A DNA stretch of 56,842 nucleotides, from positions 1-56,842 of the forward strand of contig CAZNBR010000003.1 in assembly GCA_964571315.1 (NCBI GenBank). The letters are read 5' to 3'. The notes beneath the pieces are model-generated. The model did no database searches and had not been told where the DNA came from. It saw nothing but the letters and a program-made list of their open reading frames with translations. The stretch comes from an uncultured Syntrophaceae bacterium (GTDB taxonomy: Bacteria; Desulfobacterota; Syntrophia; Syntrophales; UBA2210). Made by a program: the position numbers and the translations under genes. Positions 1 through 56,842 of the stretch are shown here, piece after piece. How positions within the stretch are numbered: the stretch's first letter is position 1; each line of letters starts with the position of its first letter.

Positions 1-596
1 GATTTTATCGGGCAGACAAATCTGCAATCTCTGCTTGCCGCCCTGGGTGTCCCGGACGTGGCAGGTAAATCTCTCTATGTCTGCATGATCACGGACCGGC
101 TGGACAGCGCGGTCTATGGGCTCGATGCACTGCATACTCACCTGGCGGATATCGAGACGGCGGTGGATGACATCCATGACACTGACCTGCCGGCGGTAAA
201 GACGGTCGTGGACGACCTTCATGACACTGACCTGCCGGCGGTGAAGACCGTGGTTGATGCCATCCAGGCTGACATCGGCGATCCTTCAACACGGACCTTT
301 CTCCAGTCGCTGGAGGCGATGCTGGGTAATCCCGACGAGGCGGGGAAGACGATCTTCGCCAACCTAGGAGATTTTATCGGGCAGACAAATCTGCAATCTC
401 TGCTTGCCGCCCTGGGTGTCCCGGACGTGGCAGGTAAATCTCTCTATGTCTGCATGATCACGGACCGGCTGGACAGCGCGGTCTATGGGCTCGATGCACT
501 GCATACTCACCTGGCGGATATCGAGACGGCGGTGGATGACATCCATGACACTGACCTGCCGGCGGTAAAGACGGTCGTGGACGACCTTCATGACAC
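1..596. repeat. Terminal direct repeat, copy 1 (circularisation overlap with 56247-56842)
   Basis: Sequence from gattttatcgggcag at 1 to ccttcatgacac at 596 recurs at 56247-56842, and the reading frame is preserved across the junction. Confidence 0.9.
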
Positions 597-1175
597 GGAT
601 CTGCCGGCGGTGAAGACGGTCGTGGACGACCTTCATGACACTGACCTGCCGGCGGTGAAGACTGTGGTGGATGCCATTCAGGCAGACATCGGCGATCCTT
701 CAACCCGGACCTTTCTCCAGTCGCTGGAGGCGATGCTGGGCAATCCGGATGCTGCGGGGAAGACGATCTTCGCCAACCTGGGTGATTTTATCGGGCAGAC
801 AAATCTGCAATCTCTGCTTGCCGCCCTGGGTGTCCCGGACGTGGCAGGTAAATCTCTCTATGTCTGCATGATCACGGACCGGCTGGACAGCGCGGTCTAT
901 GGCCTCGATGCTCTGCATACTCACCTGGCGGATATCGAGACGGCGGTGGATGATATCCATGACACGGATCTGCCGGCGGTGAAGACTGTGGTGGACGATT
1001 TGCATGACACCTATCTGCCGGCGGTGAAGACCGTGGTTGATGACATCCATGCCGACCTTGTTACTGTGGCGGGTTACATTGACACAGAAATCGCCGATCT
1101 GGACGCGGATCTCGTCGCGGCCAAAGGTGTGATCGACGACATTCACGATACGGATCTGCCTGCGGTAAAGACGGA
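1..1175 (+). repeat. Nested coding tandem repeats: 369/414-bp units containing 45-bp subunits
   Basis: Unit starts (gattttatcggg) at 1, 370 and 784. The 45-bp subunit encodes DD(I/L)HDTDLPAVKTVV in 2-3 copies per unit. Confidence 0.9.
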
Positions 1176-1791
1176 GATCGAAACGACCTCCCTTGGTGTG
1201 GCAGGCGGTTCTGCTGCTGCCAATCAGAGGGCTGGGGCACTGCTGCGTTACATCGCCGATAACCTATCGGCTGGTTCTACGGTAGAAATCGAAACGACCT
1301 CGTTGGATGCCACCGAGGGTTCGATAGCCAACGCTTCGAGGGCAGGTCTGCTCCTGCGTTACATCGCCGATGGACTTGCTGGCGGGACGGATGCGGTCAA
1401 CCGACTGGCCGGGAAATTACAGATCAAGGCTGCCACTGTTGATCTCGCCCAGGCGGCGGGGTCCTACGATCTGTTCACGGGGACGACGCAGGATGTTGTC
1501 CTCGAAAAGCTGACCTTCCGGCTGCCGGCTGTGGATGTATCGGACGACGCCAATATTACGTCGATCAGCATCCAGTCAGACGACGCGACGCCGCAGATCC
1601 TGATCTCGTCCACGCTGGGCGTCAAGGCGAATCTTGCGAGCGAGGCGCAGATCTCCTGGACGGGAGCCGTACTGTTAAAGGCAGGAAAGAAAATACAACT
1701 GACGATCGCAGGCGGTGCGGCGGATGCTGCTACGGTTTGCGATGTGGTCACAGAACACCGGGCCGCAACTAATGGCGGATACTTGGCTTAG
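1..1791 (+). CDS. C-terminal part of a repeat-rich tail fibre/stalk protein (gene starts at 55092; ~981 aa after circularisation)
   Basis: ORF 58..1791 is in the same frame as the open frame 55092-56842. It has 123/138-aa repeats and 15-aa DDLHDTDLPAVKTVV repeats, and lies upstream of the Mtd-like gene. Confidence 0.75.
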   Translation, partial: DFIGQTNLQSLLAALGVPDVAGKSLYVCMITDRLDSAVYGLDALHTHLADIETAVDDIHDTDLPAVKTVVDDLHDTDLPAVKTVVDAIQADIGDPSTRTFLQSLEAMLGNPDEAGKTIFANLGDFIGQTNLQSLLAALGVPDVAGKSLYVCMITDRLDSAVYGLDALHTHLADIETAVDDIHDTDLPAVKTVVDDLHDTDLPAVKTVVDDLHDTDLPAVKTVVDAIQADIGDPSTRTFLQSLEAMLGNPDAAGKTIFANLGDFIGQTNLQSLLAALGVPDVAGKSLYVCMITDRLDSAVYGLDALHTHLADIETAVDDIHDTDLPAVKTVVDDLHDTYLPAVKTVVDDIHADLVTVAGYIDTEIADLDADLVAAKGVIDDIHDTDLPAVKTEIETTSLGVAGGSAAANQRAGALLRYIADNLSAGSTVEIETTSLDATEGSIANASRAGLLLRYIADGLAGGTDAVNRLAGKLQIKAATVDLAQAAGSYDLFTGTTQDVVLEKLTFRLPAVDVSDDANITSISIQSDDATPQILISSTLGVKANLASEAQISWTGAVLLKAGKKIQLTIAGGAADAATVCDVVTEHRAATNGGYLA

Positions 1792-1814
1792 CCGCCAAGA
1801 AAGGAGGACGAAAC

Positions 1815-1970
1815 ATGGCAAATGGACTGAACGGTCAGGAGGTCTCGGCAGGAGCAACAAGTTTGCCCAGTGAGGCGGACAAGACGCTCTCCGGAACACC
1901 GAAGGTTTTTACCGTAAAAGACGACGTCGGGGCGGATTATTACCAGAAATTCTATCCGACGAAGGCGTAA
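1815..1970 (+). CDS. 51-aa tail-associated miniprotein (LSGTP...YY..YP motif)
   Basis: AAGGAGG RBS at 1801 and ATG at 1815. Translation MANGLNGQEVSAGATSLPSEADKTLSGTPKVFTVKDDVGADYYQKFYPTKA. Below the ORF-track length cutoff. Confidence 0.75.
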   Translation: MANGLNGQEVSAGATSLPSEADKTLSGTPKVFTVKDDVGADYYQKFYPTKA

Positions 1971-1982
1971 GGCGTAAGACAC

Positions 1983-2009
1983 TTGAGGACAGTTTGAAGC
2001 TGTCCTCAA
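1983..2009 (+). promoter_or_regulatory. Intergenic hairpin (TGAGGACAG family)
   Basis: ttgaggacag-tttgaag-ctgtcctcaa is a perfect 10-bp stem. Related hairpins occur at 30858 and 31375. Confidence 0.55.
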
Positions 2010-2033
2010 TAAACATTGAAAAGGAGAAAAACA

Positions 2034-2312
2034 TTGAAAGGTTATCCTAAAGTAATCGCAACAAAAGCGGATTTCGAGAACCTGCTGGCCGATCCAGGGT
2101 TTAAAGCCCAGGCGCTCGTAGATATTAAAGCGGTCGTGGACCTGGATGACGATACTATGGAGAGGGTCGTCAGTTACGACATGGATGAGGCAGGGAAGAT
2201 GATCAACGTTGTTACGGAGACCGTCCCGGCGCTCATGCCGAAATGGCGACGCATGGGCTTTGCATCGCGAGAGGCCGCACTGGATCTCTATCTGCAGAAT
2301 GGAGGTGAATAA
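2034..2312 (+). CDS. Hypothetical protein upstream of the DGR target (possible tail-fibre chaperone or adaptor)
   Basis: AAGGAG RBS then TTG at 2034 (MKGYPKVIATKADFENLL...). Ends next to the RBS of the following gene. Confidence 0.65.
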   Translation: MKGYPKVIATKADFENLLADPGFKAQALVDIKAVVDLDDDTMERVVSYDMDEAGKMINVVTETVPALMPKWRRMGFASREAALDLYLQNGGE

Positions 2313-2314
2313 TC

Positions 2315-3358
2315 ATGGCAAATCGACAAGTAACACTGGACGTCAGCGACAACATCATCGCCGCTGCGGTTATGTCTCAGAATTTTTGGGCGATAAAGAA
2401 TCTGCGGCTCATTGAACCGCACGCCGCCGGGGACAACACATGCGTGGTTGTTAATCCCGGTGCAAATTACGTTCCCATCGACATTGGCGCTCATTGGTTT
2501 TTAATGGACTCCGCCGTAGAAGTTGACTCTGTTGACGATCTGGACACCGGCGCTCTGGCGGCGGGTACTGACTATTACGTTTATGCCTGTACGGACGGCA
2601 CAACGATTTCATTCCTGGTTTCAGCCAACTCAACCAACCCAACCGGCTTCGATGCTGCTCATTCCCGCAAGATCGGAGGATTTCACACGCTGTGTGTTGC
2701 TGTAGGGGCTATCGGTGGACACACACTTACCGGATACGTCGCTAATGATATTCTGCCCGCATCTGTGTGGTGTCTGAAGCACCGGGCAAAGACCTTGGTC
2801 AATGTCGGAATGGTGTATGACAGCGGGATCCAGAAGTGGGTGGACATATATATGGCCTCCGGAACAGGGACGGGTACAACCTCCGCCAACGGCGCGACCG
2901 CCTCCGACACCCGCGACTGGAATGACTTCGTGGATGATGGTCATGCGGTGGGTAAACGGCTACCGACAGATGCAGAATTCCAGAGATTTGCCGCGGGATC
3001 AAACGAAGAGACCAATATTTCAACAAGCGCAGACCCCGTTACCACTGGCGGACATTCCGATACGGCCGCTCGTCGAATGATCTCCAACATTGGGTGCGAG
3101 GACTGCTGTGGGGCCTGGAATCAGTGGCTGGATGAGCAGTCTGCGATGTACGATGATGCAGTTGCAGCGGGATGGTATGACCTGCCCGGTTCCAAAGGTC
3201 AATTATACCGTCCAGTGGACACAAATGACGTTAAGCTGATCGCCGGGGGCAATTGGGTCAATGCCGCGATTGCCGGTTCTCGGTGCCGGGATGCGGGTTA
3301 CTATCGCTGGACTGCGAATGCGGCTCTCGGCGCGCGCTTCGTTGCGGAGCCGTTATAA
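2315..3358 (+). CDS. DGR target 1: Mtd-like receptor-binding protein with C-terminal C-type-lectin/FGE-type fold
   Basis: Motifs GGFHTLC, WVDIY, GKRLPTDAEF, RRMISNIGCEDCCG and GGNW...GSRCR...GARFVAEPL. The 3' end is a VR matching the TR. Confidence 0.9.
   Translation: MANRQVTLDVSDNIIAAAVMSQNFWAIKNLRLIEPHAAGDNTCVVVNPGANYVPIDIGAHWFLMDSAVEVDSVDDLDTGALAAGTDYYVYACTDGTTISFLVSANSTNPTGFDAAHSRKIGGFHTLCVAVGAIGGHTLTGYVANDILPASVWCLKHRAKTLVNVGMVYDSGIQKWVDIYMASGTGTGTTSANGATASDTRDWNDFVDDGHAVGKRLPTDAEFQRFAAGSNEETNISTSADPVTTGGHSDTAARRMISNIGCEDCCGAWNQWLDEQSAMYDDAVAAGWYDLPGSKGQLYRPVDTNDVKLIAGGNWVNAAIAGSRCRDAGYYRWTANAALGARFVAEPL
3235..3348 (+). repeat. DGR variable repeat VR1
   Basis: 114-bp ungapped match to the TR with 13 mismatches, all at TR adenines (e.g. 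aac>gtc, aat>att, aat>gat, aat>ggt, aac>tac, acg>gcg, aat>gct, atc>ctc). Confidence 0.97.
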
Positions 3359-3376
3359 CACGGGATACGGCTCACG

Positions 3377-3394
3377 GCGCCGTGAATACGGCGC
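3377..3394 (+). promoter_or_regulatory. GC-rich DNA hairpin downstream of VR1/IMH (retrohoming recognition element)
   Basis: gcgccgt-gaat-acggcgc, a 7-bp stem with a 4-nt loop, ~30 nt after the VR. Position matches the BPP-1 hairpin/cruciform. Confidence 0.7.
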
Positions 3395-3437
3395 AAAAGG
3401 ACTGAGGGTTACAGGCTATGAAGTCAAATCGACCGAG

Positions 3438-3551
3438 GCTGATCGCCGGGGGCAATTGGAACAATGCCGCGAATGCCGGTTCTCGGTGCCGGAATGCGAA
3501 TAACTATCGCTGGAATACGAATACGAATATCGGCGCGCGCTTCGTTGCGGA
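3438..3551 (+). ncRNA. DGR template repeat (TR)
   Basis: Non-coding copy between target and RT, with 10 AAY codons in the target frame and 25 adenines before the terminal gcgga. It diverges from the VRs after gcgga (tacagg versus gccg), i.e. IMH* versus IMH. Confidence 0.97.
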
Positions 3552-3699
3552 TACAGGACTGCGGAAATGAGTAATACTCCTGGCTGGATTTCATGGCCTT
3601 GTCTCTGGAAATCCAGAGGCAAAACACATATCGGAGGCGTCGGGCAACCAGTAGCGCAAGCGAACCTTGTCCGTCGCATTTTATAAAACGGATAGAATA

Positions 3700-4728
3700 A
3701 TGAAACGACACAGTAACTTATATCAAGTAATCACAAGCGAAGAGAATGTGCGGGAATCCTGGTTGGAAGCCCGGCGGGGCAAATCAAGCAAAAGTGCAGT
3801 GCGTCGTTTTGAGCGGGATCTGGATCGGAATCTTCAGCAGATCCGGGAATTACTGATCAACAAAACTTACAAGCCATCTCCCTACACGACCAAGATGATT
3901 CATGAGCCCAAGACGCGGCTCATCTACATCCTGCCGTTCGCGCCGGATCGTGTCATCCATCATGTGTTGATGCGGGTAATCGAGCCGATCTGGGAGGGAT
4001 TGTTTATTTCCGATTCCTACGCCTGTATCAAAGGCAAAGGATTGCACGGGGGCAGCAGACGGACTATGGAGTTTGTCCGCAGGAATCGATATTGCCTGAA
4101 GATGGACATCTCGAAATTCTACCCGTCAGTTGATCACGACATCCTCTATGATATCATTCAGCGCAAGATCAAATGCGTTGACACGCTCTGGCTGTTCCGG
4201 AAGATCATCTACAGCATCCCGGACGGGAAGAATGTCCCGATCGGAAACTATACCAGCCAATGGATGGGCAATCTCTATCTGAACGAGCTGGATTACTTTG
4301 TCAAACATTCCTTGCGCGTCAAGGATTATGTCCGATACTGCGATGATTTCTGCCTGTTCCATAATGACAAAAAGCACCTGGCCCGGCTCGCTTCCGAAAT
4401 CGAAACATTCCTGGCCGATACCCTGGCTTTAAAACTCAGCAAGAACTCAGTTTTCCCCGTTACTCAAGGGGTTGATTTCCTGGGCTATCGACACTTTCCA
4501 ACCCACATACTGTTGCGGAAATCCACGACAACAAGAATACGCCGGCGGTTACGCAGATTGCCATCAGCACTAGCGGATGGTCACATCAGTTTTGAATATT
4601 TCCGGTCCTGCATCGCTTCCGTCAAAGGGTGGATGCGCTGGGCTAACACACACCATCTACGACTCGCCATGGAATTAGCGGCGCTGGAAAGGATTGTGGA
4701 AAATGGAGGAATCGCCAAAGCGGTTTAA
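3700..4728 (+). CDS. DGR reverse transcriptase
   Basis: Motifs EPKTRLI, DRVIHH, SYACIKGKG, KMDISKFYPSVDH, PIGNYTSQW (DGR-type SQ), YVRYCDDF and DFLGY. ~342 aa with no maturase or endonuclease domain, adjacent to the TR. Confidence 0.96.
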   Translation: MKRHSNLYQVITSEENVRESWLEARRGKSSKSAVRRFERDLDRNLQQIRELLINKTYKPSPYTTKMIHEPKTRLIYILPFAPDRVIHHVLMRVIEPIWEGLFISDSYACIKGKGLHGGSRRTMEFVRRNRYCLKMDISKFYPSVDHDILYDIIQRKIKCVDTLWLFRKIIYSIPDGKNVPIGNYTSQWMGNLYLNELDYFVKHSLRVKDYVRYCDDFCLFHNDKKHLARLASEIETFLADTLALKLSKNSVFPVTQGVDFLGYRHFPTHILLRKSTTTRIRRRLRRLPSALADGHISFEYFRSCIASVKGWMRWANTHHLRLAMELAALERIVENGGIAKAV

Positions 4729-5008
4729 AGATTTTGCCAAAGAGCATGTGCCACTGGATGGCGCGAAACTGAAAATTGACGATATATTGAATAAGGAAAT
4801 AATGGTGATCGGATTCCGAGTCAAAGATAGTAAGTTCATCAAGGCTAACGCACCGACATGCCTGACCATACAGTTCACGCTGGGTGATGAACGACACATA
4901 GCATTTACCGGGAGTCAGGTGTTGCTCGATCAATGCAGGTCCTACGAAACCGAGATCCCGTTTCTGGCCACAGTAAAGAAGGTGGATAAGTATTATACGT
5001 TTACGTAA
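4703..5008 (+). CDS. Small beta-rich protein overlapping the RT 3' end (candidate DGR accessory factor)
   Basis: 101 aa, overlaps the RT stop. Alternating hydrophobic strands (EIMVIGF, LTIQF, HIAFTGS, PFLATV, YYTF), unlike helical Avd. Confidence 0.7.
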   Translation: MEESPKRFKDFAKEHVPLDGAKLKIDDILNKEIMVIGFRVKDSKFIKANAPTCLTIQFTLGDERHIAFTGSQVLLDQCRSYETEIPFLATVKKVDKYYTFT

Positions 5009-5072
5009 TCGATGGGGATATTGGGATTAATGAATAATCTCTAAAATACTATACTGCGAAGGAGAACTATCA

Positions 5073-5501
5073 ATGAATCTTTTTACAAAAATTGAATTAT
5101 CGTTACTGCGGATTTTTGTGTATGCCATTATTTTGGCCCCTTTGTGCCTATGGGGAGTAAGAGAAAGCGTTGACGTGGAGCCTGTGGTGACAACATGGAA
5201 TATGTATATAACCCCTATAGCGGTGGGAGTATCCACTGCTGTGATAATGATATTTATCAGCCGCCTATTTAAGCGCCAGGATAGCAAGGACGAAGAAATT
5301 AAAAAATTGTCAGCGGAAAAAGAGACACTCAAGGAACAAAATATACATCAGTGGCGTGAAACATATACCGATACTCTATGTGCGATAAAGAATTCTGTGG
5401 ACAGGATTGAAACAGCCCTCAATGAAAAGGTTGACAAGGAGGATTGCATCAGGGAATCTGGAAATCAATGGAATGCTATTAATAAGTTAAGGAAAGCATA
5501 A
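5073..5501 (+). CDS. Membrane protein with coiled-coil tail (holin/lysis-associated)
   Basis: AAGGAG RBS, two hydrophobic segments followed by a charged helical tail, and position upstream of the endolysin. Confidence 0.6.
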   Translation: MNLFTKIELSLLRIFVYAIILAPLCLWGVRESVDVEPVVTTWNMYITPIAVGVSTAVIMIFISRLFKRQDSKDEEIKKLSAEKETLKEQNIHQWRETYTDTLCAIKNSVDRIETALNEKVDKEDCIRESGNQWNAINKLRKA

Positions 5502-5556
5502 TCATCGGCCATAGTAGCGTCGCTGATTGTAAGATATTCCAATGGAGGTGAGAACA

Positions 5557-6027
5557 ATGAGCAGAAAAATTGATGAATTAACACCCGGTATGCAAATTAA
5601 ATATTTCAAGTTTGATGCAGCGATGAAAGCGGCAGGAATTCCGTATATGATTACATGTACTTCGCGACTCGTGAAGGAGCAGATAGCACTTTACGCGCAA
5701 GGAAGAAACACTCTTGATTATGTCAATACTCTTCGTCAAGCAGCAGGGATGCCGTTTATCACGGAAAAGGAAAATAGGAAAGTTACCTGGACTCTAAAAT
5801 CCAGACATCTTATTGACTTGGATGACGAGAATATAGAAAACGACAAATCGGAAGCATTCGACATAGCGATTACAAAAGACGGGAAGCCAGTCTGGGATGT
5901 AAAGGTGGATGTAGACAAAGATTCTATCCCTGACTACGAAGAAGCAGCAAGGATAGGAGAATCGGTTGGACTGATTGCGGGAGCCCGGTTTAAAAATAAG
6001 GACTACCCACATTTTCAAGACAGTTAA
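5557..6027 (+). CDS. Endolysin, M15 family (L-Ala-D-Glu-type) peptidase
   Basis: Motifs R...EQ.ALYAQGR, VTWTLKSRH, AFDI and DYPHFQ. GGAGG RBS. Confidence 0.88.
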   Translation: MSRKIDELTPGMQIKYFKFDAAMKAAGIPYMITCTSRLVKEQIALYAQGRNTLDYVNTLRQAAGMPFITEKENRKVTWTLKSRHLIDLDDENIENDKSEAFDIAITKDGKPVWDVKVDVDKDSIPDYEEAARIGESVGLIAGARFKNKDYPHFQDS

Positions 6028-6039
6028 GGAGGAACAATC

Positions 6040-6486
6040 ATGGGAATCATGGGAATCAATGTGGACGTTGGAACAGTATTTAGCGGACTTGGCACGCTGG
6101 CGAAGGATATTCGCTCAGCTATAACCGGGTCTGAACCTATTGACGCAAATAAGGCGGCAGAGCTGTCCGTCAAAGTACAAGAGCTTGAAATGGGGATTGA
6201 AAAAACAAGAATCTCCGTAATGCTTGCCGAAGCGGGATCCGCGGACCCCTGGACATCGAGGGCGAGACCCTCTTTTTTGTATGTGTTTTATGTCGTTATC
6301 ATTGTCCTTGTCCTGGCTGCGCCACTTGTCGGGGTGTTCTTCCCTACACAGATGACACAGTTTTACGTAAACGTTGCAGCAGGATTCAAGGCTATTCCAG
6401 AGGCAATGTGGGCGACTTTTTCCGTGGGCTATTTGGGGTACACGGCGGCACGGCAATATGGGAAATCGAAAGGTTCTGATCAATAA
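6040..6486 (+). CDS. Holin (3TM / GTA-holin-like)
   Basis: AEA.S.DPWTSRARP motif, hydrophobic helices and GYLGYTAARQYGK, directly after the endolysin. Confidence 0.8.
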   Translation: MGIMGINVDVGTVFSGLGTLAKDIRSAITGSEPIDANKAAELSVKVQELEMGIEKTRISVMLAEAGSADPWTSRARPSFLYVFYVVIIVLVLAAPLVGVFFPTQMTQFYVNVAAGFKAIPEAMWATFSVGYLGYTAARQYGKSKGSDQ

Positions 6487-6566
6487 AAACACTTGGACCT
6501 TTACCTGTGGTGAGTTTATTGCTCTATATATAGTTGATTATAAATAGTATTATACTAAAGCGCATA

Positions 6567-6612
6567 ACTCTTAATCAGTAGGTTCGGGGTTCGACTCCCC
6601 GGCGGCTCACCA
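6567..6612 (+). other. attP core: 3' half of tRNA-Lys(CTT)
   Basis: actcttaatcagtaggttcggggttcgactccccggcggctcacca contains the anticodon loop CTCTTAA, the T-arm GGTTCGAC and a CCA end. The 5' half of the tRNA is absent, and the integrase is adjacent. Confidence 0.88.
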
Positions 6613-6617
6613 ATAGT

Positions 6618-6649
6618 AAGGGGTTGCGAGTATTCGTAACCCCTTTTTT
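6618..6649 (+). terminator. Rho-independent terminator after the attP tRNA fragment
   Basis: aaggggttgcga-gtat-tcgtaacccctt followed by a T-run. Confidence 0.8.
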
Positions 6650-6720
6650 CTTACCACACTCACCACATCTCACCACGGACGTTTTTTTGTGGTGACTTAT
6701 GATGATGAAGGAGGAGGAGA

Positions 6721-7734
6721 TTACTTATTGAGGTGATCTACGGCTTGTCTCATGGTTGCCATTGATACGTGCGCGTAGATCTGTGTGGTAAGAACAGATC
6801 GATGCCCGAGTAGCTTTTGAATTATTCTTATGTCGGTTCCAGCATCAAGTAAATGACTGGCAAAACTGTGTCTGAATTGATGTGGAGTGACTTTCTTTTC
6901 TATCCCCGCATTCTTTAATGCCGTCTTCAATGGCGTGCGTATGTCTGTCAGGGCCCCGTCCAGCTCCTTACCATTTTTTTTCGTCATCCGCGACGGGAAT
7001 AGCCATTTGCCAGTCATGTCTAAATCGGCCAGTATCGCTCTCAGATCGTCCACAACGGGCACAATCCGCTCCCGGCCTCCCTTTCCCCTTATCCGCAGGT
7101 AACTCTTGTCCTGGGCTAAATCTGACGGTTTCAGATGCGTTACTTCATCCTTCCTCAACCCGCAGTAATACATTGTGGCAAACAAGGCTCGAGTTGTTCC
7201 GGGCATGGCGGAAAGAATACTCACCACCTCACCACAATTCAAAGTGCTCGGAAGCTTCTTCTTAAATGGCAGAGCTTCGAATTTTTCCGGCAGGGAGCAT
7301 AGGTTTTGCTTTGCTCCCCATTTGATCATGGCGGAAAGGCAGAGCAGTTCAAGGTTGATTGCCCGATTGACTGTGGGCCTTGTCGTGGTTTCCTTCCTGT
7401 GTTTCTTGTAGGCGGTAATAATGTTGCTGTTGATGAAATCGGGCTGCATATTGCCAAAAAAGGGCAGTATGCGATTCCAGAACATCATCTTTTTTTCTTT
7501 CAGGGTTTTTGGCGACTGCTGCATCTCAACCCATTTGAGGTATTCTGCCGCGATCATGTCGCAGGTGTGGGCCCCGTGTTTCGCGGGCTTGTGGAATTGC
7601 TTCTTTAATTCTCTCTCATAGGCAAGGGCTTCATCGCGCGCGCCGTGATAGGTGAGCATGTGCCGGGGGCTGTCCCTTCCGCCCTCTCGGAAATCGATGG
7701 TATGCTTATTTGATGACTGTGATCGGACTGACAT
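6721..7734 (-). CDS. int: Tyrosine recombinase / phage integrase
   Basis: Catalytic motifs GLRKDE, GKGGRER, HQFRHSFASHLL and LGHRSVLTTQIY, adjacent to attP. Confidence 0.95.
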   Translation of the reverse strand: MSVRSQSSNKHTIDFREGGRDSPRHMLTYHGARDEALAYERELKKQFHKPAKHGAHTCDMIAAEYLKWVEMQQSPKTLKEKKMMFWNRILPFFGNMQPDFINSNIITAYKKHRKETTTRPTVNRAINLELLCLSAMIKWGAKQNLCSLPEKFEALPFKKKLPSTLNCGEVVSILSAMPGTTRALFATMYYCGLRKDEVTHLKPSDLAQDKSYLRIRGKGGRERIVPVVDDLRAILADLDMTGKWLFPSRMTKKNGKELDGALTDIRTPLKTALKNAGIEKKVTPHQFRHSFASHLLDAGTDIRIIQKLLGHRSVLTTQIYAHVSMATMRQAVDHLNK

Positions 7735-8011
7735 TTATCCTACCCAGTCTTGCGCTTCTGTCTCTCGTAGAGATTTGGATTCGATGGATACGATCCGGCT
7801 CATTATAATTTTATCCTTTAGTTGGCGTTCAGCTTTTTTTTGATTTGTCCCAAGTCCAGTACACGGCGGCAAAAGTAGCCATGCTTACGATGATCCGCAA
7901 CCAAGCAGCCTCAGGCCAAGCTTCTTTTACCAACGTATAAATCACCACTCCCAAAAAAAAGACACCCAACGAAAACAGCCACTGTTTCATGATTTTCCCC
8001 TTGTTCTCTCT

Positions 8012-8248
8012 TTATCTTGGGATTGTCTTTATACAGTCACCGGTAGCCCAGTCCCACTTCACGCATTCATCATCTGATGATAAATCCATATAGAGTCCAA
8101 ACGAACTCAAAATTAAGACTGCGAATATAATAAAAACAGGCACCCCAATCAAACACCCGATGTAAGCCCACCCACCCGATATTTTGAATCGGCTGACGAG
8201 AAAAAAGAAACCAACATAAGATCCTATGACAATCAGAAATAATGGCAT
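8012..8248 (-). CDS. Small membrane protein in the lysogeny operon (possible superinfection exclusion)
   Basis: Two hydrophobic helices and a C-terminal C-x8-C pair, co-oriented with repressor and integrase. Confidence 0.5.
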   Translation of the reverse strand: MPLFLIVIGSYVGFFFLVSRFKISGGWAYIGCLIGVPVFIIFAVLILSSFGLYMDLSSDDECVKWDWATGDCIKTIPR

Positions 8249-8347
8249 GTATTACTCACGCATGTATTACTCACGCTTATCTTTTTCCATTCATATTAAT
8301 CTGGGCGCTGGCGATACTCCCAACTGCAAGGTGCGCAGCAAATTTCC

Positions 8348-8839
8348 TTAATGCGTCTTAAAACATACATGGAAAATGTTTTTTTCACACCGGAACTCTA
8401 TTATGCGGTTGAACCGCCGCCGGTATGATGGTTTAAATTTCTGATCCTTTTTTCTTCTTTCATTTTTTTTGTTTTCGTCACGCCTCGTCACTGACGTCTC
8501 AAATGCGTCGATATTCTGCAACAGTGCAGTAGCCGTTTTTTCATCTCCGGACTCGAGTATTTTTTTCACCGCCTTACATGCCTTCTGAGTTTCCTCCGTC
8601 CATCCGCACATGAAATTCTCACCGGGATCAACACCGGTTAACAGCCAATCGAAAGAGCAGTTAAATATCTCACATATCTTAGATATTGCATCGAAATTTG
8701 GGTTGATTCCCGGTTTTTTCCATCGCGTGAAAGCATCCCTCTGACTAATTTTATCGTTAAATACACGTTCAACACCCTGACAATGCATATCAGTTAATAG
8801 CCTTATATTATTAAGGAATGTATTTTTGTTATATTTCAT
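8348..8839 (-). CDS. CI-like HTH repressor
   Basis: XRE-type tail TRWKKPGINPNFDAISKICEIFNCSFDWLLTG. Divergent from the early operon. Confidence 0.8.
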   Translation of the reverse strand: MKYNKNTFLNNIRLLTDMHCQGVERVFNDKISQRDAFTRWKKPGINPNFDAISKICEIFNCSFDWLLTGVDPGENFMCGWTEETQKACKAVKKILESGDEKTATALLQNIDAFETSVTRRDENKKNERRKKDQKFKPSYRRRFNRIIEFRCEKNIFHVCFKTH

Positions 8840-8890
8840 ACAAATTTCTCGTATATTTTGCTTGACACATACAATATATTTGTGTACTTA
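8838..8890. promoter_or_regulatory. Divergent switch region: two 17-bp operator-like imperfect palindromes and a rightward promoter
   Basis: atacaaatttctcgtat (8838-8854) and atacaatatatttgtgt (8869-8885). TTGACA at 8862; the -10 element is non-consensus. Confidence 0.55.
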
Positions 8891-8940
8891 TTCATTTCAT
8901 CGTCATTATTTCTTTAAATCTTTAACCAAGGAGGTCGGTC

Positions 8941-9084
8941 ATGAACACGTGGCAACGTTTTCTCGATGAAACCATTCCTTCCCGCGAAGAGCAGGAAGAA
9001 CTCCGGCATTTTTTTGGAGAGCATCTCATGTGTCGCCCCCAGCCGGAGACGTCCGCAGCATCGTTTGATACAGACCTGAGTTGA
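8941..9084 (+). CDS. 47-aa first early gene (resembles a D5/P4-type helicase segment)
   Basis: Strong AAGGAGGT RBS. Translation MNTWQRFLDETIPSREEQEELRHFFGEHLMCRPQPETSAASFDTDLS. Confidence 0.6.
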   Translation: MNTWQRFLDETIPSREEQEELRHFFGEHLMCRPQPETSAASFDTDLS

Positions 9085-9158
9085 GCCATGCGCGGATTCC
9101 CTCTTTCTGTCCACGCAATTATCTTCCGAAAAACCTTTCAGAAAGGATTTGAATAAAT

Positions 9159-9419
9159 ATGTCTGATCTGGTCACAGGGCACCTCCCTGACATCAATGAG
9201 CTTAGAAAAAACATTAAAATAAGAATGATCGAGCTCGGTCTCGATAATCATAAAACTGGCGGATATCGTGGACTCCTTCCGCAATTGAGTGAGCATACGG
9301 GGAGGCGCATCAGCGCGCAGATGCTTTCCAACGCGATCACCGGCTACCAGTCCGGGAAATCGGCTCACGATCTCCTGGCATCGATGAAAGAGATTCTGGA
9401 TTCTCTGCCGCAGGAATAG
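9159..9419 (+). CDS. Cro-like DNA-binding protein
   Basis: 86 aa with HTH-like ISAQMLSNAITG, divergent from the repressor. Confidence 0.6.
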   Translation: MSDLVTGHLPDINELRKNIKIRMIELGLDNHKTGGYRGLLPQLSEHTGRRISAQMLSNAITGYQSGKSAHDLLASMKEILDSLPQE

Positions 9420-9501
9420 GGCTTAATCATTCTATTGGTGTAATTATACACGAAGATAATGGGGAAATCAAATATTTGTCGATTGGTGAGGAATCTGTCT
9501 T

Positions 9502-10104
9502 ATGAAATGTCATACTAAAGATACCGAAAGCCCACGGAACACGTACCGGATGTCACCGGAGGTGAAAGCCGCTCTTATCGCCGATTTACAGTCGAGCCCG
9601 AATCTGTGCATAGATAAGTCGCTGGCTTTGGAATACGACTACAGCGAAAAGTCTATTGAGAAAATCAGGCGTGATCATACACATATCAGATTCACATCGG
9701 GTAAAAACGACCACCTGCCGCTGGCTCTCAAAGAAACGCTCATAACGCTGGTTGATCCATCAAAAAAATTGAATCTGTCTGAACTCGCCCGGGTGCATAA
9801 CTGCCGGGAGTCAACGCTATCCGGCATCCGGAGAAAATATTACGGCCGGCAGCGCCAGGCCACCCTCCTCGCTGCCGATCGGTTTCCCTACCTCTCAATT
9901 CTCAGGCGTGCGCTGGAACCCTACCGCATCGCCGCGACAAACCTTGGCATGCCGCTCGACGACGTGCTGCAGGCGTTCGCGGAATACAAAAGAATTCAAA
10001 AGATATTCGGGGCCACTGCCATGGAAGACGGAGATAACATCTCCGCCGGACGTGTCCCAATTTTAAACACATGGAAGGAGGAAGCCATATCATGTTCAGG
10101 TTAG
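9502..10104 (+). CDS. Hypothetical protein with tandem HTH-like segments
   Basis: Segments DKSLALEYDYSEKSIEKIRR and LSELARVHNCRESTLSGIRR. Confidence 0.55.
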   Translation: MKCHTKDTESPRNTYRMSPEVKAALIADLQSSPNLCIDKSLALEYDYSEKSIEKIRRDHTHIRFTSGKNDHLPLALKETLITLVDPSKKLNLSELARVHNCRESTLSGIRRKYYGRQRQATLLAADRFPYLSILRRALEPYRIAATNLGMPLDDVLQAFAEYKRIQKIFGATAMEDGDNISAGRVPILNTWKEEAISCSG

Positions 10105-10448
10105 ACAAAGACGTTATCGTCCAGAGCGCCATAGAGAAGAAAAAAGAGGAAATGCTGGGGGACTTGATGGTCTCCGCCGGTACACTCAAAAAACGCGCCT
10201 GGGAATTTCAAAACAACTCCTGCGAGGAAACGCTGGACAACCTCTGCGAGTGCATGGCCGCCATGGTCTTAACGCTGAACCAGGCCATCGTCGTCACGTC
10301 GGTACACAAGACCTTCAACCATTTCAAAAAAAAGATGGCGACACTCAAGGCATCTACGAATGCGTGTACAGAGGCTGTCTCAATCAACACAATACCACAC
10401 ACCCAAGCTGAGGGTGGGGAGGCACAAAACCATGTTGCTGCATCTTGA
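10071..10448 (+). CDS. Hypothetical helical protein
   Basis: ORF overlapping its neighbours in the early operon. The true start may be the ATG near 10092 after AAGGAGG. Confidence 0.5.
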   Translation: MEGGSHIMFRLDKDVIVQSAIEKKKEEMLGDLMVSAGTLKKRAWEFQNNSCEETLDNLCECMAAMVLTLNQAIVVTSVHKTFNHFKKKMATLKASTNACTEAVSINTIPHTQAEGGEAQNHVAAS

Positions 10449-10812
10449 ATCGATCAGACAATCGCCCTGGCATAAGGTGCTCAGTATCGCTGATTACCTC
10501 TGGGTATGGGCCTGTCTCATGATCATAGCATCGAGCCTGGTTGTTTGTCTCATAGGCATTGCCTGTGAACTGTTGAAACAATGGGGGATGGCATGAATTC
10601 CTACCTGAAAAGAAACGAAGTAAAAGAAAACCGGTGGCATACATGGCTTATCGTGCTGCTGGTGGTACTGGCACTTATCTATTATTCACCGGGCCTTCTT
10701 CGATTCTTTTCTTCACTCATCACTCCTTTACAGGGGCCGACCCTGTGCCTCGGCGAAAGCGGAAACAGGGCATTTAAAATGGTGCCGCAACAGATGGCAC
10801 ACAGGTGCAACA

Positions 10813-11016
10813 ATGCGCTTAAGAAACAAGTATTGCGTGACCCTGAACATCGCCGGAGAGGTATTTGACATATATCTCCATGCCAGCGATCCGGACCGGG
10901 CTGAAACGCTCTCCCGGATCCGCGTTGCAAAACAAAAGGGTCTGATCCCCAGCCCCTGGGCTGTCAGGGTCAGTGATTGCAGGGTCAGATTAATTGAACA
11001 TCGGGTCCAGTCATAG
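10813..11016 (+). CDS. Hypothetical protein
   Basis: 67-aa ORF in the early operon. Confidence 0.4.
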   Translation: MRLRNKYCVTLNIAGEVFDIYLHASDPDRAETLSRIRVAKQKGLIPSPWAVRVSDCRVRLIEHRVQS

Positions 11017-11077
11017 GGAAGGGCTCGATACCGAAAGTCTTTAAAACGGCCTATCCAGCGCCACAGGGATAGGCACT

Positions 11078-11287
11078 ATGAAAGGCACTACCGCAATGAG
11101 TAATATCGAAGAACAGATGCGCACCATGGAAAAGAAAATTGATATCGTCCTGGGTATCCTGGGCTACGGCAGGACAAAGTCACACACCCAGATACAACGA
11201 GAGGCAGGGGAGACGGTTAAACGGCTGCATTTGATGGCCTTACAGAGAGAAAAGAAGAAGGAGGCTAAAGGTGACGATGGTAATTAA
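11078..11287 (+). CDS. Hypothetical protein
   Basis: 69-aa ORF overlapping the next gene. Confidence 0.5.
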   Translation: MKGTTAMSNIEEQMRTMEKKIDIVLGILGYGRTKSHTQIQREAGETVKRLHLMALQREKKKEAKGDDGN

Positions 11288-11648
11288 TCCAAAGGAAAAC
11301 CAAGATAACCAAGAATGGCAGGGCAAGACGGGTCCCGGAATATACGAGGTCACCGGCGCCGCGATCGGGCAGCTGGTGGACGTCAAGAACAAAGCATATG
11401 GCCGGGCGTTTGACTTTGCCGGATCCATCCTCGCAATTCTTTATCCCAACGGCATTCGACCCGAACAGTATAAAGACCTGGGCGCGATGATCCGCATTCT
11501 CGACAAATTCTTTCGTATTGCCACTTCCAAAGATGCTCTGGGCGAGTCGCCCTGGACAGATGTCGCCGGTTATGGGTTGCTAATGAATCGGGGTTATCTT
11601 CCACCAGCTGGAGAAGCTATTGTCCGGGGACAAAATGATGAGCGATGA
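11271..11648 (+). CDS. Hypothetical protein, DUF1599 / nucleotide-modification-associated-like
   Basis: Pattern KNKAYG...RILDKFFRI...DVAGYGLL recognised by eye. Confidence 0.5.
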   Translation: MTMVINPKENQDNQEWQGKTGPGIYEVTGAAIGQLVDVKNKAYGRAFDFAGSILAILYPNGIRPEQYKDLGAMIRILDKFFRIATSKDALGESPWTDVAGYGLLMNRGYLPPAGEAIVRGQNDER

Positions 11649-11895
11649 TAATTCGAGGAAAATGAAATATCTGGAGATTGTCACGATCGGCCAAGGTCCG
11701 GATCTGGCCAAGGGCATGCTGACTGTAACCATCGCATTGAAGGATGACAAGGGAGAATCATATTACACGCACCTGGTCACGCGAGACAATTATGCTCACT
11801 CAACCCGGAAGACTATAGAGCGGCTAAGTCGGGTGAAATTTCCGCCAGTGCCTGATTCTGGTAACGAAATTGTCAAAATCAATCAAACGAAATGA
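11620..11895 (+). CDS. Hypothetical protein
   Basis: ORF coupled to both neighbours (ATGA overlap with the next gene). Start uncertain. Confidence 0.5.
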   Translation: MSGDKMMSDDNSRKMKYLEIVTIGQGPDLAKGMLTVTIALKDDKGESYYTHLVTRDNYAHSTRKTIERLSRVKFPPVPDSGNEIVKINQTK

Positions 11896-12125
11896 AACAA
11901 ATAAAGATCAAACCCGGAATCGTCATTTTGTCCCCCTGGTACAACACCAGGGAGGCGGCGGCGCACTGCGGTATGGCCCGGTCGACATTCATGTATAAGG
12001 CGCATATCACGGGACTACCCAGCGCAGGCGACGTGAGGAATAAACGATACAAGGTTGAAGACCTGGACCGATGGATCAGCAATGGTTTTCGGTATCCGGG
12101 AATGGAGAATAGCAGCAGCGGCTGA
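11892..12125 (+). CDS. Excisionase-like / AlpA-MerR-type HTH protein
   Basis: WYNTREAAAHCGMARSTF...RYKVEDLDRWI. Confidence 0.7.
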   Translation: MKQIKIKPGIVILSPWYNTREAAAHCGMARSTFMYKAHITGLPSAGDVRNKRYKVEDLDRWISNGFRYPGMENSSSG

Positions 12126-12168
12126 ATGCCGTGATCATTAATAAGTTAAAAAAATAAGGAGGTCGGAA

Positions 12169-12876
12169 ATGAATTTACTGCCAGGACAAGATTACATTAT
12201 TACAGAAAATTTGACGTTAAAGGTCGAGGATTCGAAGGATCAAGGCGCAATAGGTGGATTTCACACACTGTGCGCTGATGTCGGAAATATTCCCGGTCAT
12301 CCGTTAAGCGGATTTTATGCCGGTGATCCGATACCATATTCGCTGTGGAATCAGCATCACCGGGCGGGATGTAAAAGCAATGCCGGAATGGTGTATGACG
12401 ACGTTCGAGATTTGTGGGTTGATATCTACCTTTTTTCTTCCGCAAACCGAAATATCATCCATGAAACATTGGAGAATTACAAGGATATCGGAATGAGGTG
12501 TGGGAAGCGGTTGCCCACCCACGAGGAATTCTCATCACTCGCCGAGGGCTCCAACGAATTGACTAATATCCGGGGAAGCAAATACACTCCCATATCTGGT
12601 GGAAATATCGATACCCAGGGACGGCGGATGATCAGCAATATCGGATGCGAGGACTGTGCGGGACTGATATGGCAATATCTGTTATCTTTAGATCCAGCCG
12701 ATCCCGAATATACGCTGTTCGCCGGGGGCTATTGGAACGATGCCGCGAATGCCGGTTCTCGGTGCCGGAATGCGAATAACTATCGCTGGACTGCGTATAC
12801 GAGTCTCGGCGCGCGCTTCGTTGCGGAGCCGCTTTTTCCGCGAGAACGACGCATACAAGAAAACAAAGAACTATAG
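12169..12876 (+). CDS. DGR target 2 (remote), stand-alone Mtd-like C-type-lectin-fold protein, copy A
   Basis: TAAGGAGG RBS. Shares GGFHTLC, GMVYD, WVDIY, GKRLPT and RRMISNIGCEDC with target 1, and contains VR2. Confidence 0.9.
   Translation: MNLLPGQDYIITENLTLKVEDSKDQGAIGGFHTLCADVGNIPGHPLSGFYAGDPIPYSLWNQHHRAGCKSNAGMVYDDVRDLWVDIYLFSSANRNIIHETLENYKDIGMRCGKRLPTHEEFSSLAEGSNELTNIRGSKYTPISGGNIDTQGRRMISNIGCEDCAGLIWQYLLSLDPADPEYTLFAGGYWNDAANAGSRCRNANNYRWTAYTSLGARFVAEPLFPRERRIQENKEL
12714..12827 (+). repeat. DGR variable repeat VR2 (copy A)
   Basis: 114-bp match to the TR with 8 mismatches, all at TR adenines. Followed by the same gccg IMH end as VR1. Confidence 0.95.
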
Positions 12877-13010
12877 AGCGAGTATCATCGCGCTTTTTCC
12901 TGCACCATTCGCAGACGAGGAGAGTCGGCATTGCTATTATACTCGCTATTTTTCAATCCGGGAGAGGTGTGTGAAATCCGCAATAAGTTAAAAAAATAAG
13001 GAGGTCGGAA

Positions 13011-13718
13011 ATGAATTTACTGCCAGGACAAGATTACATTATTACAGAAAATTTGACGTTAAAGGTCGAGGATTCGAAGGATCAAGGCGCAATAGGTGGA
13101 TTTCACACACTGTGCGCTGATGTCGGAAATATTCCCGGTCATCCGTTAAGCGGATTTTATGCCGGTGATCCGATACCATATTCGCTGTGGAATCAGCATC
13201 ACCGGGCGGGATGTAAAAGCAATGCCGGAATGGTGTATGACGACGTTCGAGATTTGTGGGTTGATATCTACCTTTTTTCTTCCGCAAACCGAAATATCAT
13301 CCATGAAACATTGGAGAATTACAAGGATATCGGAATGAGGTGTGGGAAGCGGTTGCCCACCCACGAGGAATTCTCATCACTCGCCGAGGGCTCCAACGAA
13401 TTGACTAATATCCGGGGAAGCAAATACACTCCCATATCTGGTGGAAATATCGATACCCAGGGACGGCGGATGATCAGCAATATCGGATGCGAGGACTGTG
13501 CGGGACTGATATGGCAATATCTGTTATCTTTAGATCCAGCCGATCCCGAATATACGCTGTTCGCCGGGGGCTATTGGAACGATGCCGCGAATGCCGGTTC
13601 TCGGTGCCGGAATGCGAATAACTATCGCTGGACTGCGTATACGAGTCTCGGCGCGCGCTTCGTTGCGGAGCCGCTTTTTCCGCGAGAACGACGCATACAA
13701 GAAAACAAAGAACTATAG
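13011..13718 (+). CDS. DGR target 2, copy B (identical protein)
   Basis: Translation identical to 12169..12876. Confidence 0.8.
   Translation: MNLLPGQDYIITENLTLKVEDSKDQGAIGGFHTLCADVGNIPGHPLSGFYAGDPIPYSLWNQHHRAGCKSNAGMVYDDVRDLWVDIYLFSSANRNIIHETLENYKDIGMRCGKRLPTHEEFSSLAEGSNELTNIRGSKYTPISGGNIDTQGRRMISNIGCEDCAGLIWQYLLSLDPADPEYTLFAGGYWNDAANAGSRCRNANNYRWTAYTSLGARFVAEPLFPRERRIQENKEL
13556..13669 (+). repeat. DGR variable repeat VR2 (copy B)
   Basis: Identical to 12714-12827. Confidence 0.85.
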
Positions 13719-13772
13719 AGCGAGTATCATCGCGCTTTTTCCTGCACCATTCGCAGACGAGGAGAGTCGGCA

Positions 13773-16316
13773 TTGCTATTATACTCGCTATTTTTCAATC
13801 CGGGAGAGGTGTGTGAAATCCGCGCAATCGGCGCCCAGGGGAAAAATCCCGGCTGGGAGGGTTTTGCCAGGTCGGTTGTCTCAGGATACTATGATTCTCC
13901 AGAGGCTTTCGAAACAGGGGCTGGAATTCTTGACAAGGCCCAGAGCCGCGGCGTCTATTTCACCATCAATCCCGGAAACCCTGCGCTTATTGCGCGGGCA
14001 GTCAATCGTTTAAAAATTCCGAAAAGCACAACACAGGACGCGGACATCGTCTGCATTCGGTGGCTGCCGATCGACCTGGATCCAAAACGACCCGCGGACA
14101 TTTCCTCGACGGAAACTGAGGTTCAGGCAGCAACGGCCGTCGGAAAAGAGATCGCCAACTGGCTGGAAGGTGATCTCGGCTTTGGAAAGGCGATCCGGGC
14201 CTATTCCGGGAATGGTTTCCACTTGCTCTATCGCCTTCCGGACCTGCCGAACAACGAAGAAACCCACACAATCATCGTCGCCGCGATGGCGGCAATTAAG
14301 ACCAAATATGACAGTGATACGGTGGATATTGATCCGGCCGTCGTGAATCCAGCCCGGATCTGGAAGTGCTATGGGACCACAGGAAGAAAGGGCGATCCCA
14401 CGACTGACCGTCCACACAGAAAATCACAATTATTCCCAAAACAACCCTCCGTTCTGGCCGACGTGCCAATTACAAACCTGGACACTTTGAAGAAACTTGC
14501 AGCGCTGGTCCCGCAGACTTCGACGAAGAGGAGTTCTCCGCAGGCTACTGCCGCGGAAGCGGCTTCTACAAAAACAGCCGGTGCCGTGCCTTTTAAGGAC
14601 GGCACGCTGGGACCAATCAACATGGAGGCATATCTGGGCCACTACGGCATCGGCTACACGACAAAGACAAAGGGTGCACAGACGCTCTATTGCCTCGATC
14701 AGTGTTTATTTAATCCGGATCACGACCAGGGCCAGGCCTCAATCATGACATCGCCGACCGGGCCGCTGATCTACCAATGTTTCCATTCCTCCTGTAAGGA
14801 CAAGCGGTGGAAGGATGCCCGGGCACGGATATCCGGTGACAAGCCTATATCGGAATTCTGCGCCGGATTTGACCCGAATTGGACACCACCAAAACAATCA
14901 GGAACGGGTGCTATGGCTGACATCCTTGTCCGATCGGAACTGTCCGTGCAGAGCACGGCGGCAGTGAAGGTACCCGAGAAGATGGATCCAGCGGAGTTCT
15001 TCGAGAAACGAGGGAAGCGGCCGGTATTCGTGCCGATGTATCTGGCACGGTATCTGGCCGCCTACCTGGAGCCTCTTGTCCATACTGCAGGTGGTTTCTG
15101 GCGCTACGAAAAAGGAGTATGGAAGCCTTTTGCAGACACTATTTTATCGCAAATCATGGTGGCTGTGATGAAAGAACGTGTGCAGGCAGACATGATGACA
15201 AATACCTTGAAGATTCTTCGGGGACTGATTAACCGCGAAGAAGATTCGTGGCCCAAAGACATGAACCTGATCAATGTGAAAAACGGGATGCTGGACATCC
15301 GGACAATGGAACTGATTCCACACGATCCAAAATACGGAAGCCGGACGCAGTTGCCGGTCAACTACAACGCATCGGCCTTCTCACAACAATGGTGGGATTT
15401 CCTCAAGGAGATCTTCCCGGAGGATGAAAATTCCGCGAAGAAGTGGCTCCTGCAACAGTTTTTTGGCTATTGTCTGCTACGCGACTGCCGGTATCAGAAA
15501 GCTTTGTTTTTGTACGGGACGGGCGCGAACGGGAAATCCACTGTACTATATTGCCTCCAGGCGATGGTCGGGAGGGAGAATACATCGTCACTTTCTCTGG
15601 CGGATCTCACGCAGCGTTTTAAAGCGCAATTCCTGCGCGAAAAATTGATCAATCTGGCAACAGAGACGAACACACGGGATCCCCTGGCCACTGAACTCCT
15701 GAAGGCAATCATCTCCGGTGATCCGATCACGGCGGAGCAGAAATATGGGGAGCAATTTCAATTTCGTCCATTCGCGAAGTTTATCACGGCAATGAACGAT
15801 GCTCCGGTGATCCCGGATAAGAGTTATGGATTCGGTCGAAGGATCATTGTGCTGACCTTCGAAAAACGCTTTACCGATGAGGAGATCAAGCCGCGGATGG
15901 CCGATTCCCTCATCGAGGAGATCGAGGGGATTTTCAATTGGTCGGTCGAAGGATTGAAGATTCTGTTGAAAAACGATGGGTTTCTTATTCCTGATTCAGT
16001 TGGTAAAGCTACAAACGATTTCATGGAAACGCTGAACCCCCTGCTGATCTTTGTAAATGAAATGTGTGCGGTCCATGACGCCGAATCCGTTCGGACCATG
16101 GACTTATGGGATTGCTATGCAGAATGGTGTGCCGACGGGAAGAACCGCCCTCTGGGCCGGAATCGCTTCCTTGACCAGGTGCGGCAAACCTTCCCACGGG
16201 TTAGCTCCGCAAAAGTGGGCGAAGCACGGGTGAGGATGATGGTTGGTATCGGCCTGACGGCACATGCCCAAACATGGACGGAGGAGAGAAAAGCGCGCTT
16301 CCGCAGGCGGGATTAG
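13773..16316 (+). CDS. Primase-polymerase (AEP-like) fused to D5/P4-type SF3 helicase
   Basis: N-terminal IDLDP and SGNGFHLLY motifs, a Cys/His cluster (CLFNPDH...CFHSSC), INVKNGML, Walker A GTGANGKS and RRIIVLTF. GAGGAG RBS before the TTG. Confidence 0.9.
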   Translation: MLLYSLFFNPGEVCEIRAIGAQGKNPGWEGFARSVVSGYYDSPEAFETGAGILDKAQSRGVYFTINPGNPALIARAVNRLKIPKSTTQDADIVCIRWLPIDLDPKRPADISSTETEVQAATAVGKEIANWLEGDLGFGKAIRAYSGNGFHLLYRLPDLPNNEETHTIIVAAMAAIKTKYDSDTVDIDPAVVNPARIWKCYGTTGRKGDPTTDRPHRKSQLFPKQPSVLADVPITNLDTLKKLAALVPQTSTKRSSPQATAAEAASTKTAGAVPFKDGTLGPINMEAYLGHYGIGYTTKTKGAQTLYCLDQCLFNPDHDQGQASIMTSPTGPLIYQCFHSSCKDKRWKDARARISGDKPISEFCAGFDPNWTPPKQSGTGAMADILVRSELSVQSTAAVKVPEKMDPAEFFEKRGKRPVFVPMYLARYLAAYLEPLVHTAGGFWRYEKGVWKPFADTILSQIMVAVMKERVQADMMTNTLKILRGLINREEDSWPKDMNLINVKNGMLDIRTMELIPHDPKYGSRTQLPVNYNASAFSQQWWDFLKEIFPEDENSAKKWLLQQFFGYCLLRDCRYQKALFLYGTGANGKSTVLYCLQAMVGRENTSSLSLADLTQRFKAQFLREKLINLATETNTRDPLATELLKAIISGDPITAEQKYGEQFQFRPFAKFITAMNDAPVIPDKSYGFGRRIIVLTFEKRFTDEEIKPRMADSLIEEIEGIFNWSVEGLKILLKNDGFLIPDSVGKATNDFMETLNPLLIFVNEMCAVHDAESVRTMDLWDCYAEWCADGKNRPLGRNRFLDQVRQTFPRVSSAKVGEARVRMMVGIGLTAHAQTWTEERKARFRRRD

Positions 16317-16377
16317 AATGAGAGACAATCATTGCACTATGCAAAACCGCATCATAACAACTGAAAGGAGTAAAAAA

Positions 16378-18021
16378 ATGGAAGGAGAATTCAGACATAT
16401 TAACCTGGCAGAGATCACGCCCAACCCTATGAACCCGCGCAAACGGTACAAGGGCGCCGCCTTCGACGAACTGGTTCTATCCATATCCGAAAAAGGCGTC
16501 ATCGAACCCATAGTCGTGCGGCCTGCAAAGGTCGGATTTCAGATCGTGGCAGGGGAGCGTCGCTTCAAGGCCTCCATCATCGCCGCCCAGAAAAACGGCG
16601 GGAAAGAGTCGGCGACGATCCCGGCCATAATCCGCAATTACAACGATGACGACGTCTTCGACGTCATGGTCATCGAAAACCTGCACCGGGAAGATCTCTC
16701 GCCCCTCGAGCAGGCACGCTGTTTCAAGAAATACCTCGACAAAAAGGGGCATGAAGCCCTTCCCGAACTGGCGGAACGAACCGGAATCAACATCTGCTAT
16801 ATCCGGCGGCGCATCAGGGTACTTACCCTGCCAAAAGAAATACTGAAAGACTGGGACGATGAAACACTGCTCTACGGCCACCTGGAACAATTCATGAGAC
16901 TCGATTCCAAAGACGAAATTCTCAACTTCTATGAGGAACTAAAAGACCACTGGGGCGGATTACCCACTGTGAAAGAACTGAGGGACAGAATAAATAACAG
17001 ATCACCGCAGTTAGAGTGGGCCCTCTTTGACCGGGAAGCGGCCGGCTGCACCATATGCAACTTCAACTCCGATATCCAGCTGACCCTCTTTGCCACCGAT
17101 AACGGCGTCGACGATGCCATCTGCACCAACGCCCCCTGTTTCAAGGCAAAGCAGGCCGAATGGCTCACGGCCAACTGGAAAAAGACCGGCACATACAAAC
17201 AAAACAAAACGACCGGTTTCCGCTTTAACGACGACGTACAGCACGACATGTACAACGTTCAGCATAACCCGAAAAAGGTGTGTAAGACATGTCAGTCATT
17301 TCTGACAGTAATCGGCCTCGACGGAAAAGGAAGGTTTCCTTCAATGGCCTGTTTCGGCGATGAAGAATGTTTCAAAACAAAAGAAAACCTACAAGATGGA
17401 GAATCAGGGAACGCGGCTAAAGGACCGCCCGATTGGCACGGCACATATTTCCGGGAAAAATTCTATCGGCAGCGTATCCCCGAAGTAACAGCGGATCTCA
17501 CCTTTGACGAAAAGATACAGCGCGTCTTGCTCCTGTCGGTGCTCCACTCCAACGCCGAGGCACGAGACACATTTTTAAAGCACCACTGTGGAAAAAAAGG
17601 ATGGTTTAGAAATTACCAGATATTTGAAGAAATCAAGGGAATGTCTCCAGACGATGTGCGTGCGGAACTAAAAACCGCTGCGATCAGTATACTCCTGCAG
17701 GAAAACATGGGGTCCGCCGCCAGGCATCACGCCGGCGCCTTCTTCGGCATCGAACTCGAAAAAGAATGGACCATGGACGAGGAATATCTCGGTAAAAAGA
17801 CAATCAAAGAGATCCTGTCACTCGGCGAATCCCTGGGCATATTCGCCGAACCCACGGTAAAGGCCTACCTGGAAGAGACGCTTATAAAGAAGCAGGGCAG
17901 GTTTGACACCTGCAAAAAGAGCGAACTGATAGACTGCATACTCAAATCAGGCGTGGACCTGACAGGCCGCCTCCCCGAAGAAATCACAGTCAAGAAAGGA
18001 GGTAAAGACAATGGGGAATGA
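16378..18021 (+). CDS. ParB/RepB/Spo0J-family protein with Cys-rich C-terminal region
   Basis: NPRK, GVIEPIVVR, IVAGERRFKA, ENLHREDLSPLEQA and an HTH. AAGGAG RBS before ATG 16378. Confidence 0.88.
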   Translation: MEGEFRHINLAEITPNPMNPRKRYKGAAFDELVLSISEKGVIEPIVVRPAKVGFQIVAGERRFKASIIAAQKNGGKESATIPAIIRNYNDDDVFDVMVIENLHREDLSPLEQARCFKKYLDKKGHEALPELAERTGINICYIRRRIRVLTLPKEILKDWDDETLLYGHLEQFMRLDSKDEILNFYEELKDHWGGLPTVKELRDRINNRSPQLEWALFDREAAGCTICNFNSDIQLTLFATDNGVDDAICTNAPCFKAKQAEWLTANWKKTGTYKQNKTTGFRFNDDVQHDMYNVQHNPKKVCKTCQSFLTVIGLDGKGRFPSMACFGDEECFKTKENLQDGESGNAAKGPPDWHGTYFREKFYRQRIPEVTADLTFDEKIQRVLLLSVLHSNAEARDTFLKHHCGKKGWFRNYQIFEEIKGMSPDDVRAELKTAAISILLQENMGSAARHHAGAFFGIELEKEWTMDEEYLGKKTIKEILSLGESLGIFAEPTVKAYLEETLIKKQGRFDTCKKSELIDCILKSGVDLTGRLPEEITVKKGGKDNGE

Positions 18022-18967
18022 TGCCGCCATGGCCATTTCGGATAGATACTGGGATAAGCCCTGGTCATTGGTTGATGGTTGCACACCCTGTTCCCCGGGG
18101 TGTGATCATTGCTGGAGTGCGAGTATGGCGCATAGGTTTAAGCGAGAGGGTGAACCTGGACATAGCAACGGCGTGTTGACAGATGCGCAGGGAAGTTTTG
18201 CCGGGTCTATAGTTTTATATCCCGACCGTCTTAGTGTACCCCTGAAACGCAAGAAGCCGACGGTGTACGCTGTGTGGAATGACCTGTTCCATGGGGATGT
18301 GCCGGAGCAATTCAGAGATCAAGCATATTCGGTCATGTTCTGTGCTTCACAGCATACAATTATAGTTCTGACAAAACGCCCAGAGGAAATGCAACACTAC
18401 CTCAACTCACGCCCACACGATTCACTGACTCCAGAACGACGCATCATTAAAAATGAATTGGGGTGGGATGATTGCCCTTATTCCGTACCATGGCCCCTTC
18501 CCAACGTCTACCACGGCCTCACCGTCTGTAACCAGCAGGAAGCCGACGAGAAGATTCCCATCTTTCTGCAAGTTCCCGGCAAGAAATTTCTGAGCATTGA
18601 ACCTTGTTTGGGGGAGATTGATTTACAACAGTCTTTCTACAAATCTCTGATATTACCCGAATCAGAGGGATTTGTCGGTATCGATGCCGTAATCCTCGGC
18701 GGCGAAAACGGAGCCGGTGCACGGCCCATGCATCCTGATTGGGTTCGGGCTGTGAGGGACCAGTGCGCGGCGGCAGGAGTGCTGTTCTTCTTTAAACAGT
18801 GGGGGGAATGGACCCCTAATTGCCTATGCGACACCAAAAACCCTCACGCCGTTATTGATAGACCACTAGGGAAACCTGGGGTTATGTTTCGTTGCGGAAG
18901 GAAGTCTAAGGAAAGCCGCCGTATAGATGGTCGGACCCATGACGATCTGCCGTGGAGAAAGTCATGA
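18011..18967 (+). CDS. DUF5131 (phage Gp37/Gp68-like, radical-SAM-like) protein
   Basis: GCTPCSPGCDHC, DLFH, LTKRP, FLSIEP, VILGGENG...ARPMHPDWVR and FFFKQWGEW. Confidence 0.88.
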   Translation: MGNDAAMAISDRYWDKPWSLVDGCTPCSPGCDHCWSASMAHRFKREGEPGHSNGVLTDAQGSFAGSIVLYPDRLSVPLKRKKPTVYAVWNDLFHGDVPEQFRDQAYSVMFCASQHTIIVLTKRPEEMQHYLNSRPHDSLTPERRIIKNELGWDDCPYSVPWPLPNVYHGLTVCNQQEADEKIPIFLQVPGKKFLSIEPCLGEIDLQQSFYKSLILPESEGFVGIDAVILGGENGAGARPMHPDWVRAVRDQCAAAGVLFFFKQWGEWTPNCLCDTKNPHAVIDRPLGKPGVMFRCGRKSKESRRIDGRTHDDLPWRKS

Positions 18968-19136
18968 GCGATAAATATCACACTCAATTTGCAAGACAGC
19001 TATTTGAGGTTGAGGCACGTAACAACTCCGCGGTATGCGACAGGGCTATAAAGTGCGCGGGGTGGGAGAAAAACCCGGCAAGGAATCGTTCAAATTCTGC
19101 CCTCATTGCGGCAAAGAAAGAACGTGGAGGGGATAA

Positions 19137-19328
19137 ATGAAACGGGAAGAATTTAAGTGGCTGCAAAAACTGGACAAGGCCGTCGATCTGAACTGGGATG
19201 ACATGACGGAATGGGAACGGCGATTCATCGAGGACATTCTGGAGCGGTTCCATCAGCACGGAGAACGCACAATAATCAGCCCGAAACAATGGGAAATCAT
19301 AACCAGGATATCGGAAAAGGTGGTGTGA
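19137..19328 (+). CDS. Hypothetical protein
   Basis: 63 aa, MTEWERRFIEDI...ISPKQ, with GGAGG RBS. Confidence 0.6.
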   Translation: MKREEFKWLQKLDKAVDLNWDDMTEWERRFIEDILERFHQHGERTIISPKQWEIITRISEKVV

Positions 19329-19681
19329 TGGGCAGCATGCAACGACTGAAGAAAAAGACAGAATTACGATACCGGAAGGGTTCGTCGAATCCTTGCGATA
19401 ATTGTTCCTATTGCGGGCATTACGTTTCTAGGGGGGCCTGGATTACGGAAACGCGAATCGAACCTCGCTGCAAAATCATGGGGTTGAAAACGTCAAACCG
19501 ATATCGTGTGCGCCCCGATTACACATGCGATGCTCAGGAGACATATTATTCCCCTAAGTTTTTGTTCCCAGGCGAAAAAGCGGCACTTGACGGCACATGC
19601 AGCCGCCCGGGAGACGAAGGACGGCTGCATGGCATGGGCATGGGCAGCAAAATCAGAATGGATAAGGAGGTCACAGGATGA
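19328..19681 (+). CDS. Cys-rich hypothetical protein
   Basis: ATG overlaps the previous stop. Pattern CDNCSYC...C...C suggests metal or Fe-S binding. Confidence 0.45.
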   Translation: MGSMQRLKKKTELRYRKGSSNPCDNCSYCGHYVSRGAWITETRIEPRCKIMGLKTSNRYRVRPDYTCDAQETYYSPKFLFPGEKAALDGTCSRPGDEGRLHGMGMGSKIRMDKEVTG

Positions 19682-20151
19682 TGACAGAGAAACCATATAG
19701 CAGTATAGACGAAACCTGCGCCCACATAAGACAGGTTGGCACGTATTTAATGATTATCGAACATCACTTACGGGTTAGAAAATGCGAACACGATTATTCT
19801 AAAAAGAACCCACCTGAATTAGACATATTCGATATTTACACTCCTAAGCTGAAGGGTACAACCTATGGTAGCGATGAATATAAACAGTATCTCACTGAAA
19901 TGAAGCCTGCCCTCGACCACCATTACGCACATAATCGACATCATCCCGAACACCACAAGGACGGCATTAATGACATGAACATGATTGACCTCATGGAAAT
20001 GTTCTGTGATTGGTTGGCGGCGACAAAGCGACATGCTGATGGGAATATAATGAAATCCATTGAGATTAACGGTGAGAGATTCGGAATTTCCGAACAGTTG
20101 AAAGCCATACTCAGAAACACGGTTAGCTATTTGGAGGATAAACACCGGTAA
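19678..20151 (+). CDS. DUF5662-like (HD-related) protein
   Basis: HDYSK, HHYAHNRHHPEH and EMFCDW. Confidence 0.75.
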   Translation: MMTEKPYSSIDETCAHIRQVGTYLMIIEHHLRVRKCEHDYSKKNPPELDIFDIYTPKLKGTTYGSDEYKQYLTEMKPALDHHYAHNRHHPEHHKDGINDMNMIDLMEMFCDWLAATKRHADGNIMKSIEINGERFGISEQLKAILRNTVSYLEDKHR

Positions 20152-20166
20152 ACCGGTTAGAAGCCC

Positions 20167-20379
20167 ATGCACCCATCTCATATAATACTATACGTCCTCG
20201 GCATTGCGGGCGTTATCCTGAACAATCATAAGCGCCGCGAATGTTTTTATGTCTGGCTGATCTCGAATGCTGGATGGATGGTAGTCGATTATCAATCTGG
20301 TCTTTATGTACAGGCAATGCTTTTTTTAACCTATTTTGCCTTGGCCGTTCACGGACTATGGAAGTGGAGCCGGACATAA
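20167..20379 (+). CDS. Small PnuC-like membrane protein
   Basis: Three short helices, FYVWLISN and HGLWKW. Confidence 0.65.
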   Translation: MHPSHIILYVLGIAGVILNNHKRRECFYVWLISNAGWMVVDYQSGLYVQAMLFLTYFALAVHGLWKWSRT

Positions 20380-20614
20380 TTTCCTCTGCCACGTTCCGCG
20401 CCAAGTAACCTGCCAGGTCGGCATCATCCTGGTAAGCTTGATCATATATCCTGAATCGTCATCGCGCGAGTGTGCGTGTTTCTGGGCTTTTTTTTTCAGC
20501 CCGGAACCCCCGGCCCCTTTTATTTCCCTATAAACCATTAAAATCATTAAGTATAGGCGTTTCTTACGATTTATCCACTTTATTGCATTTTATAACATAC
20601 TGATATTATTCATT

Positions 20615-20753
20615 ATGAGCGCTTGTAAACGTTTTTTTCAACAAATACCTTTACCAGTATTCACTTCCTCCCATCGCAGATACACCTGATAAAGTATAAG
20701 AACATGAGAACGGTATAAAGGGTTTCTCAAAAAAAACGTTTACAAGCGCTCAT
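20615..20753. repeat. Perfect 24-bp inverted repeat enclosing 91 bp
   Basis: atgagcgcttgtaaacgttttttt (20615-20638) and aaaaaaacgtttacaagcgctcat (20730-20753). Confidence 0.9.
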
Positions 20754-21184
20754 CTCACTCCTGGCGGATCTTCCGAAAATGACTACTTTGAATGATACGT
20801 GTGTGAATAAATTTGAATTTCGCGCGGGGAACATGCCTTCCACCCGGAGCTCCAGGGATAGTTATTCACCCGTGGCAGCCAGCCGCAAAGCAATCGATGG
20901 TCTTTTATTGGGTTGAGGGGGACCGGGGAGGAAAGAGAAATATTGAATAATGATTTGTGATAGATAGCGACAATTCACACCGGTAAAGGATAAATACCTT
21001 TCTCCTGGAGGGACAATGGGAAATACGCGGTGTATATTCTAACCGATCGCCTATAAATAATACAAGGGTGTATAATATATACTTGACAATAATATACTAT
21101 TAATGGTACTTGATAGCCGTGAATAGTAAAACAAAATAGTGTTTAACGTCAGTATTCAATAAACATGGAAGAAGGAGGCATGTT

Positions 21185-21880
21185 ATGAAGAAAAAAGATG
21201 TTACCCAGAACGTGACGGCTAGGACCTGGGCTTATCTTAGGGTAAGTACGGATAAACAGGATGTGGCCAACCAACGGTTGGAGATTCTGAAGCTGGCAAA
21301 TGAGCGTAAGGTGGGCTCGGTTGAATTTGTCGAGGATCCCGCAGTCACCGGGCGCGTCTCCTGGCGGGACCGGAAGATAGCCCGCGTGCTGAAAGAGATG
21401 GCAGAAGGCGATACGTTGATCGTTGCGGAGCTCTCGCGTCTCGGCCGGTCAATGTATGAGATCATGGAAATCCTGTCTCTGGCAGTGACGAAGGGTGTCC
21501 GGATTTACGCGGCCAAAGGTGGCTGGTCTCTGGATGACACAATCCAGAGCAAAATACTGGCGATGGTTTTTGCGATGGCGGCGGAGATTGAGCGAGATTT
21601 AAACGTACAACGTACACAGGCGGCGATGGCGACAAGACGGGCAATGGTATCTCGTGGTGAAAGCTGGGTATCGAAGGCGGGTAATGTTGTCAGCAGTCTT
21701 GGTAGACCGAAGGGACTGGGACCATCAAAACTGGATAAACATGAGGCGGCGATTCGGGAACACCTGGACCTCGGCGTTCCGGTTCGGAGGATTGCCGGGG
21801 ATCACAGCACAACGCCTGCAAATCTACACCGCTGGTTACGGAAGCACCGGATAGGAAAGAACGGAAAGGATCTGGAATAG
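21185..21880 (+). CDS. Small serine recombinase (resolvase/invertase family)
   Basis: AYLRVSTDKQ, GDTLIVAELSRLGRS, AEIERDL, LGRPKG and a C-terminal HTH. Confidence 0.93.
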   Translation: MKKKDVTQNVTARTWAYLRVSTDKQDVANQRLEILKLANERKVGSVEFVEDPAVTGRVSWRDRKIARVLKEMAEGDTLIVAELSRLGRSMYEIMEILSLAVTKGVRIYAAKGGWSLDDTIQSKILAMVFAMAAEIERDLNVQRTQAAMATRRAMVSRGESWVSKAGNVVSSLGRPKGLGPSKLDKHEAAIREHLDLGVPVRRIAGDHSTTPANLHRWLRKHRIGKNGKDLE

Positions 21881-21905
21881 TATCCTGATCAAAAAGAAAG
21901 GTTGA

Positions 21906-21936
21906 AGGCCGGGCAAGCGCCCGGCCTTTTCTTTTG
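21906..21936 (+). terminator. Rho-independent terminator after the recombinase
   Basis: aaggccgggc-aagc-gcccggcctt followed by ttctttt. Confidence 0.75.
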
Positions 21937-22197
21937 ATAGAGGTCGCACGGGTAGCCATGACCAATGACACTGACAGCCGATCCCCCAAAACCCAAAACC
22001 GCCTGACCGGGACTCCCTCCCCCCTCATCATCTCCATTTGTATAGAAATTTTTCAACTTTTCAAGGCGGTAAGTCCCTGACCTGCCTGGCAAGAGGAGAG
22101 GCGGAGCGATACGGATGAGCAGGTTTATAAAGAGAAAAGGGGACACGGGGACTCTTAGTTTTAATAACCTGTCAAGAATTATTTTCACTATTTTAAA

Positions 22198-22230
22198 GTC
22201 CGATGGCGTCCGATGGCGTCCGATGGCGTC
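22198..22230. repeat. 10-bp tandem repeat x3 (cgatggcgtc) upstream of the late promoter
   Basis: Read directly at 22201-22230. Confidence 0.85.
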
Positions 22231-22267
22231 GTCACGGGCAGCCGGGAGCTTTATCCCTGGAAAGCTG

Positions 22268-22348
22268 TGTTATAATGAGACCGTATAACTTTCTCCTACG
22301 CATGGAGACCGTTACAGCAGTCGCCGACCCTGCTGGTCTCCATGCGTA
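22268..22348 (+). promoter_or_regulatory. Extended -10 promoter (TGnTATAAT) and structured 5' leader of the packaging operon
   Basis: tgttataat at 22268-22276. 14-bp perfect stem tacgcatggagacc / ggtctccatgcgta (22297-22348). Confidence 0.6.
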
Positions 22349-22387
22349 TCTAAAAATCAGAGCACTAAACGAGAAGGTACCTTTTTT

Positions 22388-23032
22388 ATGGCAATAAGTA
22401 AAATCGAAAAATTGGGACTGGTTAAACGGATCGAGGATTTAATCGCACAGGGGACCAGATCATCCGAAGCTATTTCCGCAACCCTTAAGTCTGAGGGTTT
22501 CAGTATATCCCAGCCTACCATTTCTCGTTATCTGAAACGCACCCGTGAGGAGCGACGTGAAGAAACACAGAAAATCCTTTCTGACCACGTCCAGGAGCAT
22601 GTACCTGCTGATCTGACGGCGCTAGAAACGATGGAGGCGCAGTGTCTCCAGTGGGCGCACGAGGATAACGATGCCTTTGCCCATCGGCTGGCGGGGCGGA
22701 ACATCGCAACGAAACTGGATGAATGGGTATCAATAATCCTCAGTGCAAACCGAAATTCAGTTAATGGTGATAGTGAATCACTGGAAACTGCCCGCTTCCT
22801 GGCCGTAAAAGAGATTATGGCACAGGCCCTCGGCTTTATCGCCGATGAATTCGCAATCCAACGTGCTCGTCTCCTGGCCATGCAGCGGGCTTCTTCTATT
22901 ATCGAGATGAAACTCCGTTACGCCGGGCTGATGGGTGAGAGGGAGGGTAACGTCTTCATCCTTGGCAGCGAAGACCGGCTGGAGAAAGATGACACAGGCC
23001 GCTTCCTGGTGATCAAGGGAGGCCGCGACTGA
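22388..23032 (+). CDS. Terminase small subunit (putative)
   Basis: N-terminal HTH (ISQPTISRYLK) and helical body; stop overlaps the large-subunit start. Confidence 0.65.
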   Translation: MAISKIEKLGLVKRIEDLIAQGTRSSEAISATLKSEGFSISQPTISRYLKRTREERREETQKILSDHVQEHVPADLTALETMEAQCLQWAHEDNDAFAHRLAGRNIATKLDEWVSIILSANRNSVNGDSESLETARFLAVKEIMAQALGFIADEFAIQRARLLAMQRASSIIEMKLRYAGLMGEREGNVFILGSEDRLEKDDTGRFLVIKGGRD

Positions 23033-24468
23033 TGGCCCGTGAAGACCTCGTTTTCGACCTGACACCAACACAGACGAAATTCGTCCACAGCCGAGCGAAT
23101 ATCGTACAACTGGTCGGCCCGATGGGAGAGGGAAAGACCTTCACGGGACTTGTCGGGATGATCCATCATGCTGCCCGGTGCGGCATCAGTCTGCAGGCGG
23201 CATGGATACGTGATACATTAGAAAATATCAAGACCTCTACCGTTCAGAGTGTGACCGAAGTCTTGGGCGACTGGGCCATATTCAAAGACAATTATAAAAA
23301 ACTTCATATCCGGACTAATCCACCCGTCGATGTGGACATGTTCGGCATCGATGACCCGGCATCGATCTCTAAACTTCAAGGCCCGTTATATGGATGCATC
23401 ACGCTGGAGGAACCCGCTCCGATTCATGAACGTGCGAACGCGGGGCTTCCCAAGGAGGTTTTCCTCATGGCGATCGCCCGCGCCGGCAGACAGAAAGGGT
23501 CCTTTCCCCGGCTTCAGGTGATCCACAACCCCGGCGATGATACCCACTGGACGAGTGACCTGATTGACGACCCTCATGAATACATGGTCGCCGAGGACGG
23601 CACGATCATCTACAAAGATACCTTCTTTATCCCCAAGGGGGAGAATACCCACCTGACCGCCATTCAAAGGGCGATGAACCAGGCCGCGTTCAAGGACGAC
23701 AAAGGGAAATGGGCGAGATATGTTGAAGGAGAGGTCGCGACGGTAATGGAGGGCAAGAAGGTCACACCGCCCTACAACCCGTCCATTCATTTGTCGCAGA
23801 AGATACTCCCTGTCTATCCCGGAATACAGTGCATCCGCGCATGGGACGGCTATCACCACCCGTGTTGCGGCATCGCACAGTATAACCCCTCCGGGCAACT
23901 GGTTGTCCATGATGTTCTCTATGCCGAAGGGGTTGGGGTTGAAGAGTTGATCGAGGAGCAACTTCTTCCGTTACTGGCCACGCCAAAATATAAAGGAAAG
24001 ATCCTCGAAGATTGGCGGGATATGGGAGACCCGTCCATGGCGACAGCCGACCAGAGCAGCCGTAAGCGATCGGCAGCCAAGGTGATACGGGACATGTTGA
24101 AGACCCGTTTCGAACCCGGCCCTACTCGCTGGGCGAACCGGATCGATCCGACCAATTTTCATCTAAAGCGTCTCATCGGAGATGGCCGACCAGCGATCAT
24201 TCTTTCCGCGTCGGCAAAGCTTCTTCACCGGGCACTCAAAGGAGGCTGGCATTGGAAAGTGGACAACTCCGGGAATATTATGGGCACGACGCCGGTAAAG
24301 GATGAATATTCTCATCCGGGCGACATGTTTCTCTACCTGATTTCAGTTCTGATGCCCTACGATGCAACGCGGGCCCGGAAGCGCACGGCTCCACAGGCGG
24401 AGATGAACCGTATTTTAAGTTACGCGGCAGGCGGCAGATCCGGCCAGGCCAGCATCCCGCGTCACTAG
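23032..24468 (+). CDS. terL: Terminase large subunit
   Basis: LTPTQTKF, Walker A GPMGEGKT, Walker B-like ITLEE, HNPG, and nuclease residues (AWDG, GDPS, SHPGDMF.Y). Confidence 0.85.
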   Translation: MAREDLVFDLTPTQTKFVHSRANIVQLVGPMGEGKTFTGLVGMIHHAARCGISLQAAWIRDTLENIKTSTVQSVTEVLGDWAIFKDNYKKLHIRTNPPVDVDMFGIDDPASISKLQGPLYGCITLEEPAPIHERANAGLPKEVFLMAIARAGRQKGSFPRLQVIHNPGDDTHWTSDLIDDPHEYMVAEDGTIIYKDTFFIPKGENTHLTAIQRAMNQAAFKDDKGKWARYVEGEVATVMEGKKVTPPYNPSIHLSQKILPVYPGIQCIRAWDGYHHPCCGIAQYNPSGQLVVHDVLYAEGVGVEELIEEQLLPLLATPKYKGKILEDWRDMGDPSMATADQSSRKRSAAKVIRDMLKTRFEPGPTRWANRIDPTNFHLKRLIGDGRPAIILSASAKLLHRALKGGWHWKVDNSGNIMGTTPVKDEYSHPGDMFLYLISVLMPYDATRARKRTAPQAEMNRILSYAAGGRSGQASIPRH

Positions 24469-24480
24469 AAGGAAGTGATT

Positions 24481-24750
24481 ATGAGCGTTAAGGGAAAGAA
24501 AGCCCGGTATTTTGAGGTGAAAGACGGCGGACCATATGACGCTCCGGGAGAATCCTCGGAGATGTTTAAGTGCACCGATTGCGGCGCGGAGACGCACCCC
24601 GAAGAGGGCTGGAATGGCGCACCGGACCCGCATAGGTGCCACCCGAATTGCCGGGCGAACCATGGAGACTGGAAAATAGGCAGCGTGTCGCGCACATACA
24701 AAAAGAACTTTGACAGGATTTTCCCCAACGCGCCGGGCGCGGGGTTGTAA
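24481..24750 (+). CDS. Zn-finger-like hypothetical protein
   Basis: CTDC...CHPNC with a C-terminal YKKNFDRIF. Confidence 0.55.
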   Translation: MSVKGKKARYFEVKDGGPYDAPGESSEMFKCTDCGAETHPEEGWNGAPDPHRCHPNCRANHGDWKIGSVSRTYKKNFDRIFPNAPGAGL

Positions 24751-24791
24751 AAATAGGCAGGCAGACCATAGACAGAAAGGAAGATAGAAAA

Positions 24792-25055
24792 ATGATAATT
24801 AAATTTAGAGAGAATGATTCATGGGTTATCTTCGGAGAAATTGACCATATCGTCTACAAGGAGGCTTTTACGGTCGATGAAGAGAAAGGCTCGGACGATA
24901 AGGCTTTGTTTTTTCTGGCGGATAAAGATGACAAGGAAGCACATAAAATGAGGGTTGAATTTTTTACAAAGAATATGACGGAGGCAACAGTAATCTTTGC
25001 ATATTCACCCATTTACCTGATGAACGATGAGGGCCGAACGGTAGAGACCTTTTAA
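24792..25055 (+). CDS. Hypothetical protein
   Basis: 87 aa ending IYLMNDEGRTVETF, with an RBS. Confidence 0.6.
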   Translation: MIIKFRENDSWVIFGEIDHIVYKEAFTVDEEKGSDDKALFFLADKDDKEAHKMRVEFFTKNMTEATVIFAYSPIYLMNDEGRTVETF

Positions 25056-25155
25056 AAAGGCACTGCCTGCTTTTTTTCCAAGGACCGGAGGCTATCGATG
25101 ATGACAAAGACAGGATATTCCCGGCTGCGCCGGGAGCAGGGTTGTAATTTGAAGG

Positions 25156-25944
25156 ATGGAGGACAATATGCCCACGGTTAATATGTGTATCGGCAACATT
25201 GGCAGTGGAAAATCGATCCTGGCCCATAAATTGGCATCTATGGGGAGTGTCGTTTTTAATATGGATGCTTTCCAGATGATGGTTGCAGGTGGTGAATATG
25301 GATCTTATGATTTTACCAAAAAGGACATATACCAGGAAGCAGAAAATGTAACGATCAGAAAAGCTCTTGAGGCAGGGCTATCCGTTGTTATCGACCGCAC
25401 AAATATGGACAGAAAAAAAAGAGAACGGTTCATAAAGATCGGACAAGAATACGGTGCTAAAATAGTCGCCTATCATTGGGGAGCAGGCACAGAGAAGAAC
25501 ATCCAAAACCGAATTAAGGATCCCCGCGGAATCCCCGAAGCCAAGTGGCGGGAAGTCTACAATTTTATGCAAAAATCGTATGAACCGCCATCATTGGAAG
25601 AAGGAATATCGGAAATAATCGAAGCACCTCAATGTTACAGTTTTTATGCCTTTGATTTTGACGGAACCATCGTTACTAACAAGTTTCCTGAGATCGGGGA
25701 AATAATCGATGGAACCGTCGAAAGGATGAATCGCCTCTATACCGATCTAGCAAACATCATTATCATATGGACCTGCCGGAGCGAAGACTACACAAGCCAG
25801 ATGAGACAATTTCTCATCAAGAGGAAGATTCCTTTCGATTTCATAAATGAAAATCCTATTTTCGACACCGGGTCGAGAAAGATCTTCGCGCATGAATACC
25901 ATGATGATCGGGCTGTAAGGTGGAAGGGTAATGCTGATAAATAA
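25156..25944 (+). CDS. Polynucleotide kinase-like P-loop domain fused to HAD phosphatase
   Basis: GNIGSGKS, VVIDRTN...R, then AFDFDGT, IIWTCR and HDDRA. Confidence 0.8.
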   Translation: MEDNMPTVNMCIGNIGSGKSILAHKLASMGSVVFNMDAFQMMVAGGEYGSYDFTKKDIYQEAENVTIRKALEAGLSVVIDRTNMDRKKRERFIKIGQEYGAKIVAYHWGAGTEKNIQNRIKDPRGIPEAKWREVYNFMQKSYEPPSLEEGISEIIEAPQCYSFYAFDFDGTIVTNKFPEIGEIIDGTVERMNRLYTDLANIIIIWTCRSEDYTSQMRQFLIKRKIPFDFINENPIFDTGSRKIFAHEYHDDRAVRWKGNADK

Positions 25945-26021
25945 TGGGTGAACCTGTCACCCGAGATGGAGGACAAGGTCAAAGTACGTATGGAATACTA
26001 CACTGATAAGGGGAAGAGTTG

Positions 26022-27965
26022 ATGGGACTCACAGACCCAAGAACCGAAGAATTGTTGAAGCGCGCCAGGGAAATCACCCGGTCGCAGGACCAGGTTGTGA
26101 CTCCTGCACCAGACGAGAAGGAACTTGCCGAACGCGAGGAGGCCGCGAAAGCATACGCGGGCGAACAGGAAAAGCACTTCGTCGATTATCTGCAAGACTG
26201 CGTGAAACAATCGACGACTTCTATGGAGGATATCCGCTCGACTCAACTGGCCTGCTACGACGTCTATAAGGAAAACCGTCCCGTCTCTTACAGTAAAAAA
26301 GAGCCCTGGCAGTCGCAGATCGTCATTCCGAAGCCATTCGCAACGGTTCAGTACGGCGCGGCAGCGGTAAAAAAAGCATTCACGCCAAAGTTTCTCACCG
26401 TCCGTAATCCGAAAGATGAACGCGCCGGAAGGTTCTGGCAGAAAGTGATGGACGATCAATTAAACGAACAGGCAGCGAATTTTCAAATCCGGTTCACCGA
26501 CGCAGTGACGATGTCGCTTGCAATCGGCGTCTCGATGGAGATGATTCCACGTTTTGTGCCTGGACGTGGGCTTGAGTATTGCCTGGTAGAGCCGTGGAAG
26601 ATCCACCGCGATCCGGATTCGATGAGCCGCGACAATCAGTCCGGCATTTACTGGATCCACCAGGAATACCTGGATTGGTACATCCTGAAGGAAGGCGAAA
26701 GAAAAGGGCAGTATCGCAAAGTGGATCGCAGTATCGAAGAGACAGCAACCACCAGCGATGACGCTTTCTTGTCGAAGGAGGCAATCGCAGAGCGTAAAAA
26801 GCAGATCTGGCAGCGATCCGACTTCCGCAAGATGGTTCAGGTATCCGAGTTCTGGGGCACGATTCTGGGACCGAAGGGCGAGCTCTTGCTGCCTAATGCG
26901 CGCTATACCGTCGCCGGTGGCCGGGTAATCCGTCTTCCCGAGAAAAATACTTACAATACGCTACGCTGGCCCGGGTGCGCTTTTTCTCCCATGCCCGATC
27001 TTCTCTGTTTTGGTGGCCGCGGACTTTTGGAGGGGATTCTGACTGTGTGGGAGGCGATGTGCAACATCATGTGTCTGCACCAGGACTATCTGCTCTGGAT
27101 CGTCAATCCCATGCACGAGATCAATATCGACGCGCTGGACAACCCCGCTGACGTCAAGACCTACCCCGGCAAAGAATACCTGACCCGCGACACCATGCAC
27201 GGTCAGCAGGCGGTCCGGTCCGTTCAGAGACGCTTTGTCACGAACGAAATCCTGGCCAATTTGCAGTACCACGACCAGAACTTTCAGAGAGGGTCGCTCG
27301 TCACCGACAGCGTCCAGGGCCTTCCCGGCTTCCGGAAAGACATGACCTACCGGGAATCGGCGCAGAACCTCGACCAGGCGCTGGGCGTCTATTCTTTGAT
27401 GGGCGAGAACATCGAGGCGGGCGCTATTGCTGCAATCTGCGCGGGCGCGGAGATGATCTATCATCATGCCGGATTCTCCGATTATCAACGGATTTTCACG
27501 GAAAAAGAACTTGCAGAGTTTGGGATTGTTCCCGATGCATCCGCTCCGAATGGCGTAAGCGGCGTCCCGCCTATCGACGGTGCATTCCATGTCAGCGGAA
27601 TGCAGGCACTCATGCGAGAGAATGAGGCGTTGATGAACATCCGGACGCTTATCCTGCCTCTGCTGGCTCAGGGGAATACCATCTTTGCCCCCTATCTGAA
27701 ACCCTATGAGATACTGAAGGCCATCGAGACCCGGACGAATCTCCGCGACGAGAACATCGTCGTGGATGAAAAAGAGGCCAAACAGATTCTGGCGGCGCAG
27801 TACGAACAATTGGCCGCGCAGGCGAAGACTGCCGCAAATCAGCAGGATATCGCCGAGGCCTCCCAGGCCGCTGACCTGATGAGTAAAGTGGACCAGCTGG
27901 CCGGACTGCCTACGGGATCCGCGCAGGCACCCGACGCACTGAGAGGGGGAGATATCAATGCATAA
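26022..27965 (+). CDS. Portal protein (P22-like podovirus type)
   Basis: ~647 aa between terminase and scaffold/capsid, with WQSQIVIPK, VEPWKIHRDP and VSEFWG. Confidence 0.8.
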   Translation: MGLTDPRTEELLKRAREITRSQDQVVTPAPDEKELAEREEAAKAYAGEQEKHFVDYLQDCVKQSTTSMEDIRSTQLACYDVYKENRPVSYSKKEPWQSQIVIPKPFATVQYGAAAVKKAFTPKFLTVRNPKDERAGRFWQKVMDDQLNEQAANFQIRFTDAVTMSLAIGVSMEMIPRFVPGRGLEYCLVEPWKIHRDPDSMSRDNQSGIYWIHQEYLDWYILKEGERKGQYRKVDRSIEETATTSDDAFLSKEAIAERKKQIWQRSDFRKMVQVSEFWGTILGPKGELLLPNARYTVAGGRVIRLPEKNTYNTLRWPGCAFSPMPDLLCFGGRGLLEGILTVWEAMCNIMCLHQDYLLWIVNPMHEINIDALDNPADVKTYPGKEYLTRDTMHGQQAVRSVQRRFVTNEILANLQYHDQNFQRGSLVTDSVQGLPGFRKDMTYRESAQNLDQALGVYSLMGENIEAGAIAAICAGAEMIYHHAGFSDYQRIFTEKELAEFGIVPDASAPNGVSGVPPIDGAFHVSGMQALMRENEALMNIRTLILPLLAQGNTIFAPYLKPYEILKAIETRTNLRDENIVVDEKEAKQILAAQYEQLAAQAKTAANQQDIAEASQAADLMSKVDQLAGLPTGSAQAPDALRGGDINA

Positions 27966-28323
27966 TTCCGGCGTCAAAGTCGATCCTATGACCGGCAGGC
28001 CGATGGAACAGGTGACGGCCGAAAAAAGTGACACAGCGACGAAACAACAGGAAGCCATGCTCAAGGAGCAGGCGGACTGGTTTGATGTGACAAAGACCGA
28101 AGCGGGTTCGAAAATCATCGCGCTGGTCGAGGGAAAACTGACTGCCCGGATTGATACGCTGATCAAGGACGATCCCGAGGCCTCGGCCTACGTGAAGATT
28201 CTCCAGGAGATGGGCATCAAGGAAGGACTCGCCCGAGCGGCGACACAACAGCTTTTTGACCGGTATGTAAAACTGAGAACAACGGCCCCCGGAAACCGGG
28301 AACACGCCGAAATGGGAGGATAG
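27958..28323 (+). CDS. Hypothetical protein of the head module
   Basis: Overlaps the portal stop, helical. Confidence 0.65.
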   Translation: MHNSGVKVDPMTGRPMEQVTAEKSDTATKQQEAMLKEQADWFDVTKTEAGSKIIALVEGKLTARIDTLIKDDPEASAYVKILQEMGIKEGLARAATQQLFDRYVKLRTTAPGNREHAEMGG

Positions 28324-28326
28324 GTT

Positions 28327-29322
28327 ATGCCGAAGAAAACTAACGAGGAAATGCAGACCACACCCGACCTCGACCAGGCCATGAAGGACGGGCAGATCAC
28401 GTTTGACGGGGAAAATACCGAGAACGCTGCCGCACCGTTCATACCGGGGACACCGGGTCCTGAAGAAAAACCAGAGGAAAAAGAAGAAGAGAAGCCGGAA
28501 GCAAAGATAGCACCAGAGGGTGAGTCACCGGAAGAGATTGCGGCCCGAACCAAAAAGGAGGACATGCCTCCCGAGACCGACTTCCGATTTAAAAATCACC
28601 CCGAGGCCGAAAAAGGCTACCGGGAACTCCAGGGACGGACGACCAAGGCCGAACAACGGGCGAAGGCCGTCGAAGCCGAGCTTGACCGGATCAAAAATGC
28701 CGACCGGATCAAGGCCGAAACAGAGGCCACGCGGGCAACAATCGTCGATTTTGCCGCGACACGAAAAGCGCAGGCTCTCGAAGCAATAGATGCGCTCGAT
28801 CCGGAGGATACAGAGTACCGGAAAAAAGCGGCAACCTGCCTCAGCCAGGCCGACATCGACATCTACGAACACTACCAGACCCACGGGCGCATAGCGCCTG
28901 CTGAGACTGAAACGCAGGCAAAGACAGACAGTGACACTGTCGAGATGGAGCCGGCCAGGGACTATGTAAAAAAGCAGATCGTCGGCGAGGGTTTTGACGA
29001 AAATGATCCTCTCTTTTGGCAGTATGCCGCCCGCGCGCCGATCACAGACGAAAAGGGGATGCCCACTACGCTTGATAAACAGATAGAGTGGGCTGTGTTA
29101 CAGACAAAACAATATCACAACAGTATCCGGACGAAGTTGAAGACAGAGGAAGAGACCAGGGTTGCGGCAGATGTACGAAAAAAACAAGAAGCCGACCTTC
29201 CCCTGGGCCGCGGAACTTCCGGCGGTAGAACGACCGGCGGCAGAAACGCGACTGAGGAGGAAGACAAACCCGTCAGTCTGTCCGACGCCATCGAATTCGC
29301 CCAGGATCAACGACGACTATAA
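28327..29322 (+). CDS. Scaffolding protein
   Basis: Acidic, low-complexity N-terminus, EAEKGYRELQ coiled coil, directly upstream of the capsid gene. Confidence 0.75.
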   Translation: MPKKTNEEMQTTPDLDQAMKDGQITFDGENTENAAAPFIPGTPGPEEKPEEKEEEKPEAKIAPEGESPEEIAARTKKEDMPPETDFRFKNHPEAEKGYRELQGRTTKAEQRAKAVEAELDRIKNADRIKAETEATRATIVDFAATRKAQALEAIDALDPEDTEYRKKAATCLSQADIDIYEHYQTHGRIAPAETETQAKTDSDTVEMEPARDYVKKQIVGEGFDENDPLFWQYAARAPITDEKGMPTTLDKQIEWAVLQTKQYHNSIRTKLKTEEETRVAADVRKKQEADLPLGRGTSGGRTTGGRNATEEEDKPVSLSDAIEFAQDQRRL

Positions 29323-29337
29323 CAGGAGGAACGAACC

Positions 29338-30303
29338 ATGGGCAAAACTTTTACCTGGGCACTGGACGCAGAAAGCGGCGTTTACAAGAGCCATGCACTT
29401 TCCGGCGAGCTTTTGAAGCTGGCCGCATTGAAGTTCAAAATCGTGCCATTCACGAAGAAGATAACAAAATTCGGTAAGCGTATGGGTGACACCATCACGC
29501 TGCCGTACTACAAACCGGTTGCGGAACCGACAACGGCGGAACTCACCGAAGATATCCGCATCCCGATTGATCAACTCACAATGGGCAGTTATTCGATCAC
29601 GATCAAGGAATGGGGCCGAGGCGCGGAATACTCCTCACTTGCTGAGGATCTCTCCATGCTGTCCCCGAACGAAGGGGCTCAGAAGGTTTTGAAAGACCAG
29701 ATGAATCTCTGCATGGACACGGCTGCCGCGGCCGCATTTACCGGCACCCACGCCAAGATATGTTTCATCCCGACCAGTCTCACTGGAGGGACGATGGATA
29801 CTGACGGAACTCCGTCAACAGCGGCTCTCGTGAACCTGACCAAGGACCACCTCGGCGTGATCCGCGACTACCTGGCCAACGATATCCACACCCCGGCATA
29901 TGACGGGGATCACTACATCGGCCTCTTCGCCACGAAGGCGCTTCGCGGACTGAAGAACGACAGGGTCATCCAGGCGTTCCATATGTACTTACAGAAAGGC
30001 GACCTGCTCTATCGGGGAGAAATCGGTATGGTGGAGAATATCCGCCTCGTCGAGATCAACCACGAGAGCGCCCTGTCGAACGGAGTAGGTACCAGTAGCG
30101 TCCTCGGAGAGGGCGTGGTCTTTGGAGAGGATGCTGTCGGACGAATCGAAATCGAGTATCCCGAGCTGCGTGCACAACCGAACTTCCAGGGTGATTTCGG
30201 TCGCAGAAAAGCGGTGGCATGGTATGGAAAGGTGGCCTTCGATGTACTGTTCCAGAGCGCCACAGACCGAGAGTGCCGGATCATCAGGGTCGGGTCTTCA
30301 TAA
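29338..30303 (+). CDS. Major capsid protein (HK97 fold, N4-gp56-like)
   Basis: GDTITLP, ITIKEWG, GEIGMVENIRLVE and DFGRRKAVAWYG, with a strong RBS. Confidence 0.85.
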   Translation: MGKTFTWALDAESGVYKSHALSGELLKLAALKFKIVPFTKKITKFGKRMGDTITLPYYKPVAEPTTAELTEDIRIPIDQLTMGSYSITIKEWGRGAEYSSLAEDLSMLSPNEGAQKVLKDQMNLCMDTAAAAAFTGTHAKICFIPTSLTGGTMDTDGTPSTAALVNLTKDHLGVIRDYLANDIHTPAYDGDHYIGLFATKALRGLKNDRVIQAFHMYLQKGDLLYRGEIGMVENIRLVEINHESALSNGVGTSSVLGEGVVFGEDAVGRIEIEYPELRAQPNFQGDFGRRKAVAWYGKVAFDVLFQSATDRECRIIRVGSS

Positions 30304-30387
30304 CCGACTGAAATGCGGATAACGCCGGACGGGTGAAACCCGTCCGGATTCCATAGACCGATTGGAAGAAACAAGGAGGTACCGAAA

Positions 30388-30849
30388 ATGTTGAGATCTG
30401 ATGTTTTAATTGCACTGCCGCTGCATCTTGCGGTTGACTATGACGATGCGGCCGGGATCGACTGTGACGCTGCCGCGGTGGACAAGGGAAGTTTTGTCAT
30501 TCCCTACCGCTGCGAGGTATTTCTCGCCGGGGCCGTGGTCTGTGAAACCTGCGCAGGCGGAACGACCACCCCCATCGTTGACTTCGACCTGCGGCCAACT
30601 GCGGGCTCCGACGCGAGCAGGGGAGCGGCCGACATCGCGCACCTGATCCTTTCGACAACGGCAGCCGGGAAGGTGATGTACGACCGGGCGGCTTTGGGAA
30701 CGGTGCTCGAACCGGGCGAGGAGGTCGTCGTCGAACTCAAAGCAGCCGCGACCGGTGGTAGCGCGGCGGGACACGTCAAACCGTTTCTCCTGGTCAAGCA
30801 GATCCCCGAAGTTCTGGGGAACCTGGCCGATATGGTCGAAACTGCATAA
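30388..30849 (+). CDS. Capsid decoration-like protein, paralogue 1
   Basis: Follows the capsid gene, beta-rich, highly similar to the next gene. Confidence 0.6.
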   Translation: MLRSDVLIALPLHLAVDYDDAAGIDCDAAAVDKGSFVIPYRCEVFLAGAVVCETCAGGTTTPIVDFDLRPTAGSDASRGAADIAHLILSTTAAGKVMYDRAALGTVLEPGEEVVVELKAAATGGSAAGHVKPFLLVKQIPEVLGNLADMVETA

Positions 30850-30897
30850 TAATGCACTGAGGGGACAGTGAACCTGTCCCCTCATAAGGAGGCACAC

Positions 30898-31368
30898 ATG
30901 ATAAAAGATGACGTTTTGATTGCTTTACCGCTGCATCTGGCGGTTGATTATGACGATGCTCTGGGGATAGACACGGACCAGCCCGCGGCCGATATGGGGA
31001 CGTTCATCGTCCCATTTCGATGCGAGGTGTTCCTTGCCGGCGCTGTGGTGACTGAGGTGTGCTGCGGGGCCGATACGACTCCGGAAGTAGACTTCGATCT
31101 GCGACCGACAGCAGGGTCCGACACGGACAGGGGTGATGCCGACATCGCGCATCTGGTTCTATCGACTACCGCAGCCGGGAAGGTGATGTACGACCGGGCG
31201 GCTTTGGGAACGGTGCTCGAACCGGGAAGCGAAGTCGTCGTCGAACTCGCGGTGGCCGCAACCGACGCAGGAACCAGCCTTCAGACGGGCCATGTCAAAC
31301 CATTTTTACTGGTCAAATGTCTCCCCGAGGTCCTCGCGAATCTGGACGACCTGGTCGAGACGGCGTAA
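30898..31368 (+). CDS. Capsid decoration-like protein, paralogue 2
   Basis: TAAGGAGG RBS and ATG at 30898. Shares DVLIALPLHLAVDYDDA, RCEVFLAGAVV and GKVMYDRAALGTVLEPG with paralogue 1. Confidence 0.6.
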   Translation: MIKDDVLIALPLHLAVDYDDALGIDTDQPAADMGTFIVPFRCEVFLAGAVVTEVCCGADTTPEVDFDLRPTAGSDTDRGDADIAHLVLSTTAAGKVMYDRAALGTVLEPGSEVVVELAVAATDAGTSLQTGHVKPFLLVKCLPEVLANLDDLVETA

Positions 31369-31429
31369 ACAATCGATATATGAGGACAGTTTGACTGCCC
31401 CTATATCCACATAAGAAAGGAGCAAAACT

Positions 31430-31900
31430 ATGGCACATTTTGCCAACACCGATGTCACCGTGACCATCGCTTCCCGCGATCGGGAGATTGCAGGCGCGGC
31501 AGCGGGACGGAATATGACGATTGCGACGGTCGCCTTCGGCGACGGATCGCTGACCTACGACACAGGCGGAGTCCCGATGCCCGCAATCGGGTTGTTTGGT
31601 TTCCGCAATGAGATCAAGATGGGATTGATCGAGCAGCCCCCGGCGAACGGGTTTATCTATAAATACGACGCGGCAAACCGGACGATCAAGGTCTTCACCC
31701 AGGGTATCAGGACGGGATCGACGGCAGCAGGCGCGCCCGAAAACGGCGCCAACGTCGAGGATTCTCTGGCGGCGGAGGGTACGCCGACCATGCCAAACAC
31801 TGCGCCCGATACCACCTACGACATGGGACAGTTGATCGAGGTGCCTCACGAGACCGCGCTGGCGGCCGTGTCGCTGACGATCCTCTTTATCGGGGACTAA
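31430..31900 (+). CDS. Virion structural protein
   Basis: YDTGGVP and YKYDAAN..IKVF; small beta-rich protein in the head module. Confidence 0.6.
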   Translation: MAHFANTDVTVTIASRDREIAGAAAGRNMTIATVAFGDGSLTYDTGGVPMPAIGLFGFRNEIKMGLIEQPPANGFIYKYDAANRTIKVFTQGIRTGSTAAGAPENGANVEDSLAAEGTPTMPNTAPDTTYDMGQLIEVPHETALAAVSLTILFIGD

Positions 31901-31977
31901 CCGGAGACGGCCGGCGGGATAAGAAACGCCGGCCGCATCTCCCATTTTTTACCGCAACACAGAAAGGATACATACCT

Positions 31978-32502
31978 ATGGCACAGACACTGTATGTCAA
32001 AAATCCGGATGGAGGACAACGCGCGGTGCAGATTATCCGCTCCTGGGGAACCAGCGGCGGGACATCCGTTTACCTGCACAGCAACGGGCGTTATGCCTAC
32101 AAGGATGGGACACCGCTCAAGTCAGAGAATGAGTTTGACATTTTACCGTTAGTCCAACGCGAGGCCGCAATCGCCTGGTGGAACCGGGCCGGAAAAAACG
32201 AGTCAGCCGCATACTACGAAGGCCGGCTTCAAAAAGCACGCGAAGCCGCGGGCGATTTCCGGCAGGAAGTAAAAAACACCGACGAGCTTGAAGCGGTTCT
32301 GTATATCCGGCGCAAGTCCGGGGCGAAGAAGACCGTCGCAGCCACTGCACCCCACACGTGGATGGAATGGTTCAAGACCAGGCCGGACTGGTGGGGACAG
32401 GCGCATACGATCGCTTTTTTGGACTACGCATATGAGATGGTCGTCCATGTGGAAACCGAAACCAATCCCGTAGAGTCGGGGCCTGCGGCAACAGAGGAAT
32501 AA
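31978..32502 (+). CDS. Hypothetical protein
   Basis: 174-aa ORF with RBS in the structural operon. Confidence 0.6.
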   Translation: MAQTLYVKNPDGGQRAVQIIRSWGTSGGTSVYLHSNGRYAYKDGTPLKSENEFDILPLVQREAAIAWWNRAGKNESAAYYEGRLQKAREAAGDFRQEVKNTDELEAVLYIRRKSGAKKTVAATAPHTWMEWFKTRPDWWGQAHTIAFLDYAYEMVVHVETETNPVESGPAATEE

Positions 32503-32505
32503 CCG

Positions 32506-32670
32506 ATGTCCGGACCCATAACCGATCTTCCTCTCTATGTCTGCCGGTGGTGCAAGACCAGGTACCTGGTGGATACGAGGATGTACGAAGACCCGGAACG
32601 CTGCCCGAAATGCGGCAGGATGCCGGGAGAAGGTGAACCAGAAAAAGGAGAAGACAATGTCGAAAGCTAA
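32506..32670 (+). CDS. 54-aa zinc-ribbon protein
   Basis: MSGPITDLPLYVCRWCKTRYLVDTRMYEDPERCPKCGRMP... (CxxC-x16-CxxC). Not in the ORF track. Confidence 0.55.
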   Translation: MSGPITDLPLYVCRWCKTRYLVDTRMYEDPERCPKCGRMPGEGEPEKGEDNVES

Positions 32671-32944
32671 AACAATAATGGAGAGAGACGATGAGCCTAC
32701 GATCGCTCACTTCAATTTCAGAGATAAGGGTAAGGTCCAGCCGAAAGGGTACATCGGCCTGGGGATCGACCAGGAGGTTACGGTGACGATCAAGGGTAAG
32801 GTAAAGCAGATCGGAAGCTCCTGGGATAGCGGAGCCCAATTCTCGGTGGAGATAGCAGACTGCGAGATCTCAGTCCCGGCAAATAACCCCGTATCGCTCT
32901 CTGCAGCCATCGATGAGGCGGGGAAAAAACGCAAGAAAATCTAA
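32657..32944 (+). CDS. Small protein with scaffold-like C-terminal motif
   Basis: AAGGAG RBS and ATG at 32657. Ends PVSLSAAIDEAGKKRKKI. Confidence 0.65.
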   Translation: MSKAKTIMERDDEPTIAHFNFRDKGKVQPKGYIGLGIDQEVTVTIKGKVKQIGSSWDSGAQFSVEIADCEISVPANNPVSLSAAIDEAGKKRKKI

Positions 32945-32971
32945 CCAAGCGAGAGGAGACGGTGAAATAAC

Positions 32972-33880
32972 ATGGACGGTATCCACCTGACCCAGGAAGT
33001 ACTTGATTGTATCGATACCGACGCGGTGTCGATACTATACGCAAACCAGCGCCGGATCTATGAATGCCTGGATCAGGCCGCGGCCATGTACTGCCGTGAG
33101 ACCAAAATCCTGCATGGGTCAGTCGATATCGCCACAGTCGCCGGTCAGCAGGTTTACGATCTGCCTCCAGATTTTATCGAACTGTACCTTAAAGACCGGA
33201 GAGAGAGATACTGTCTCAAATACAGTCATGGAACCGATGTCTCATGGCCCGTAAGCGACACCTACGAGAACATCGTACTGGCCAACCTTACAGACAGTCA
33301 AGACTGGCCAAACCGCTTTGCCATTATTGATAAACCCGCAAGCTCCGCCTTGATCACCGGCACGGCCACAGCGCCTGGCGCGCTGGCTGGCGGGCAATGC
33401 GTCCTTTCTGACGGCACCAAACTTTTTTTGACGACAAACAAAGTTTATCCGAGGGATATCATACACAACACTGCCGGTGCATCGAACGGATATGTTCTAT
33501 CCGTTTCCGAAGCGACGCAACTTGTGACAGCCCTGTTCGGATCTGCAGGAGCCGCGGGAGATTGGACATTGTCCGATGCGTATGTAATCCAGCCTGCAGC
33601 AGTGAAGTCTCTGATCCTCGATGCGCCATCGGCAAACGATGGGGACACAATCACCGTGCACTATATCTGCATGCCCAACCCCGTTTATTCAGATTACGGT
33701 TTCTGGCGATTTCCTTCACGAGTTTGCAAAGCCATCGCGTATGGTGCCGCATCAATTTTTAAAACCGGGAAAAAAGAATATTCCGATGCCGGGCAGATCG
33801 GAGGTTTCTTCGCTTCGGAAATTAAACTCACCAGATCCGAGATAGCCCGGCAGGCTCTCTATGAGTCCCGGCGTGGATAA
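32972..33880 (+). CDS. Head-tail adaptor-like protein
   Basis: TVAGQQVYDLPPDF motif and a helical C-terminus (AIAYGAA), upstream of the nozzle gene. Confidence 0.65.
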   Translation: MDGIHLTQEVLDCIDTDAVSILYANQRRIYECLDQAAAMYCRETKILHGSVDIATVAGQQVYDLPPDFIELYLKDRRERYCLKYSHGTDVSWPVSDTYENIVLANLTDSQDWPNRFAIIDKPASSALITGTATAPGALAGGQCVLSDGTKLFLTTNKVYPRDIIHNTAGASNGYVLSVSEATQLVTALFGSAGAAGDWTLSDAYVIQPAAVKSLILDAPSANDGDTITVHYICMPNPVYSDYGFWRFPSRVCKAIAYGAASIFKTGKKEYSDAGQIGGFFASEIKLTRSEIARQALYESRRG

Positions 33881-33912
33881 AAAAAACTGATCTCAGACGT
33901 GGATGAAGACAT

Positions 33913-36852
33913 ATGGCAACAGAAGGTAAACGCAACCCAAGAAAACAAATATTTTTTAACGGGCAGTGGCTTCCATCCGTGGATCCGCTGGGTGTCGGCG
34001 CGAAAAATTATACAGACATACAGAACTGGCGCTATGGGCAAACCGGTTTGCTTGAAGGCGTCGCAGGTTACAGTAAAATCAATGCAACGCCGCATCCGAG
34101 CTATGTCAAGGGCCGATCAGGCATCCAGTTGCGTTCGCCCTTCGGCGTTTTGTCCCGGACATTGGTTCAAGCATTGACCTTCGACGAAAGCTCATCCGCG
34201 ATCATTCAGACCATCGCACATACTGCATCGGAAGATATTCCCAATCCAAAGGATTTTGAAACCACGCCGCTCTATGTGGATGACGCAGACGCAGGGCTGG
34301 GTCGTTTTTCCAAATGGCCAAATAACCAGATCGCATACTGTAACGGGAAGACGTCGCAGATATACGGTGGCGATGAGATCCCGCCTGCCGCATTCATAAC
34401 GTCATCCGCCGCGGTGACAAGCGCGCTGACAAATCCCCAGAACTTCACGATCGCTGTCCGAAACGCCCTGCAAACAACCGGAAACTATGCCGCAATAGCA
34501 GCCGGAGCCCTTGTCTTTCTCGTCGGTTCGACAAGAAAGTTGTCGGGTATAAAACCATACATAAAAACATACAATGCCGGAGCGGCATCCATCACATGCA
34601 AGGAATGGACCGGAGCGGCCTGGTCGGCGCTGGTCATCACCGACAACACAAACGGGCTGACTGAAGATGGAACGATTACATGGCCGTCCACTGTTTCAAC
34701 ATCTGTGTTAAAACTCCTGGAGAACCGGCTTTTGTACTGGTATCAATTTACCCTGAGCGCAGGGTCTGCGGAGATCTATCAACTTACGGTTGATGCTCCT
34801 TTCCAGCCGGTGCTGGATGTCTGGGACGGAGCACTCCGGCCGGTTATTCAATGCCGCCATTACCATGCCGGAGCCTGGATCGACGACACCATGGCTGTGT
34901 TAGAATCAACCGACGGGATTGCAACGGCAGCAAGCGGCGAAGTGGCAAGCGTCGGGGGCTTGACCAGCGCCGAATATATCGATGTCGGATTATCTGAACG
35001 GACGTGCGCCCTCAATATCATCATGTATGCAAAAGAAACGGGCAAGATCAATACGAACGCCTCGATTCTCAGCGTCGAATACTGGACCGGTTCTGCCTAT
35101 GCCGCCGTCTCCGGTTTTGTCGATCTTACAGATGTATCCGGGAAGACGCTGGCCCAAAGAGGTTTTGTTTCCTGGACACCGCCGGCTTTTGGCGTGGAGA
35201 TGCAAAAAAATCAGTTCGGTCTGACATTGTGGTATTACCGGATCAAGGTTAGCGCAACCCTCTCTGCGGATGTATGGATTGACCAGATACAGGCGATCCC
35301 CGCGCCTCAGTTAAACGCCCTGGGATATAAATTCCCCTTTGTTTATCAGGATCGGCCCATGCTGTGCAACCTGACTTCGACAAACGAGGGCAACAGGGTT
35401 GATTTTCCCATGGCCGGCAGCACGGAGTCGTGGAACGGGGATGATTCCAGCCTGGGTGACGGTAAAGCCCCTCTTTTTTTCCCGGGGCCGGAGGAACTTA
35501 CCTGCGCCGCCGAGGTTTATAACCGGCTCGGAAGCTCTATCTACACCTTCGGAATTTTTCTGAAGGCCCATGCAACTCAACTGCTGCATGGAATCGATAC
35601 AGCTACATATACAATCTACCCTATATCAGACACAATCGGCTGCCCGGCGCCATTAACCCTGGATACCTGTCAGGTATCAGAATCGCAGGAGGCAATGAGC
35701 GCCCGAAGCATCGCTGCGTGGCTATCCTATGCCGGACCATATATGTTTGACGCGGGGGGATTGACCCCGATTCCCGGCCTTGAATGTTACTTCGATCCGA
35801 GTGACTCGCGCCGAATATCTTTCGAAAAAATTGCACGGGCCGTGGGCTGGTTTGACCCCGATTATCCCGAATATAATCTGATCCTGCCAATCAATAACGA
35901 CGCTGTCGTTTCTCCACTGGCAATACAAACGTTCGATGACGCGACGTTATCAGGAACACCGGTCGTGATTCGTTTTTCAGCGGGGGGATTATATCACTAT
36001 GTGGTTGCCTATCCGACCATATCAGCAGTGGAAGGCGGGACCGGCGACGATGCACTCACGAGTCCATATACTCTTGGGGCCGGTGCGGTTTCGGGGTCGA
36101 TGCACACACTGGAGACCGTGTCAGACGGAACGCCGTATTATTTCGAGGCATACCCGGCAGCGGCATCTTCACTGCTCTATGATGGCGCGACAAACACCGT
36201 ACCTGCATATACACCATCGGCCCTGTCCGGAATCCCTCGCATCGCAAAAACTATTGTCAACGGCGTGCCCTATTACTTCAAGATGTACCCGGCAAAGCAG
36301 GCCTCCTCCTTAATCGATTTCTTTGATTCACAATTATGGGTCGTCTACAACATGACTCTGAAACGCTGGTTTCAAAAAGTTCCATCGGGATCCTTTTATA
36401 CATACCCGCAGGCGGGTTTTCGTGTTGCCGATGCCGTCAATAAACAATATGCCATCGGGTGCCGCAATGACGGTTTTTTGATGAGGCTGGAAGATGGAAC
36501 GACCTGGGATGGTGATGATATCGTGCAATCCGTAGCAACAGGGGAATTCCTGCCTACAGAAAGTATTTTTGACCTGGTAAGGATTAAACGTGTGAAACTG
36601 GTCTGTGTTGCAATGGCGGAAGTCCAGACGATGGCCATTGAACATTACGCGGATGGCGCAACGCTCCCCACCACTCTTGCGCCTGTTGCACTCTCCGACG
36701 ACAATCGTCATGTGAGAAAAACACAGCCCGTTAACCTGGACGCATGGACACATAAACTCCGGTTTACGACACATACAAACGCCACCGCCAAGGGCGTTCG
36801 CCCGTTGGTATGGGGATATGAAGACGAAATTTTACGCGATGATGTACATTAA
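33913..36852 (+). CDS. Tail nozzle / tubular protein (podovirus gp10-like)
   Basis: 979-aa beta-rich protein with ISDTIGCPAP and a C-terminal RIKRVKL domain, placed before the ejection genes. Confidence 0.65.
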   Translation: MATEGKRNPRKQIFFNGQWLPSVDPLGVGAKNYTDIQNWRYGQTGLLEGVAGYSKINATPHPSYVKGRSGIQLRSPFGVLSRTLVQALTFDESSSAIIQTIAHTASEDIPNPKDFETTPLYVDDADAGLGRFSKWPNNQIAYCNGKTSQIYGGDEIPPAAFITSSAAVTSALTNPQNFTIAVRNALQTTGNYAAIAAGALVFLVGSTRKLSGIKPYIKTYNAGAASITCKEWTGAAWSALVITDNTNGLTEDGTITWPSTVSTSVLKLLENRLLYWYQFTLSAGSAEIYQLTVDAPFQPVLDVWDGALRPVIQCRHYHAGAWIDDTMAVLESTDGIATAASGEVASVGGLTSAEYIDVGLSERTCALNIIMYAKETGKINTNASILSVEYWTGSAYAAVSGFVDLTDVSGKTLAQRGFVSWTPPAFGVEMQKNQFGLTLWYYRIKVSATLSADVWIDQIQAIPAPQLNALGYKFPFVYQDRPMLCNLTSTNEGNRVDFPMAGSTESWNGDDSSLGDGKAPLFFPGPEELTCAAEVYNRLGSSIYTFGIFLKAHATQLLHGIDTATYTIYPISDTIGCPAPLTLDTCQVSESQEAMSARSIAAWLSYAGPYMFDAGGLTPIPGLECYFDPSDSRRISFEKIARAVGWFDPDYPEYNLILPINNDAVVSPLAIQTFDDATLSGTPVVIRFSAGGLYHYVVAYPTISAVEGGTGDDALTSPYTLGAGAVSGSMHTLETVSDGTPYYFEAYPAAASSLLYDGATNTVPAYTPSALSGIPRIAKTIVNGVPYYFKMYPAKQASSLIDFFDSQLWVVYNMTLKRWFQKVPSGSFYTYPQAGFRVADAVNKQYAIGCRNDGFLMRLEDGTTWDGDDIVQSVATGEFLPTESIFDLVRIKRVKLVCVAMAEVQTMAIEHYADGATLPTTLAPVALSDDNRHVRKTQPVNLDAWTHKLRFTTHTNATAKGVRPLVWGYEDEILRDDVH

Positions 36853-36864
36853 GGAGGAATCACC

Positions 36865-37392
36865 ATGGCAGGAGAAACTATAGAAAATGCCTACGATCTG
36901 GAAAATTCCCTGAGAAGGATAGCACGAACGCCCGTGAGTATGCAGGCTGTGCCCGATACGTCCGGCGTAATCAGAACGTATGCAGCCGGCGAGGCAGAGA
37001 AGGCAACCCAGGAACAGGATTTTGCAAATCGGTTGACTATCGGAGAAAAAGCACTGGCGGAAAAGACCAGGCAGTTTGATACGAATACTGCGGAAAAGAC
37101 CAGACAGTTTGATACGAAAACCGCAGAAGAGACCAGGGGATTGAATGCCAATTACCGGCAGGCAGTGGACATGATGCATACATGGGAGAAGCAGAATAAA
37201 TGGGCCACCGGTCTGGGTTTGTTGAATCTTGGCGTTCAAGGACTGAGTTTTGCAGCCCAGAATGTCGAGTTAAAGAAAACCGAGGAAAAAGCGGCAGAGC
37301 TTGCAAGGAAACATGACGAGCAAATCACACTCTCCAGACTGGCCAATGAGGAACTGCGCCGAGTCGTAAACGCCCATTTGGGAACGAGGTAA
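36865..37392 (+). CDS. Putative ejection / internal virion protein
   Basis: Helical, with 11-aa repeats AEKTRQFDT(N/K)T and a hydrophobic patch. Confidence 0.55.
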   Translation: MAGETIENAYDLENSLRRIARTPVSMQAVPDTSGVIRTYAAGEAEKATQEQDFANRLTIGEKALAEKTRQFDTNTAEKTRQFDTKTAEETRGLNANYRQAVDMMHTWEKQNKWATGLGLLNLGVQGLSFAAQNVELKKTEEKAAELARKHDEQITLSRLANEELRRVVNAHLGTR

Positions 37393-37398
37393 ACTATT

Positions 37399-38712
37399 AT
37401 GCTGAACCTTCCTGAAATCGTAAACCCGCAATACAGTGCCGTGACAGGCTTGAGGCGCAAAGTATCTCCCGCATCACTGCTCCTGGCTCAGTTGCCTGCA
37501 TACCGGGGGCTGGTACAGAGCAATAAGGCGAATGCTTTCGAAGAAAAAAAGCTGGCAGAAGATACACGGCAGGCGGACGTTTCCCTGGCTCAAACGGCAC
37601 AACAGTTTGACACCAGCCAGGCGTTGACAAAAGACATCGCGGCAAAAAATGAGGCGCTTCAAGCACAACAGATGGAAGCCAGTAAGGAACAGGCACAACA
37701 GAGCAATCGCATCCAGTCTGCGGGATTGACACTTACCGGCGCCTATCTGGCGGATAAGACCGGTTTCAGTCTGCGGGACCTTGCCACTTCAAAGACCGCA
37801 CCGACTGTAGCACAAGGAATAACCGGCACAGCCGGGTCGACTGTAGCAGAAAAAATGACCGAAGCAGGTGCGCAAACGGCACTGGCGCAAGGAGTTGGAA
37901 CCCAGGCAACCCAGCAGGCCGGGTTAAATGCCAGTGGTGATATGGCTGCCGCGGGCTGGGCTTCAGGCGGCAGCGGCGCAGTAGCGCAAAGGGCATCTGA
38001 AGAAGCAACTAAGGAGGTAGCTAAAAAGGGTGTTACGGCTGGAACTGGCGTTTCGGCCTCGACCTCCCTTTTTGCCGCAGGAGCGGGGATTGCCACCCAA
38101 TTTGCGACGAATGCGATCATGGACGCCTTGAACATAGGGGGCGAAGAAGACCAGCGACGGGTATCCGCCGCGGCAGGAGGAGCAGTTTCCGGAGCGATTG
38201 TGGGCGCCCAGATTGGCTCGGTCGGCGGCCCGTGGGGCGCGGTCATCGGAGGAGGCGTCGGCCTGGTCGTCAGCGAAATCTTCTGTTTTGTCGCAGGGAC
38301 GCCTGTGTTGATGGCGGATAAATCGACGGTGCCTGTGGAGGATGTGCGGATTGGTGATTGCCTGTATGCGGGAGATGATGTCCTCGGCGTCGGTGTTGTC
38401 CTGGCCGGGAATATCTGCCGGTATAAAGGCGTCCAGGTTGAAGGCGGCCATGCCGTGTTTGAAGACGGACGATGGCTGCGCGTAAAAAACAGCAGTCACG
38501 CAGAGCCGGTTCCAGCAGATCAACCGGTCCGGGTGTACCCTGTGATCACGCAAAATCACCTTATATGTGTCAATGGAATTATTTTTGCCGATCTCTGCGA
38601 GACAGATCAGGGACCTTCGGTATCTGATGACGACCGGCTGGCCTGCCTCAATTCCATGACCATGCGCAATGCCATGCTGGAGGATCTGGAACATGAAATT
38701 AGTGAAATTTGA
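37399..38712 (+). CDS. Putative ejection/pilot protein with glycine-zipper membrane segment and C-terminal Hint domain
   Basis: Ala/Gly/Gln-rich body, GAIVGAQIGSVGGPWGAVIGGGVG, then CFVAGTPVLMAD...VEDVRIGD...GGHAV...VNGIIFAD (38284-38592). Confidence 0.8.
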   Translation: MLNLPEIVNPQYSAVTGLRRKVSPASLLLAQLPAYRGLVQSNKANAFEEKKLAEDTRQADVSLAQTAQQFDTSQALTKDIAAKNEALQAQQMEASKEQAQQSNRIQSAGLTLTGAYLADKTGFSLRDLATSKTAPTVAQGITGTAGSTVAEKMTEAGAQTALAQGVGTQATQQAGLNASGDMAAAGWASGGSGAVAQRASEEATKEVAKKGVTAGTGVSASTSLFAAGAGIATQFATNAIMDALNIGGEEDQRRVSAAAGGAVSGAIVGAQIGSVGGPWGAVIGGGVGLVVSEIFCFVAGTPVLMADKSTVPVEDVRIGDCLYAGDDVLGVGVVLAGNICRYKGVQVEGGHAVFEDGRWLRVKNSSHAEPVPADQPVRVYPVITQNHLICVNGIIFADLCETDQGPSVSDDDRLACLNSMTMRNAMLEDLEHEISEI

Positions 38713-39118
38713 TAAAGCAAAGCATTACCAAAAACTTCTGTCAATCTGGGAACATTATGGCTGGCCACCCTGCCCTATTGCCTTTTTACCGAAGACGGGA
38801 TATGTGGCCCAGCGGGACGACGGAACATTTATCGGCGCGCTTTTCATGTATCTGGTTCCCGGAAGCGTGGCAATGCCCACGTGGGCTACCGGATCAAGAG
38901 AGGTACAGCCGCAGGAAAGACAGGAGGCCTTTGCGCAATTGTTTACTACCCTTAGATCCATTGCCGTCGCGCAGGGGTGCACATTTCTTTATGGCGTAAC
39001 GGCGTCTCCGCCATTTAAAAAAATGATGGAATCCTGGGGGATGTCGCCGGTAGAGGATCATATGCAAAGCTTTATCATGTCCCTGTGCGGTGAGGATACC
39101 GCTTTTTTAAAAGATTGA
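38693..39118 (+). CDS. GNAT-like acetyltransferase (tail module)
   Basis: LPKTGYVA, IGALFMY and AVAQGCTFLYG...MMESWG. GGAGG RBS. Confidence 0.55.
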   Translation: MKLVKFDKAKHYQKLLSIWEHYGWPPCPIAFLPKTGYVAQRDDGTFIGALFMYLVPGSVAMPTWATGSREVQPQERQEAFAQLFTTLRSIAVAQGCTFLYGVTASPPFKKMMESWGMSPVEDHMQSFIMSLCGEDTAFLKD

Positions 39119-39136
39119 TACAAAGGGAGGTTCATT

Positions 39137-40300
39137 ATGCCTAACGTAAATTTTGGATTTGGAAATAACCCCTATGGCGCGGTCCCGGAAGCGTTGAAGG
39201 AAACCCGGCTTTCGCTCCGGGATATCATGGCCGATTACATGGCAACAAAGGTGCGCGAGTCAAACCTGAAACTGGACCTGGCCAAAGTCAATACGGAAAC
39301 GGAGCTGGTTCGAAGCGGAGCGGAAAGGGATAAAATTGCGAACCTCCGAGAGCTGGCCCGGATCGATATCGACAAAGGCCAAGCGGCGGAGGCTGTTCGC
39401 GCTAATCAGGCTCGTGAGAAACTTACTGGAGAGGGTCAAGCGGCGGAGGCTGCATACCGTAAGGACACCCTGACGCAACAGGGCCGGGTGATTCCATCAC
39501 AGATAGCGGAGAACGAAGCGCGGACAAAGTTTGCGGATACGCAGACAGATGTGATCAACCGCGGGCTAGAGAAACAGCCGCTATCATCATGGGCACAGAG
39601 CGAGGGCATCGACCCGGAAATATTAACCGCCATGGGTTTTTCCGACCCGAATGCCTCGTACACACGGAATGACGCCGATAAACTTATGACTCGATTTCGG
39701 GGATATATACCACACTTTGGGATGGCTCTAGCCAATGAGAGGCGAAAGGCCATAGAAAAAGCTCTACCTGCGGCAAACCCGAAAGATATCCCAATGCTGG
39801 AGCAGCAATACAAAAAAGCGGTGGCGCAGGGGGTCATGTACGGGCGGATGACGCAGAAAGACGCTGCATGGTCGGCTAAAGACGAGTCTGCCCTGATTTC
39901 AAAGTTAATATCAGACGGGCAAACAGCCGCGGAGGCCGCACAGACAGTCCAGACAGTCCGGGCGGGATTAAAAGAAATCAAGTCGGCGGGAGACGATTTG
40001 AATTCTGCCCCCGATGCTTTTGAGGTAATGAGAAAAAAGATAGCCGTTGACCCGTTCTTTGATGATAAGACTATAGAAGCTGCAACAATCATTCAGACGT
40101 TAGCGCCGGAAACCCTTCGCGATGCAATAAACAAGCAGCACGAAGATAGAATGAAAAAAGGCGATTACAAGGGCGCCTATGACTACCTGCTCCAGCAGGC
40201 AGAGCTTCTTTCATCGAGGCAGAAATCAGCGGCGGCACCCGCGGTGTCGGATTTGTCGGGTGATGTGAATATGTTATCCGGGGCACCCGGCATATATTAG
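39137..40300 (+). CDS. Putative ejection / internal virion protein
   Basis: Helical and charged (AEAVRANQARE), just upstream of the giant gene. Confidence 0.55.
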   Translation: MPNVNFGFGNNPYGAVPEALKETRLSLRDIMADYMATKVRESNLKLDLAKVNTETELVRSGAERDKIANLRELARIDIDKGQAAEAVRANQAREKLTGEGQAAEAAYRKDTLTQQGRVIPSQIAENEARTKFADTQTDVINRGLEKQPLSSWAQSEGIDPEILTAMGFSDPNASYTRNDADKLMTRFRGYIPHFGMALANERRKAIEKALPAANPKDIPMLEQQYKKAVAQGVMYGRMTQKDAAWSAKDESALISKLISDGQTAAEAAQTVQTVRAGLKEIKSAGDDLNSAPDAFEVMRKKIAVDPFFDDKTIEAATIIQTLAPETLRDAINKQHEDRMKKGDYKGAYDYLLQQAELLSSRQKSAAAPAVSDLSGDVNMLSGAPGIY

Positions 40301-40315
40301 AACAGAGGAATAACG

Positions 40316-43300
40316 ATGCCTGAATCTACTTTTGATTTCGTCGATGTCGTCCGGAAAAGAAATGCTGGTATTTTTTCCCAAGAAACCCAGAATCCCGCCG
40401 CAAATGAAACGCCCGCGGCTGAATCTACTTTTGATTTCGTCGAGGCCGTCCGAAAAAGAAACGCCGGTATTTTTTCCCAAGAGAACGATTCCGGCAGTGA
40501 AAATAAGCCGAAGCCCCCCAAACCACGCGGTATGGTTGCAGAAACCGTCTCCGCACTGGCATCCGGAGTGGTCGGTACCGGCGAGGCTGTGGCGGGAACG
40601 GCGGAGATGATCGGTCTGCCCGGAGCGGGAACGGCGCGGGACTATCTTCAGAATCTCCAGGAAAGCGAAGTCCTGAAACGCCCGGATTACCTTACAGAAG
40701 GGACGGTATGGGAACATCATGAACGCTTGGGCGACTGGCGCTGGTGGGTTCGCAGCGTCGGCGAAAACCTTCCAAATATGGCTGCGATGATGCTGCCGGG
40801 ATATGGCGTCATGCGTGCAGCACGGGCGGCAGACTGGGGAGTTAAGGCCATCCGCGCCGCTTCTCTGGCAGGCTCGTGGGCCGGATCCATGACGGTGGAA
40901 GCAGGAAGCGCATACACCCAGGCAAAACAGGAAATGACACAGGACGGGGCCTATGACGCCGACACCATAGAGCGCATCGCCACCGTGGAAGGTCTGGCAG
41001 CAGGAACTGTCAACAGTCTTCTCGAGCTTCTTCCATTCGACAACCTGTTTCTGAAACAGGCAGGCGCAGACAGGCTGATAAAGCGCTTTGTCCGGCAGGC
41101 ATTTTTAGAGGGTTCGACGGAATCAGCCCAGGAGGCCGTCAATGTTCTGGTGGAAAAGCTGGGGCATAAACCGGAGCAGGAACTGACCGACAACATCGGC
41201 CGGATTCTGGAGTCAGGCATCATTGGCGGAGCGTTAGGAGGCATCGCCGGAGGAACGATTGGAACCAGCGTCCACAAGGCCCAGGTCAAACAGTACAACG
41301 ATCTGGCCGATCAACTTGCCGTCAAGGATATGGTCTTTGCCCTCAAGGATGAAGGGATTTCCGATGAGGACATCTCCCTGCGCCTGGACACCCGGATCAA
41401 CGAGATCCGGACGAAACTCGAAGAGACACCTCCGGGGGCCGACGTCATTACCGGAGGAACCGAAGTCAAGGATATAGCTCAACAAACGATCATTCCCGAA
41501 GTGAACGCAAAAGAGATGGTCAGTTATCTGCTGTATGGAGACGGTAAATATACGCCGCCCCCGGGAATATTCGGCAAAACCGAAACCAGGGCGAAAGAAA
41601 AGGATGCACCGACGCCTGCCGTCAAAACGCAAACAGACCCCGGCTCGGGCGCGCTTTTATCCGGGCCGGCTGCGGGGAAAGACATTGCGCTGGAAGAACC
41701 TCTGGCACAGACAATCGATCAGGTAAGGTCGGCAGAAAACAGGAAGAAAGGAGAGAACCTCTTCGACTTGAGCCTTTCCGACCTGAATGATGAAAATCAA
41801 CAGGCGCTTGAAGAGGCGCGGAAGGCAAAAATTGCCCGCAGAGATGCAGAGGAACAGGCCGCGGCGTCGGAAGACATGCAAGCCCGGAAGATACAGATCG
41901 ATCAGGCCATGGCGAACCGGGACACCTTGCGATCTCAACTCGCGGGCGACGATCCGGCAAAGCAGAAGATCTTCGACGAGACATTCAGCCTTTCTGAAAA
42001 ACGGCTGGTAACGGCCATCGCCGCCTCTCCCGCGGACACACAAAGCCCCGGCCTGGGTCTGATCATCACACCCGACGACAGGGGACTGTATCAGTTGAAC
42101 GGCCAGCCTGTTGATCTCGATGCCATGCGCCCTCTTCTGATAAAAGCCCGGATCGACTCCATCGATGCCAAACGGGAACAGGATATCCGTGACCGGGAAT
42201 CAAATATCCTGAGGGAGGAACGAAACAGGAAACTAAGGGCGGTAACCTATGCCCGAAAAACGTTATCCTTCTGGCCTGCACAGCGACCGTCGGACCAGGA
42301 CATCGCTGTCCTGCAGGAAGAGGCAAGCCAGGGCCGGCTGCCGGAAGACGAAAAAAAGGTTCTGGAAATAATTCTCCAGACGCCCGCAGTCGCAAAGACC
42401 ATCCCGCAGTCGCTTCAGATACTGGGAATTAAATCGAAAAAGACTCCCGTTACAGATGAAGGAATTATATCGGAGGAAGAAAATAAGGACCATGTCAGTC
42501 CGGAGATAGCCACAGAAATAGACATGCAGCACCGGTACCTGCTGAGCCTCATGGAAAGCCAGCTTCAAAACGCAGGCACTGCGGGCCTGGTCGTCCGCCC
42601 CGATGACACGTTTCAAAGAGTAACTGCCGGCGTGGACTGGCTGACCGATGTTAATAAACAGGGAATGTCCCTATCGAAGGACGATGCGCTTACCGTGATC
42701 AAAAAGGCGCAGACCGGCGCAGGCATGACGGAAAAACAGAAAGAAGTTTATGACGCGATCGTTGCCGCAGCATCTGAACGCATCCCCGGCCGGGTCCTGG
42801 AAGAACCGTTCTGGGCGGAAAAGGGGTTTTACCCCGTCCGGGATAAACAGATCGCCGTGAAGGATCTTCTGGAGGGGGACCGGTTTGTCATTGCCGGTGA
42901 AGAATTTACCGTTACCGATATCGACGACCAGGGGAACGTTACCCTGAAAGACGGCACGATCCGGAAAGTAAAAGACGGCACGATCATCAGGGGCGTCGAT
43001 TATTTAAACCAGACGGAGGAAGCAACGGAGTTTAGCCCCGGCAGCAGTGTCCCGGAAACGGCAGCAGAACAGGAGAAACAAGACCAGATTCAAGCACCGG
43101 AAGAAACAGCGAAGGAAGTCACGGCCACGGAGGAAGCAAAGCCTGGACCGAAGACGGGCGATGTTCTCACAGACGACGAGTTCGATGCACTGGCGAGGGA
43201 AGCGCTGGCAGAGATGGAGAAAAAGACGGTTGATCAGGCCGGACCCGAACTGGAAATTAATATCACAAAGCAGACCAGCGGGGTATGGAAAGATGGATAC

Positions 43301-46300
43301 CAGGCAACCGTAAAGGCAGGACCGCATGAAGGGGTTGTCGGTTTCGGACATACCCCGGACGATGCACGGTACGAAGCCGAAAGATCAGTCAAGGATCGTA
43401 TCGCAAAGGGCATCGAGAACCTGCCGAAGAAAACTGCGCCGAACCGGGGTGTAACAACGGCAACCGGCATGAAGCCTGTCACGGCCGCAGTCGCAAAAAA
43501 AGAACCGGCAGAGACAAAGGCATCCGAATCTTTAAAGGAGAAGGCCGAGGGCGCGGCGTTTCAGAAGGAAGATCGCGTTGTATTAAAATCCGGGCGACAT
43601 GGGACGATCAGTAAAGTCGATACGATAGTCATGCAGACGATGTTCGGAGGCAGTCGAACTGTCGACCATTACTATATGGTGAAAATGGATTCCGGTGTGG
43701 AGCTTTCCGCGAGTGAAAAAGATATCACCCGTGAAGTAGGACCCGCACCCACGGCGATTCCCGATATCAATGTTGATGGCGGATTCAAGGAGCCCAGTCA
43801 TGTGCTCTACACCGTAACCTATTCCAAACAGCGGGCAAGGGAGAGCGATGCGGCGGCGCAGCGGGCAAGAAAACCGGAAAACATCCGGGATGCGAGGTCC
43901 CGGGCGGAATCGGCGCGACAAAAAGCCGTGCTATACCAGGAAGCATTCGATGCATGGGCCGCGAAGTATCCGGAGGAGGCGAAGAAATATCTGCCGGAGA
44001 AACGGGCGCAGAGTCAGGGAGTTGCGATCGCGACCGCACAGAGACCGCCCGCCATGGCGGCCACCGTGACCGGGGCACAGAGCCTGGCTGACTTGGGTCT
44101 GGTCGTTACGAAAGGCGCAACCAACACAGGCAAGACCGTATGGAACGTCTCCGGAAACACCAAGGCACATTCAGAGACGATCAAGCGGGCGGGCGGGCGC
44201 TGGTACGGGCCGAAGAAGGTCTGGAGCTTCTACAACGGCGATCCGACGGCGCAACTCCAGGAGGCGCTGGGGATCAAAAAAGACATGATCAAGCCTGCCG
44301 CGTCTCTGGGAAAGGCCGCATCGGAGGTCGCCAAAGGCGTGGCCTCTTCCTATGACGCGATCGCGGAGATCATGAAGCGGGCAGGCAAGGGTCCGATCAG
44401 CATGATGGGCGGCGGCGTCTTCGATGAAGAACTCTATCAGGCGATCAAACCACACCTGCAGGCGACATACGTCCACTTCCGCGCGGCGGCGATCGAAGTC
44501 AAGGAGTGGATGAAGGAGACGGTCAGCCAGTTCACCGCACGCGGATTCGAGGCCCAGGCGATCATCCCGTATATCAAACGATTCTACATGGAGGTGACGG
44601 AAAATGACTTGACAAAAGGCGCGGCCGCCGTTACATTACATACAAAGGAAGGAGAAGCCGGCCATGAAGAAGGAAAAGGAATTTCTCGTGGTGAATCCCC
44701 ATCAGGAACTCTGGCGGTACTGGCAGGAACGCCTGGACTGGATGCTGGAGAACTATCCCGAACGGGTGAAACAACTCTACCAGTCGGGGAAACTGAAGGC
44801 GTATCTGGACAGAAAAGCAGCAGTCGCCTACAAAATGATCTGCAACCTTCTCGACAAGGGGAAGAGCCGGGAAGAGGCCGACGAAGTGGCGAGCCAGTAC
44901 ATCCTGTCGCCGCCGGACGGCCCGGCGTTCCGGGACAACCCGCCGGAGCCGCTGCCGGAGAAACTGGAAAAGGAAATTCAGAAGTGGGCGGACAACCTGC
45001 CCGTCGATCCCGACAACCCAACGGAGATCTGGGTGTAAACACCCGCATCGAACCTGCCGACGTCCTCTTCCATTCCGGGAAGGTAGCCCGGATCAACGCT
45101 AATATCCGCGCCATTGAATTATCAAAAAAACTCGTCACAGAAAAACGCGCCGCAACACCTGCGGAGCAGAAGATCCTTTTGCAATACTCCGGATGGGGCG
45201 CCGTAGCCCAGGACGTTTTTAACCCCGAATTCGCAACCTACATTCAGCATCACGATGAAAATCCCGAGCACTGGCGATACAGAAACCCGGCCTCCTATTT
45301 CAATACGGCCGAGGCCGAAAAGTACGAAGCATGGGAAGCCAAGTATGGGCGGAAACTCCATCCGTTGCTGGGCGGAATATTGACTGCGGAGGAGTGGAAG
45401 TCCGCCGAGGCCTCGACGCTAAACGCCCACTATACGTCGAGAGAGGTAATCGAGCATGGGTTATGGGGCTCGGGGCGCAGACTCGGATTCGAGGGAGGAA
45501 GGGTTCTGGAACCTGCGGCAGGGATCGGTCATATCCTGGGCTTAATACCCGCCGACTTCGCCGGACGGGTTCAACTTCAGGGCGTGGAACTTGACAGGAT
45601 GAGCGGGCAGATTCTCTCCCAGCTCTACCCGCAGGCCGATATCCAGATCACCGGCTTCGAAAAAGCGCAGGGTATCCCCGACAATTCCGTGGACCTGGTC
45701 ATCTCCAATTTTCCCTTCGGGAACTACCCGATCACCGATACTGCGCACCCCGCCTATTCCGGCTGGTCGATTCACAACTATTTCTTTGCCCGGTCCGTTG
45801 ATGCGCTCCGCCCCGGCGGTGTCGTAATCGCGATCACGTCGCGCTACACGATGGATTCAACGAAAAACGGGAAGGCGCGTGAACTCCTGGCCGACAAGGC
45901 TGACCTGGTCGGCGCGATACGCCTGCCAAACAATGCCTTCGGAAAGAACGCCGGAACGGATGTTACGACGGACATCATCATTCTCCGGAAAAAGACGGCA
46001 GAAGCCTATCGGGACAGGAACGCATGGAGGACCACCGCACCAGTCAAAACGATGGATGGAACGGATGTGTCGATCAACGAGTATTTTGCGCAGCACCCCG
46101 AGATGGTCCTTGGGAAGCACTCCATGGCCGGGACGATGTACGGAGGCAAGGAAGAATACACACTTGCCCCCGATGATAGCAGGCCGCTGACAGAACAGAT
46201 CGACGAGGCCGTCGTCCGGCTGCCGCAGGGGATTTTTACCGCAGAGAACGCCACTGAACCGGCCGCGATACAGCGGGCGGAAGCGGGGACCAAAGCCGGG

Positions 46301-49300
46301 ACCTTTGTCCTGAAAGATGGCACGCTCAGTTATGTGAATAACTCCGGCGTCATGGTTGCGCCTGAATGGGCGGCGGAACGGAAGAAGGTTCTCCAGGCGG
46401 CTTCATTTATCTCCGTCCGGGATATGGCCGGGAAGCTGATCATGACGATGCAGCAAGAGGATGCGACTACGGAAGATATCGCTGAACTCCAGCGAAAACT
46501 GAATCGCGACTATGACCGCTACCGGCAGAAGTATGGAGCGTTTAACGAAAAACCGAGCACATTTCTTGCCGACGACGTGGAGTTTCCCTTAGTCCTGGCG
46601 CTGGAAAACATTGTAAAAAAACCGGTTACCTATGTTGTCGGCAAAGGCAAAAACAAAGGAGAGACACGGACCCGCAACCAGGATATCTTCACGAAGGCGG
46701 ATATCTTCACGAAGCGGACCCTCTTTCCATTCTCCGAACCGGTAACGTCGGAGAATATCGAAGATGCGGTGAACGTCAGCCTCACCTACAAGAACCATAT
46801 CAGCCCGGATTATATCGCCGCACTCCTGGGGAAGGACACGGTTGCGGTCCAGGCCGAACTGATCGAGAAAGAACTTGCCTTTCTGAATCCGGCCAACGGC
46901 TTGCTGGAGTCTCGCAGCGAATACCTTTCGGGGAACGTCCGGGAGAAGCTTCGGATTGCCGAGGAGCAGGGAGCAAAGAAGAACGCGGCAGCGCTCCGGG
47001 CCGTACAACCCCCCGAGCTGACGATCGACGAGATTTATTTTCGTCTGGGGTCGGAATGGATACCTGAGGCGGTGATCGACGGCTTTATGGCGGAAAAGAT
47101 GGAGGGCCGGGCTACGGCGACGCTCGCCACAGTAAAGGTAGGCGAAGACGAGGTCAGCCGCTGGACGGTCAATGACGCCGGCAACTGGAACAGGAACTCA
47201 CCAAATTACACCGTGTGGGGCTCGGAAGGCCGCTCCGGGACACAACTGGTGGAGGATTGTCTCAATCTTCATCGAACGGAGATTTATGACCTTATCGATG
47301 AAAAACGGGTGAAGAACCAGGCAAAAAGTCTTAATGCTCAGCAGAAACAGAGAGAGATTCAGACGGCGTTCAAGGAGTATGTGCTGGAGCACACCAGCCA
47401 TGCGTCGGCCGTTGCCGCGGTTTACAACCGGGAGAAGAACAACTATGTCGTCCGGCAATATGACGTTCCCGGGATTGATCATTATCCGCACGCAAGCCAT
47501 CTGATCACCCTGCGCGCCCACCAGAAAGGCGCGGTCAGCCGGGGCCTTCAGGGAAGCACAGTCTTTGCCCATGCCGTGGGAACGGGGAAAACCTACATGT
47601 ACGCTACGCTTGCGATGGAACTTCGCAGGACCGGCCAGGCGCATAAACCGCTGATCGTAGTTCAGGGATCCACGGTGAACCAGTTTGCCGGCCAGGCAAA
47701 GAACCTCTATCCTGCCGCACGGATTCTCTGCCCGTCTAAGAACGACCGGGCAAAAAGCGCACGGCGGGCATTGTTGGCTCGTATCGCGACCAACGACTAC
47801 GATATGATCATCATTCCTCATTCGTTTTTCGATGATTTGAATGTCAACCCCGAACGGGAGGCGGCATTCATCGAAGAGCAGTTGGAGGAGATCAAGGCCG
47901 CGATTCTCGAACTCGGTGGAGATATCGATAAGCCGAAACGCGGAGATGCGCCGACGGTCAAGCAGCTTCACGCAATGCTCAAGCGCAAGGAAGCCAGGCT
48001 GGAAGCCCTTAAAGACTCCGCCCATGGAATTGATACGATCTATTTCGACGAAATGGGGATTGACGCCGTCCTGGTCGATGAGGCTCACCACTACAAACGG
48101 GGCGATTTCAGCACAAAGATGGGAAACGTCAAGGGGCTCGACCGGGGCGCCGCGGCCAAATCCTTCCGGTTCCTGATGAAAGCGCGCGCAGTCCAGGAGA
48201 AGACCCGCGGGAAAAACATCTACCTGGCGACCGGGACACCGGTATCGAACACGACGGCAGAACTCTGGACGCTGTTGCGATACGTACGTCCGGACCTTCT
48301 GGCAGAATTCGGCGCGGGACACTTTGACGGTTTCGCATCGATGTTCGGCGACACGACACGGACACTGGAGATGACCGAGACGGGCGAGTTCAAGGACATC
48401 GAGAGATTCAATAAATACGTAAACGGACCCGAACTGATCAAGATGTGGCAGACGGCGGCCGACGTGATCCTCCAGGAGGACGTGCCCGGCTGGACGAATA
48501 TGATCCCGAAGCTGAAAGGCGACGGCATCCAGTCCGTGGCGATTCCGCGGTCCCAGGAACTGGCCGACGAGATCGAACGGATCCGGCAGGAACGCGCGGA
48601 GTGGAACAACCTCTCGGGAATGGAGAAAAAAGAGCTGTCCCATGTTCCTCTTCTGCTTTTCAACCGGGCAAAACAGGCCGCGATAGACCTGCGTCTGGTG
48701 CACGCCGATGCGGCTGACAATCCAGACAGCAAGACAAACCGGGTAGTGCAGGAGGTGTTCAATCGCTGGGAGGAAAGCCAGGAGGTCCCGGGGACGCAAC
48801 TGGTCTTCGCCGATACATACCGCGGGCCGAACGGGTTCAGCCTCTACGACGATATCAAAAAGAAACTCGTCGGCATGGGAGTGCCTGAGACCCAGATCGC
48901 GAATATCACGGAAAACAAATACAACACCGATGCGACGAAAGAGTCCCTTTTTGAAAAGATCAATGCGGGCGCGATCCGCGTTGTGATCGGCTCTACCAGC
49001 AAACTTGGGATTGGAGTCAATGTTCAGGAGCGACTGGTCGCAATTCATCATGTGGATGCACCAATGCGGCCGATGGATTTCGAACAGCGAAACGGCAGGA
49101 TACTGCGGCCCGGAAACACAAACCAGGAAGTGGAGGTCCTCGCCTATGCTGTGATCAATACCCTCGATTCGGTGACCTACGACCGGCTCCAGAAGAAACA
49201 GAAGTTTATAAACCAGCTCCTTCGCGGGAAGCTGGAAGGACGAAGCTTCGATGATCCAGCGGACGAACTCCAGTTCACCTTTGAAGACCTGATGGCCGCC

Positions 49301-52300
49301 TCGGCCGGGAATCCTCTGGTAAAAAAACGCTTTGAACTGGAAAATCAGATCCGGGAGATTGCCATCCTGGCGGATGGTCATCGCAGGACGATCGGACAAC
49401 TGCGGTCGCAGCTCAGCCAGTCGGAGGGACAATTGGCACGGGCAAAGGCCAACATCACGAAGGCGGAAAAAGAAAAACAAGATGTTGAAAAGACCTATCC
49501 CGATAACCAGTACACATTCACTGTCGACGCGAAGAGCTACGATGACACGAAGGAGGGGAAGAAGGCGCTCCAGGCGGCGCTCGGCAAGGCCGAAGAGAGG
49601 GTTGAAAAGTCCTATGCGCAGCTCATCTCGGATCTCCAGAAGCGCGAAGCAAACCCCACCAATGAGGACCGGCTCTCGCGATCACTCAGGAAGGACAAAG
49701 ACTGGACCATTCCCGATGGGTGGACAAAACAGATCACCGATATCGAAGCGCGCATCACGGCACAGATTAACGGTAAAAATCTGACGATCACCATCAAGGC
49801 CGAGCAGACACTCCCCGCAGGCCAGGTTAAACGAACGCAACAGATCAAGGATCACCGCTTTGTCTATAGCTACCAGCTGGATCCACGGGAGGTTCAGTTT
49901 ACCAACACGTTCGGGGATGAAAAAACCAGGATAGAGACACTGGCCGCACAGGATACCCTTCATGGCGGTCTGGACGGGATTCTGACATCGCTCCGGCATA
50001 TCCTGAAGGGAATTGTAGAACGGCCCGCGGAAATTGCCTCCTCAATCGAAAAGCAGGAAAAGAATCTTGCCATCATGAAGGCGGAGGTTAAAAAGCCCTT
50101 TCAGTTTACCGATACACTGGCAGGGCTTAAAGAGCAGTACAGCCAGATTCTCGCCGAACTGGGGGCGACGAAGGCCACGCCGGTTGGTGACGAGGCGGCA
50201 GGTACGATAGAAAATCCGCTCGACGACGAGCATGAAATCCTGGGCGGCACAGAAAAAGGTTTACAAATACATGAAAGGGGCGTACAATACAGCCATGAAA
50301 ACATCATTAAAGAACAACTCTCACTCTTCGGTGATATACCAGCCGCAGGAAGAGAGAATAGGCATGACGACGGGTCCGGCACCGGCGCCATACGGCGTGG
50401 GCCTCGGCCCGAAGTCGTCTCCGTCCTCCAGGGATACTACAAAGGCGGAAGAAGAGCAGAAACCGCAGCAGATATTGCCCGCATCGGACAAATCAACCTT
50501 GTAAAATATCCTAACGAACATTTCCTTGCCGTCGTCACCGACACAAACGACAACATCATAAACATCATCGCGCATACTATCGGCACAAAAGTCGCTTCTA
50601 TGGCCGGTACAGGAGAACTTGCCGGACAGGTCCTTAACACGCCAGCGGCAAAGAATATCTGGTTGCTGCATCAGCACCCCTCCGGGAATGCTGCATTGAG
50701 CCCCGAGGACACGGCTGTGTTTAACGCCCTCGATAACGCACTTCGCGGTACATCCAGAGTTGCCAGAGATATGATTGCAGTTGCTCATGGTTTTTATTCG
50801 GCACATGTGAATGGGGAAACGGCGGCTCCCATCACACCTGGAGATCAGAAGATCGGAAAGTTGAAAAAAGTAGCCCGCGAGTTTAAGACTATAAGCAACT
50901 CCGCTGTGAAATTCCTGCGTCCTGAAGACGTAATGGCCTACTCGGCCATAACAATGCCGGATGGCGGCATAATCCTCGTAGATACAAAAAATACCCCCGT
51001 TGCGACTTACGAGGGCGCAGACTACAATAACCTGCGGGGGAAAACACAGTCTGACATCTTGAAAGAAGCGGAGAAGCGCAATGCGACGGGCATGTTCGTC
51101 GTCTCCCCGAATCGGGCAGTAAACCTCAAAAACATTATCAGGTTTTCAAAGGCACTACAGCTTGACCTTCTTGACGTAATCGACATAACGGGAAGCGAGG
51201 TAGAGCACAGGGGAGCCTTTGAATGGGGCGAGACCATTAAAAAAGAAACCACAGACTTCCTCGCCCGATCAGCTGCGTCGGTCCGGGTAGATACACCGAT
51301 CTCCGTTGAAGACGCTGGTGATGTCATAGGGGATTTTCGCGAGATGAGCAAACTTGGCAGCCTCGTCACGCTGAAACTTGCGGACTCGTTTGATGCGCTC
51401 CCGGAGGAGGTACGCACAGCCGCAGAGGATGCCGGCGGCACCAAGGATAATACTTACGCTGTCTTGCATAAGGATGGCTCCATTTATTTGATTCGTGACG
51501 CCCATGCTACCAGAGAACAACTTGAAAAGTCAATTTTTCATGAAGTGTACGGGCATCTTGGTATTTTTAAACTCTTCGGGAAGGGCAGTATTCAACAATT
51601 AGCAAAACTGTACACCAGGCTGGGCGGATACCAGGGACTGGCAAAAATAGCGGACAAGTACGGCATCCGGGCGGATTTTGACGCCTACTGGAAAGACGCG
51701 AAGACGGAGACGACGCCGGAGATGCGGAATGCGCGGATAGCCGCAGAACTACTGGCGCTTATCGGGCAGAAGTCGCCGACGCTCATCCAGCGGGCGAAAG
51801 AGGCGCTGGGGTCTATCCGGCAAGCCTTGCGTCGTCTCGGGTTCGCGAAACTGGGACAGTATGGCGATAGCGACCTGGCGTATCTGCTGGCGGAGGGAAA
51901 AAAAGCACTGCACAAAGCAGGCCCCAGCGGTGAATTTACGCTGCTGATGAAAGCCGGGGATATGGCAGAGAAGGCGATGGAAGAGACAATCGTCAAACCT
52001 GCGACCAAGGCTGCAAAACGCGGACTGGAGCTGATGGGCGCACGATCACCGGCCACGGGAGGGGCAATCAAGGCCTTCGCGAAGCATTGGAAGGAGTTCT
52101 GGCAGCCTTTTTCGACGGTGTCCGATGGAGACAAGATACTGGCGAAGCGGTACGGGGCGATGGGGAATGTCGCCCGGGCGACCCGGTTCATCGAGGAACT
52201 CCATAAAAAGGTAGACGCCTACCCGGACCAGGTTAAGAAAGATATGTTCTGGTATCTGAACGGTGATATCCCGATCGAGACCCTGCCTGAGGAGGTTCGC

Positions 52301-54640
52301 GAGACGGCGGCAATGATCCGCCGCCGCACGGAAGTGATCGGCGAGATGCTGGTGGATCGCGAGATCATCGCCGAGGGGCAGTTTGAGAAGTATCGCGGGA
52401 AGTATATCCATTACATGTATGCCAAGCACGTCATGGGCGAAGACGCGCCCATTTTCCTGACGTCGACGGGGAAACTGAACCTCTCCTACACCAAGAGCCG
52501 AAACACCAAACTGACCATGCAGCAGAAGAAGGAACTGGGACTCATCGAGGATGCATCTGTGGCCGTGCCGGTCGGGATGGGAAAGGCGCTCACCGATATC
52601 GCAAAGTATGACTACCTCCAGTCGATTGCCGAAAACGCCGACTGGGTATGGCAGCCGTCGCTTATCACCGTCCCCGTCGGGAAGCCGCTGAAGGCACCCA
52701 TACGTGGCCGGACCAGACGCAACGTGACAATGGGTATCGGGAAACTCGTCGAAGAGGCCAAGACCTACGATGCGATGCTGGCCAAACACCAGACGCCGGA
52801 GGTCGCGGAGATCCACCGCATCCTGCATGAAGCCCTGGACAAAGCGGAGGCGGAATCGGAGAATATGCCTGGTGATTTTGTGCAGCTCCCGAACTCGAAG
52901 GGATATGGCCCGTTGGCAGGCGCCTTTGTCCAGGCAGCCATTGCAGACGACCTGATGCCGGTCCTGGACATGGCGACCAATCGCGGGAGACTCATGGATA
53001 CGATCCTGGAGATCGAGCGGCAGGGGATGGCGATCTTCAAGATGGGGAAAGTGGCGTTGAATATCCCTACGGCGGTGCGTAACATCGTCTCCAACATCAT
53101 ACAGAACAACATGCGCGGGAGGCCGCTTGCGAAAATCCCCGGCGATATCATCCGGGCCTGCGAGTCGATGAAGGCCAAAGACGAACATTACGAAGAGGCC
53201 TTCGGCATGGGACTCTTCCACACCAACTGGTTTGTCTCGGAGATCAATAACGTCCTGGACGAATTCCGGAAGGTGAAGGGAGGAAGGATCGACCAGATAC
53301 TGATCGCGGTGAAGAACGTGGCAAAGTATTACGGGAAGATCGACGACATCAATAAACTGGCGATTTTTATCGAACGACGCGAGGCGGGCACATCCATCGA
53401 CGAGGCGACGCTGGAGGCGATGAAGTGGGGTATGGATTACTCACTGACCTCCCGGTCGATCAAGGGACTCCGCCAGACGATCATGCCATTCGCAACATAT
53501 CAGTACAAAATAGCCCCCCTCATCTTTGAATCGCTGAAAAAGCGGCCCTGGGTGCTGGCGAAGTTCGCGTTGATCTACCCGGCGACGAAGGCGCTCGCTA
53601 TGGGATTCAACGACCTGGACGACGACGACTGGGAAGACCTCGAGAAGCAGCTCCCGGCCTACATCAAGAAGAGCGGGTCGATGATGATCCTGCCCTGGAA
53701 GAGTGACAATGGAAAATGGCAGTGGGTTAACCTGGAATACTTCTTCCCCTGGGGAAACTATCTGGCGATCGCGCGCGACATGAGGGCTGCCGATCTGGGC
53801 GAGGGAATTCGCGACATGGGAATATCGAACCCCTTTTTGTCGATGCTCTACACGGGGCTTTCGGCACGGGAGGATCAACCCCCCCTCCATTCTTATTTCG
53901 GGACACCGATTTATAACCAGCTCGACCCTGCGTGGATGAAGGCGGCGAAGCTGTTGGAGTACATGGGCAACATCTGGATACCGTCGATGGCAACACGACA
54001 GGGGGCAATCGGGTATGCGGGCCGAGCGATTGCGGGCGGCGAAGATCGATGGGGCCGGGAGGTTTCCGCGGGCCAGGCTCTGGGAAGATGGTTCGGGATT
54101 AACATCGTCTCGGTATCACCGGAACAGACCCGTGCGCAGGCATCCGTCCGGATACAGGATCTTCGAAAGGAACAGTCGCGGATCGAGGCGAACCCGTCCT
54201 ATGACGAAGAGGAGAAGCAGGCATACGCCAAGCGGCTCAACGAGAAACTTGCCGTGATTGCCCGGGAGGCGCCTGCCGCTGTCCTGCCGATCACGAAGGC
54301 CAAGGGAAAAGACCGGGTTTATGAGGCGATGCAGGAAATGGCCGCACAAGGTATTTTGCGTACGGCGCCGCCCAGCCGGTCCGTCGAGATAGCAGGGACC
54401 CCGTTTAAAATGACGATGGAACAGTATGGTCGCTACCTGGAAAAGACAAGTGAGATCGCGCGAAAACGCCTCCTGCCCCTGGTCGACTCGGCGCAATGGG
54501 AAACGATGAGCGATAAACGCAAGTCGGATGCGGTTTCGAGAATTGTGGCAAGCGCACGGAAGGGAATCCGGCAGAGGATCAAGATCGAGATCGTCCGGGA
54601 GAACAGGGAGAAGATACGGGAAGGGAAGATTGCCAGGTGA
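40316..54640 (+). CDS. Giant DarB-like polyvalent virion protein: N6-adenine methyltransferase + SF2/SNF2 helicase + JAB/RadC-like + zincin-like motif
   Basis: VLEPAAGIG (~45503), ISNFPF (~45700), AHAVGTGKT (~47566), DEAH (~48076), ATGTP, QRNGRILR (~49085), HQHPSGNAALSPED (~50668) and HEVYGH (~51539). Confidence 0.9.
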   Translation: MPESTFDFVDVVRKRNAGIFSQETQNPAANETPAAESTFDFVEAVRKRNAGIFSQENDSGSENKPKPPKPRGMVAETVSALASGVVGTGEAVAGTAEMIGLPGAGTARDYLQNLQESEVLKRPDYLTEGTVWEHHERLGDWRWWVRSVGENLPNMAAMMLPGYGVMRAARAADWGVKAIRAASLAGSWAGSMTVEAGSAYTQAKQEMTQDGAYDADTIERIATVEGLAAGTVNSLLELLPFDNLFLKQAGADRLIKRFVRQAFLEGSTESAQEAVNVLVEKLGHKPEQELTDNIGRILESGIIGGALGGIAGGTIGTSVHKAQVKQYNDLADQLAVKDMVFALKDEGISDEDISLRLDTRINEIRTKLEETPPGADVITGGTEVKDIAQQTIIPEVNAKEMVSYLLYGDGKYTPPPGIFGKTETRAKEKDAPTPAVKTQTDPGSGALLSGPAAGKDIALEEPLAQTIDQVRSAENRKKGENLFDLSLSDLNDENQQALEEARKAKIARRDAEEQAAASEDMQARKIQIDQAMANRDTLRSQLAGDDPAKQKIFDETFSLSEKRLVTAIAASPADTQSPGLGLIITPDDRGLYQLNGQPVDLDAMRPLLIKARIDSIDAKREQDIRDRESNILREERNRKLRAVTYARKTLSFWPAQRPSDQDIAVLQEEASQGRLPEDEKKVLEIILQTPAVAKTIPQSLQILGIKSKKTPVTDEGIISEEENKDHVSPEIATEIDMQHRYLLSLMESQLQNAGTAGLVVRPDDTFQRVTAGVDWLTDVNKQGMSLSKDDALTVIKKAQTGAGMTEKQKEVYDAIVAAASERIPGRVLEEPFWAEKGFYPVRDKQIAVKDLLEGDRFVIAGEEFTVTDIDDQGNVTLKDGTIRKVKDGTIIRGVDYLNQTEEATEFSPGSSVPETAAEQEKQDQIQAPEETAKEVTATEEAKPGPKTGDVLTDDEFDALAREALAEMEKKTVDQAGPELEINITKQTSGVWKDGYQATVKAGPHEGVVGFGHTPDDARYEAERSVKDRIAKGIENLPKKTAPNRGVTTATGMKPVTAAVAKKEPAETKASESLKEKAEGAAFQKEDRVVLKSGRHGTISKVDTIVMQTMFGGSRTVDHYYMVKMDSGVELSASEKDITREVGPAPTAIPDINVDGGFKEPSHVLYTVTYSKQRARESDAAAQRARKPENIRDARSRAESARQKAVLYQEAFDAWAAKYPEEAKKYLPEKRAQSQGVAIATAQRPPAMAATVTGAQSLADLGLVVTKGATNTGKTVWNVSGNTKAHSETIKRAGGRWYGPKKVWSFYNGDPTAQLQEALGIKKDMIKPAASLGKAASEVAKGVASSYDAIAEIMKRAGKGPISMMGGGVFDEELYQAIKPHLQATYVHFRAAAIEVKEWMKETVSQFTARGFEAQAIIPYIKRFYMEVTENDLTKGAAAVTLHTKEGEAGHEEGKGISRGESPSGTLAVLAGTPGLDAGELSRTGETTLPVGETEGVSGQKSSSRLQNDLQPSRQGEEPGRGRRSGEPVHPVAAGRPGVPGQPAGAAAGETGKGNSEVGGQPARRSRQPNGDLGVNTRIEPADVLFHSGKVARINANIRAIELSKKLVTEKRAATPAEQKILLQYSGWGAVAQDVFNPEFATYIQHHDENPEHWRYRNPASYFNTAEAEKYEAWEAKYGRKLHPLLGGILTAEEWKSAEASTLNAHYTSREVIEHGLWGSGRRLGFEGGRVLEPAAGIGHILGLIPADFAGRVQLQGVELDRMSGQILSQLYPQADIQITGFEKAQGIPDNSVDLVISNFPFGNYPITDTAHPAYSGWSIHNYFFARSVDALRPGGVVIAITSRYTMDSTKNGKARELLADKADLVGAIRLPNNAFGKNAGTDVTTDIIILRKKTAEAYRDRNAWRTTAPVKTMDGTDVSINEYFAQHPEMVLGKHSMAGTMYGGKEEYTLAPDDSRPLTEQIDEAVVRLPQGIFTAENATEPAAIQRAEAGTKAGTFVLKDGTLSYVNNSGVMVAPEWAAERKKVLQAASFISVRDMAGKLIMTMQQEDATTEDIAELQRKLNRDYDRYRQKYGAFNEKPSTFLADDVEFPLVLALENIVKKPVTYVVGKGKNKGETRTRNQDIFTKADIFTKRTLFPFSEPVTSENIEDAVNVSLTYKNHISPDYIAALLGKDTVAVQAELIEKELAFLNPANGLLESRSEYLSGNVREKLRIAEEQGAKKNAAALRAVQPPELTIDEIYFRLGSEWIPEAVIDGFMAEKMEGRATATLATVKVGEDEVSRWTVNDAGNWNRNSPNYTVWGSEGRSGTQLVEDCLNLHRTEIYDLIDEKRVKNQAKSLNAQQKQREIQTAFKEYVLEHTSHASAVAAVYNREKNNYVVRQYDVPGIDHYPHASHLITLRAHQKGAVSRGLQGSTVFAHAVGTGKTYMYATLAMELRRTGQAHKPLIVVQGSTVNQFAGQAKNLYPAARILCPSKNDRAKSARRALLARIATNDYDMIIIPHSFFDDLNVNPEREAAFIEEQLEEIKAAILELGGDIDKPKRGDAPTVKQLHAMLKRKEARLEALKDSAHGIDTIYFDEMGIDAVLVDEAHHYKRGDFSTKMGNVKGLDRGAAAKSFRFLMKARAVQEKTRGKNIYLATGTPVSNTTAELWTLLRYVRPDLLAEFGAGHFDGFASMFGDTTRTLEMTETGEFKDIERFNKYVNGPELIKMWQTAADVILQEDVPGWTNMIPKLKGDGIQSVAIPRSQELADEIERIRQERAEWNNLSGMEKKELSHVPLLLFNRAKQAAIDLRLVHADAADNPDSKTNRVVQEVFNRWEESQEVPGTQLVFADTYRGPNGFSLYDDIKKKLVGMGVPETQIANITENKYNTDATKESLFEKINAGAIRVVIGSTSKLGIGVNVQERLVAIHHVDAPMRPMDFEQRNGRILRPGNTNQEVEVLAYAVINTLDSVTYDRLQKKQKFINQLLRGKLEGRSFDDPADELQFTFEDLMAASAGNPLVKKRFELENQIREIAILADGHRRTIGQLRSQLSQSEGQLARAKANITKAEKEKQDVEKTYPDNQYTFTVDAKSYDDTKEGKKALQAALGKAEERVEKSYAQLISDLQKREANPTNEDRLSRSLRKDKDWTIPDGWTKQITDIEARITAQINGKNLTITIKAEQTLPAGQVKRTQQIKDHRFVYSYQLDPREVQFTNTFGDEKTRIETLAAQDTLHGGLDGILTSLRHILKGIVERPAEIASSIEKQEKNLAIMKAEVKKPFQFTDTLAGLKEQYSQILAELGATKATPVGDEAAGTIENPLDDEHEILGGTEKGLQIHERGVQYSHENIIKEQLSLFGDIPAAGRENRHDDGSGTGAIRRGPRPEVVSVLQGYYKGGRRAETAADIARIGQINLVKYPNEHFLAVVTDTNDNIINIIAHTIGTKVASMAGTGELAGQVLNTPAAKNIWLLHQHPSGNAALSPEDTAVFNALDNALRGTSRVARDMIAVAHGFYSAHVNGETAAPITPGDQKIGKLKKVAREFKTISNSAVKFLRPEDVMAYSAITMPDGGIILVDTKNTPVATYEGADYNNLRGKTQSDILKEAEKRNATGMFVVSPNRAVNLKNIIRFSKALQLDLLDVIDITGSEVEHRGAFEWGETIKKETTDFLARSAASVRVDTPISVEDAGDVIGDFREMSKLGSLVTLKLADSFDALPEEVRTAAEDAGGTKDNTYAVLHKDGSIYLIRDAHATREQLEKSIFHEVYGHLGIFKLFGKGSIQQLAKLYTRLGGYQGLAKIADKYGIRADFDAYWKDAKTETTPEMRNARIAAELLALIGQKSPTLIQRAKEALGSIRQALRRLGFAKLGQYGDSDLAYLLAEGKKALHKAGPSGEFTLLMKAGDMAEKAMEETIVKPATKAAKRGLELMGARSPATGGAIKAFAKHWKEFWQPFSTVSDGDKILAKRYGAMGNVARATRFIEELHKKVDAYPDQVKKDMFWYLNGDIPIETLPEEVRETAAMIRRRTEVIGEMLVDREIIAEGQFEKYRGKYIHYMYAKHVMGEDAPIFLTSTGKLNLSYTKSRNTKLTMQQKKELGLIEDASVAVPVGMGKALTDIAKYDYLQSIAENADWVWQPSLITVPVGKPLKAPIRGRTRRNVTMGIGKLVEEAKTYDAMLAKHQTPEVAEIHRILHEALDKAEAESENMPGDFVQLPNSKGYGPLAGAFVQAAIADDLMPVLDMATNRGRLMDTILEIERQGMAIFKMGKVALNIPTAVRNIVSNIIQNNMRGRPLAKIPGDIIRACESMKAKDEHYEEAFGMGLFHTNWFVSEINNVLDEFRKVKGGRIDQILIAVKNVAKYYGKIDDINKLAIFIERREAGTSIDEATLEAMKWGMDYSLTSRSIKGLRQTIMPFATYQYKIAPLIFESLKKRPWVLAKFALIYPATKALAMGFNDLDDDDWEDLEKQLPAYIKKSGSMMILPWKSDNGKWQWVNLEYFFPWGNYLAIARDMRAADLGEGIRDMGISNPFLSMLYTGLSAREDQPPLHSYFGTPIYNQLDPAWMKAAKLLEYMGNIWIPSMATRQGAIGYAGRAIAGGEDRWGREVSAGQALGRWFGINIVSVSPEQTRAQASVRIQDLRKEQSRIEANPSYDEEEKQAYAKRLNEKLAVIAREAPAAVLPITKAKGKDRVYEAMQEMAAQGILRTAPPSRSVEIAGTPFKMTMEQYGRYLEKTSEIARKRLLPLVDSAQWETMSDKRKSDAVSRIVASARKGIRQRIKIEIVRENREKIREGKIAR
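44609..44654 (+). promoter_or_regulatory. Internal sigma70-type promoter and RBS for the nested gene
   Basis: TTGACA (44609), 17 bp, TACATT (44632). AAGGAAGGAG ends 9 nt before ATG 44664. Confidence 0.65.
44664..45038 (+). CDS. Nested +1-frame gene, TnpV-like helical protein
   Basis: 124 aa with YWQERLDWMLENYPERVKQLYQSGKLKAYL...AD EVA pattern, its own promoter and RBS. The host frame is a low-complexity linker here. Confidence 0.7.
   Translation: MKKEKEFLVVNPHQELWRYWQERLDWMLENYPERVKQLYQSGKLKAYLDRKAAVAYKMICNLLDKGKSREEADEVASQYILSPPDGPAFRDNPPEPLPEKLEKEIQKWADNLPVDPDNPTEIWV
50260..50288 (+). promoter_or_regulatory. Second internal sigma70-type promoter in the giant gene
   Basis: TTTACA, 17 bp, TACAAT, with an ATG at 50295, the expected +1. 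Confidence 0.5.
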
Positions 54641-54650
54641 AACTACTCAC

Positions 54651-54680
54651 TTGACATTTTAAAATGTGACCGTTTATACT
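54651..54680 (+). promoter_or_regulatory. sigma70-type promoter
   Basis: TTGACA, 18 bp, TATACT. Confidence 0.6.
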
Positions 54681-54713
54681 AGCGACCACTATAAAACTTT
54701 TTGACAGAAATTT

Positions 54714-54752
54714 AAACCGGGTCGGCATTCGGATGCTGACCCGGTTTTTTTT
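54714..54752 (+). terminator. Rho-independent terminator
   Basis: aaaccgggtcggcat-tcgg-atgctgacccggttt followed by a T-run. Confidence 0.85.
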
Positions 54753-54821
54753 ATGTCGATTCCTTCCTTACCGAAGGCATCGCCTGACTTACACCACAAA
54801 ACTTACGAAAGGAGGTGCACA

Positions 54822-55076
54822 ATGACAATCAATAATCATTCAATTTCATTCCCATTCGCCCACTGCGACATGCAGATGGTCGTAGCGTACAACGCTGCCG
54901 GCGATCCCGAATATATCGGCAGAGCCCGGCCCGGCGCGGTATCGTCTGCCGGGGAATGGCAAATCGCCAAGGTCGGCTACGATGCCAGCCGCAACGTGAC
55001 GTCGCTTACATTTGCGGCAGGAGTCAATGACTATACCAAGGTCTGGGATAACCGCGGAACATACACTTACTCGTAA
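54822..55076 (+). CDS. Small virion protein preceding the tail fibre
   Basis: AAGGAGGT RBS. YIGRARPG...WQIAK...WDNRGTYTYS. Confidence 0.7.
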   Translation: MTINNHSISFPFAHCDMQMVVAYNAAGDPEYIGRARPGAVSSAGEWQIAKVGYDASRNVTSLTFAAGVNDYTKVWDNRGTYTYS

Positions 55077-55091
55077 AGGGAGGATAGTATA

Positions 55092-56842
55092 ATGACAGTC
55101 AAAATCAACCCCTTTACCGGGGGTATGGAACTTTCTGGATTAATAAAAGGGATTGCCTTTGCCGGAGCCTGCAACAGCGACATGACGCCGTCGACAACGG
55201 CTGTTGTGTGCGCTCACCTCTCCGGGTATGGCGATGATTATTTCAATAATCATTTTTATCTGCAGGTGATCAAAGGGGCAAACGAACTGCTTACGGTCGA
55301 CGGGGCGCCAGCACCTGCGGATTTTGCAGCAGGAGCGACGCTGACGGGCGACGACAGCGCCGAAACCTGCGTGGTTGTGGCAAAACTCACATCCACAACC
55401 TATATTGTCACGTCTCGCAGCGGCGACTTTGATGACGGGGAGGTAATCTCCGCCGGGACGAACAGCGTCGATTGCGGCGCGGGATATCCGACGTTTGCCG
55501 CTGCAGCAGCTCCGGAACATGAGGTGCGGAAGATCACCGATTATGTGAGTCTTACCGGAACATTCACAGTAGATGCCTTCAGTCAGATCGTGGACGGCTT
55601 GGACGAGATCCTGGTAGTTCATGAATCGCTCATTTCGCTGGGACGAAATGACGCGAACAACGTCTTTGACTCTTCAGCGGTAACATCCAACGAGGATGGC
55701 ACAGTTCTTGAACGGCTCCAGTGGGTTCAGGAAACGCTCGGCGGCGCAGCGATTCAACTCCGAACGGAGAAGTCTGCCACGGCAACGGTTGAGGAAAACG
55801 CCTTCATGCAGTTTTCGATATCCTTGATGGACATCGATACGGGCGCGGTCTTGTTTGCGGATATCAACATCGCGGCAATCGTCGTCGAGTTGGCAAAATC
55901 GACGGGCGGCGGCGCCTTCTCTGCGGTGGGAATCACGCAACCAACGTTCATCGCGGCGGATGGCCGTGTCTATACGTCCGTGCAATTCCTGGCGGCAGAG
56001 TGGCAGGTGGGCGACGTCTATCGAATGACGGTTTCGGGGATCACCTGCACCGTTGGTGGAGACGTGGCGTATGTACCCTCCATGGTATGGTCGAACATGG
56101 TTGTTGAGGCGTTGTCGCTGGACGGCCAGGTCAAGGCCATCCAGGCTGACATCGGCGATCCTTCAACCCGGACCTTTCTCCAGTCGCTGGAGGCGATGCT
56201 GGGCAATCCGGATGCTGCGGGGAAGACGATCTTCGCCAACCTGGGTGATTTTATCGGGCAGACAAATCTGCAATCTCTGCTTGCCGCCCTGGGTGTCCCG
56301 GACGTGGCAGGTAAATCTCTCTATGTCTGCATGATCACGGACCGGCTGGACAGCGCGGTCTATGGGCTCGATGCACTGCATACTCACCTGGCGGATATCG
56401 AGACGGCGGTGGATGACATCCATGACACTGACCTGCCGGCGGTAAAGACGGTCGTGGACGACCTTCATGACACTGACCTGCCGGCGGTGAAGACCGTGGT
56501 TGATGCCATCCAGGCTGACATCGGCGATCCTTCAACACGGACCTTTCTCCAGTCGCTGGAGGCGATGCTGGGTAATCCCGACGAGGCGGGGAAGACGATC
56601 TTCGCCAACCTAGGAGATTTTATCGGGCAGACAAATCTGCAATCTCTGCTTGCCGCCCTGGGTGTCCCGGACGTGGCAGGTAAATCTCTCTATGTCTGCA
56701 TGATCACGGACCGGCTGGACAGCGCGGTCTATGGGCTCGATGCACTGCATACTCACCTGGCGGATATCGAGACGGCGGTGGATGACATCCATGACACTGA
56801 CCTGCCGGCGGTAAAGACGGTCGTGGACGACCTTCATGACAC
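55092..56842 (+). CDS. N-terminal part of the tail fibre/stalk protein (continues at position 597 after circularisation, ends 1791)
   Basis: GGAGG RBS and ATG at 55092 (MTVKINPFTGGMEL...). I read the frame open to the window end; it is absent from the ORF track because it has no stop. Confidence 0.8.
   Translation, partial: MTVKINPFTGGMELSGLIKGIAFAGACNSDMTPSTTAVVCAHLSGYGDDYFNNHFYLQVIKGANELLTVDGAPAPADFAAGATLTGDDSAETCVVVAKLTSTTYIVTSRSGDFDDGEVISAGTNSVDCGAGYPTFAAAAAPEHEVRKITDYVSLTGTFTVDAFSQIVDGLDEILVVHESLISLGRNDANNVFDSSAVTSNEDGTVLERLQWVQETLGGAAIQLRTEKSATATVEENAFMQFSISLMDIDTGAVLFADINIAAIVVELAKSTGGGAFSAVGITQPTFIAADGRVYTSVQFLAAEWQVGDVYRMTVSGITCTVGGDVAYVPSMVWSNMVVEALSLDGQVKAIQADIGDPSTRTFLQSLEAMLGNPDAAGKTIFANLGDFIGQTNLQSLLAALGVPDVAGKSLYVCMITDRLDSAVYGLDALHTHLADIETAVDDIHDTDLPAVKTVVDDLHDTDLPAVKTVVDAIQADIGDPSTRTFLQSLEAMLGNPDEAGKTIFANLGDFIGQTNLQSLLAALGVPDVAGKSLYVCMITDRLDSAVYGLDALHTHLADIETAVDDIHDTDLPAVKTVVDDLHD
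56247..56842. repeat. Terminal direct repeat, copy 2
   Basis: Matches 1-596. Confidence 0.9.

Follow-up and report, generated by a model that had tools for sequence, protein, structure and literature searches.

The window analysed here, a stretch of 56,842 nucleotides, is a contig that closes on itself at ~56.2 kb and represents a temperate phage from lake water. It carries a DGR and the genes that accompany it, with the following features.

2034 to 2312, + strand: orf98, a small acidic protein travelling with the cassette
2315 to 3358, + strand: target gene 1, coding for a tail protein similar to Mtd (347 aa); its 3' end carries VR1
3235 to 3348, + strand: VR1
3377 to 3394, + strand: GC hairpin 3' of VR1
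3438 to 3551, + strand: TR (template repeat), 114 nt with 26 A
3700 to 4728, + strand: DGR reverse transcriptase (RT), 342 aa
4703 to 5008, + strand: orf104, a predicted OB-fold protein of ~101 aa and candidate RT partner, whose start overlaps the RT stop
12169 to 12876, + strand: target gene 2, coding for 235 aa that are paralogous to the C-terminal portion of target 1
12714 to 12827, + strand: VR2, inside target gene 2
13011 to 13718, + strand: target gene 3, identical to target gene 2
13556 to 13669, + strand: VR3, identical in sequence to VR2

Target gene 1 matched the Pfam family mtd_2nd (E 2e-25), the tail protein family phrog_11262 (E 2e-60) and Mtd of phage BPP-1 (1yu1, E 1e-13). Judged from its sequence, the variable domain is of the C-type-lectin/Mtd-like type; a weak Pfam match to FGE-sulfatase (E 0.0028) stayed below the cut-off. 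Target gene 2 lies between an HTH gene and a primase gene and shares 46% identity with residues 113-347 of target 1. Its location is the same in two relatives, in whose remote targets all mismatches (18/18 and 10/10) fall on adenines. A second target in the early-gene region makes this a rare documented phage case in which a non-tail paralog of a receptor-binding domain is diversified. Target gene 3 belongs to the second copy of an 842-bp segment that occurs twice in tandem (12140-12981 and 12982-13823). In run X1, no contig lay on 12842-13258 and none among the matches listed spanned the junction 12981|12982, which leaves the reality of the duplication undecided by that run. If the duplication is real, the identity of VR2 and VR3 means that no retrohoming into either copy has occurred since it arose.

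The initial annotation had described an intact DGR core with adenine-specific mismatches between TR and VR1, and all tested DGR hallmarks were indeed present. In an ungapped comparison over 114 nt, TR and VR1 differed by 13 substitutions (7 A>G, 3 A>T, 3 A>C), every one of them at a TR adenine as had been claimed; the probability that 13 random sites would all fall on 26 A among 114 positions is 2.4e-10 (hypergeometric). VR2 and VR3 each differed from the TR at eight positions, again all adenines (8/8, p = 2.8e-6, hypergeometric). The earlier counts of 10 AAY codons, in the frame of the ORF 2315-3358, and of 25 adenines upstream of the IMH* were reproduced, the latter rising to 26 once the last A of GCGGA is counted. 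Likewise, IMH and IMH* part after GCGGA, where VR1 continues with GCCGTT, VR2 and VR3 with GCCGCT and the TR with TACAGG. VR2 and VR3 share the GCGGAGCCG end. The proposed GC hairpin was recovered both in the sequence and by DNA folding (GCGCCGT-GAAT-ACGGCGC, 7-bp stem, 4-nt loop GAAT); downstream of VR2 and VR3, DNA folding gave weak hairpins only and no strong GC hairpin. Only 79 nt separate the stop codon of target gene 1 (3358) from the TR.

Targets 1 and 2 are paralogs, and plain paralogy or gene conversion could in principle have produced such repeats with no retroelement involved. However, all 21 differences from the TR copy, which is non-coding, are at adenines, and an RT of the DGR type begins 148 nt beyond the TR, so that this explanation is scarcely credible. 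The same bias was seen beyond the window. Among 32 related loci scanned, 16 contained full TR/VR pairs, 15 had no pair at the seed threshold and one had only a 28-nt piece at a contig end. In the 16 loci with full pairs, 247 of 258 mismatches were located at TR adenines, a count taken over loci that are kin and include some duplicates.

The RT was assigned to RVT_1 (Pfam) and phrog_1423 (E 5e-124). Its closest solved relative is the Bordetella phage bRT (8ub7, E 3e-55 over residues 2-325), followed by a next best match at 3e-20. The DGR-type IGxxxSQ and YxDD motifs are present. Specifically, the GNYTSQ and YCDD motifs noted previously were found as PIGNYTSQ and RYCDD and were invariant in 26/26 aligned relatives.

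In BPP-1, an avd gene lies between target and TR. Six-frame searches with the profiles PF05635 and PF22296 (E up to 10) detected no Avd on the contig; Pfam found none among the ORFs neighbouring the cassette, and none of 91 ORFs beside more distant RTs matched Avd. HRDC was absent from the cassette (Pfam), and no acidic ORF of 160-169 aa stood beside it. The missing Avd had gone unremarked in the initial annotation.

Elsewhere in the assembly, two contigs matched PF05635, the 23S rRNA IVP/Avd family (C156, E 1e-40; C205, E 6e-30), and these matches are what would speak for an Avd supplied in trans by the host. Both genes, however, are located among polysaccharide and ParA-like genes with no RT adjoining, and compared with the bAvd family their proteins scored below the cut-off or gave no match. 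Furthermore, the assembly's host is only a putative host of the contig: for the attP-like 3' half of tRNA-Lys(CTT) at ~6561-6613, the assembly has no exact attB match, the best being 77%, in its own tRNA-Lys(CTT) region. We therefore regard supply in trans as highly improbable.

The absence of avd from the contig and the identity of VR2 and VR3 could also be taken as signs of a fossil, in which the VRs were diversified formerly and the element is now defunct, for example through loss of Avd. Several observations argue otherwise. The sampled RT group has no neighbouring Avd, yet its RTs are intact and its TR/VR differences adenine-only, and none of the 21 TR-VR differences of the window is a non-adenine mismatch. 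The closest relative is the contig of locus L004, with an RT 91% identical to that of the window. The TRs of L003 and L004 are 113/114 identical to the window TR, the single difference being a G to C exchange at TR position 49, a non-adenine site. This variant is found in the VR1s of L003 and L004 and in a remote VR (L097), whereas the VRs of the window keep the window base. Sequence comparison thus shows that information has passed from TR to VR since the lineages of the window and L004 split. Variation between samples was judged on assembled metagenome contigs. A contig from run X4 (record 32) covering VR2 at a depth of 4 shows, among the positions listed, 7 VR differences to the window, each at a TR adenine; it has 14 differences in all, 6 of which came without a position. 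Among the differences listed, VR2 thus varies between samples at adenine sites only.

The earlier suggestion of recent activity had relied on the lack of non-adenine mismatches; it now gains support from the 8/8 pattern of VR2 and VR3, the transferred TR variant and the VR2 version in X4. A fossil element is accordingly quite improbable. The sequence evidence points to a real and probably active DGR of an Avd-less variant. The core itself is ordinary, that of a textbook phage DGR, and its signature of activity is a confirmation rather than a surprise.

The TR is flanked by a structured RNA supported by strong covariation, of which the elements are given below; those from helix P1 onwards lie within the spacer RNA.

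3413 to 3425, + strand: 5' strand of a long-range duplex that pairs with 3587-3599 and brackets the TR
3546 to 3679, + strand: structured spacer RNA between TR and RT (alignment A4)
3548-3557 with 3579-3586, + strand: helix P1
3587-3599, + strand: 3' strand of the duplex
3600-3621, + strand: variable hairpin
3618-3637, + strand: conserved single strand GGCAAAACACAUAUCGGAGG
3637-3647 with 3667-3677, + strand: long stem

The bracketing duplex of 13 bp was predicted by RNAduplex in 13/13 loci, and 9 of its 13 pairs showed compensatory changes (20 sequences). In alignment A4 (22 sequences), 94% of cells were paired and compensatory changes occurred in 21 of 27 pairs, a value reached by none of 500 shuffles. 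The derived RNA model R1 detected non-seed loci immediately upstream of their RT. Across the whole window, no Rfam family reached its gathering score, and the sole match around the TR was a chance snoRNA (E 0.9). A promoter scan of 3300-3760 gave no promoter-like site on the + strand. Handa et al. (bioRxiv 10.1101/2023.10.23.563531) describe a BPP-1 RNA in which a TR-bracketing duplex is followed by a long conserved single strand and, ahead of the RT, by a long stem; the elements in the window come in this order too. Model R1 had no match on BPP-1 at E up to 1.

Taken together, the locus is very probably a complete, recently active, Avd-less DGR of a temperate phage that diversifies an Mtd-like tail protein and a free-standing paralog. 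In the mechanism we propose, an RNA of ~3413 to 3679 would be made, in which the 13-bp duplex, stacked on helix P1, would close the TR into a loop. Bound to the conserved single strand and to the long stem directly ahead of its own gene, the RT would copy the TR into cDNA, misreading adenines. Three sites would then be replaced by this cDNA: VR1 of the Mtd-like tail protein, and VR2 and VR3 of the free-standing paralog of its variable domain. From the Bordetella phage system we infer, by analogy, that priming may take place inside the spacer, that the duplex may mark the stop of cDNA synthesis, and that target recognition may use the shared GCGGAGCCG end together with the hairpin.

The BPP-1 DGR (mtd-avd-TR-brt, AY029185) resembles the window in several further respects. 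Homology links both the RTs (E 3e-55; tblastn identity 36%) and the targets, that of BPP-1 being Mtd. In either phage the VR occupies the 3' end of the target gene and has a GC hairpin behind it, the RT gene closely follows the TR and is overlapped at its 3' end by a small ORF, and the cassette is near the phage attachment site. The window is nevertheless not a BPP-1-type cassette (Architecture B of Wu et al., avd-TR-RT), as it has no avd gene, and bRT, the nearest solved relative of its RT, is known only in complex with Avd. Among 27 window proteins tested, only RT, Mtd and primase matched BPP-1, and the reading as a BPP-1-like phage was therefore dropped. An equation of BPP-1 Bbp4 with orf104 and of Bbp3 with orf98 was likewise rejected (no similarity, hhalign probability 0.1-0.2).

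DGRs without Avd have already been published (Wu et al. 2018, PMC5758913). In that study, Architecture A1 is a TR-RT core with no accessory gene and Lineage 3 lacks avd. With its order target-TR-RT and without avd or HRDC, the window is similar to both, a likeness drawn from gene content and not from placement in an RT tree. Its cassette differs in being accompanied by two small genes, of which one is conserved and codes for a predicted OB-fold protein.

The gene of the predicted OB-fold protein, orf104, is closely tied to the RT. An intact homolog directly followed the RT in 32 of 35 loci with an RT at least 42% identical; the three exceptions were truncated remnants (L016, L024) and a contig end (L031). 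By comparison, orf104 was found in 0/45 loci with an RT at most 39% identical. Four of ten longer library proteins tested were RT-OB fusions, in which the domain is joined to a DGR-type RT; the four share less than 50% mutual identity, and they could be gene-calling or frameshift artefacts. At E up to 0.001, the family numbers 1095 cluster representatives. The orf104 profile gave two weak matches in 400 further genomes of the phylum, one of them in a 296-aa protein (L091) with no RT in the 3.2 kb of sequence covered there.

AF2 predicted an OB fold for orf104 with a pLDDT of 86. Residues 29-104 best matched the RuvBL2 OB domain (VIA Z 6.7), many OB domains falling at Z 4-6.7, a range that may reflect only a common arrangement. 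SSB chains were matched at Z 5.7 (rmsd 2.3-2.5 over 66-68 residues), and an Atlas cluster in which 44% of members carry Phi29_Phage_SSB scored 0.92 to orf104. Foldseek against the PDB returned no match at E below 0.001, and neither Pfam nor phrog yielded a sequence family. The resemblance to OB-fold ssDNA-binding proteins (SSB, PriB, RPA domains) is thus one of predicted fold, with no sequence family match. The mean pI of the homologs (8.1, n=25) is only suggestive for the predicted nucleic-acid binding. The complex prediction for RT and orf104 scored 0.00, which makes no call either way.

The second small gene, orf98, had phmmer homologs in 23 related loci, placed either immediately before the target or directly behind orf104. 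Alignment A2 comprises 18 sequences, and the mean pI is 5.7. Although AF2 gave a pLDDT of 93, the best fold matches (VIA Z 5.4; BFVD E 3e-3, to an uncharacterised protein) were not informative.

For orf104, the linkage observed across related phages is not independent evidence, as the compared loci are kin. The gene might serve ordinary phage functions, for example as a replication SSB or among the late genes, and be a neighbour by shared ancestry with no role in retrohoming; RT and RNA, alone or together with host factors, would then suffice. The middling fold matches are in keeping with this, as are the 75 of 372 DGRs without any accessory gene (Wu et al., PMC5758913) and the truncated orf104 of L016 and L024, the latter with VR mismatches that are still mostly adenine-only. 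On the other hand, the position of orf104 at the RT stop codon is constant, whereas the genes that come after it vary from locus to locus; within the genome it belongs to the tail/lysis end, a long way from the genes for replication. In searches seeded with orf104, using single proteins as queries, an RT adjoined in 60 of 64 loci that had enough upstream DNA. The divergence of the four fusions also speaks against a bystander, which we consider unlikely. We consider it somewhat probable that, in this Avd-less lineage, orf104 binds nucleic acid and acts as a partner of the RT.

Wu et al. (2018, PMC5758913) reported PAG1, a potential accessory gene represented by three proteins of ~115-122 aa next to the RT, and the authors themselves termed the evidence for the PAG genes tenuous. 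Compared by eye only, PAG1 and orf104 are alike in size, in an FT[GN]S motif and in a YYxF/E C-terminus; PAG1, however, lies just upstream of the RT and orf104 after it. No description of an OB-fold or other downstream accessory gene of DGRs was found in the literature, the search leaving aside bioRxiv supplements and subscription journals; the words 'Avd' and 'accessory' are absent from Roux et al. 2021. Nor did the literature search turn up an account of how an Avd-less DGR works.

The RT of the window is near enough to bRT, for which the structure with Avd and RNA is solved, to permit a residue-level comparison, yet it has no Avd. The locus provides three testable pieces, namely the RNA 3413-3679 with its covariation-supported helices, the RT, and the linked, predicted OB-fold protein that is sometimes fused to it. 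More tentatively, we suggest that in a large Avd-less, bRT-like branch an OB-fold protein of ~100 aa may replace Avd as obligatory RT cofactor, being translationally coupled and sometimes fused to the RT and binding the spacer RNA or the nascent cDNA. If this holds true, it would be a second, structurally unrelated solution to the assembly of the DGR ribonucleoprotein. A compact RT with a 100-aa partner may also be of interest for DGR-based targeted mutagenesis.

The element in the window is a DGR of a well-known kind, and the finding of the initial annotation is real. An ungapped comparison of the template repeat (TR) with VR1 of target gene 1 yielded 13 mismatches, all at TR adenines as had been claimed (p = 2.4e-10 by chance, hypergeometric). 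The ten AAY codons described for the TR were found in the frame of the target. For the 25 adenines reported, 26 were counted, 25 of them before the final A of GCGGA, directly after which TR and VR part, as had been noted. The GC hairpin was recovered as GCGCCGT-GAAT-ACGGCGC at 3377-3394, and the RT carries the expected motifs, PIGNYTSQ and YCDD, each invariant across all 26 relatives compared. Between VR1 and TR (3349-3437 in the window), GC-rich hairpins whose sequences differ were also seen by eye in relatives. The repeats are as follows.

3438-3551, TR: 26 A and 10 AAY codons
3235-3348, VR1: 13/13 mismatches at TR adenines
12714-12827, VR2: 8/8 mismatches at TR adenines
13556-13669, VR3: 8/8 mismatches at TR adenines, identical to VR2

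VR2 and VR3 are located in 235-aa ORFs that are paralogs of target 1 toward its C terminus (residues 113-347, 46% identity). Their identity stems from an exact tandem duplication of 842 bp (12140-12981 and 12982-13823) that takes in both VRs and holds the whole short target gene. No additional TR copy was found in the assembly. The short target is single-copy in two related phages, at the same site between an HTH gene and a primase gene, and their remote VRs showed 18/18 and 10/10 adenine mismatches against their own TRs. The short-target copy in L098 looks frameshifted. In the lake metagenome run X1, the two edges of the duplication (12139/12140 and 13823/13824) are each spanned by an unbroken contig of their own. 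In k-mer assemblies, this speaks for a junction that is scarce or missing in X1. The duplication may be a very recent event or an assembly artefact.

Full TR/VR pairs were recovered from 16 related loci, and TR adenines account for 247 of their 258 mismatches. These loci were among 32 that were scanned. At one other locus only a 28-nt piece, next to a contig end, could be matched, and in the remaining 15 no pair passed the seed threshold, a result that is not evidence of absence, since the pair of L024 was picked up by a looser scan. The TRs of L003 and L004 (RT 91% identical) differ from the window TR by one substitution (G to C), at TR position 49. C is also present there in the VR1s of both loci and in the remote VR of L097, with G in the window VRs; therefore, TR information has been written into VRs since the lineages split. 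For a population comparison, contigs (not reads) of four lake-water runs were aligned to the window. In run X4, a 941-nt contig over 11855-12789, with a depth of only 4, differs from the window at 14 letters. Among the eight differences listed by position, one is outside the VR and seven are within VR2, all seven at TR-adenine positions, two of them restoring the TR base. The best-matching run is not independent support because it is possibly the same sample as the window's assembly. Taken at the level of sequence, the adenine mismatches in relatives, the TR-to-VR transfer and the VR2 differences between contigs uphold the earlier suggestion of recent activity. All four runs also contained a short, more deeply covered contig (depth up to 29) that matches the TR part 3454-3534 with eight differences and has unrelated flanks; its probable source is the TR or VR of a second, related DGR in these waters.

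The window is an entire contig of an assembly of 2.63 Mb in 312 contigs. The 596 bases at its start are repeated exactly at its end, so that it closes on itself at ~56.2 kb. It encodes an integrase, a holin, an M15 endolysin, a terminase, a portal and a capsid protein, which therefore mark a temperate tailed phage of a peptidoglycan-bearing bacterium, and a 4774-aa protein. The latter is a single ORF (40316-54640) after the structural genes, with ResIII/SNF2-like helicase and RadC-like JAB matches. At the contig ends (1-1791 and 56247-56842), the 596-bp overlap falls in a gene whose tandem repeats measure 369 nt and contain 45-nt sub-repeats (DTDLPAVKTVVDD-like units), and the true repeat number is uncertain because of this overlap. 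Other direct repeats occur at 30388-31264, spaced 510 nt apart with 71-83% identity, and at 40320-40482, spaced 99 nt apart with 92% identity. An attP-like 3' half of tRNA-Lys(CTT) at ~6561-6613 adjoins the integrase, and metagenome contigs show tRNA-like loose ends there. As the assembly's own tRNA-Lys(CTT) region matches this site at only 77%, it is unconfirmed that the phage belongs with this genome bin.

Of the solved structures, the RT comes closest to Bordetella phage bRT (8ub7, E 3e-55, against 3e-20 for the runner-up), and the target matched Mtd structures at E 1e-13. No avd gene is present: only 79 nt separate the target stop codon from the TR. When PF05635 and PF22296 were searched in six frames against the whole assembly (E up to 10), only two contigs (C156 and C205) gave matches, in genes surrounded by polysaccharide and ParA-like genes and without an RT. 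Likewise, none of the 91 ORFs flanking more distant RT relatives matched Avd. Avd-less DGRs are already in print: in Wu et al. (2018, PMC5758913), accessory genes are lacking from 75 of 372 DGRs and avd from one lineage, and the authors suggest that an Avd-independent form of retrohoming evolved in such elements.

Downstream, the start of orf104 (4703-5008) overlaps the last RT codons. Of 35 loci with an RT at least 42% identical, 32 have a homolog at this position, as does BK063673.1, and none of the 45 loci with an RT at most 39% identical has one; the genes beyond orf104 differ between loci. Of the three exceptions, L031 reaches its contig end 286 nt past the RT, and L016 and L024 hold truncated 5' remnants and are natural orf104 knock-outs. 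The gene is cut after ~30 codons in L024 (~5010-5140) and ~13 codons in L016 (~1290-1340); in L024 a 401-aa ORF on the opposite strand follows, perhaps an insertion. A reverse search seeded with four orf104 proteins reached 68 loci, and for 64 the available upstream sequence was 1050 nt or longer. Because these loci are related and partly shared with the RT-seeded set, the two sets are not independent. In 52 of the 64, an RT ends no more than 150 nt from orf104, and in seven more an RT lies within ~450 nt, six of them with an alignment that does not reach the RT end. One locus has the RT downstream and four have none, two of the four being mere 15-22-residue matches.

An orf104 profile matched 1095 proteins at E up to 0.001 among 1.84 billion representatives. 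Four of ten longer matches scanned are DGR-type RTs with a C-terminal fused domain, one RT being 40% identical to that of the window. In one protein-library entry (P0038), an asparagine-rich stretch (residues 1-90) that looks like a TR read in frame runs directly into the RT, followed by the OB domain. The AlphaFold model of orf104 (pLDDT 86) best matched OB folds, namely RuvBL2 (Z 6.7) and SSBs (Z 5.7, rmsd 2.3-2.5 over 66-68 residues), a Z range that can mean merely a common arrangement. Foldseek gave no match at E below 0.001, nor did Pfam or PHROG give any. The mean pI is 8.1. On balance, it seems reasonably probable that orf104 encodes an RT-associated nucleic-acid-binding partner. The PAG1 proteins of Wu et al. 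(PMC5758913) resemble it by eye.

The 148-nt spacer between TR and RT is strongly conserved. In an alignment of 22 sequences, 94% of cells pair, with compensatory changes in 21 of 27 pairs; none of 500 shuffles scored as high, and slid controls dropped to 33-50% paired, although scoring on the alignment from which the structure was derived somewhat favours the structure. Its elements are listed here, followed by the duplex that brackets the TR.

Helix P1: takes in the last TR bases
Variable hairpin: within the spacer RNA
Single strand: GGCAAAACACAUAUCGGAGG, within the spacer RNA
11-bp stem: ends 23 nt before the RT start
13-bp duplex: 3413-3425 (upstream of TR) with 3587-3599 (directly 3' of P1), compensatory changes in 9/13 pairs, 20 sequences

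A model of the spacer RNA (R1) picked up non-seed loci, each time directly upstream of an RT, and did not match BPP-1. As described by Handa et al. (10.1101/2023.10.23.563531), the BPP-1 RNA has a cPRT Stop duplex, a Thumb Ring and a bRT-binding stem. The order seen here, a TR-bracketing duplex, a long single strand and a long stem before the RT, mirrors these in order, with P1 and its loop in the place of the Avd-binding stem-loop. By analogy with BPP-1, cDNA would be primed from within the spacer.

Homologs of orf98 (2034-2312), a small acidic protein, are encoded immediately upstream of the target or immediately after orf104. Its model has a pLDDT of 93, and structural matching gave nothing informative. 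The same cassette, with target, spacer RNA (R1, 102 bits), RT and orf104-like and orf98-like genes, occurs in BK063673.1 (34472-44207), a virus record with Methanosarcinales given as host, whereas the window phage has a peptidoglycan endolysin.

The window DGR is typical of a populous variant that lacks Avd, in which an OB-fold gene, so far unrecognised, is linked to the RT and the RNA is well defined; these features lift it above a routine case.

What the first reader, a model, noticed from the sequence alone, without database searches (positions are those of the whole stretch)
12169..12876. One phage DGR template diversifies a second, remote, non-structural target inside the early/replication operon
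Seen: VR2 (12714-12827) matches the TR (3438-3551) over 114 bp with 8 mismatches, all at TR adenines, and ends in the same IMH (gcggagccg) as VR1. VR2 keeps TR adenines where VR1 is mutated and is mutated at five codons where VR1 differs or is unmutated, so the two were diversified independently. The gene lies ~9 kb from the RT, between an excisionase-like gene and the primase-helicase, with its own strong RBS. It lacks roughly the first 80 residues of target 1, has no signal peptide, and has a 13-aa charged extension after the VR. Known: phage DGRs such as BPP-1 diversify tail receptor-binding proteins, and multi-target DGRs exist. Inference: a hypervariable, probably cytoplasmic ligand-binding protein expressed early points to a job other than tropism switching, such as an evolvable binder of host defence or replication factors, receptor blocking, or a reservoir of alternative VR alleles.
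Basis: partly seen in the sequence, partly recalled or inferred. Interest (0 to 1): 0.92.

Follow-up and report, generated by a model that had tools for sequence, protein, structure and literature searches.

The report
Second DGR target beside phage primase
A temperate phage uses one mutagenic retroelement to diversify both its tail-tip protein and a shortened copy of that protein encoded among its early replication genes, a rare but already reported kind of arrangement whose purpose is still unknown.

Summary
VR2 (12714-12827) differs from the TR (3438-3551) at 8 positions, all 8 at TR adenines (26 A in 114 nt; P about 3e-6). It shares the GCGGAGCCG end with VR1.

The gene, T2 (235 aa), is an N-terminally truncated Mtd-like C-type-lectin protein. 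It lies between an HTH gene and a D5-type primase-helicase in the rightward early operon of a circular temperate tailed-phage contig.

VR2 is an active target, not a fossil:
- Related contigs keep HTH-T2-primase and carry other adenine-restricted VR2 alleles.
- One relative's non-adenine TR change is copied into both of its VRs.
- dN/dS is 0.15-0.28 outside the VR and 1.4-7.0 inside it.
- T2 belongs to an old, separate clade of short forms.

Independent contigs from three runs, and all relatives, show only the single-copy form.

A non-virion role fits the gene position, the lost N-terminal domains and the absence of export signals, but it is untested. Distant second targets in phages, including a putatively non-structural one in Quimbyvirus, are already in print. 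I rate this a new variant of a known kind.

The parts
2315..3358 (+). Target 1 (T1), 347-aa Mtd-like variable protein next to the DGR core
   Evidence: Pfam mtd_2nd E 2.1e-25, residues 56-153; weak FGE-sulfatase hit. Falls in the long-form clade as P0078.
3235..3348 (+). VR1
   Evidence: 13 of 13 mismatches to the TR at TR adenines.
3438..3551 (+). Template repeat (TR); 26 A in 114 nt
   Evidence: Differs by 1 nt (G49C) from the TR of relative L007.
3700..4728 (+). Reverse transcriptase
   Evidence: Pfam RVT_1 E 3.6e-15. All NCBIfam RT matches are below their cut-offs.
4694..5008 (+). 104-aa ORF overlapping the RT 3' end; candidate DGR accessory gene
   Evidence: A homologue starts within 400 nt of the RT end in 66 of 72 fetched loci that have a full RT match. 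No Pfam, NCBIfam or PDB match.
6721..7734 (-). Tyrosine integrase
   Evidence: Pfam Phage_integrase E 9.2e-33.
8348..8839 (-). Repressor-like regulator, divergent from the early operon
   Evidence: PHROG transcriptional regulator/repressor families, E 1.7e-7 to 4.9e-5.
11892..12125 (+). Small HTH protein (AlpA/excisionase-like) just upstream of T2
   Evidence: Pfam HTH_17 E 1.6e-5, 25.5 bits against a cut-off of 27. Homologue upstream of T2 in L007/L113, L112, L114 and L117.
12140..12981 (+). Tandem duplication unit, copy 1. Runs from 29 nt before the T2 ATG to codon 17 of the primase frame.
   Evidence: Exact 842-nt identity with 12982-13823.
12169..12876 (+). Target 2 (T2), 235-aa truncated Mtd-like CLec protein
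   Evidence: 46% identity to T1 residues 113-347. Family profile versus Mtd: E 5e-14, T2 11-234 matching Mtd 100-376. AF2 pLDDT 85.3; top fold match Mtd, E 2.2e-12.
12714..12827 (+). VR2
   Evidence: 8 of 8 mismatches to the TR at adenines. A contig from another run differs from the window at three further TR-adenine positions.
12982..13823 (+). Tandem duplication unit, copy 2
   Evidence: The junction 12981|12982 was seen in 0 of 4 runs laid.
13011..13718 (+). Second, identical T2 copy, with VR at 13556-13669
   Evidence: 100% identical protein.
13773..16316 (+). D5-type primase-helicase
   Evidence: Pfam D5_N, DUF5906 and Pox_D5. The L007 orthologue is 87% identical from residue 2, so this start is conserved.
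16264..18021 (+). ParB-like protein
   Evidence: Pfam ParB_N E 1.5e-22 and HTH_ParB.

Best explanation
The contig is a circular temperate tailed phage with one DGR (TR plus RT) that rewrites two kinds of target.

T1 is a full-length Mtd-like protein at the end of the tail module. T2 is a paralogue that keeps only the last strands of the Mtd sandwich domain and the C-type-lectin domain.

T2 is encoded 9 kb away, packed between a small HTH gene (43-nt gap) and the primase-helicase (54-nt gap) in the rightward early/replication gene array. TR cDNA is copied in trans into VR2, guided by the same VR end (GCGGAGCCG) as VR1, with adenine-specific errors.

Shown:
- T2 is an active target.
- Its scaffold is under purifying selection.
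- It belongs to an old, separate short-form clade.
- It keeps its place beside the primase in related phages.

Inferred:
- It has lost the N-terminal domains of the tail-fibre-tip protein Mtd.
- It has no export or membrane signal.
- It is probably co-transcribed with early genes.
- It is therefore most likely a soluble hypervariable binding protein made early, outside the virion, and acting on a variable host (or competitor) ligand.

My odds: active second target 0.9; functional protein 0.9; non-virion early role about 0.5-0.55.

The exact tandem duplicate in this assembly is probably a recent or minority variant, not a fixed three-VR design.
For: Target status:
- 8 of 8 TR/VR2 mismatches fall at adenines, P 2.8e-6.
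- The VR end is shared with VR1.

Activity in the lineage:
- Relative L007 (=L113; about 78-83% nucleotide identity, syntenic) has its own TR, differing from the window's at one non-adenine site (G49C). Both its VR1 and its VR2 carry that C. Its VR2 has 18 of 18 mismatches to its TR at adenines.
- Measured against the window's TR, 14 of 17 VR2 differences in L112 and 17 of 23 in L114 fall at TR adenine positions.
- A contig of run X3 reads TGCTATGC where the window has AACGATGC and the TR has AACAATGC. All three differences are at TR adenines.

Selection: dN/dS outside the VR is 0.24, 0.28 and 0.15. Inside the VR it is 7.0, 3.4 and 1.4 (window versus L007, L112, L114).

Family:
- About 40 clusters of 207-274 aa at 46-75% identity.
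- In a tree of the pre-VR scaffold, 39 of 40 proteins of 280 aa or less, plus two of 305/306 aa, form one side of a branch with SH-aLRT 100. T1 lies on the other side (quick tree).

Fold and truncation:
- Profile match to Mtd residues 100-376.
- AF2 pLDDT 85.3, with Mtd as the top five PDB fold matches, TMq 0.66-0.69.
- No Pfam mtd_2nd hit in T2, unlike T1.

Position:
- Terminase, portal and head genes lie at 23-30 kb. Integrase and repressor are on the minus strand at 6.7-8.8 kb. A plus-strand array from 9159 runs through HTH, T2, primase and ParB.
- A primase homologue lies downstream of T2 in 4 of 4 distinct related contigs with at least 1 kb of downstream flank: L007/L113, L112 and L114 adjacent; L008/L115 after one 260-aa ORF.

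No export signal: 0 of 33 family members have a 19-aa window above 1.6 on the Kyte-Doolittle scale.
Against: - No direct evidence of expression timing, localisation or virion absence.
- T2's only family label is PHROG 'tail protein' (phrog_11262, E 4.1e-38), and its only solved relative is a receptor-binding protein. A virion role therefore remains natural.
- Synteny is not universal. L116 (54% identity) has no homologue of any of 40 window proteins in its 2.3 kb upstream. L125 and L128 (42-49%) show no window neighbours either.
- No T2-like gene was found in 200 other genomes sampled from the MAG's order at E <= 1e-20, so the host link is unconfirmed.
- The X3 variant rests on 8 letters at the end of one low-depth contig.
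- In L112 and L114 the TR is not on the contig, so their non-adenine differences (3 and 6) cannot be assigned.
- The tree is the quick search; the careful one did not finish.
Confidence: 0.55

Rival explanations
1. T2 is an ordinary second receptor-binding or adhesin protein of the virion that happens to be encoded outside the structural module. It would dock to the tail by its short N-terminal strands or its basic C-terminal tail, giving the phage a second, independently tunable specificity.
For: - Homology and fold match only to Mtd and to PHROG 'tail protein'.
- Published two-target phage DGRs are mostly read as two receptor-binding proteins (PMC10743442, passages read; bioRxiv 10.1101/2024.10.15.618418, passages read; PMC8143477, passages read).
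- VR2 differs from VR1, as two specificities would require.
Against: - T2 lacks about 92 N-terminal residues, including most of the Pfam mtd_2nd domain that T1 has.
- It sits tightly between an HTH gene and the primase, in the array divergent from the repressor and more than 9 kb from any structural gene. Relatives keep it there.
Confidence: 0.3
2. VR2 is a decaying or functionless by-product: a pseudo-target hit in trans because it kept the VR end, or merely a store of alternative VR alleles for T1.
For: - T2 is a truncated paralogue.
- In the window VR2 has fewer substitutions (8) than VR1 (13).
- VR1 and VR2 share three identical substitutions near the 3' end.
Against: - The frame is intact in the window and in the three orthologues tested, L007, L112 and L114, with dN/dS 0.15-0.28 outside the VR.
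- The family is old, monophyletic and widespread, with about 40 clusters.
- The 4 shared mutated positions equal the chance expectation of 4.0.
Confidence: 0.04
3. On the duplication only: the phage really carries two T2 genes in tandem in most genomes, so one TR serves three VRs. The collapsed single-copy contigs would then be the artefact.
For: - The junction sequence (unit end joined to unit start) shares at most about 5 nt with either flank, so an assembler could not invent it. Some molecules must carry it (inference).
- A 1645-nt contig (L128) carrying another short-form gene closes on itself with an exact 127-nt terminal overlap. That is a cyclic or tandem assembly path.
- Identical VRs in the two copies prove nothing, because a short-read graph collapses them (inference).
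Against: - 0 of 4 runs laid show a contig across the junction.
- In 3 of 4 runs (X1, the possible source; X3; and the RNA run X11) a contig runs from 12981 straight into the sequence that follows copy 2.
- An X1 contig of 9264 nt passes 12140 without a break.
- All 4 distinct relatives with the right flank carry one copy.
- The unit cuts the primase frame at codon 17, so it looks like a chance duplication.
Confidence: 0.15

Closest known systems
Bordetella phage BPP-1 DGR and its target Mtd (PDB 1yu0-1yu4, 2iou)
   Same: - One TR and RT with adenine-specific mutagenesis of a C-terminal VR in a C-type-lectin fold.
- VR and TR ends differ (the IMH versus IMH* idea).
- The T2 family profile matches Mtd at E 5e-14, and the T2 model superposes on Mtd at TMq 0.66-0.69.
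   Different: - BPP-1 has a single target adjacent to the cassette.
- T2 starts at about Mtd residue 100 and so lacks the N-terminal domains.
- T2 lies in the early/replication array.
- No Avd was recognised; a conserved 104-aa ORF follows the RT instead.
- The Mtd domain boundaries and its tail-fibre-tip location are recalled, or taken from the introduction of PMC5758913.
Quimbyvirus ('Quimbyviridae') DGR with two targets (Benler et al. 2021, PMC8008677; passages read)
   Same: One phage DGR diversifies a target beside the tail genes and a second CLec target distal to the structural module. The authors read the second as a non-structural protein engaged in phage-host conflict.
   Different: - There the second target is on the opposite strand, in an island with a nuclease, methyltransferases and a tRNA ligase. 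Here it is co-directional with, and wedged between, an HTH gene and the primase.
- No recognisable counter-defence neighbours were found among those scanned.
- T2 is a truncated paralogue of T1 from an old short-form clade.
- Different habitat: lake-water metagenome runs.
Non-adjacent targets of phage-associated DGRs (Wu et al. 2018, PMC5758913); Bacuni phages (PMC8143477); Toutatisvirus (bioRxiv 10.1101/2024.10.15.618418); tentaclin phages (PMC10743442); passages read for all
   Same: A second VR-bearing gene kilobases from the TR/RT within the same phage, diversified from the same TR.
   Different: Those second targets are read as receptor-binding, fimbrial-tip-like or head-decoration proteins, or are left unassigned. 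In the passages I read, none is placed in the replication gene array or described as an N-terminally truncated Mtd.

Membership tests
DGR variable (target) protein | VR/TR repeat pair whose differences are restricted to TR adenines | tested here: met
   VR2 8 of 8, VR1 13 of 13, P 2.8e-6 and 2.4e-10. L007 VR2 18 of 18.
DGR variable (target) protein | A reverse transcriptase gene beside the TR in the same replicon | tested here: met
   RVT_1 E 3.6e-15 at 3700-4728, 149 nt after the TR. Placement in the DGR clade of RTs was not tested by phylogeny. RT homologues (53-91% identity among rows printed) lie next to Mtd-like targets in 72 fetched loci.
DGR variable (target) protein | VR at the C-terminal end of a C-type-lectin fold | tested here: met
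   VR2 encodes residues 182-220 of 235. The AF2 model matches the Mtd CLec domain. pLDDT is below 50 over residues 188-209, the variable loop.
DGR variable (target) protein | VR-specific 3' end (IMH) that differs from the TR end (IMH*), plus a downstream inverted repeat | tested here: inconclusive
   VR1 and VR2 share GCGGAGCCG where the TR has GCGGATACA. A GCGGA...TCCGC-type pairing can be drawn by eye in the window, L112 and, shorter, L114, but not in L007. It overlaps conserved coding sequence, so it cannot be separated from protein constraint. Function is not testable here.
DGR variable (target) protein | Evidence of ongoing TR-to-VR information transfer | tested here: met
   The non-adenine TR change G49C of L007 is present in both its VR1 and its VR2. 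VR dN/dS is 1.4-7.0 against 0.15-0.28 in the scaffold.
DGR cassette | Accessory protein Avd (or HRDC or another recognised class) | tested here: inconclusive
   Only the 104-aa post-RT ORF was scanned, with no Pfam, NCBIfam or PDB match. It is conserved beside the RT in 66 of 72 loci. The small ORFs over the TR were not scanned.
Mtd (major tropism determinant) family | Homologous CLec domain | tested here: met
   hmmsearch of profile A2 against Mtd, E 5e-14. Foldseek E 2.2e-12.
Mtd (major tropism determinant) family | N-terminal domains (Pfam mtd_2nd and what precedes it) | tested here: not met
   T2 has no Pfam hit, while T1 hits mtd_2nd at E 2.1e-25. T2 aligns from T1 residue 113 and Mtd residue 100.
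Mtd (major tropism determinant) family | Encoded with, and assembled onto, the tail fibres | not testable with these tools
   Gene position argues against it. Virion presence needs proteomics.
Quimbyvirus-type non-structural second DGR target | Second VR gene distal to the structural module | tested here: met
   T2 lies 9.2 kb from the TR. The nearest structural-type genes are T1 (ends 3358) and the terminase (from 23032).
Quimbyvirus-type non-structural second DGR target | Embedded among defence or counter-defence genes | tested here: not met
   Neighbours scanned are HTH, primase-helicase, ParB, DUF5131, DUF5662 and small ORFs without hits. PADLOC was not run.

The most novel reading that the evidence does not exclude
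T2 and its short-form family are DGR-evolvable intracellular binders: an antibody-like early phage protein whose hypervariable lectin face is continually re-drawn to bind fast-evolving host immunity or replication factors, or a competing phage's proteins. On this reading a phage uses targeted hypermutation for counter-defence or host takeover as well as for adsorption. The tandem duplicate would then be a snapshot of copy-number expansion of such a binder.
Probability: 0.2. Interest if true: 0.9.

Novelty: new variant of a known kind. Interest (0 to 1): 0.55.

Why it matters
Phage DGRs are understood almost wholly as tropism switches. A conserved, selected, actively diversified target that has shed its tail-attachment domains and travels with the primase gene would extend the single published hint (Quimbyvirus) that phages also aim hypermutation at non-virion functions. 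It would extend that hint to a different phage lineage and habitat.

It also offers a compact test case. T2 is a 235-aa protein with about 40 homologue clusters and a known scaffold, so it suits pull-downs and expression-timing work.

Practically, it shows two limits of current pipelines:
- DGR surveys limited to RT-adjacent VRs miss such targets, as Roux et al. state for their own pipeline (PMC8144416).
- Short-read assemblies can hide or create copy-number differences at target genes.

Tried and rejected
- Homotrimer test: complex prediction with 3 copies of T2 (alignment A2) returned 'no answer'. It is not used for or against anything.
- The first AF2 model, built from the 33-row alignment, was poor (pLDDT 60.4). 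It was replaced by the 120-row model.
- A single-protein scan of viral contigs found no close relative. The profile scan did.
- The 'phages' collection gave only one distant record, BK063673.1 (host given as Methanosarcinales). Its hit is a T1-like tail protein next to an RT, and the record has no T2-like gene beside a primase.
- The genome-contig scan returned 25 loci. All are T1-like or distant; none is a close short form.
- Searching 200 other genomes of the MAG's order found no T2 at E <= 1e-20.
- RNA run X11: contigs lie on T1, on pieces of 9340-11849 and on the T2 3' end into the primase leader. Contigs cannot rank or time genes, the library may carry DNA, and stretches without cover mean nothing. 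Run X2 gave no information at the right-hand boundary of the duplication unit.
- The promoter and terminator scan gave counts near those of shuffled sequence. The only 'terminator' near T2 is the VR-end hairpin itself.
- Folding the VR 3' flanks gave no clearly conserved cruciform.
- NCBIfam found nothing for T1, T2, the HTH protein or the post-RT ORF. A PDB sequence search with the post-RT ORF gave only chance-level hits.
- The careful tree search did not finish within the time limit, so the quick tree is reported.
- Supplementary tables of Wu et al. 2018 and Roux et al. 2021 list individual targets and intervening genes. They could not be opened and might contain similar cases.
- The claim that 'a truncated Mtd next to a primase' is not in print rests only on the paper search and on the passages read.
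Full report
**What is in the sequence.**
- The window is a whole contig (C3) of a 2.63-Mb, 312-contig MAG. Its first 596 nt equal its last 596 nt, so it reads as a circular element of 56,246 bp.
- It is a tailed temperate phage. The large terminase is at 23032-24468, a portal/adaptor at 26019-27965 and the major head protein at 29338-30303. A tyrosine integrase lies at 6721-7734 on the minus strand and a repressor-like regulator at 8348-8839 on the minus strand.
- The DGR core sits at the end of the tail module: T1 (2315-3358, Pfam mtd_2nd E 2.1e-25), VR1 (3235-3348), TR (3438-3551) and RT (3700-4728, RVT_1).
- A plus-strand array starts at 9159, divergent from the repressor. It runs through small unknown ORFs, an HTH protein (11892-12125; HTH_17 at 25.5 bits, just under the 27-bit cut-off), the reported gene T2 (12169-12876), a D5-type primase-helicase (13773-16316) and a ParB-like protein.

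**The observation.**
- VR2 (12714-12827) differs from the TR at 8 of 114 positions, all 8 at TR adenines. The TR has 26 A, so P = 2.8e-6. VR1 shows 13 of 13 at adenines.
- Both VRs end ...GCGGAGCCG where the TR reads ...GCGGATACA.
- The mutated positions of VR1 and VR2 overlap at 4 sites, exactly the chance expectation. This fits independent diversification.
- T2 aligns to T1 residues 113-347 at 46% identity, so about 92 N-terminal residues are missing rather than about 80.
- The RBS, the 13-residue charged tail and the lack of any hydrophobic leader are as described.

- Bases 12140-12981 are repeated exactly at 12982-13823. The assembly therefore holds two identical T2 genes and VRs in tandem.
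- The unit begins 29 nt before the T2 start and ends inside codon 17 of the primase frame. That start is conserved, because the L007 orthologue aligns from residue 2. It therefore looks like a chance duplication, not a cassette.
- I laid Logan contigs of four runs on 2000-13012. None of the 4 shows a contig across the junction.
- In X1 (possibly the source sample), X3 and the RNA run X11, a contig runs from 12981 straight into the sequence that follows copy 2. An X1 contig of 9264 nt passes 12140 unbroken.
- All four distinct relatives with the relevant flank have one copy.
- The junction shares only about 5 nt with either flank, so some reads must have carried it. My inference is that the duplicated form exists, but as a minority or sample-specific variant.
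- The identity of the two VRs is uninformative, because a short-read graph would collapse them anyway.
- Another short-form gene lies on a 1645-nt contig (L128) that closes on itself with an exact 127-nt overlap. That is a second cyclic or tandem path.

**Is VR2 a live target?**
- Yes. L007 (=L113), a 50-55 kb viral contig about 78-83% identical in nucleotides and syntenic from VR1 to beyond the primase, has its own TR. That TR differs from the window's at one non-adenine site (G49C).
- Both its VR1 and its VR2 carry that C, so TR information reached VR2 after the two phages diverged. Its VR2 differs from its TR at 18 positions, all adenines.
- Measured against the window's TR, L112 and L114 VR2 alleles differ at 14 of 17 and 17 of 23 positions that are TR adenines. 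Their own TRs are not on those short contigs.
- An X3 contig ends with three further substitutions, all at TR adenine positions 23, 24 and 26. This is weak evidence: 8 letters from one low-depth contig.
- Between the window and L007, L112 and L114, dN/dS is 0.24, 0.28 and 0.15 over the 180 pre-VR codons, and 7.0, 3.4 and 1.4 over the 39 VR codons.
- T2 is thus a selected protein with a deliberately diversified tip. It is not a fossil or a passive allele store.

**What T2 is.**
- T2 hits no Pfam or NCBIfam model. Its C-terminal half hits PHROG 11262, 'tail protein' (E 4.1e-38).
- A database search found 331 homologues. The top ~40 hits are short (207-274 aa) at 46-75% identity; long T1-like forms of about 320-400 aa with mtd_2nd follow.
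- A profile of 33 short forms matches Mtd at E 5e-14, with T2 residues 11-234 aligned to Mtd 100-376.
- An AF2 model built on 120 sequences has pLDDT 85.3. It is low only over residues 188-209, the variable loop. Its five best PDB fold matches are Mtd variants (E 2.2e-12 to 3.4e-10, TMq 0.66-0.69).
- I built a tree from the pre-VR scaffold only. In it, 39 of 40 proteins of 280 aa or less, plus two of 305/306 aa, form one side of a branch with SH-aLRT 100. T1 lies among 77 long forms on the other side. This is the quick search; the careful one did not finish, and one row was dropped for covering fewer than 120 of the 160 columns.
- The short form is therefore an old lineage, not a recent local copy of T1. 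The near-identity of the two VRs is imposed by the shared TR.
- None of the 33 family members has a transmembrane-like or signal-like hydrophobic window.

**Context in relatives.**
- Among 185 loci fetched, six distinct contigs carry a clear short form (at least 52% identity, matched from residue 1-3). These are L007=L113, L112, L114, L008=L115, L116 and L117.
- Four of them have at least 1 kb downstream, and all four have the primase homologue there. It is adjacent in three and follows one 260-aa ORF in L008.
- The HTH homologue is upstream in L007/L113, L112, L114 and L117.
- Against this, L116 has 2.3 kb upstream with no homologue of any of 40 window proteins. The more distant L125 and L128 show no window neighbours.
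- No T2-like gene was found in 200 other genomes sampled from the MAG's order.

**Mechanism and function.**
- Shown: trans-diversification of VR2 from the single TR; selection on the scaffold; an old conserved family; and a conserved place in the early/replication array.
- Inferred: T2 has lost the N-terminal domains. By recall and by the introduction of PMC5758913, Mtd sits at the tips of the tail fibres. T2 also has no export signal and only 43-nt and 54-nt gaps to its neighbours. It is therefore most likely co-transcribed early and acts as a soluble hypervariable binder outside the virion.
- I put this at about 0.5-0.55. The second-RBP rival gets about 0.3, because every recognisable relative of T2 is a receptor-binding or tail protein.

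**Comparison with what is known.**
- Non-adjacent targets within prophages are described as numerous, typically within 50 kb of the RT (PMC5758913, passages).
- Two-target phage DGRs are described for tentaclin phages (PMC10743442), Bacuni phages (PMC8143477) and Toutatisvirus (bioRxiv 10.1101/2024.10.15.618418).
- Quimbyvirus has a second target distal to the structural module, which the authors read as non-structural and conflict-related (PMC8008677).
- Roux et al. note that their survey could not detect remote targets (PMC8144416).
- In four literature searches and the passages read, I found no description of a truncated Mtd paralogue family beside a phage primase.

**Verdict.**
- This is a new variant of a known kind and of moderate interest. 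Interest would be high only if the non-virion binder role is shown experimentally.

Noticed in passing
window 12140-13823: Exact 842-bp tandem duplication that carries the whole T2 gene and the first 17 codons of the primase frame. Independent contigs from three runs, and all relatives, show the single-copy form.
   Followed up: yes
window 1-596 and 56247-56842; repeats across 1-1174 and 56013-56842: The 596-nt terminal overlap makes the contig circular (56,246 bp). The overlap lies in a repeat-rich gene ending at 1791, with about 369/414-nt repeats and eleven 40-nt copies spaced 45 nt apart. The gene is probably a fibre, so copy number there may be misassembled.
   Followed up: partly
window 40316-54640 (+): A single 4774-aa ORF with ResIII/SNF2-type helicase motifs (about residues 2397-2933) and a RadC-like JAB domain (3385-3496). 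It sits at the end of the structural module and resembles the giant multi-domain 'polyvalent' or anti-restriction proteins of some phages; that resemblance is recalled, not tested.
   Followed up: partly
window 4694-5008 (+): A 104-aa ORF overlaps the RT 3' end. A homologue lies within 400 nt of the RT end in 66 of 72 related DGR loci. No Pfam, NCBIfam or PDB match, and no Avd was recognised. Candidate DGR accessory protein.
   Followed up: partly
window 3454-3534 (TR core), runs X2, X3, X11: Contigs from two DNA runs and one RNA run match the TR core and then continue into the same unlike 3' flank. The RNA contig (depth 9.6) also has two base differences and an unlike 5' flank. A second, related DGR element with a near-identical repeat seems to live in the same lakes and appears in the RNA library.
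   Followed up: no
L128 1-1645: A contig carrying a 265-aa-type short-form gene plus a 202-aa ORF closes on itself with an exact 127-nt overlap (1518-bp cycle). This is another tandem or circular assembly path around a short-form target.
   Followed up: partly
window 21185-21880 (+) and 6721-7734 (-): The phage carries both a serine recombinase (Resolvase domain, E 4.7e-28) and a tyrosine integrase.
   Followed up: no
window 25156-25944 (+): A polynucleotide kinase / phosphatase-like protein (PHROG 505 and 1238) sits between the terminase and portal genes. It may act in nucleic-acid repair or counter-defence.
   Followed up: no
L153 4409-8482: Exact 2034-nt tandem duplication upstream of a T1-like target in an unrelated DGR phage contig. 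Exact tandem repeats recur in these assemblies.
   Followed up: no
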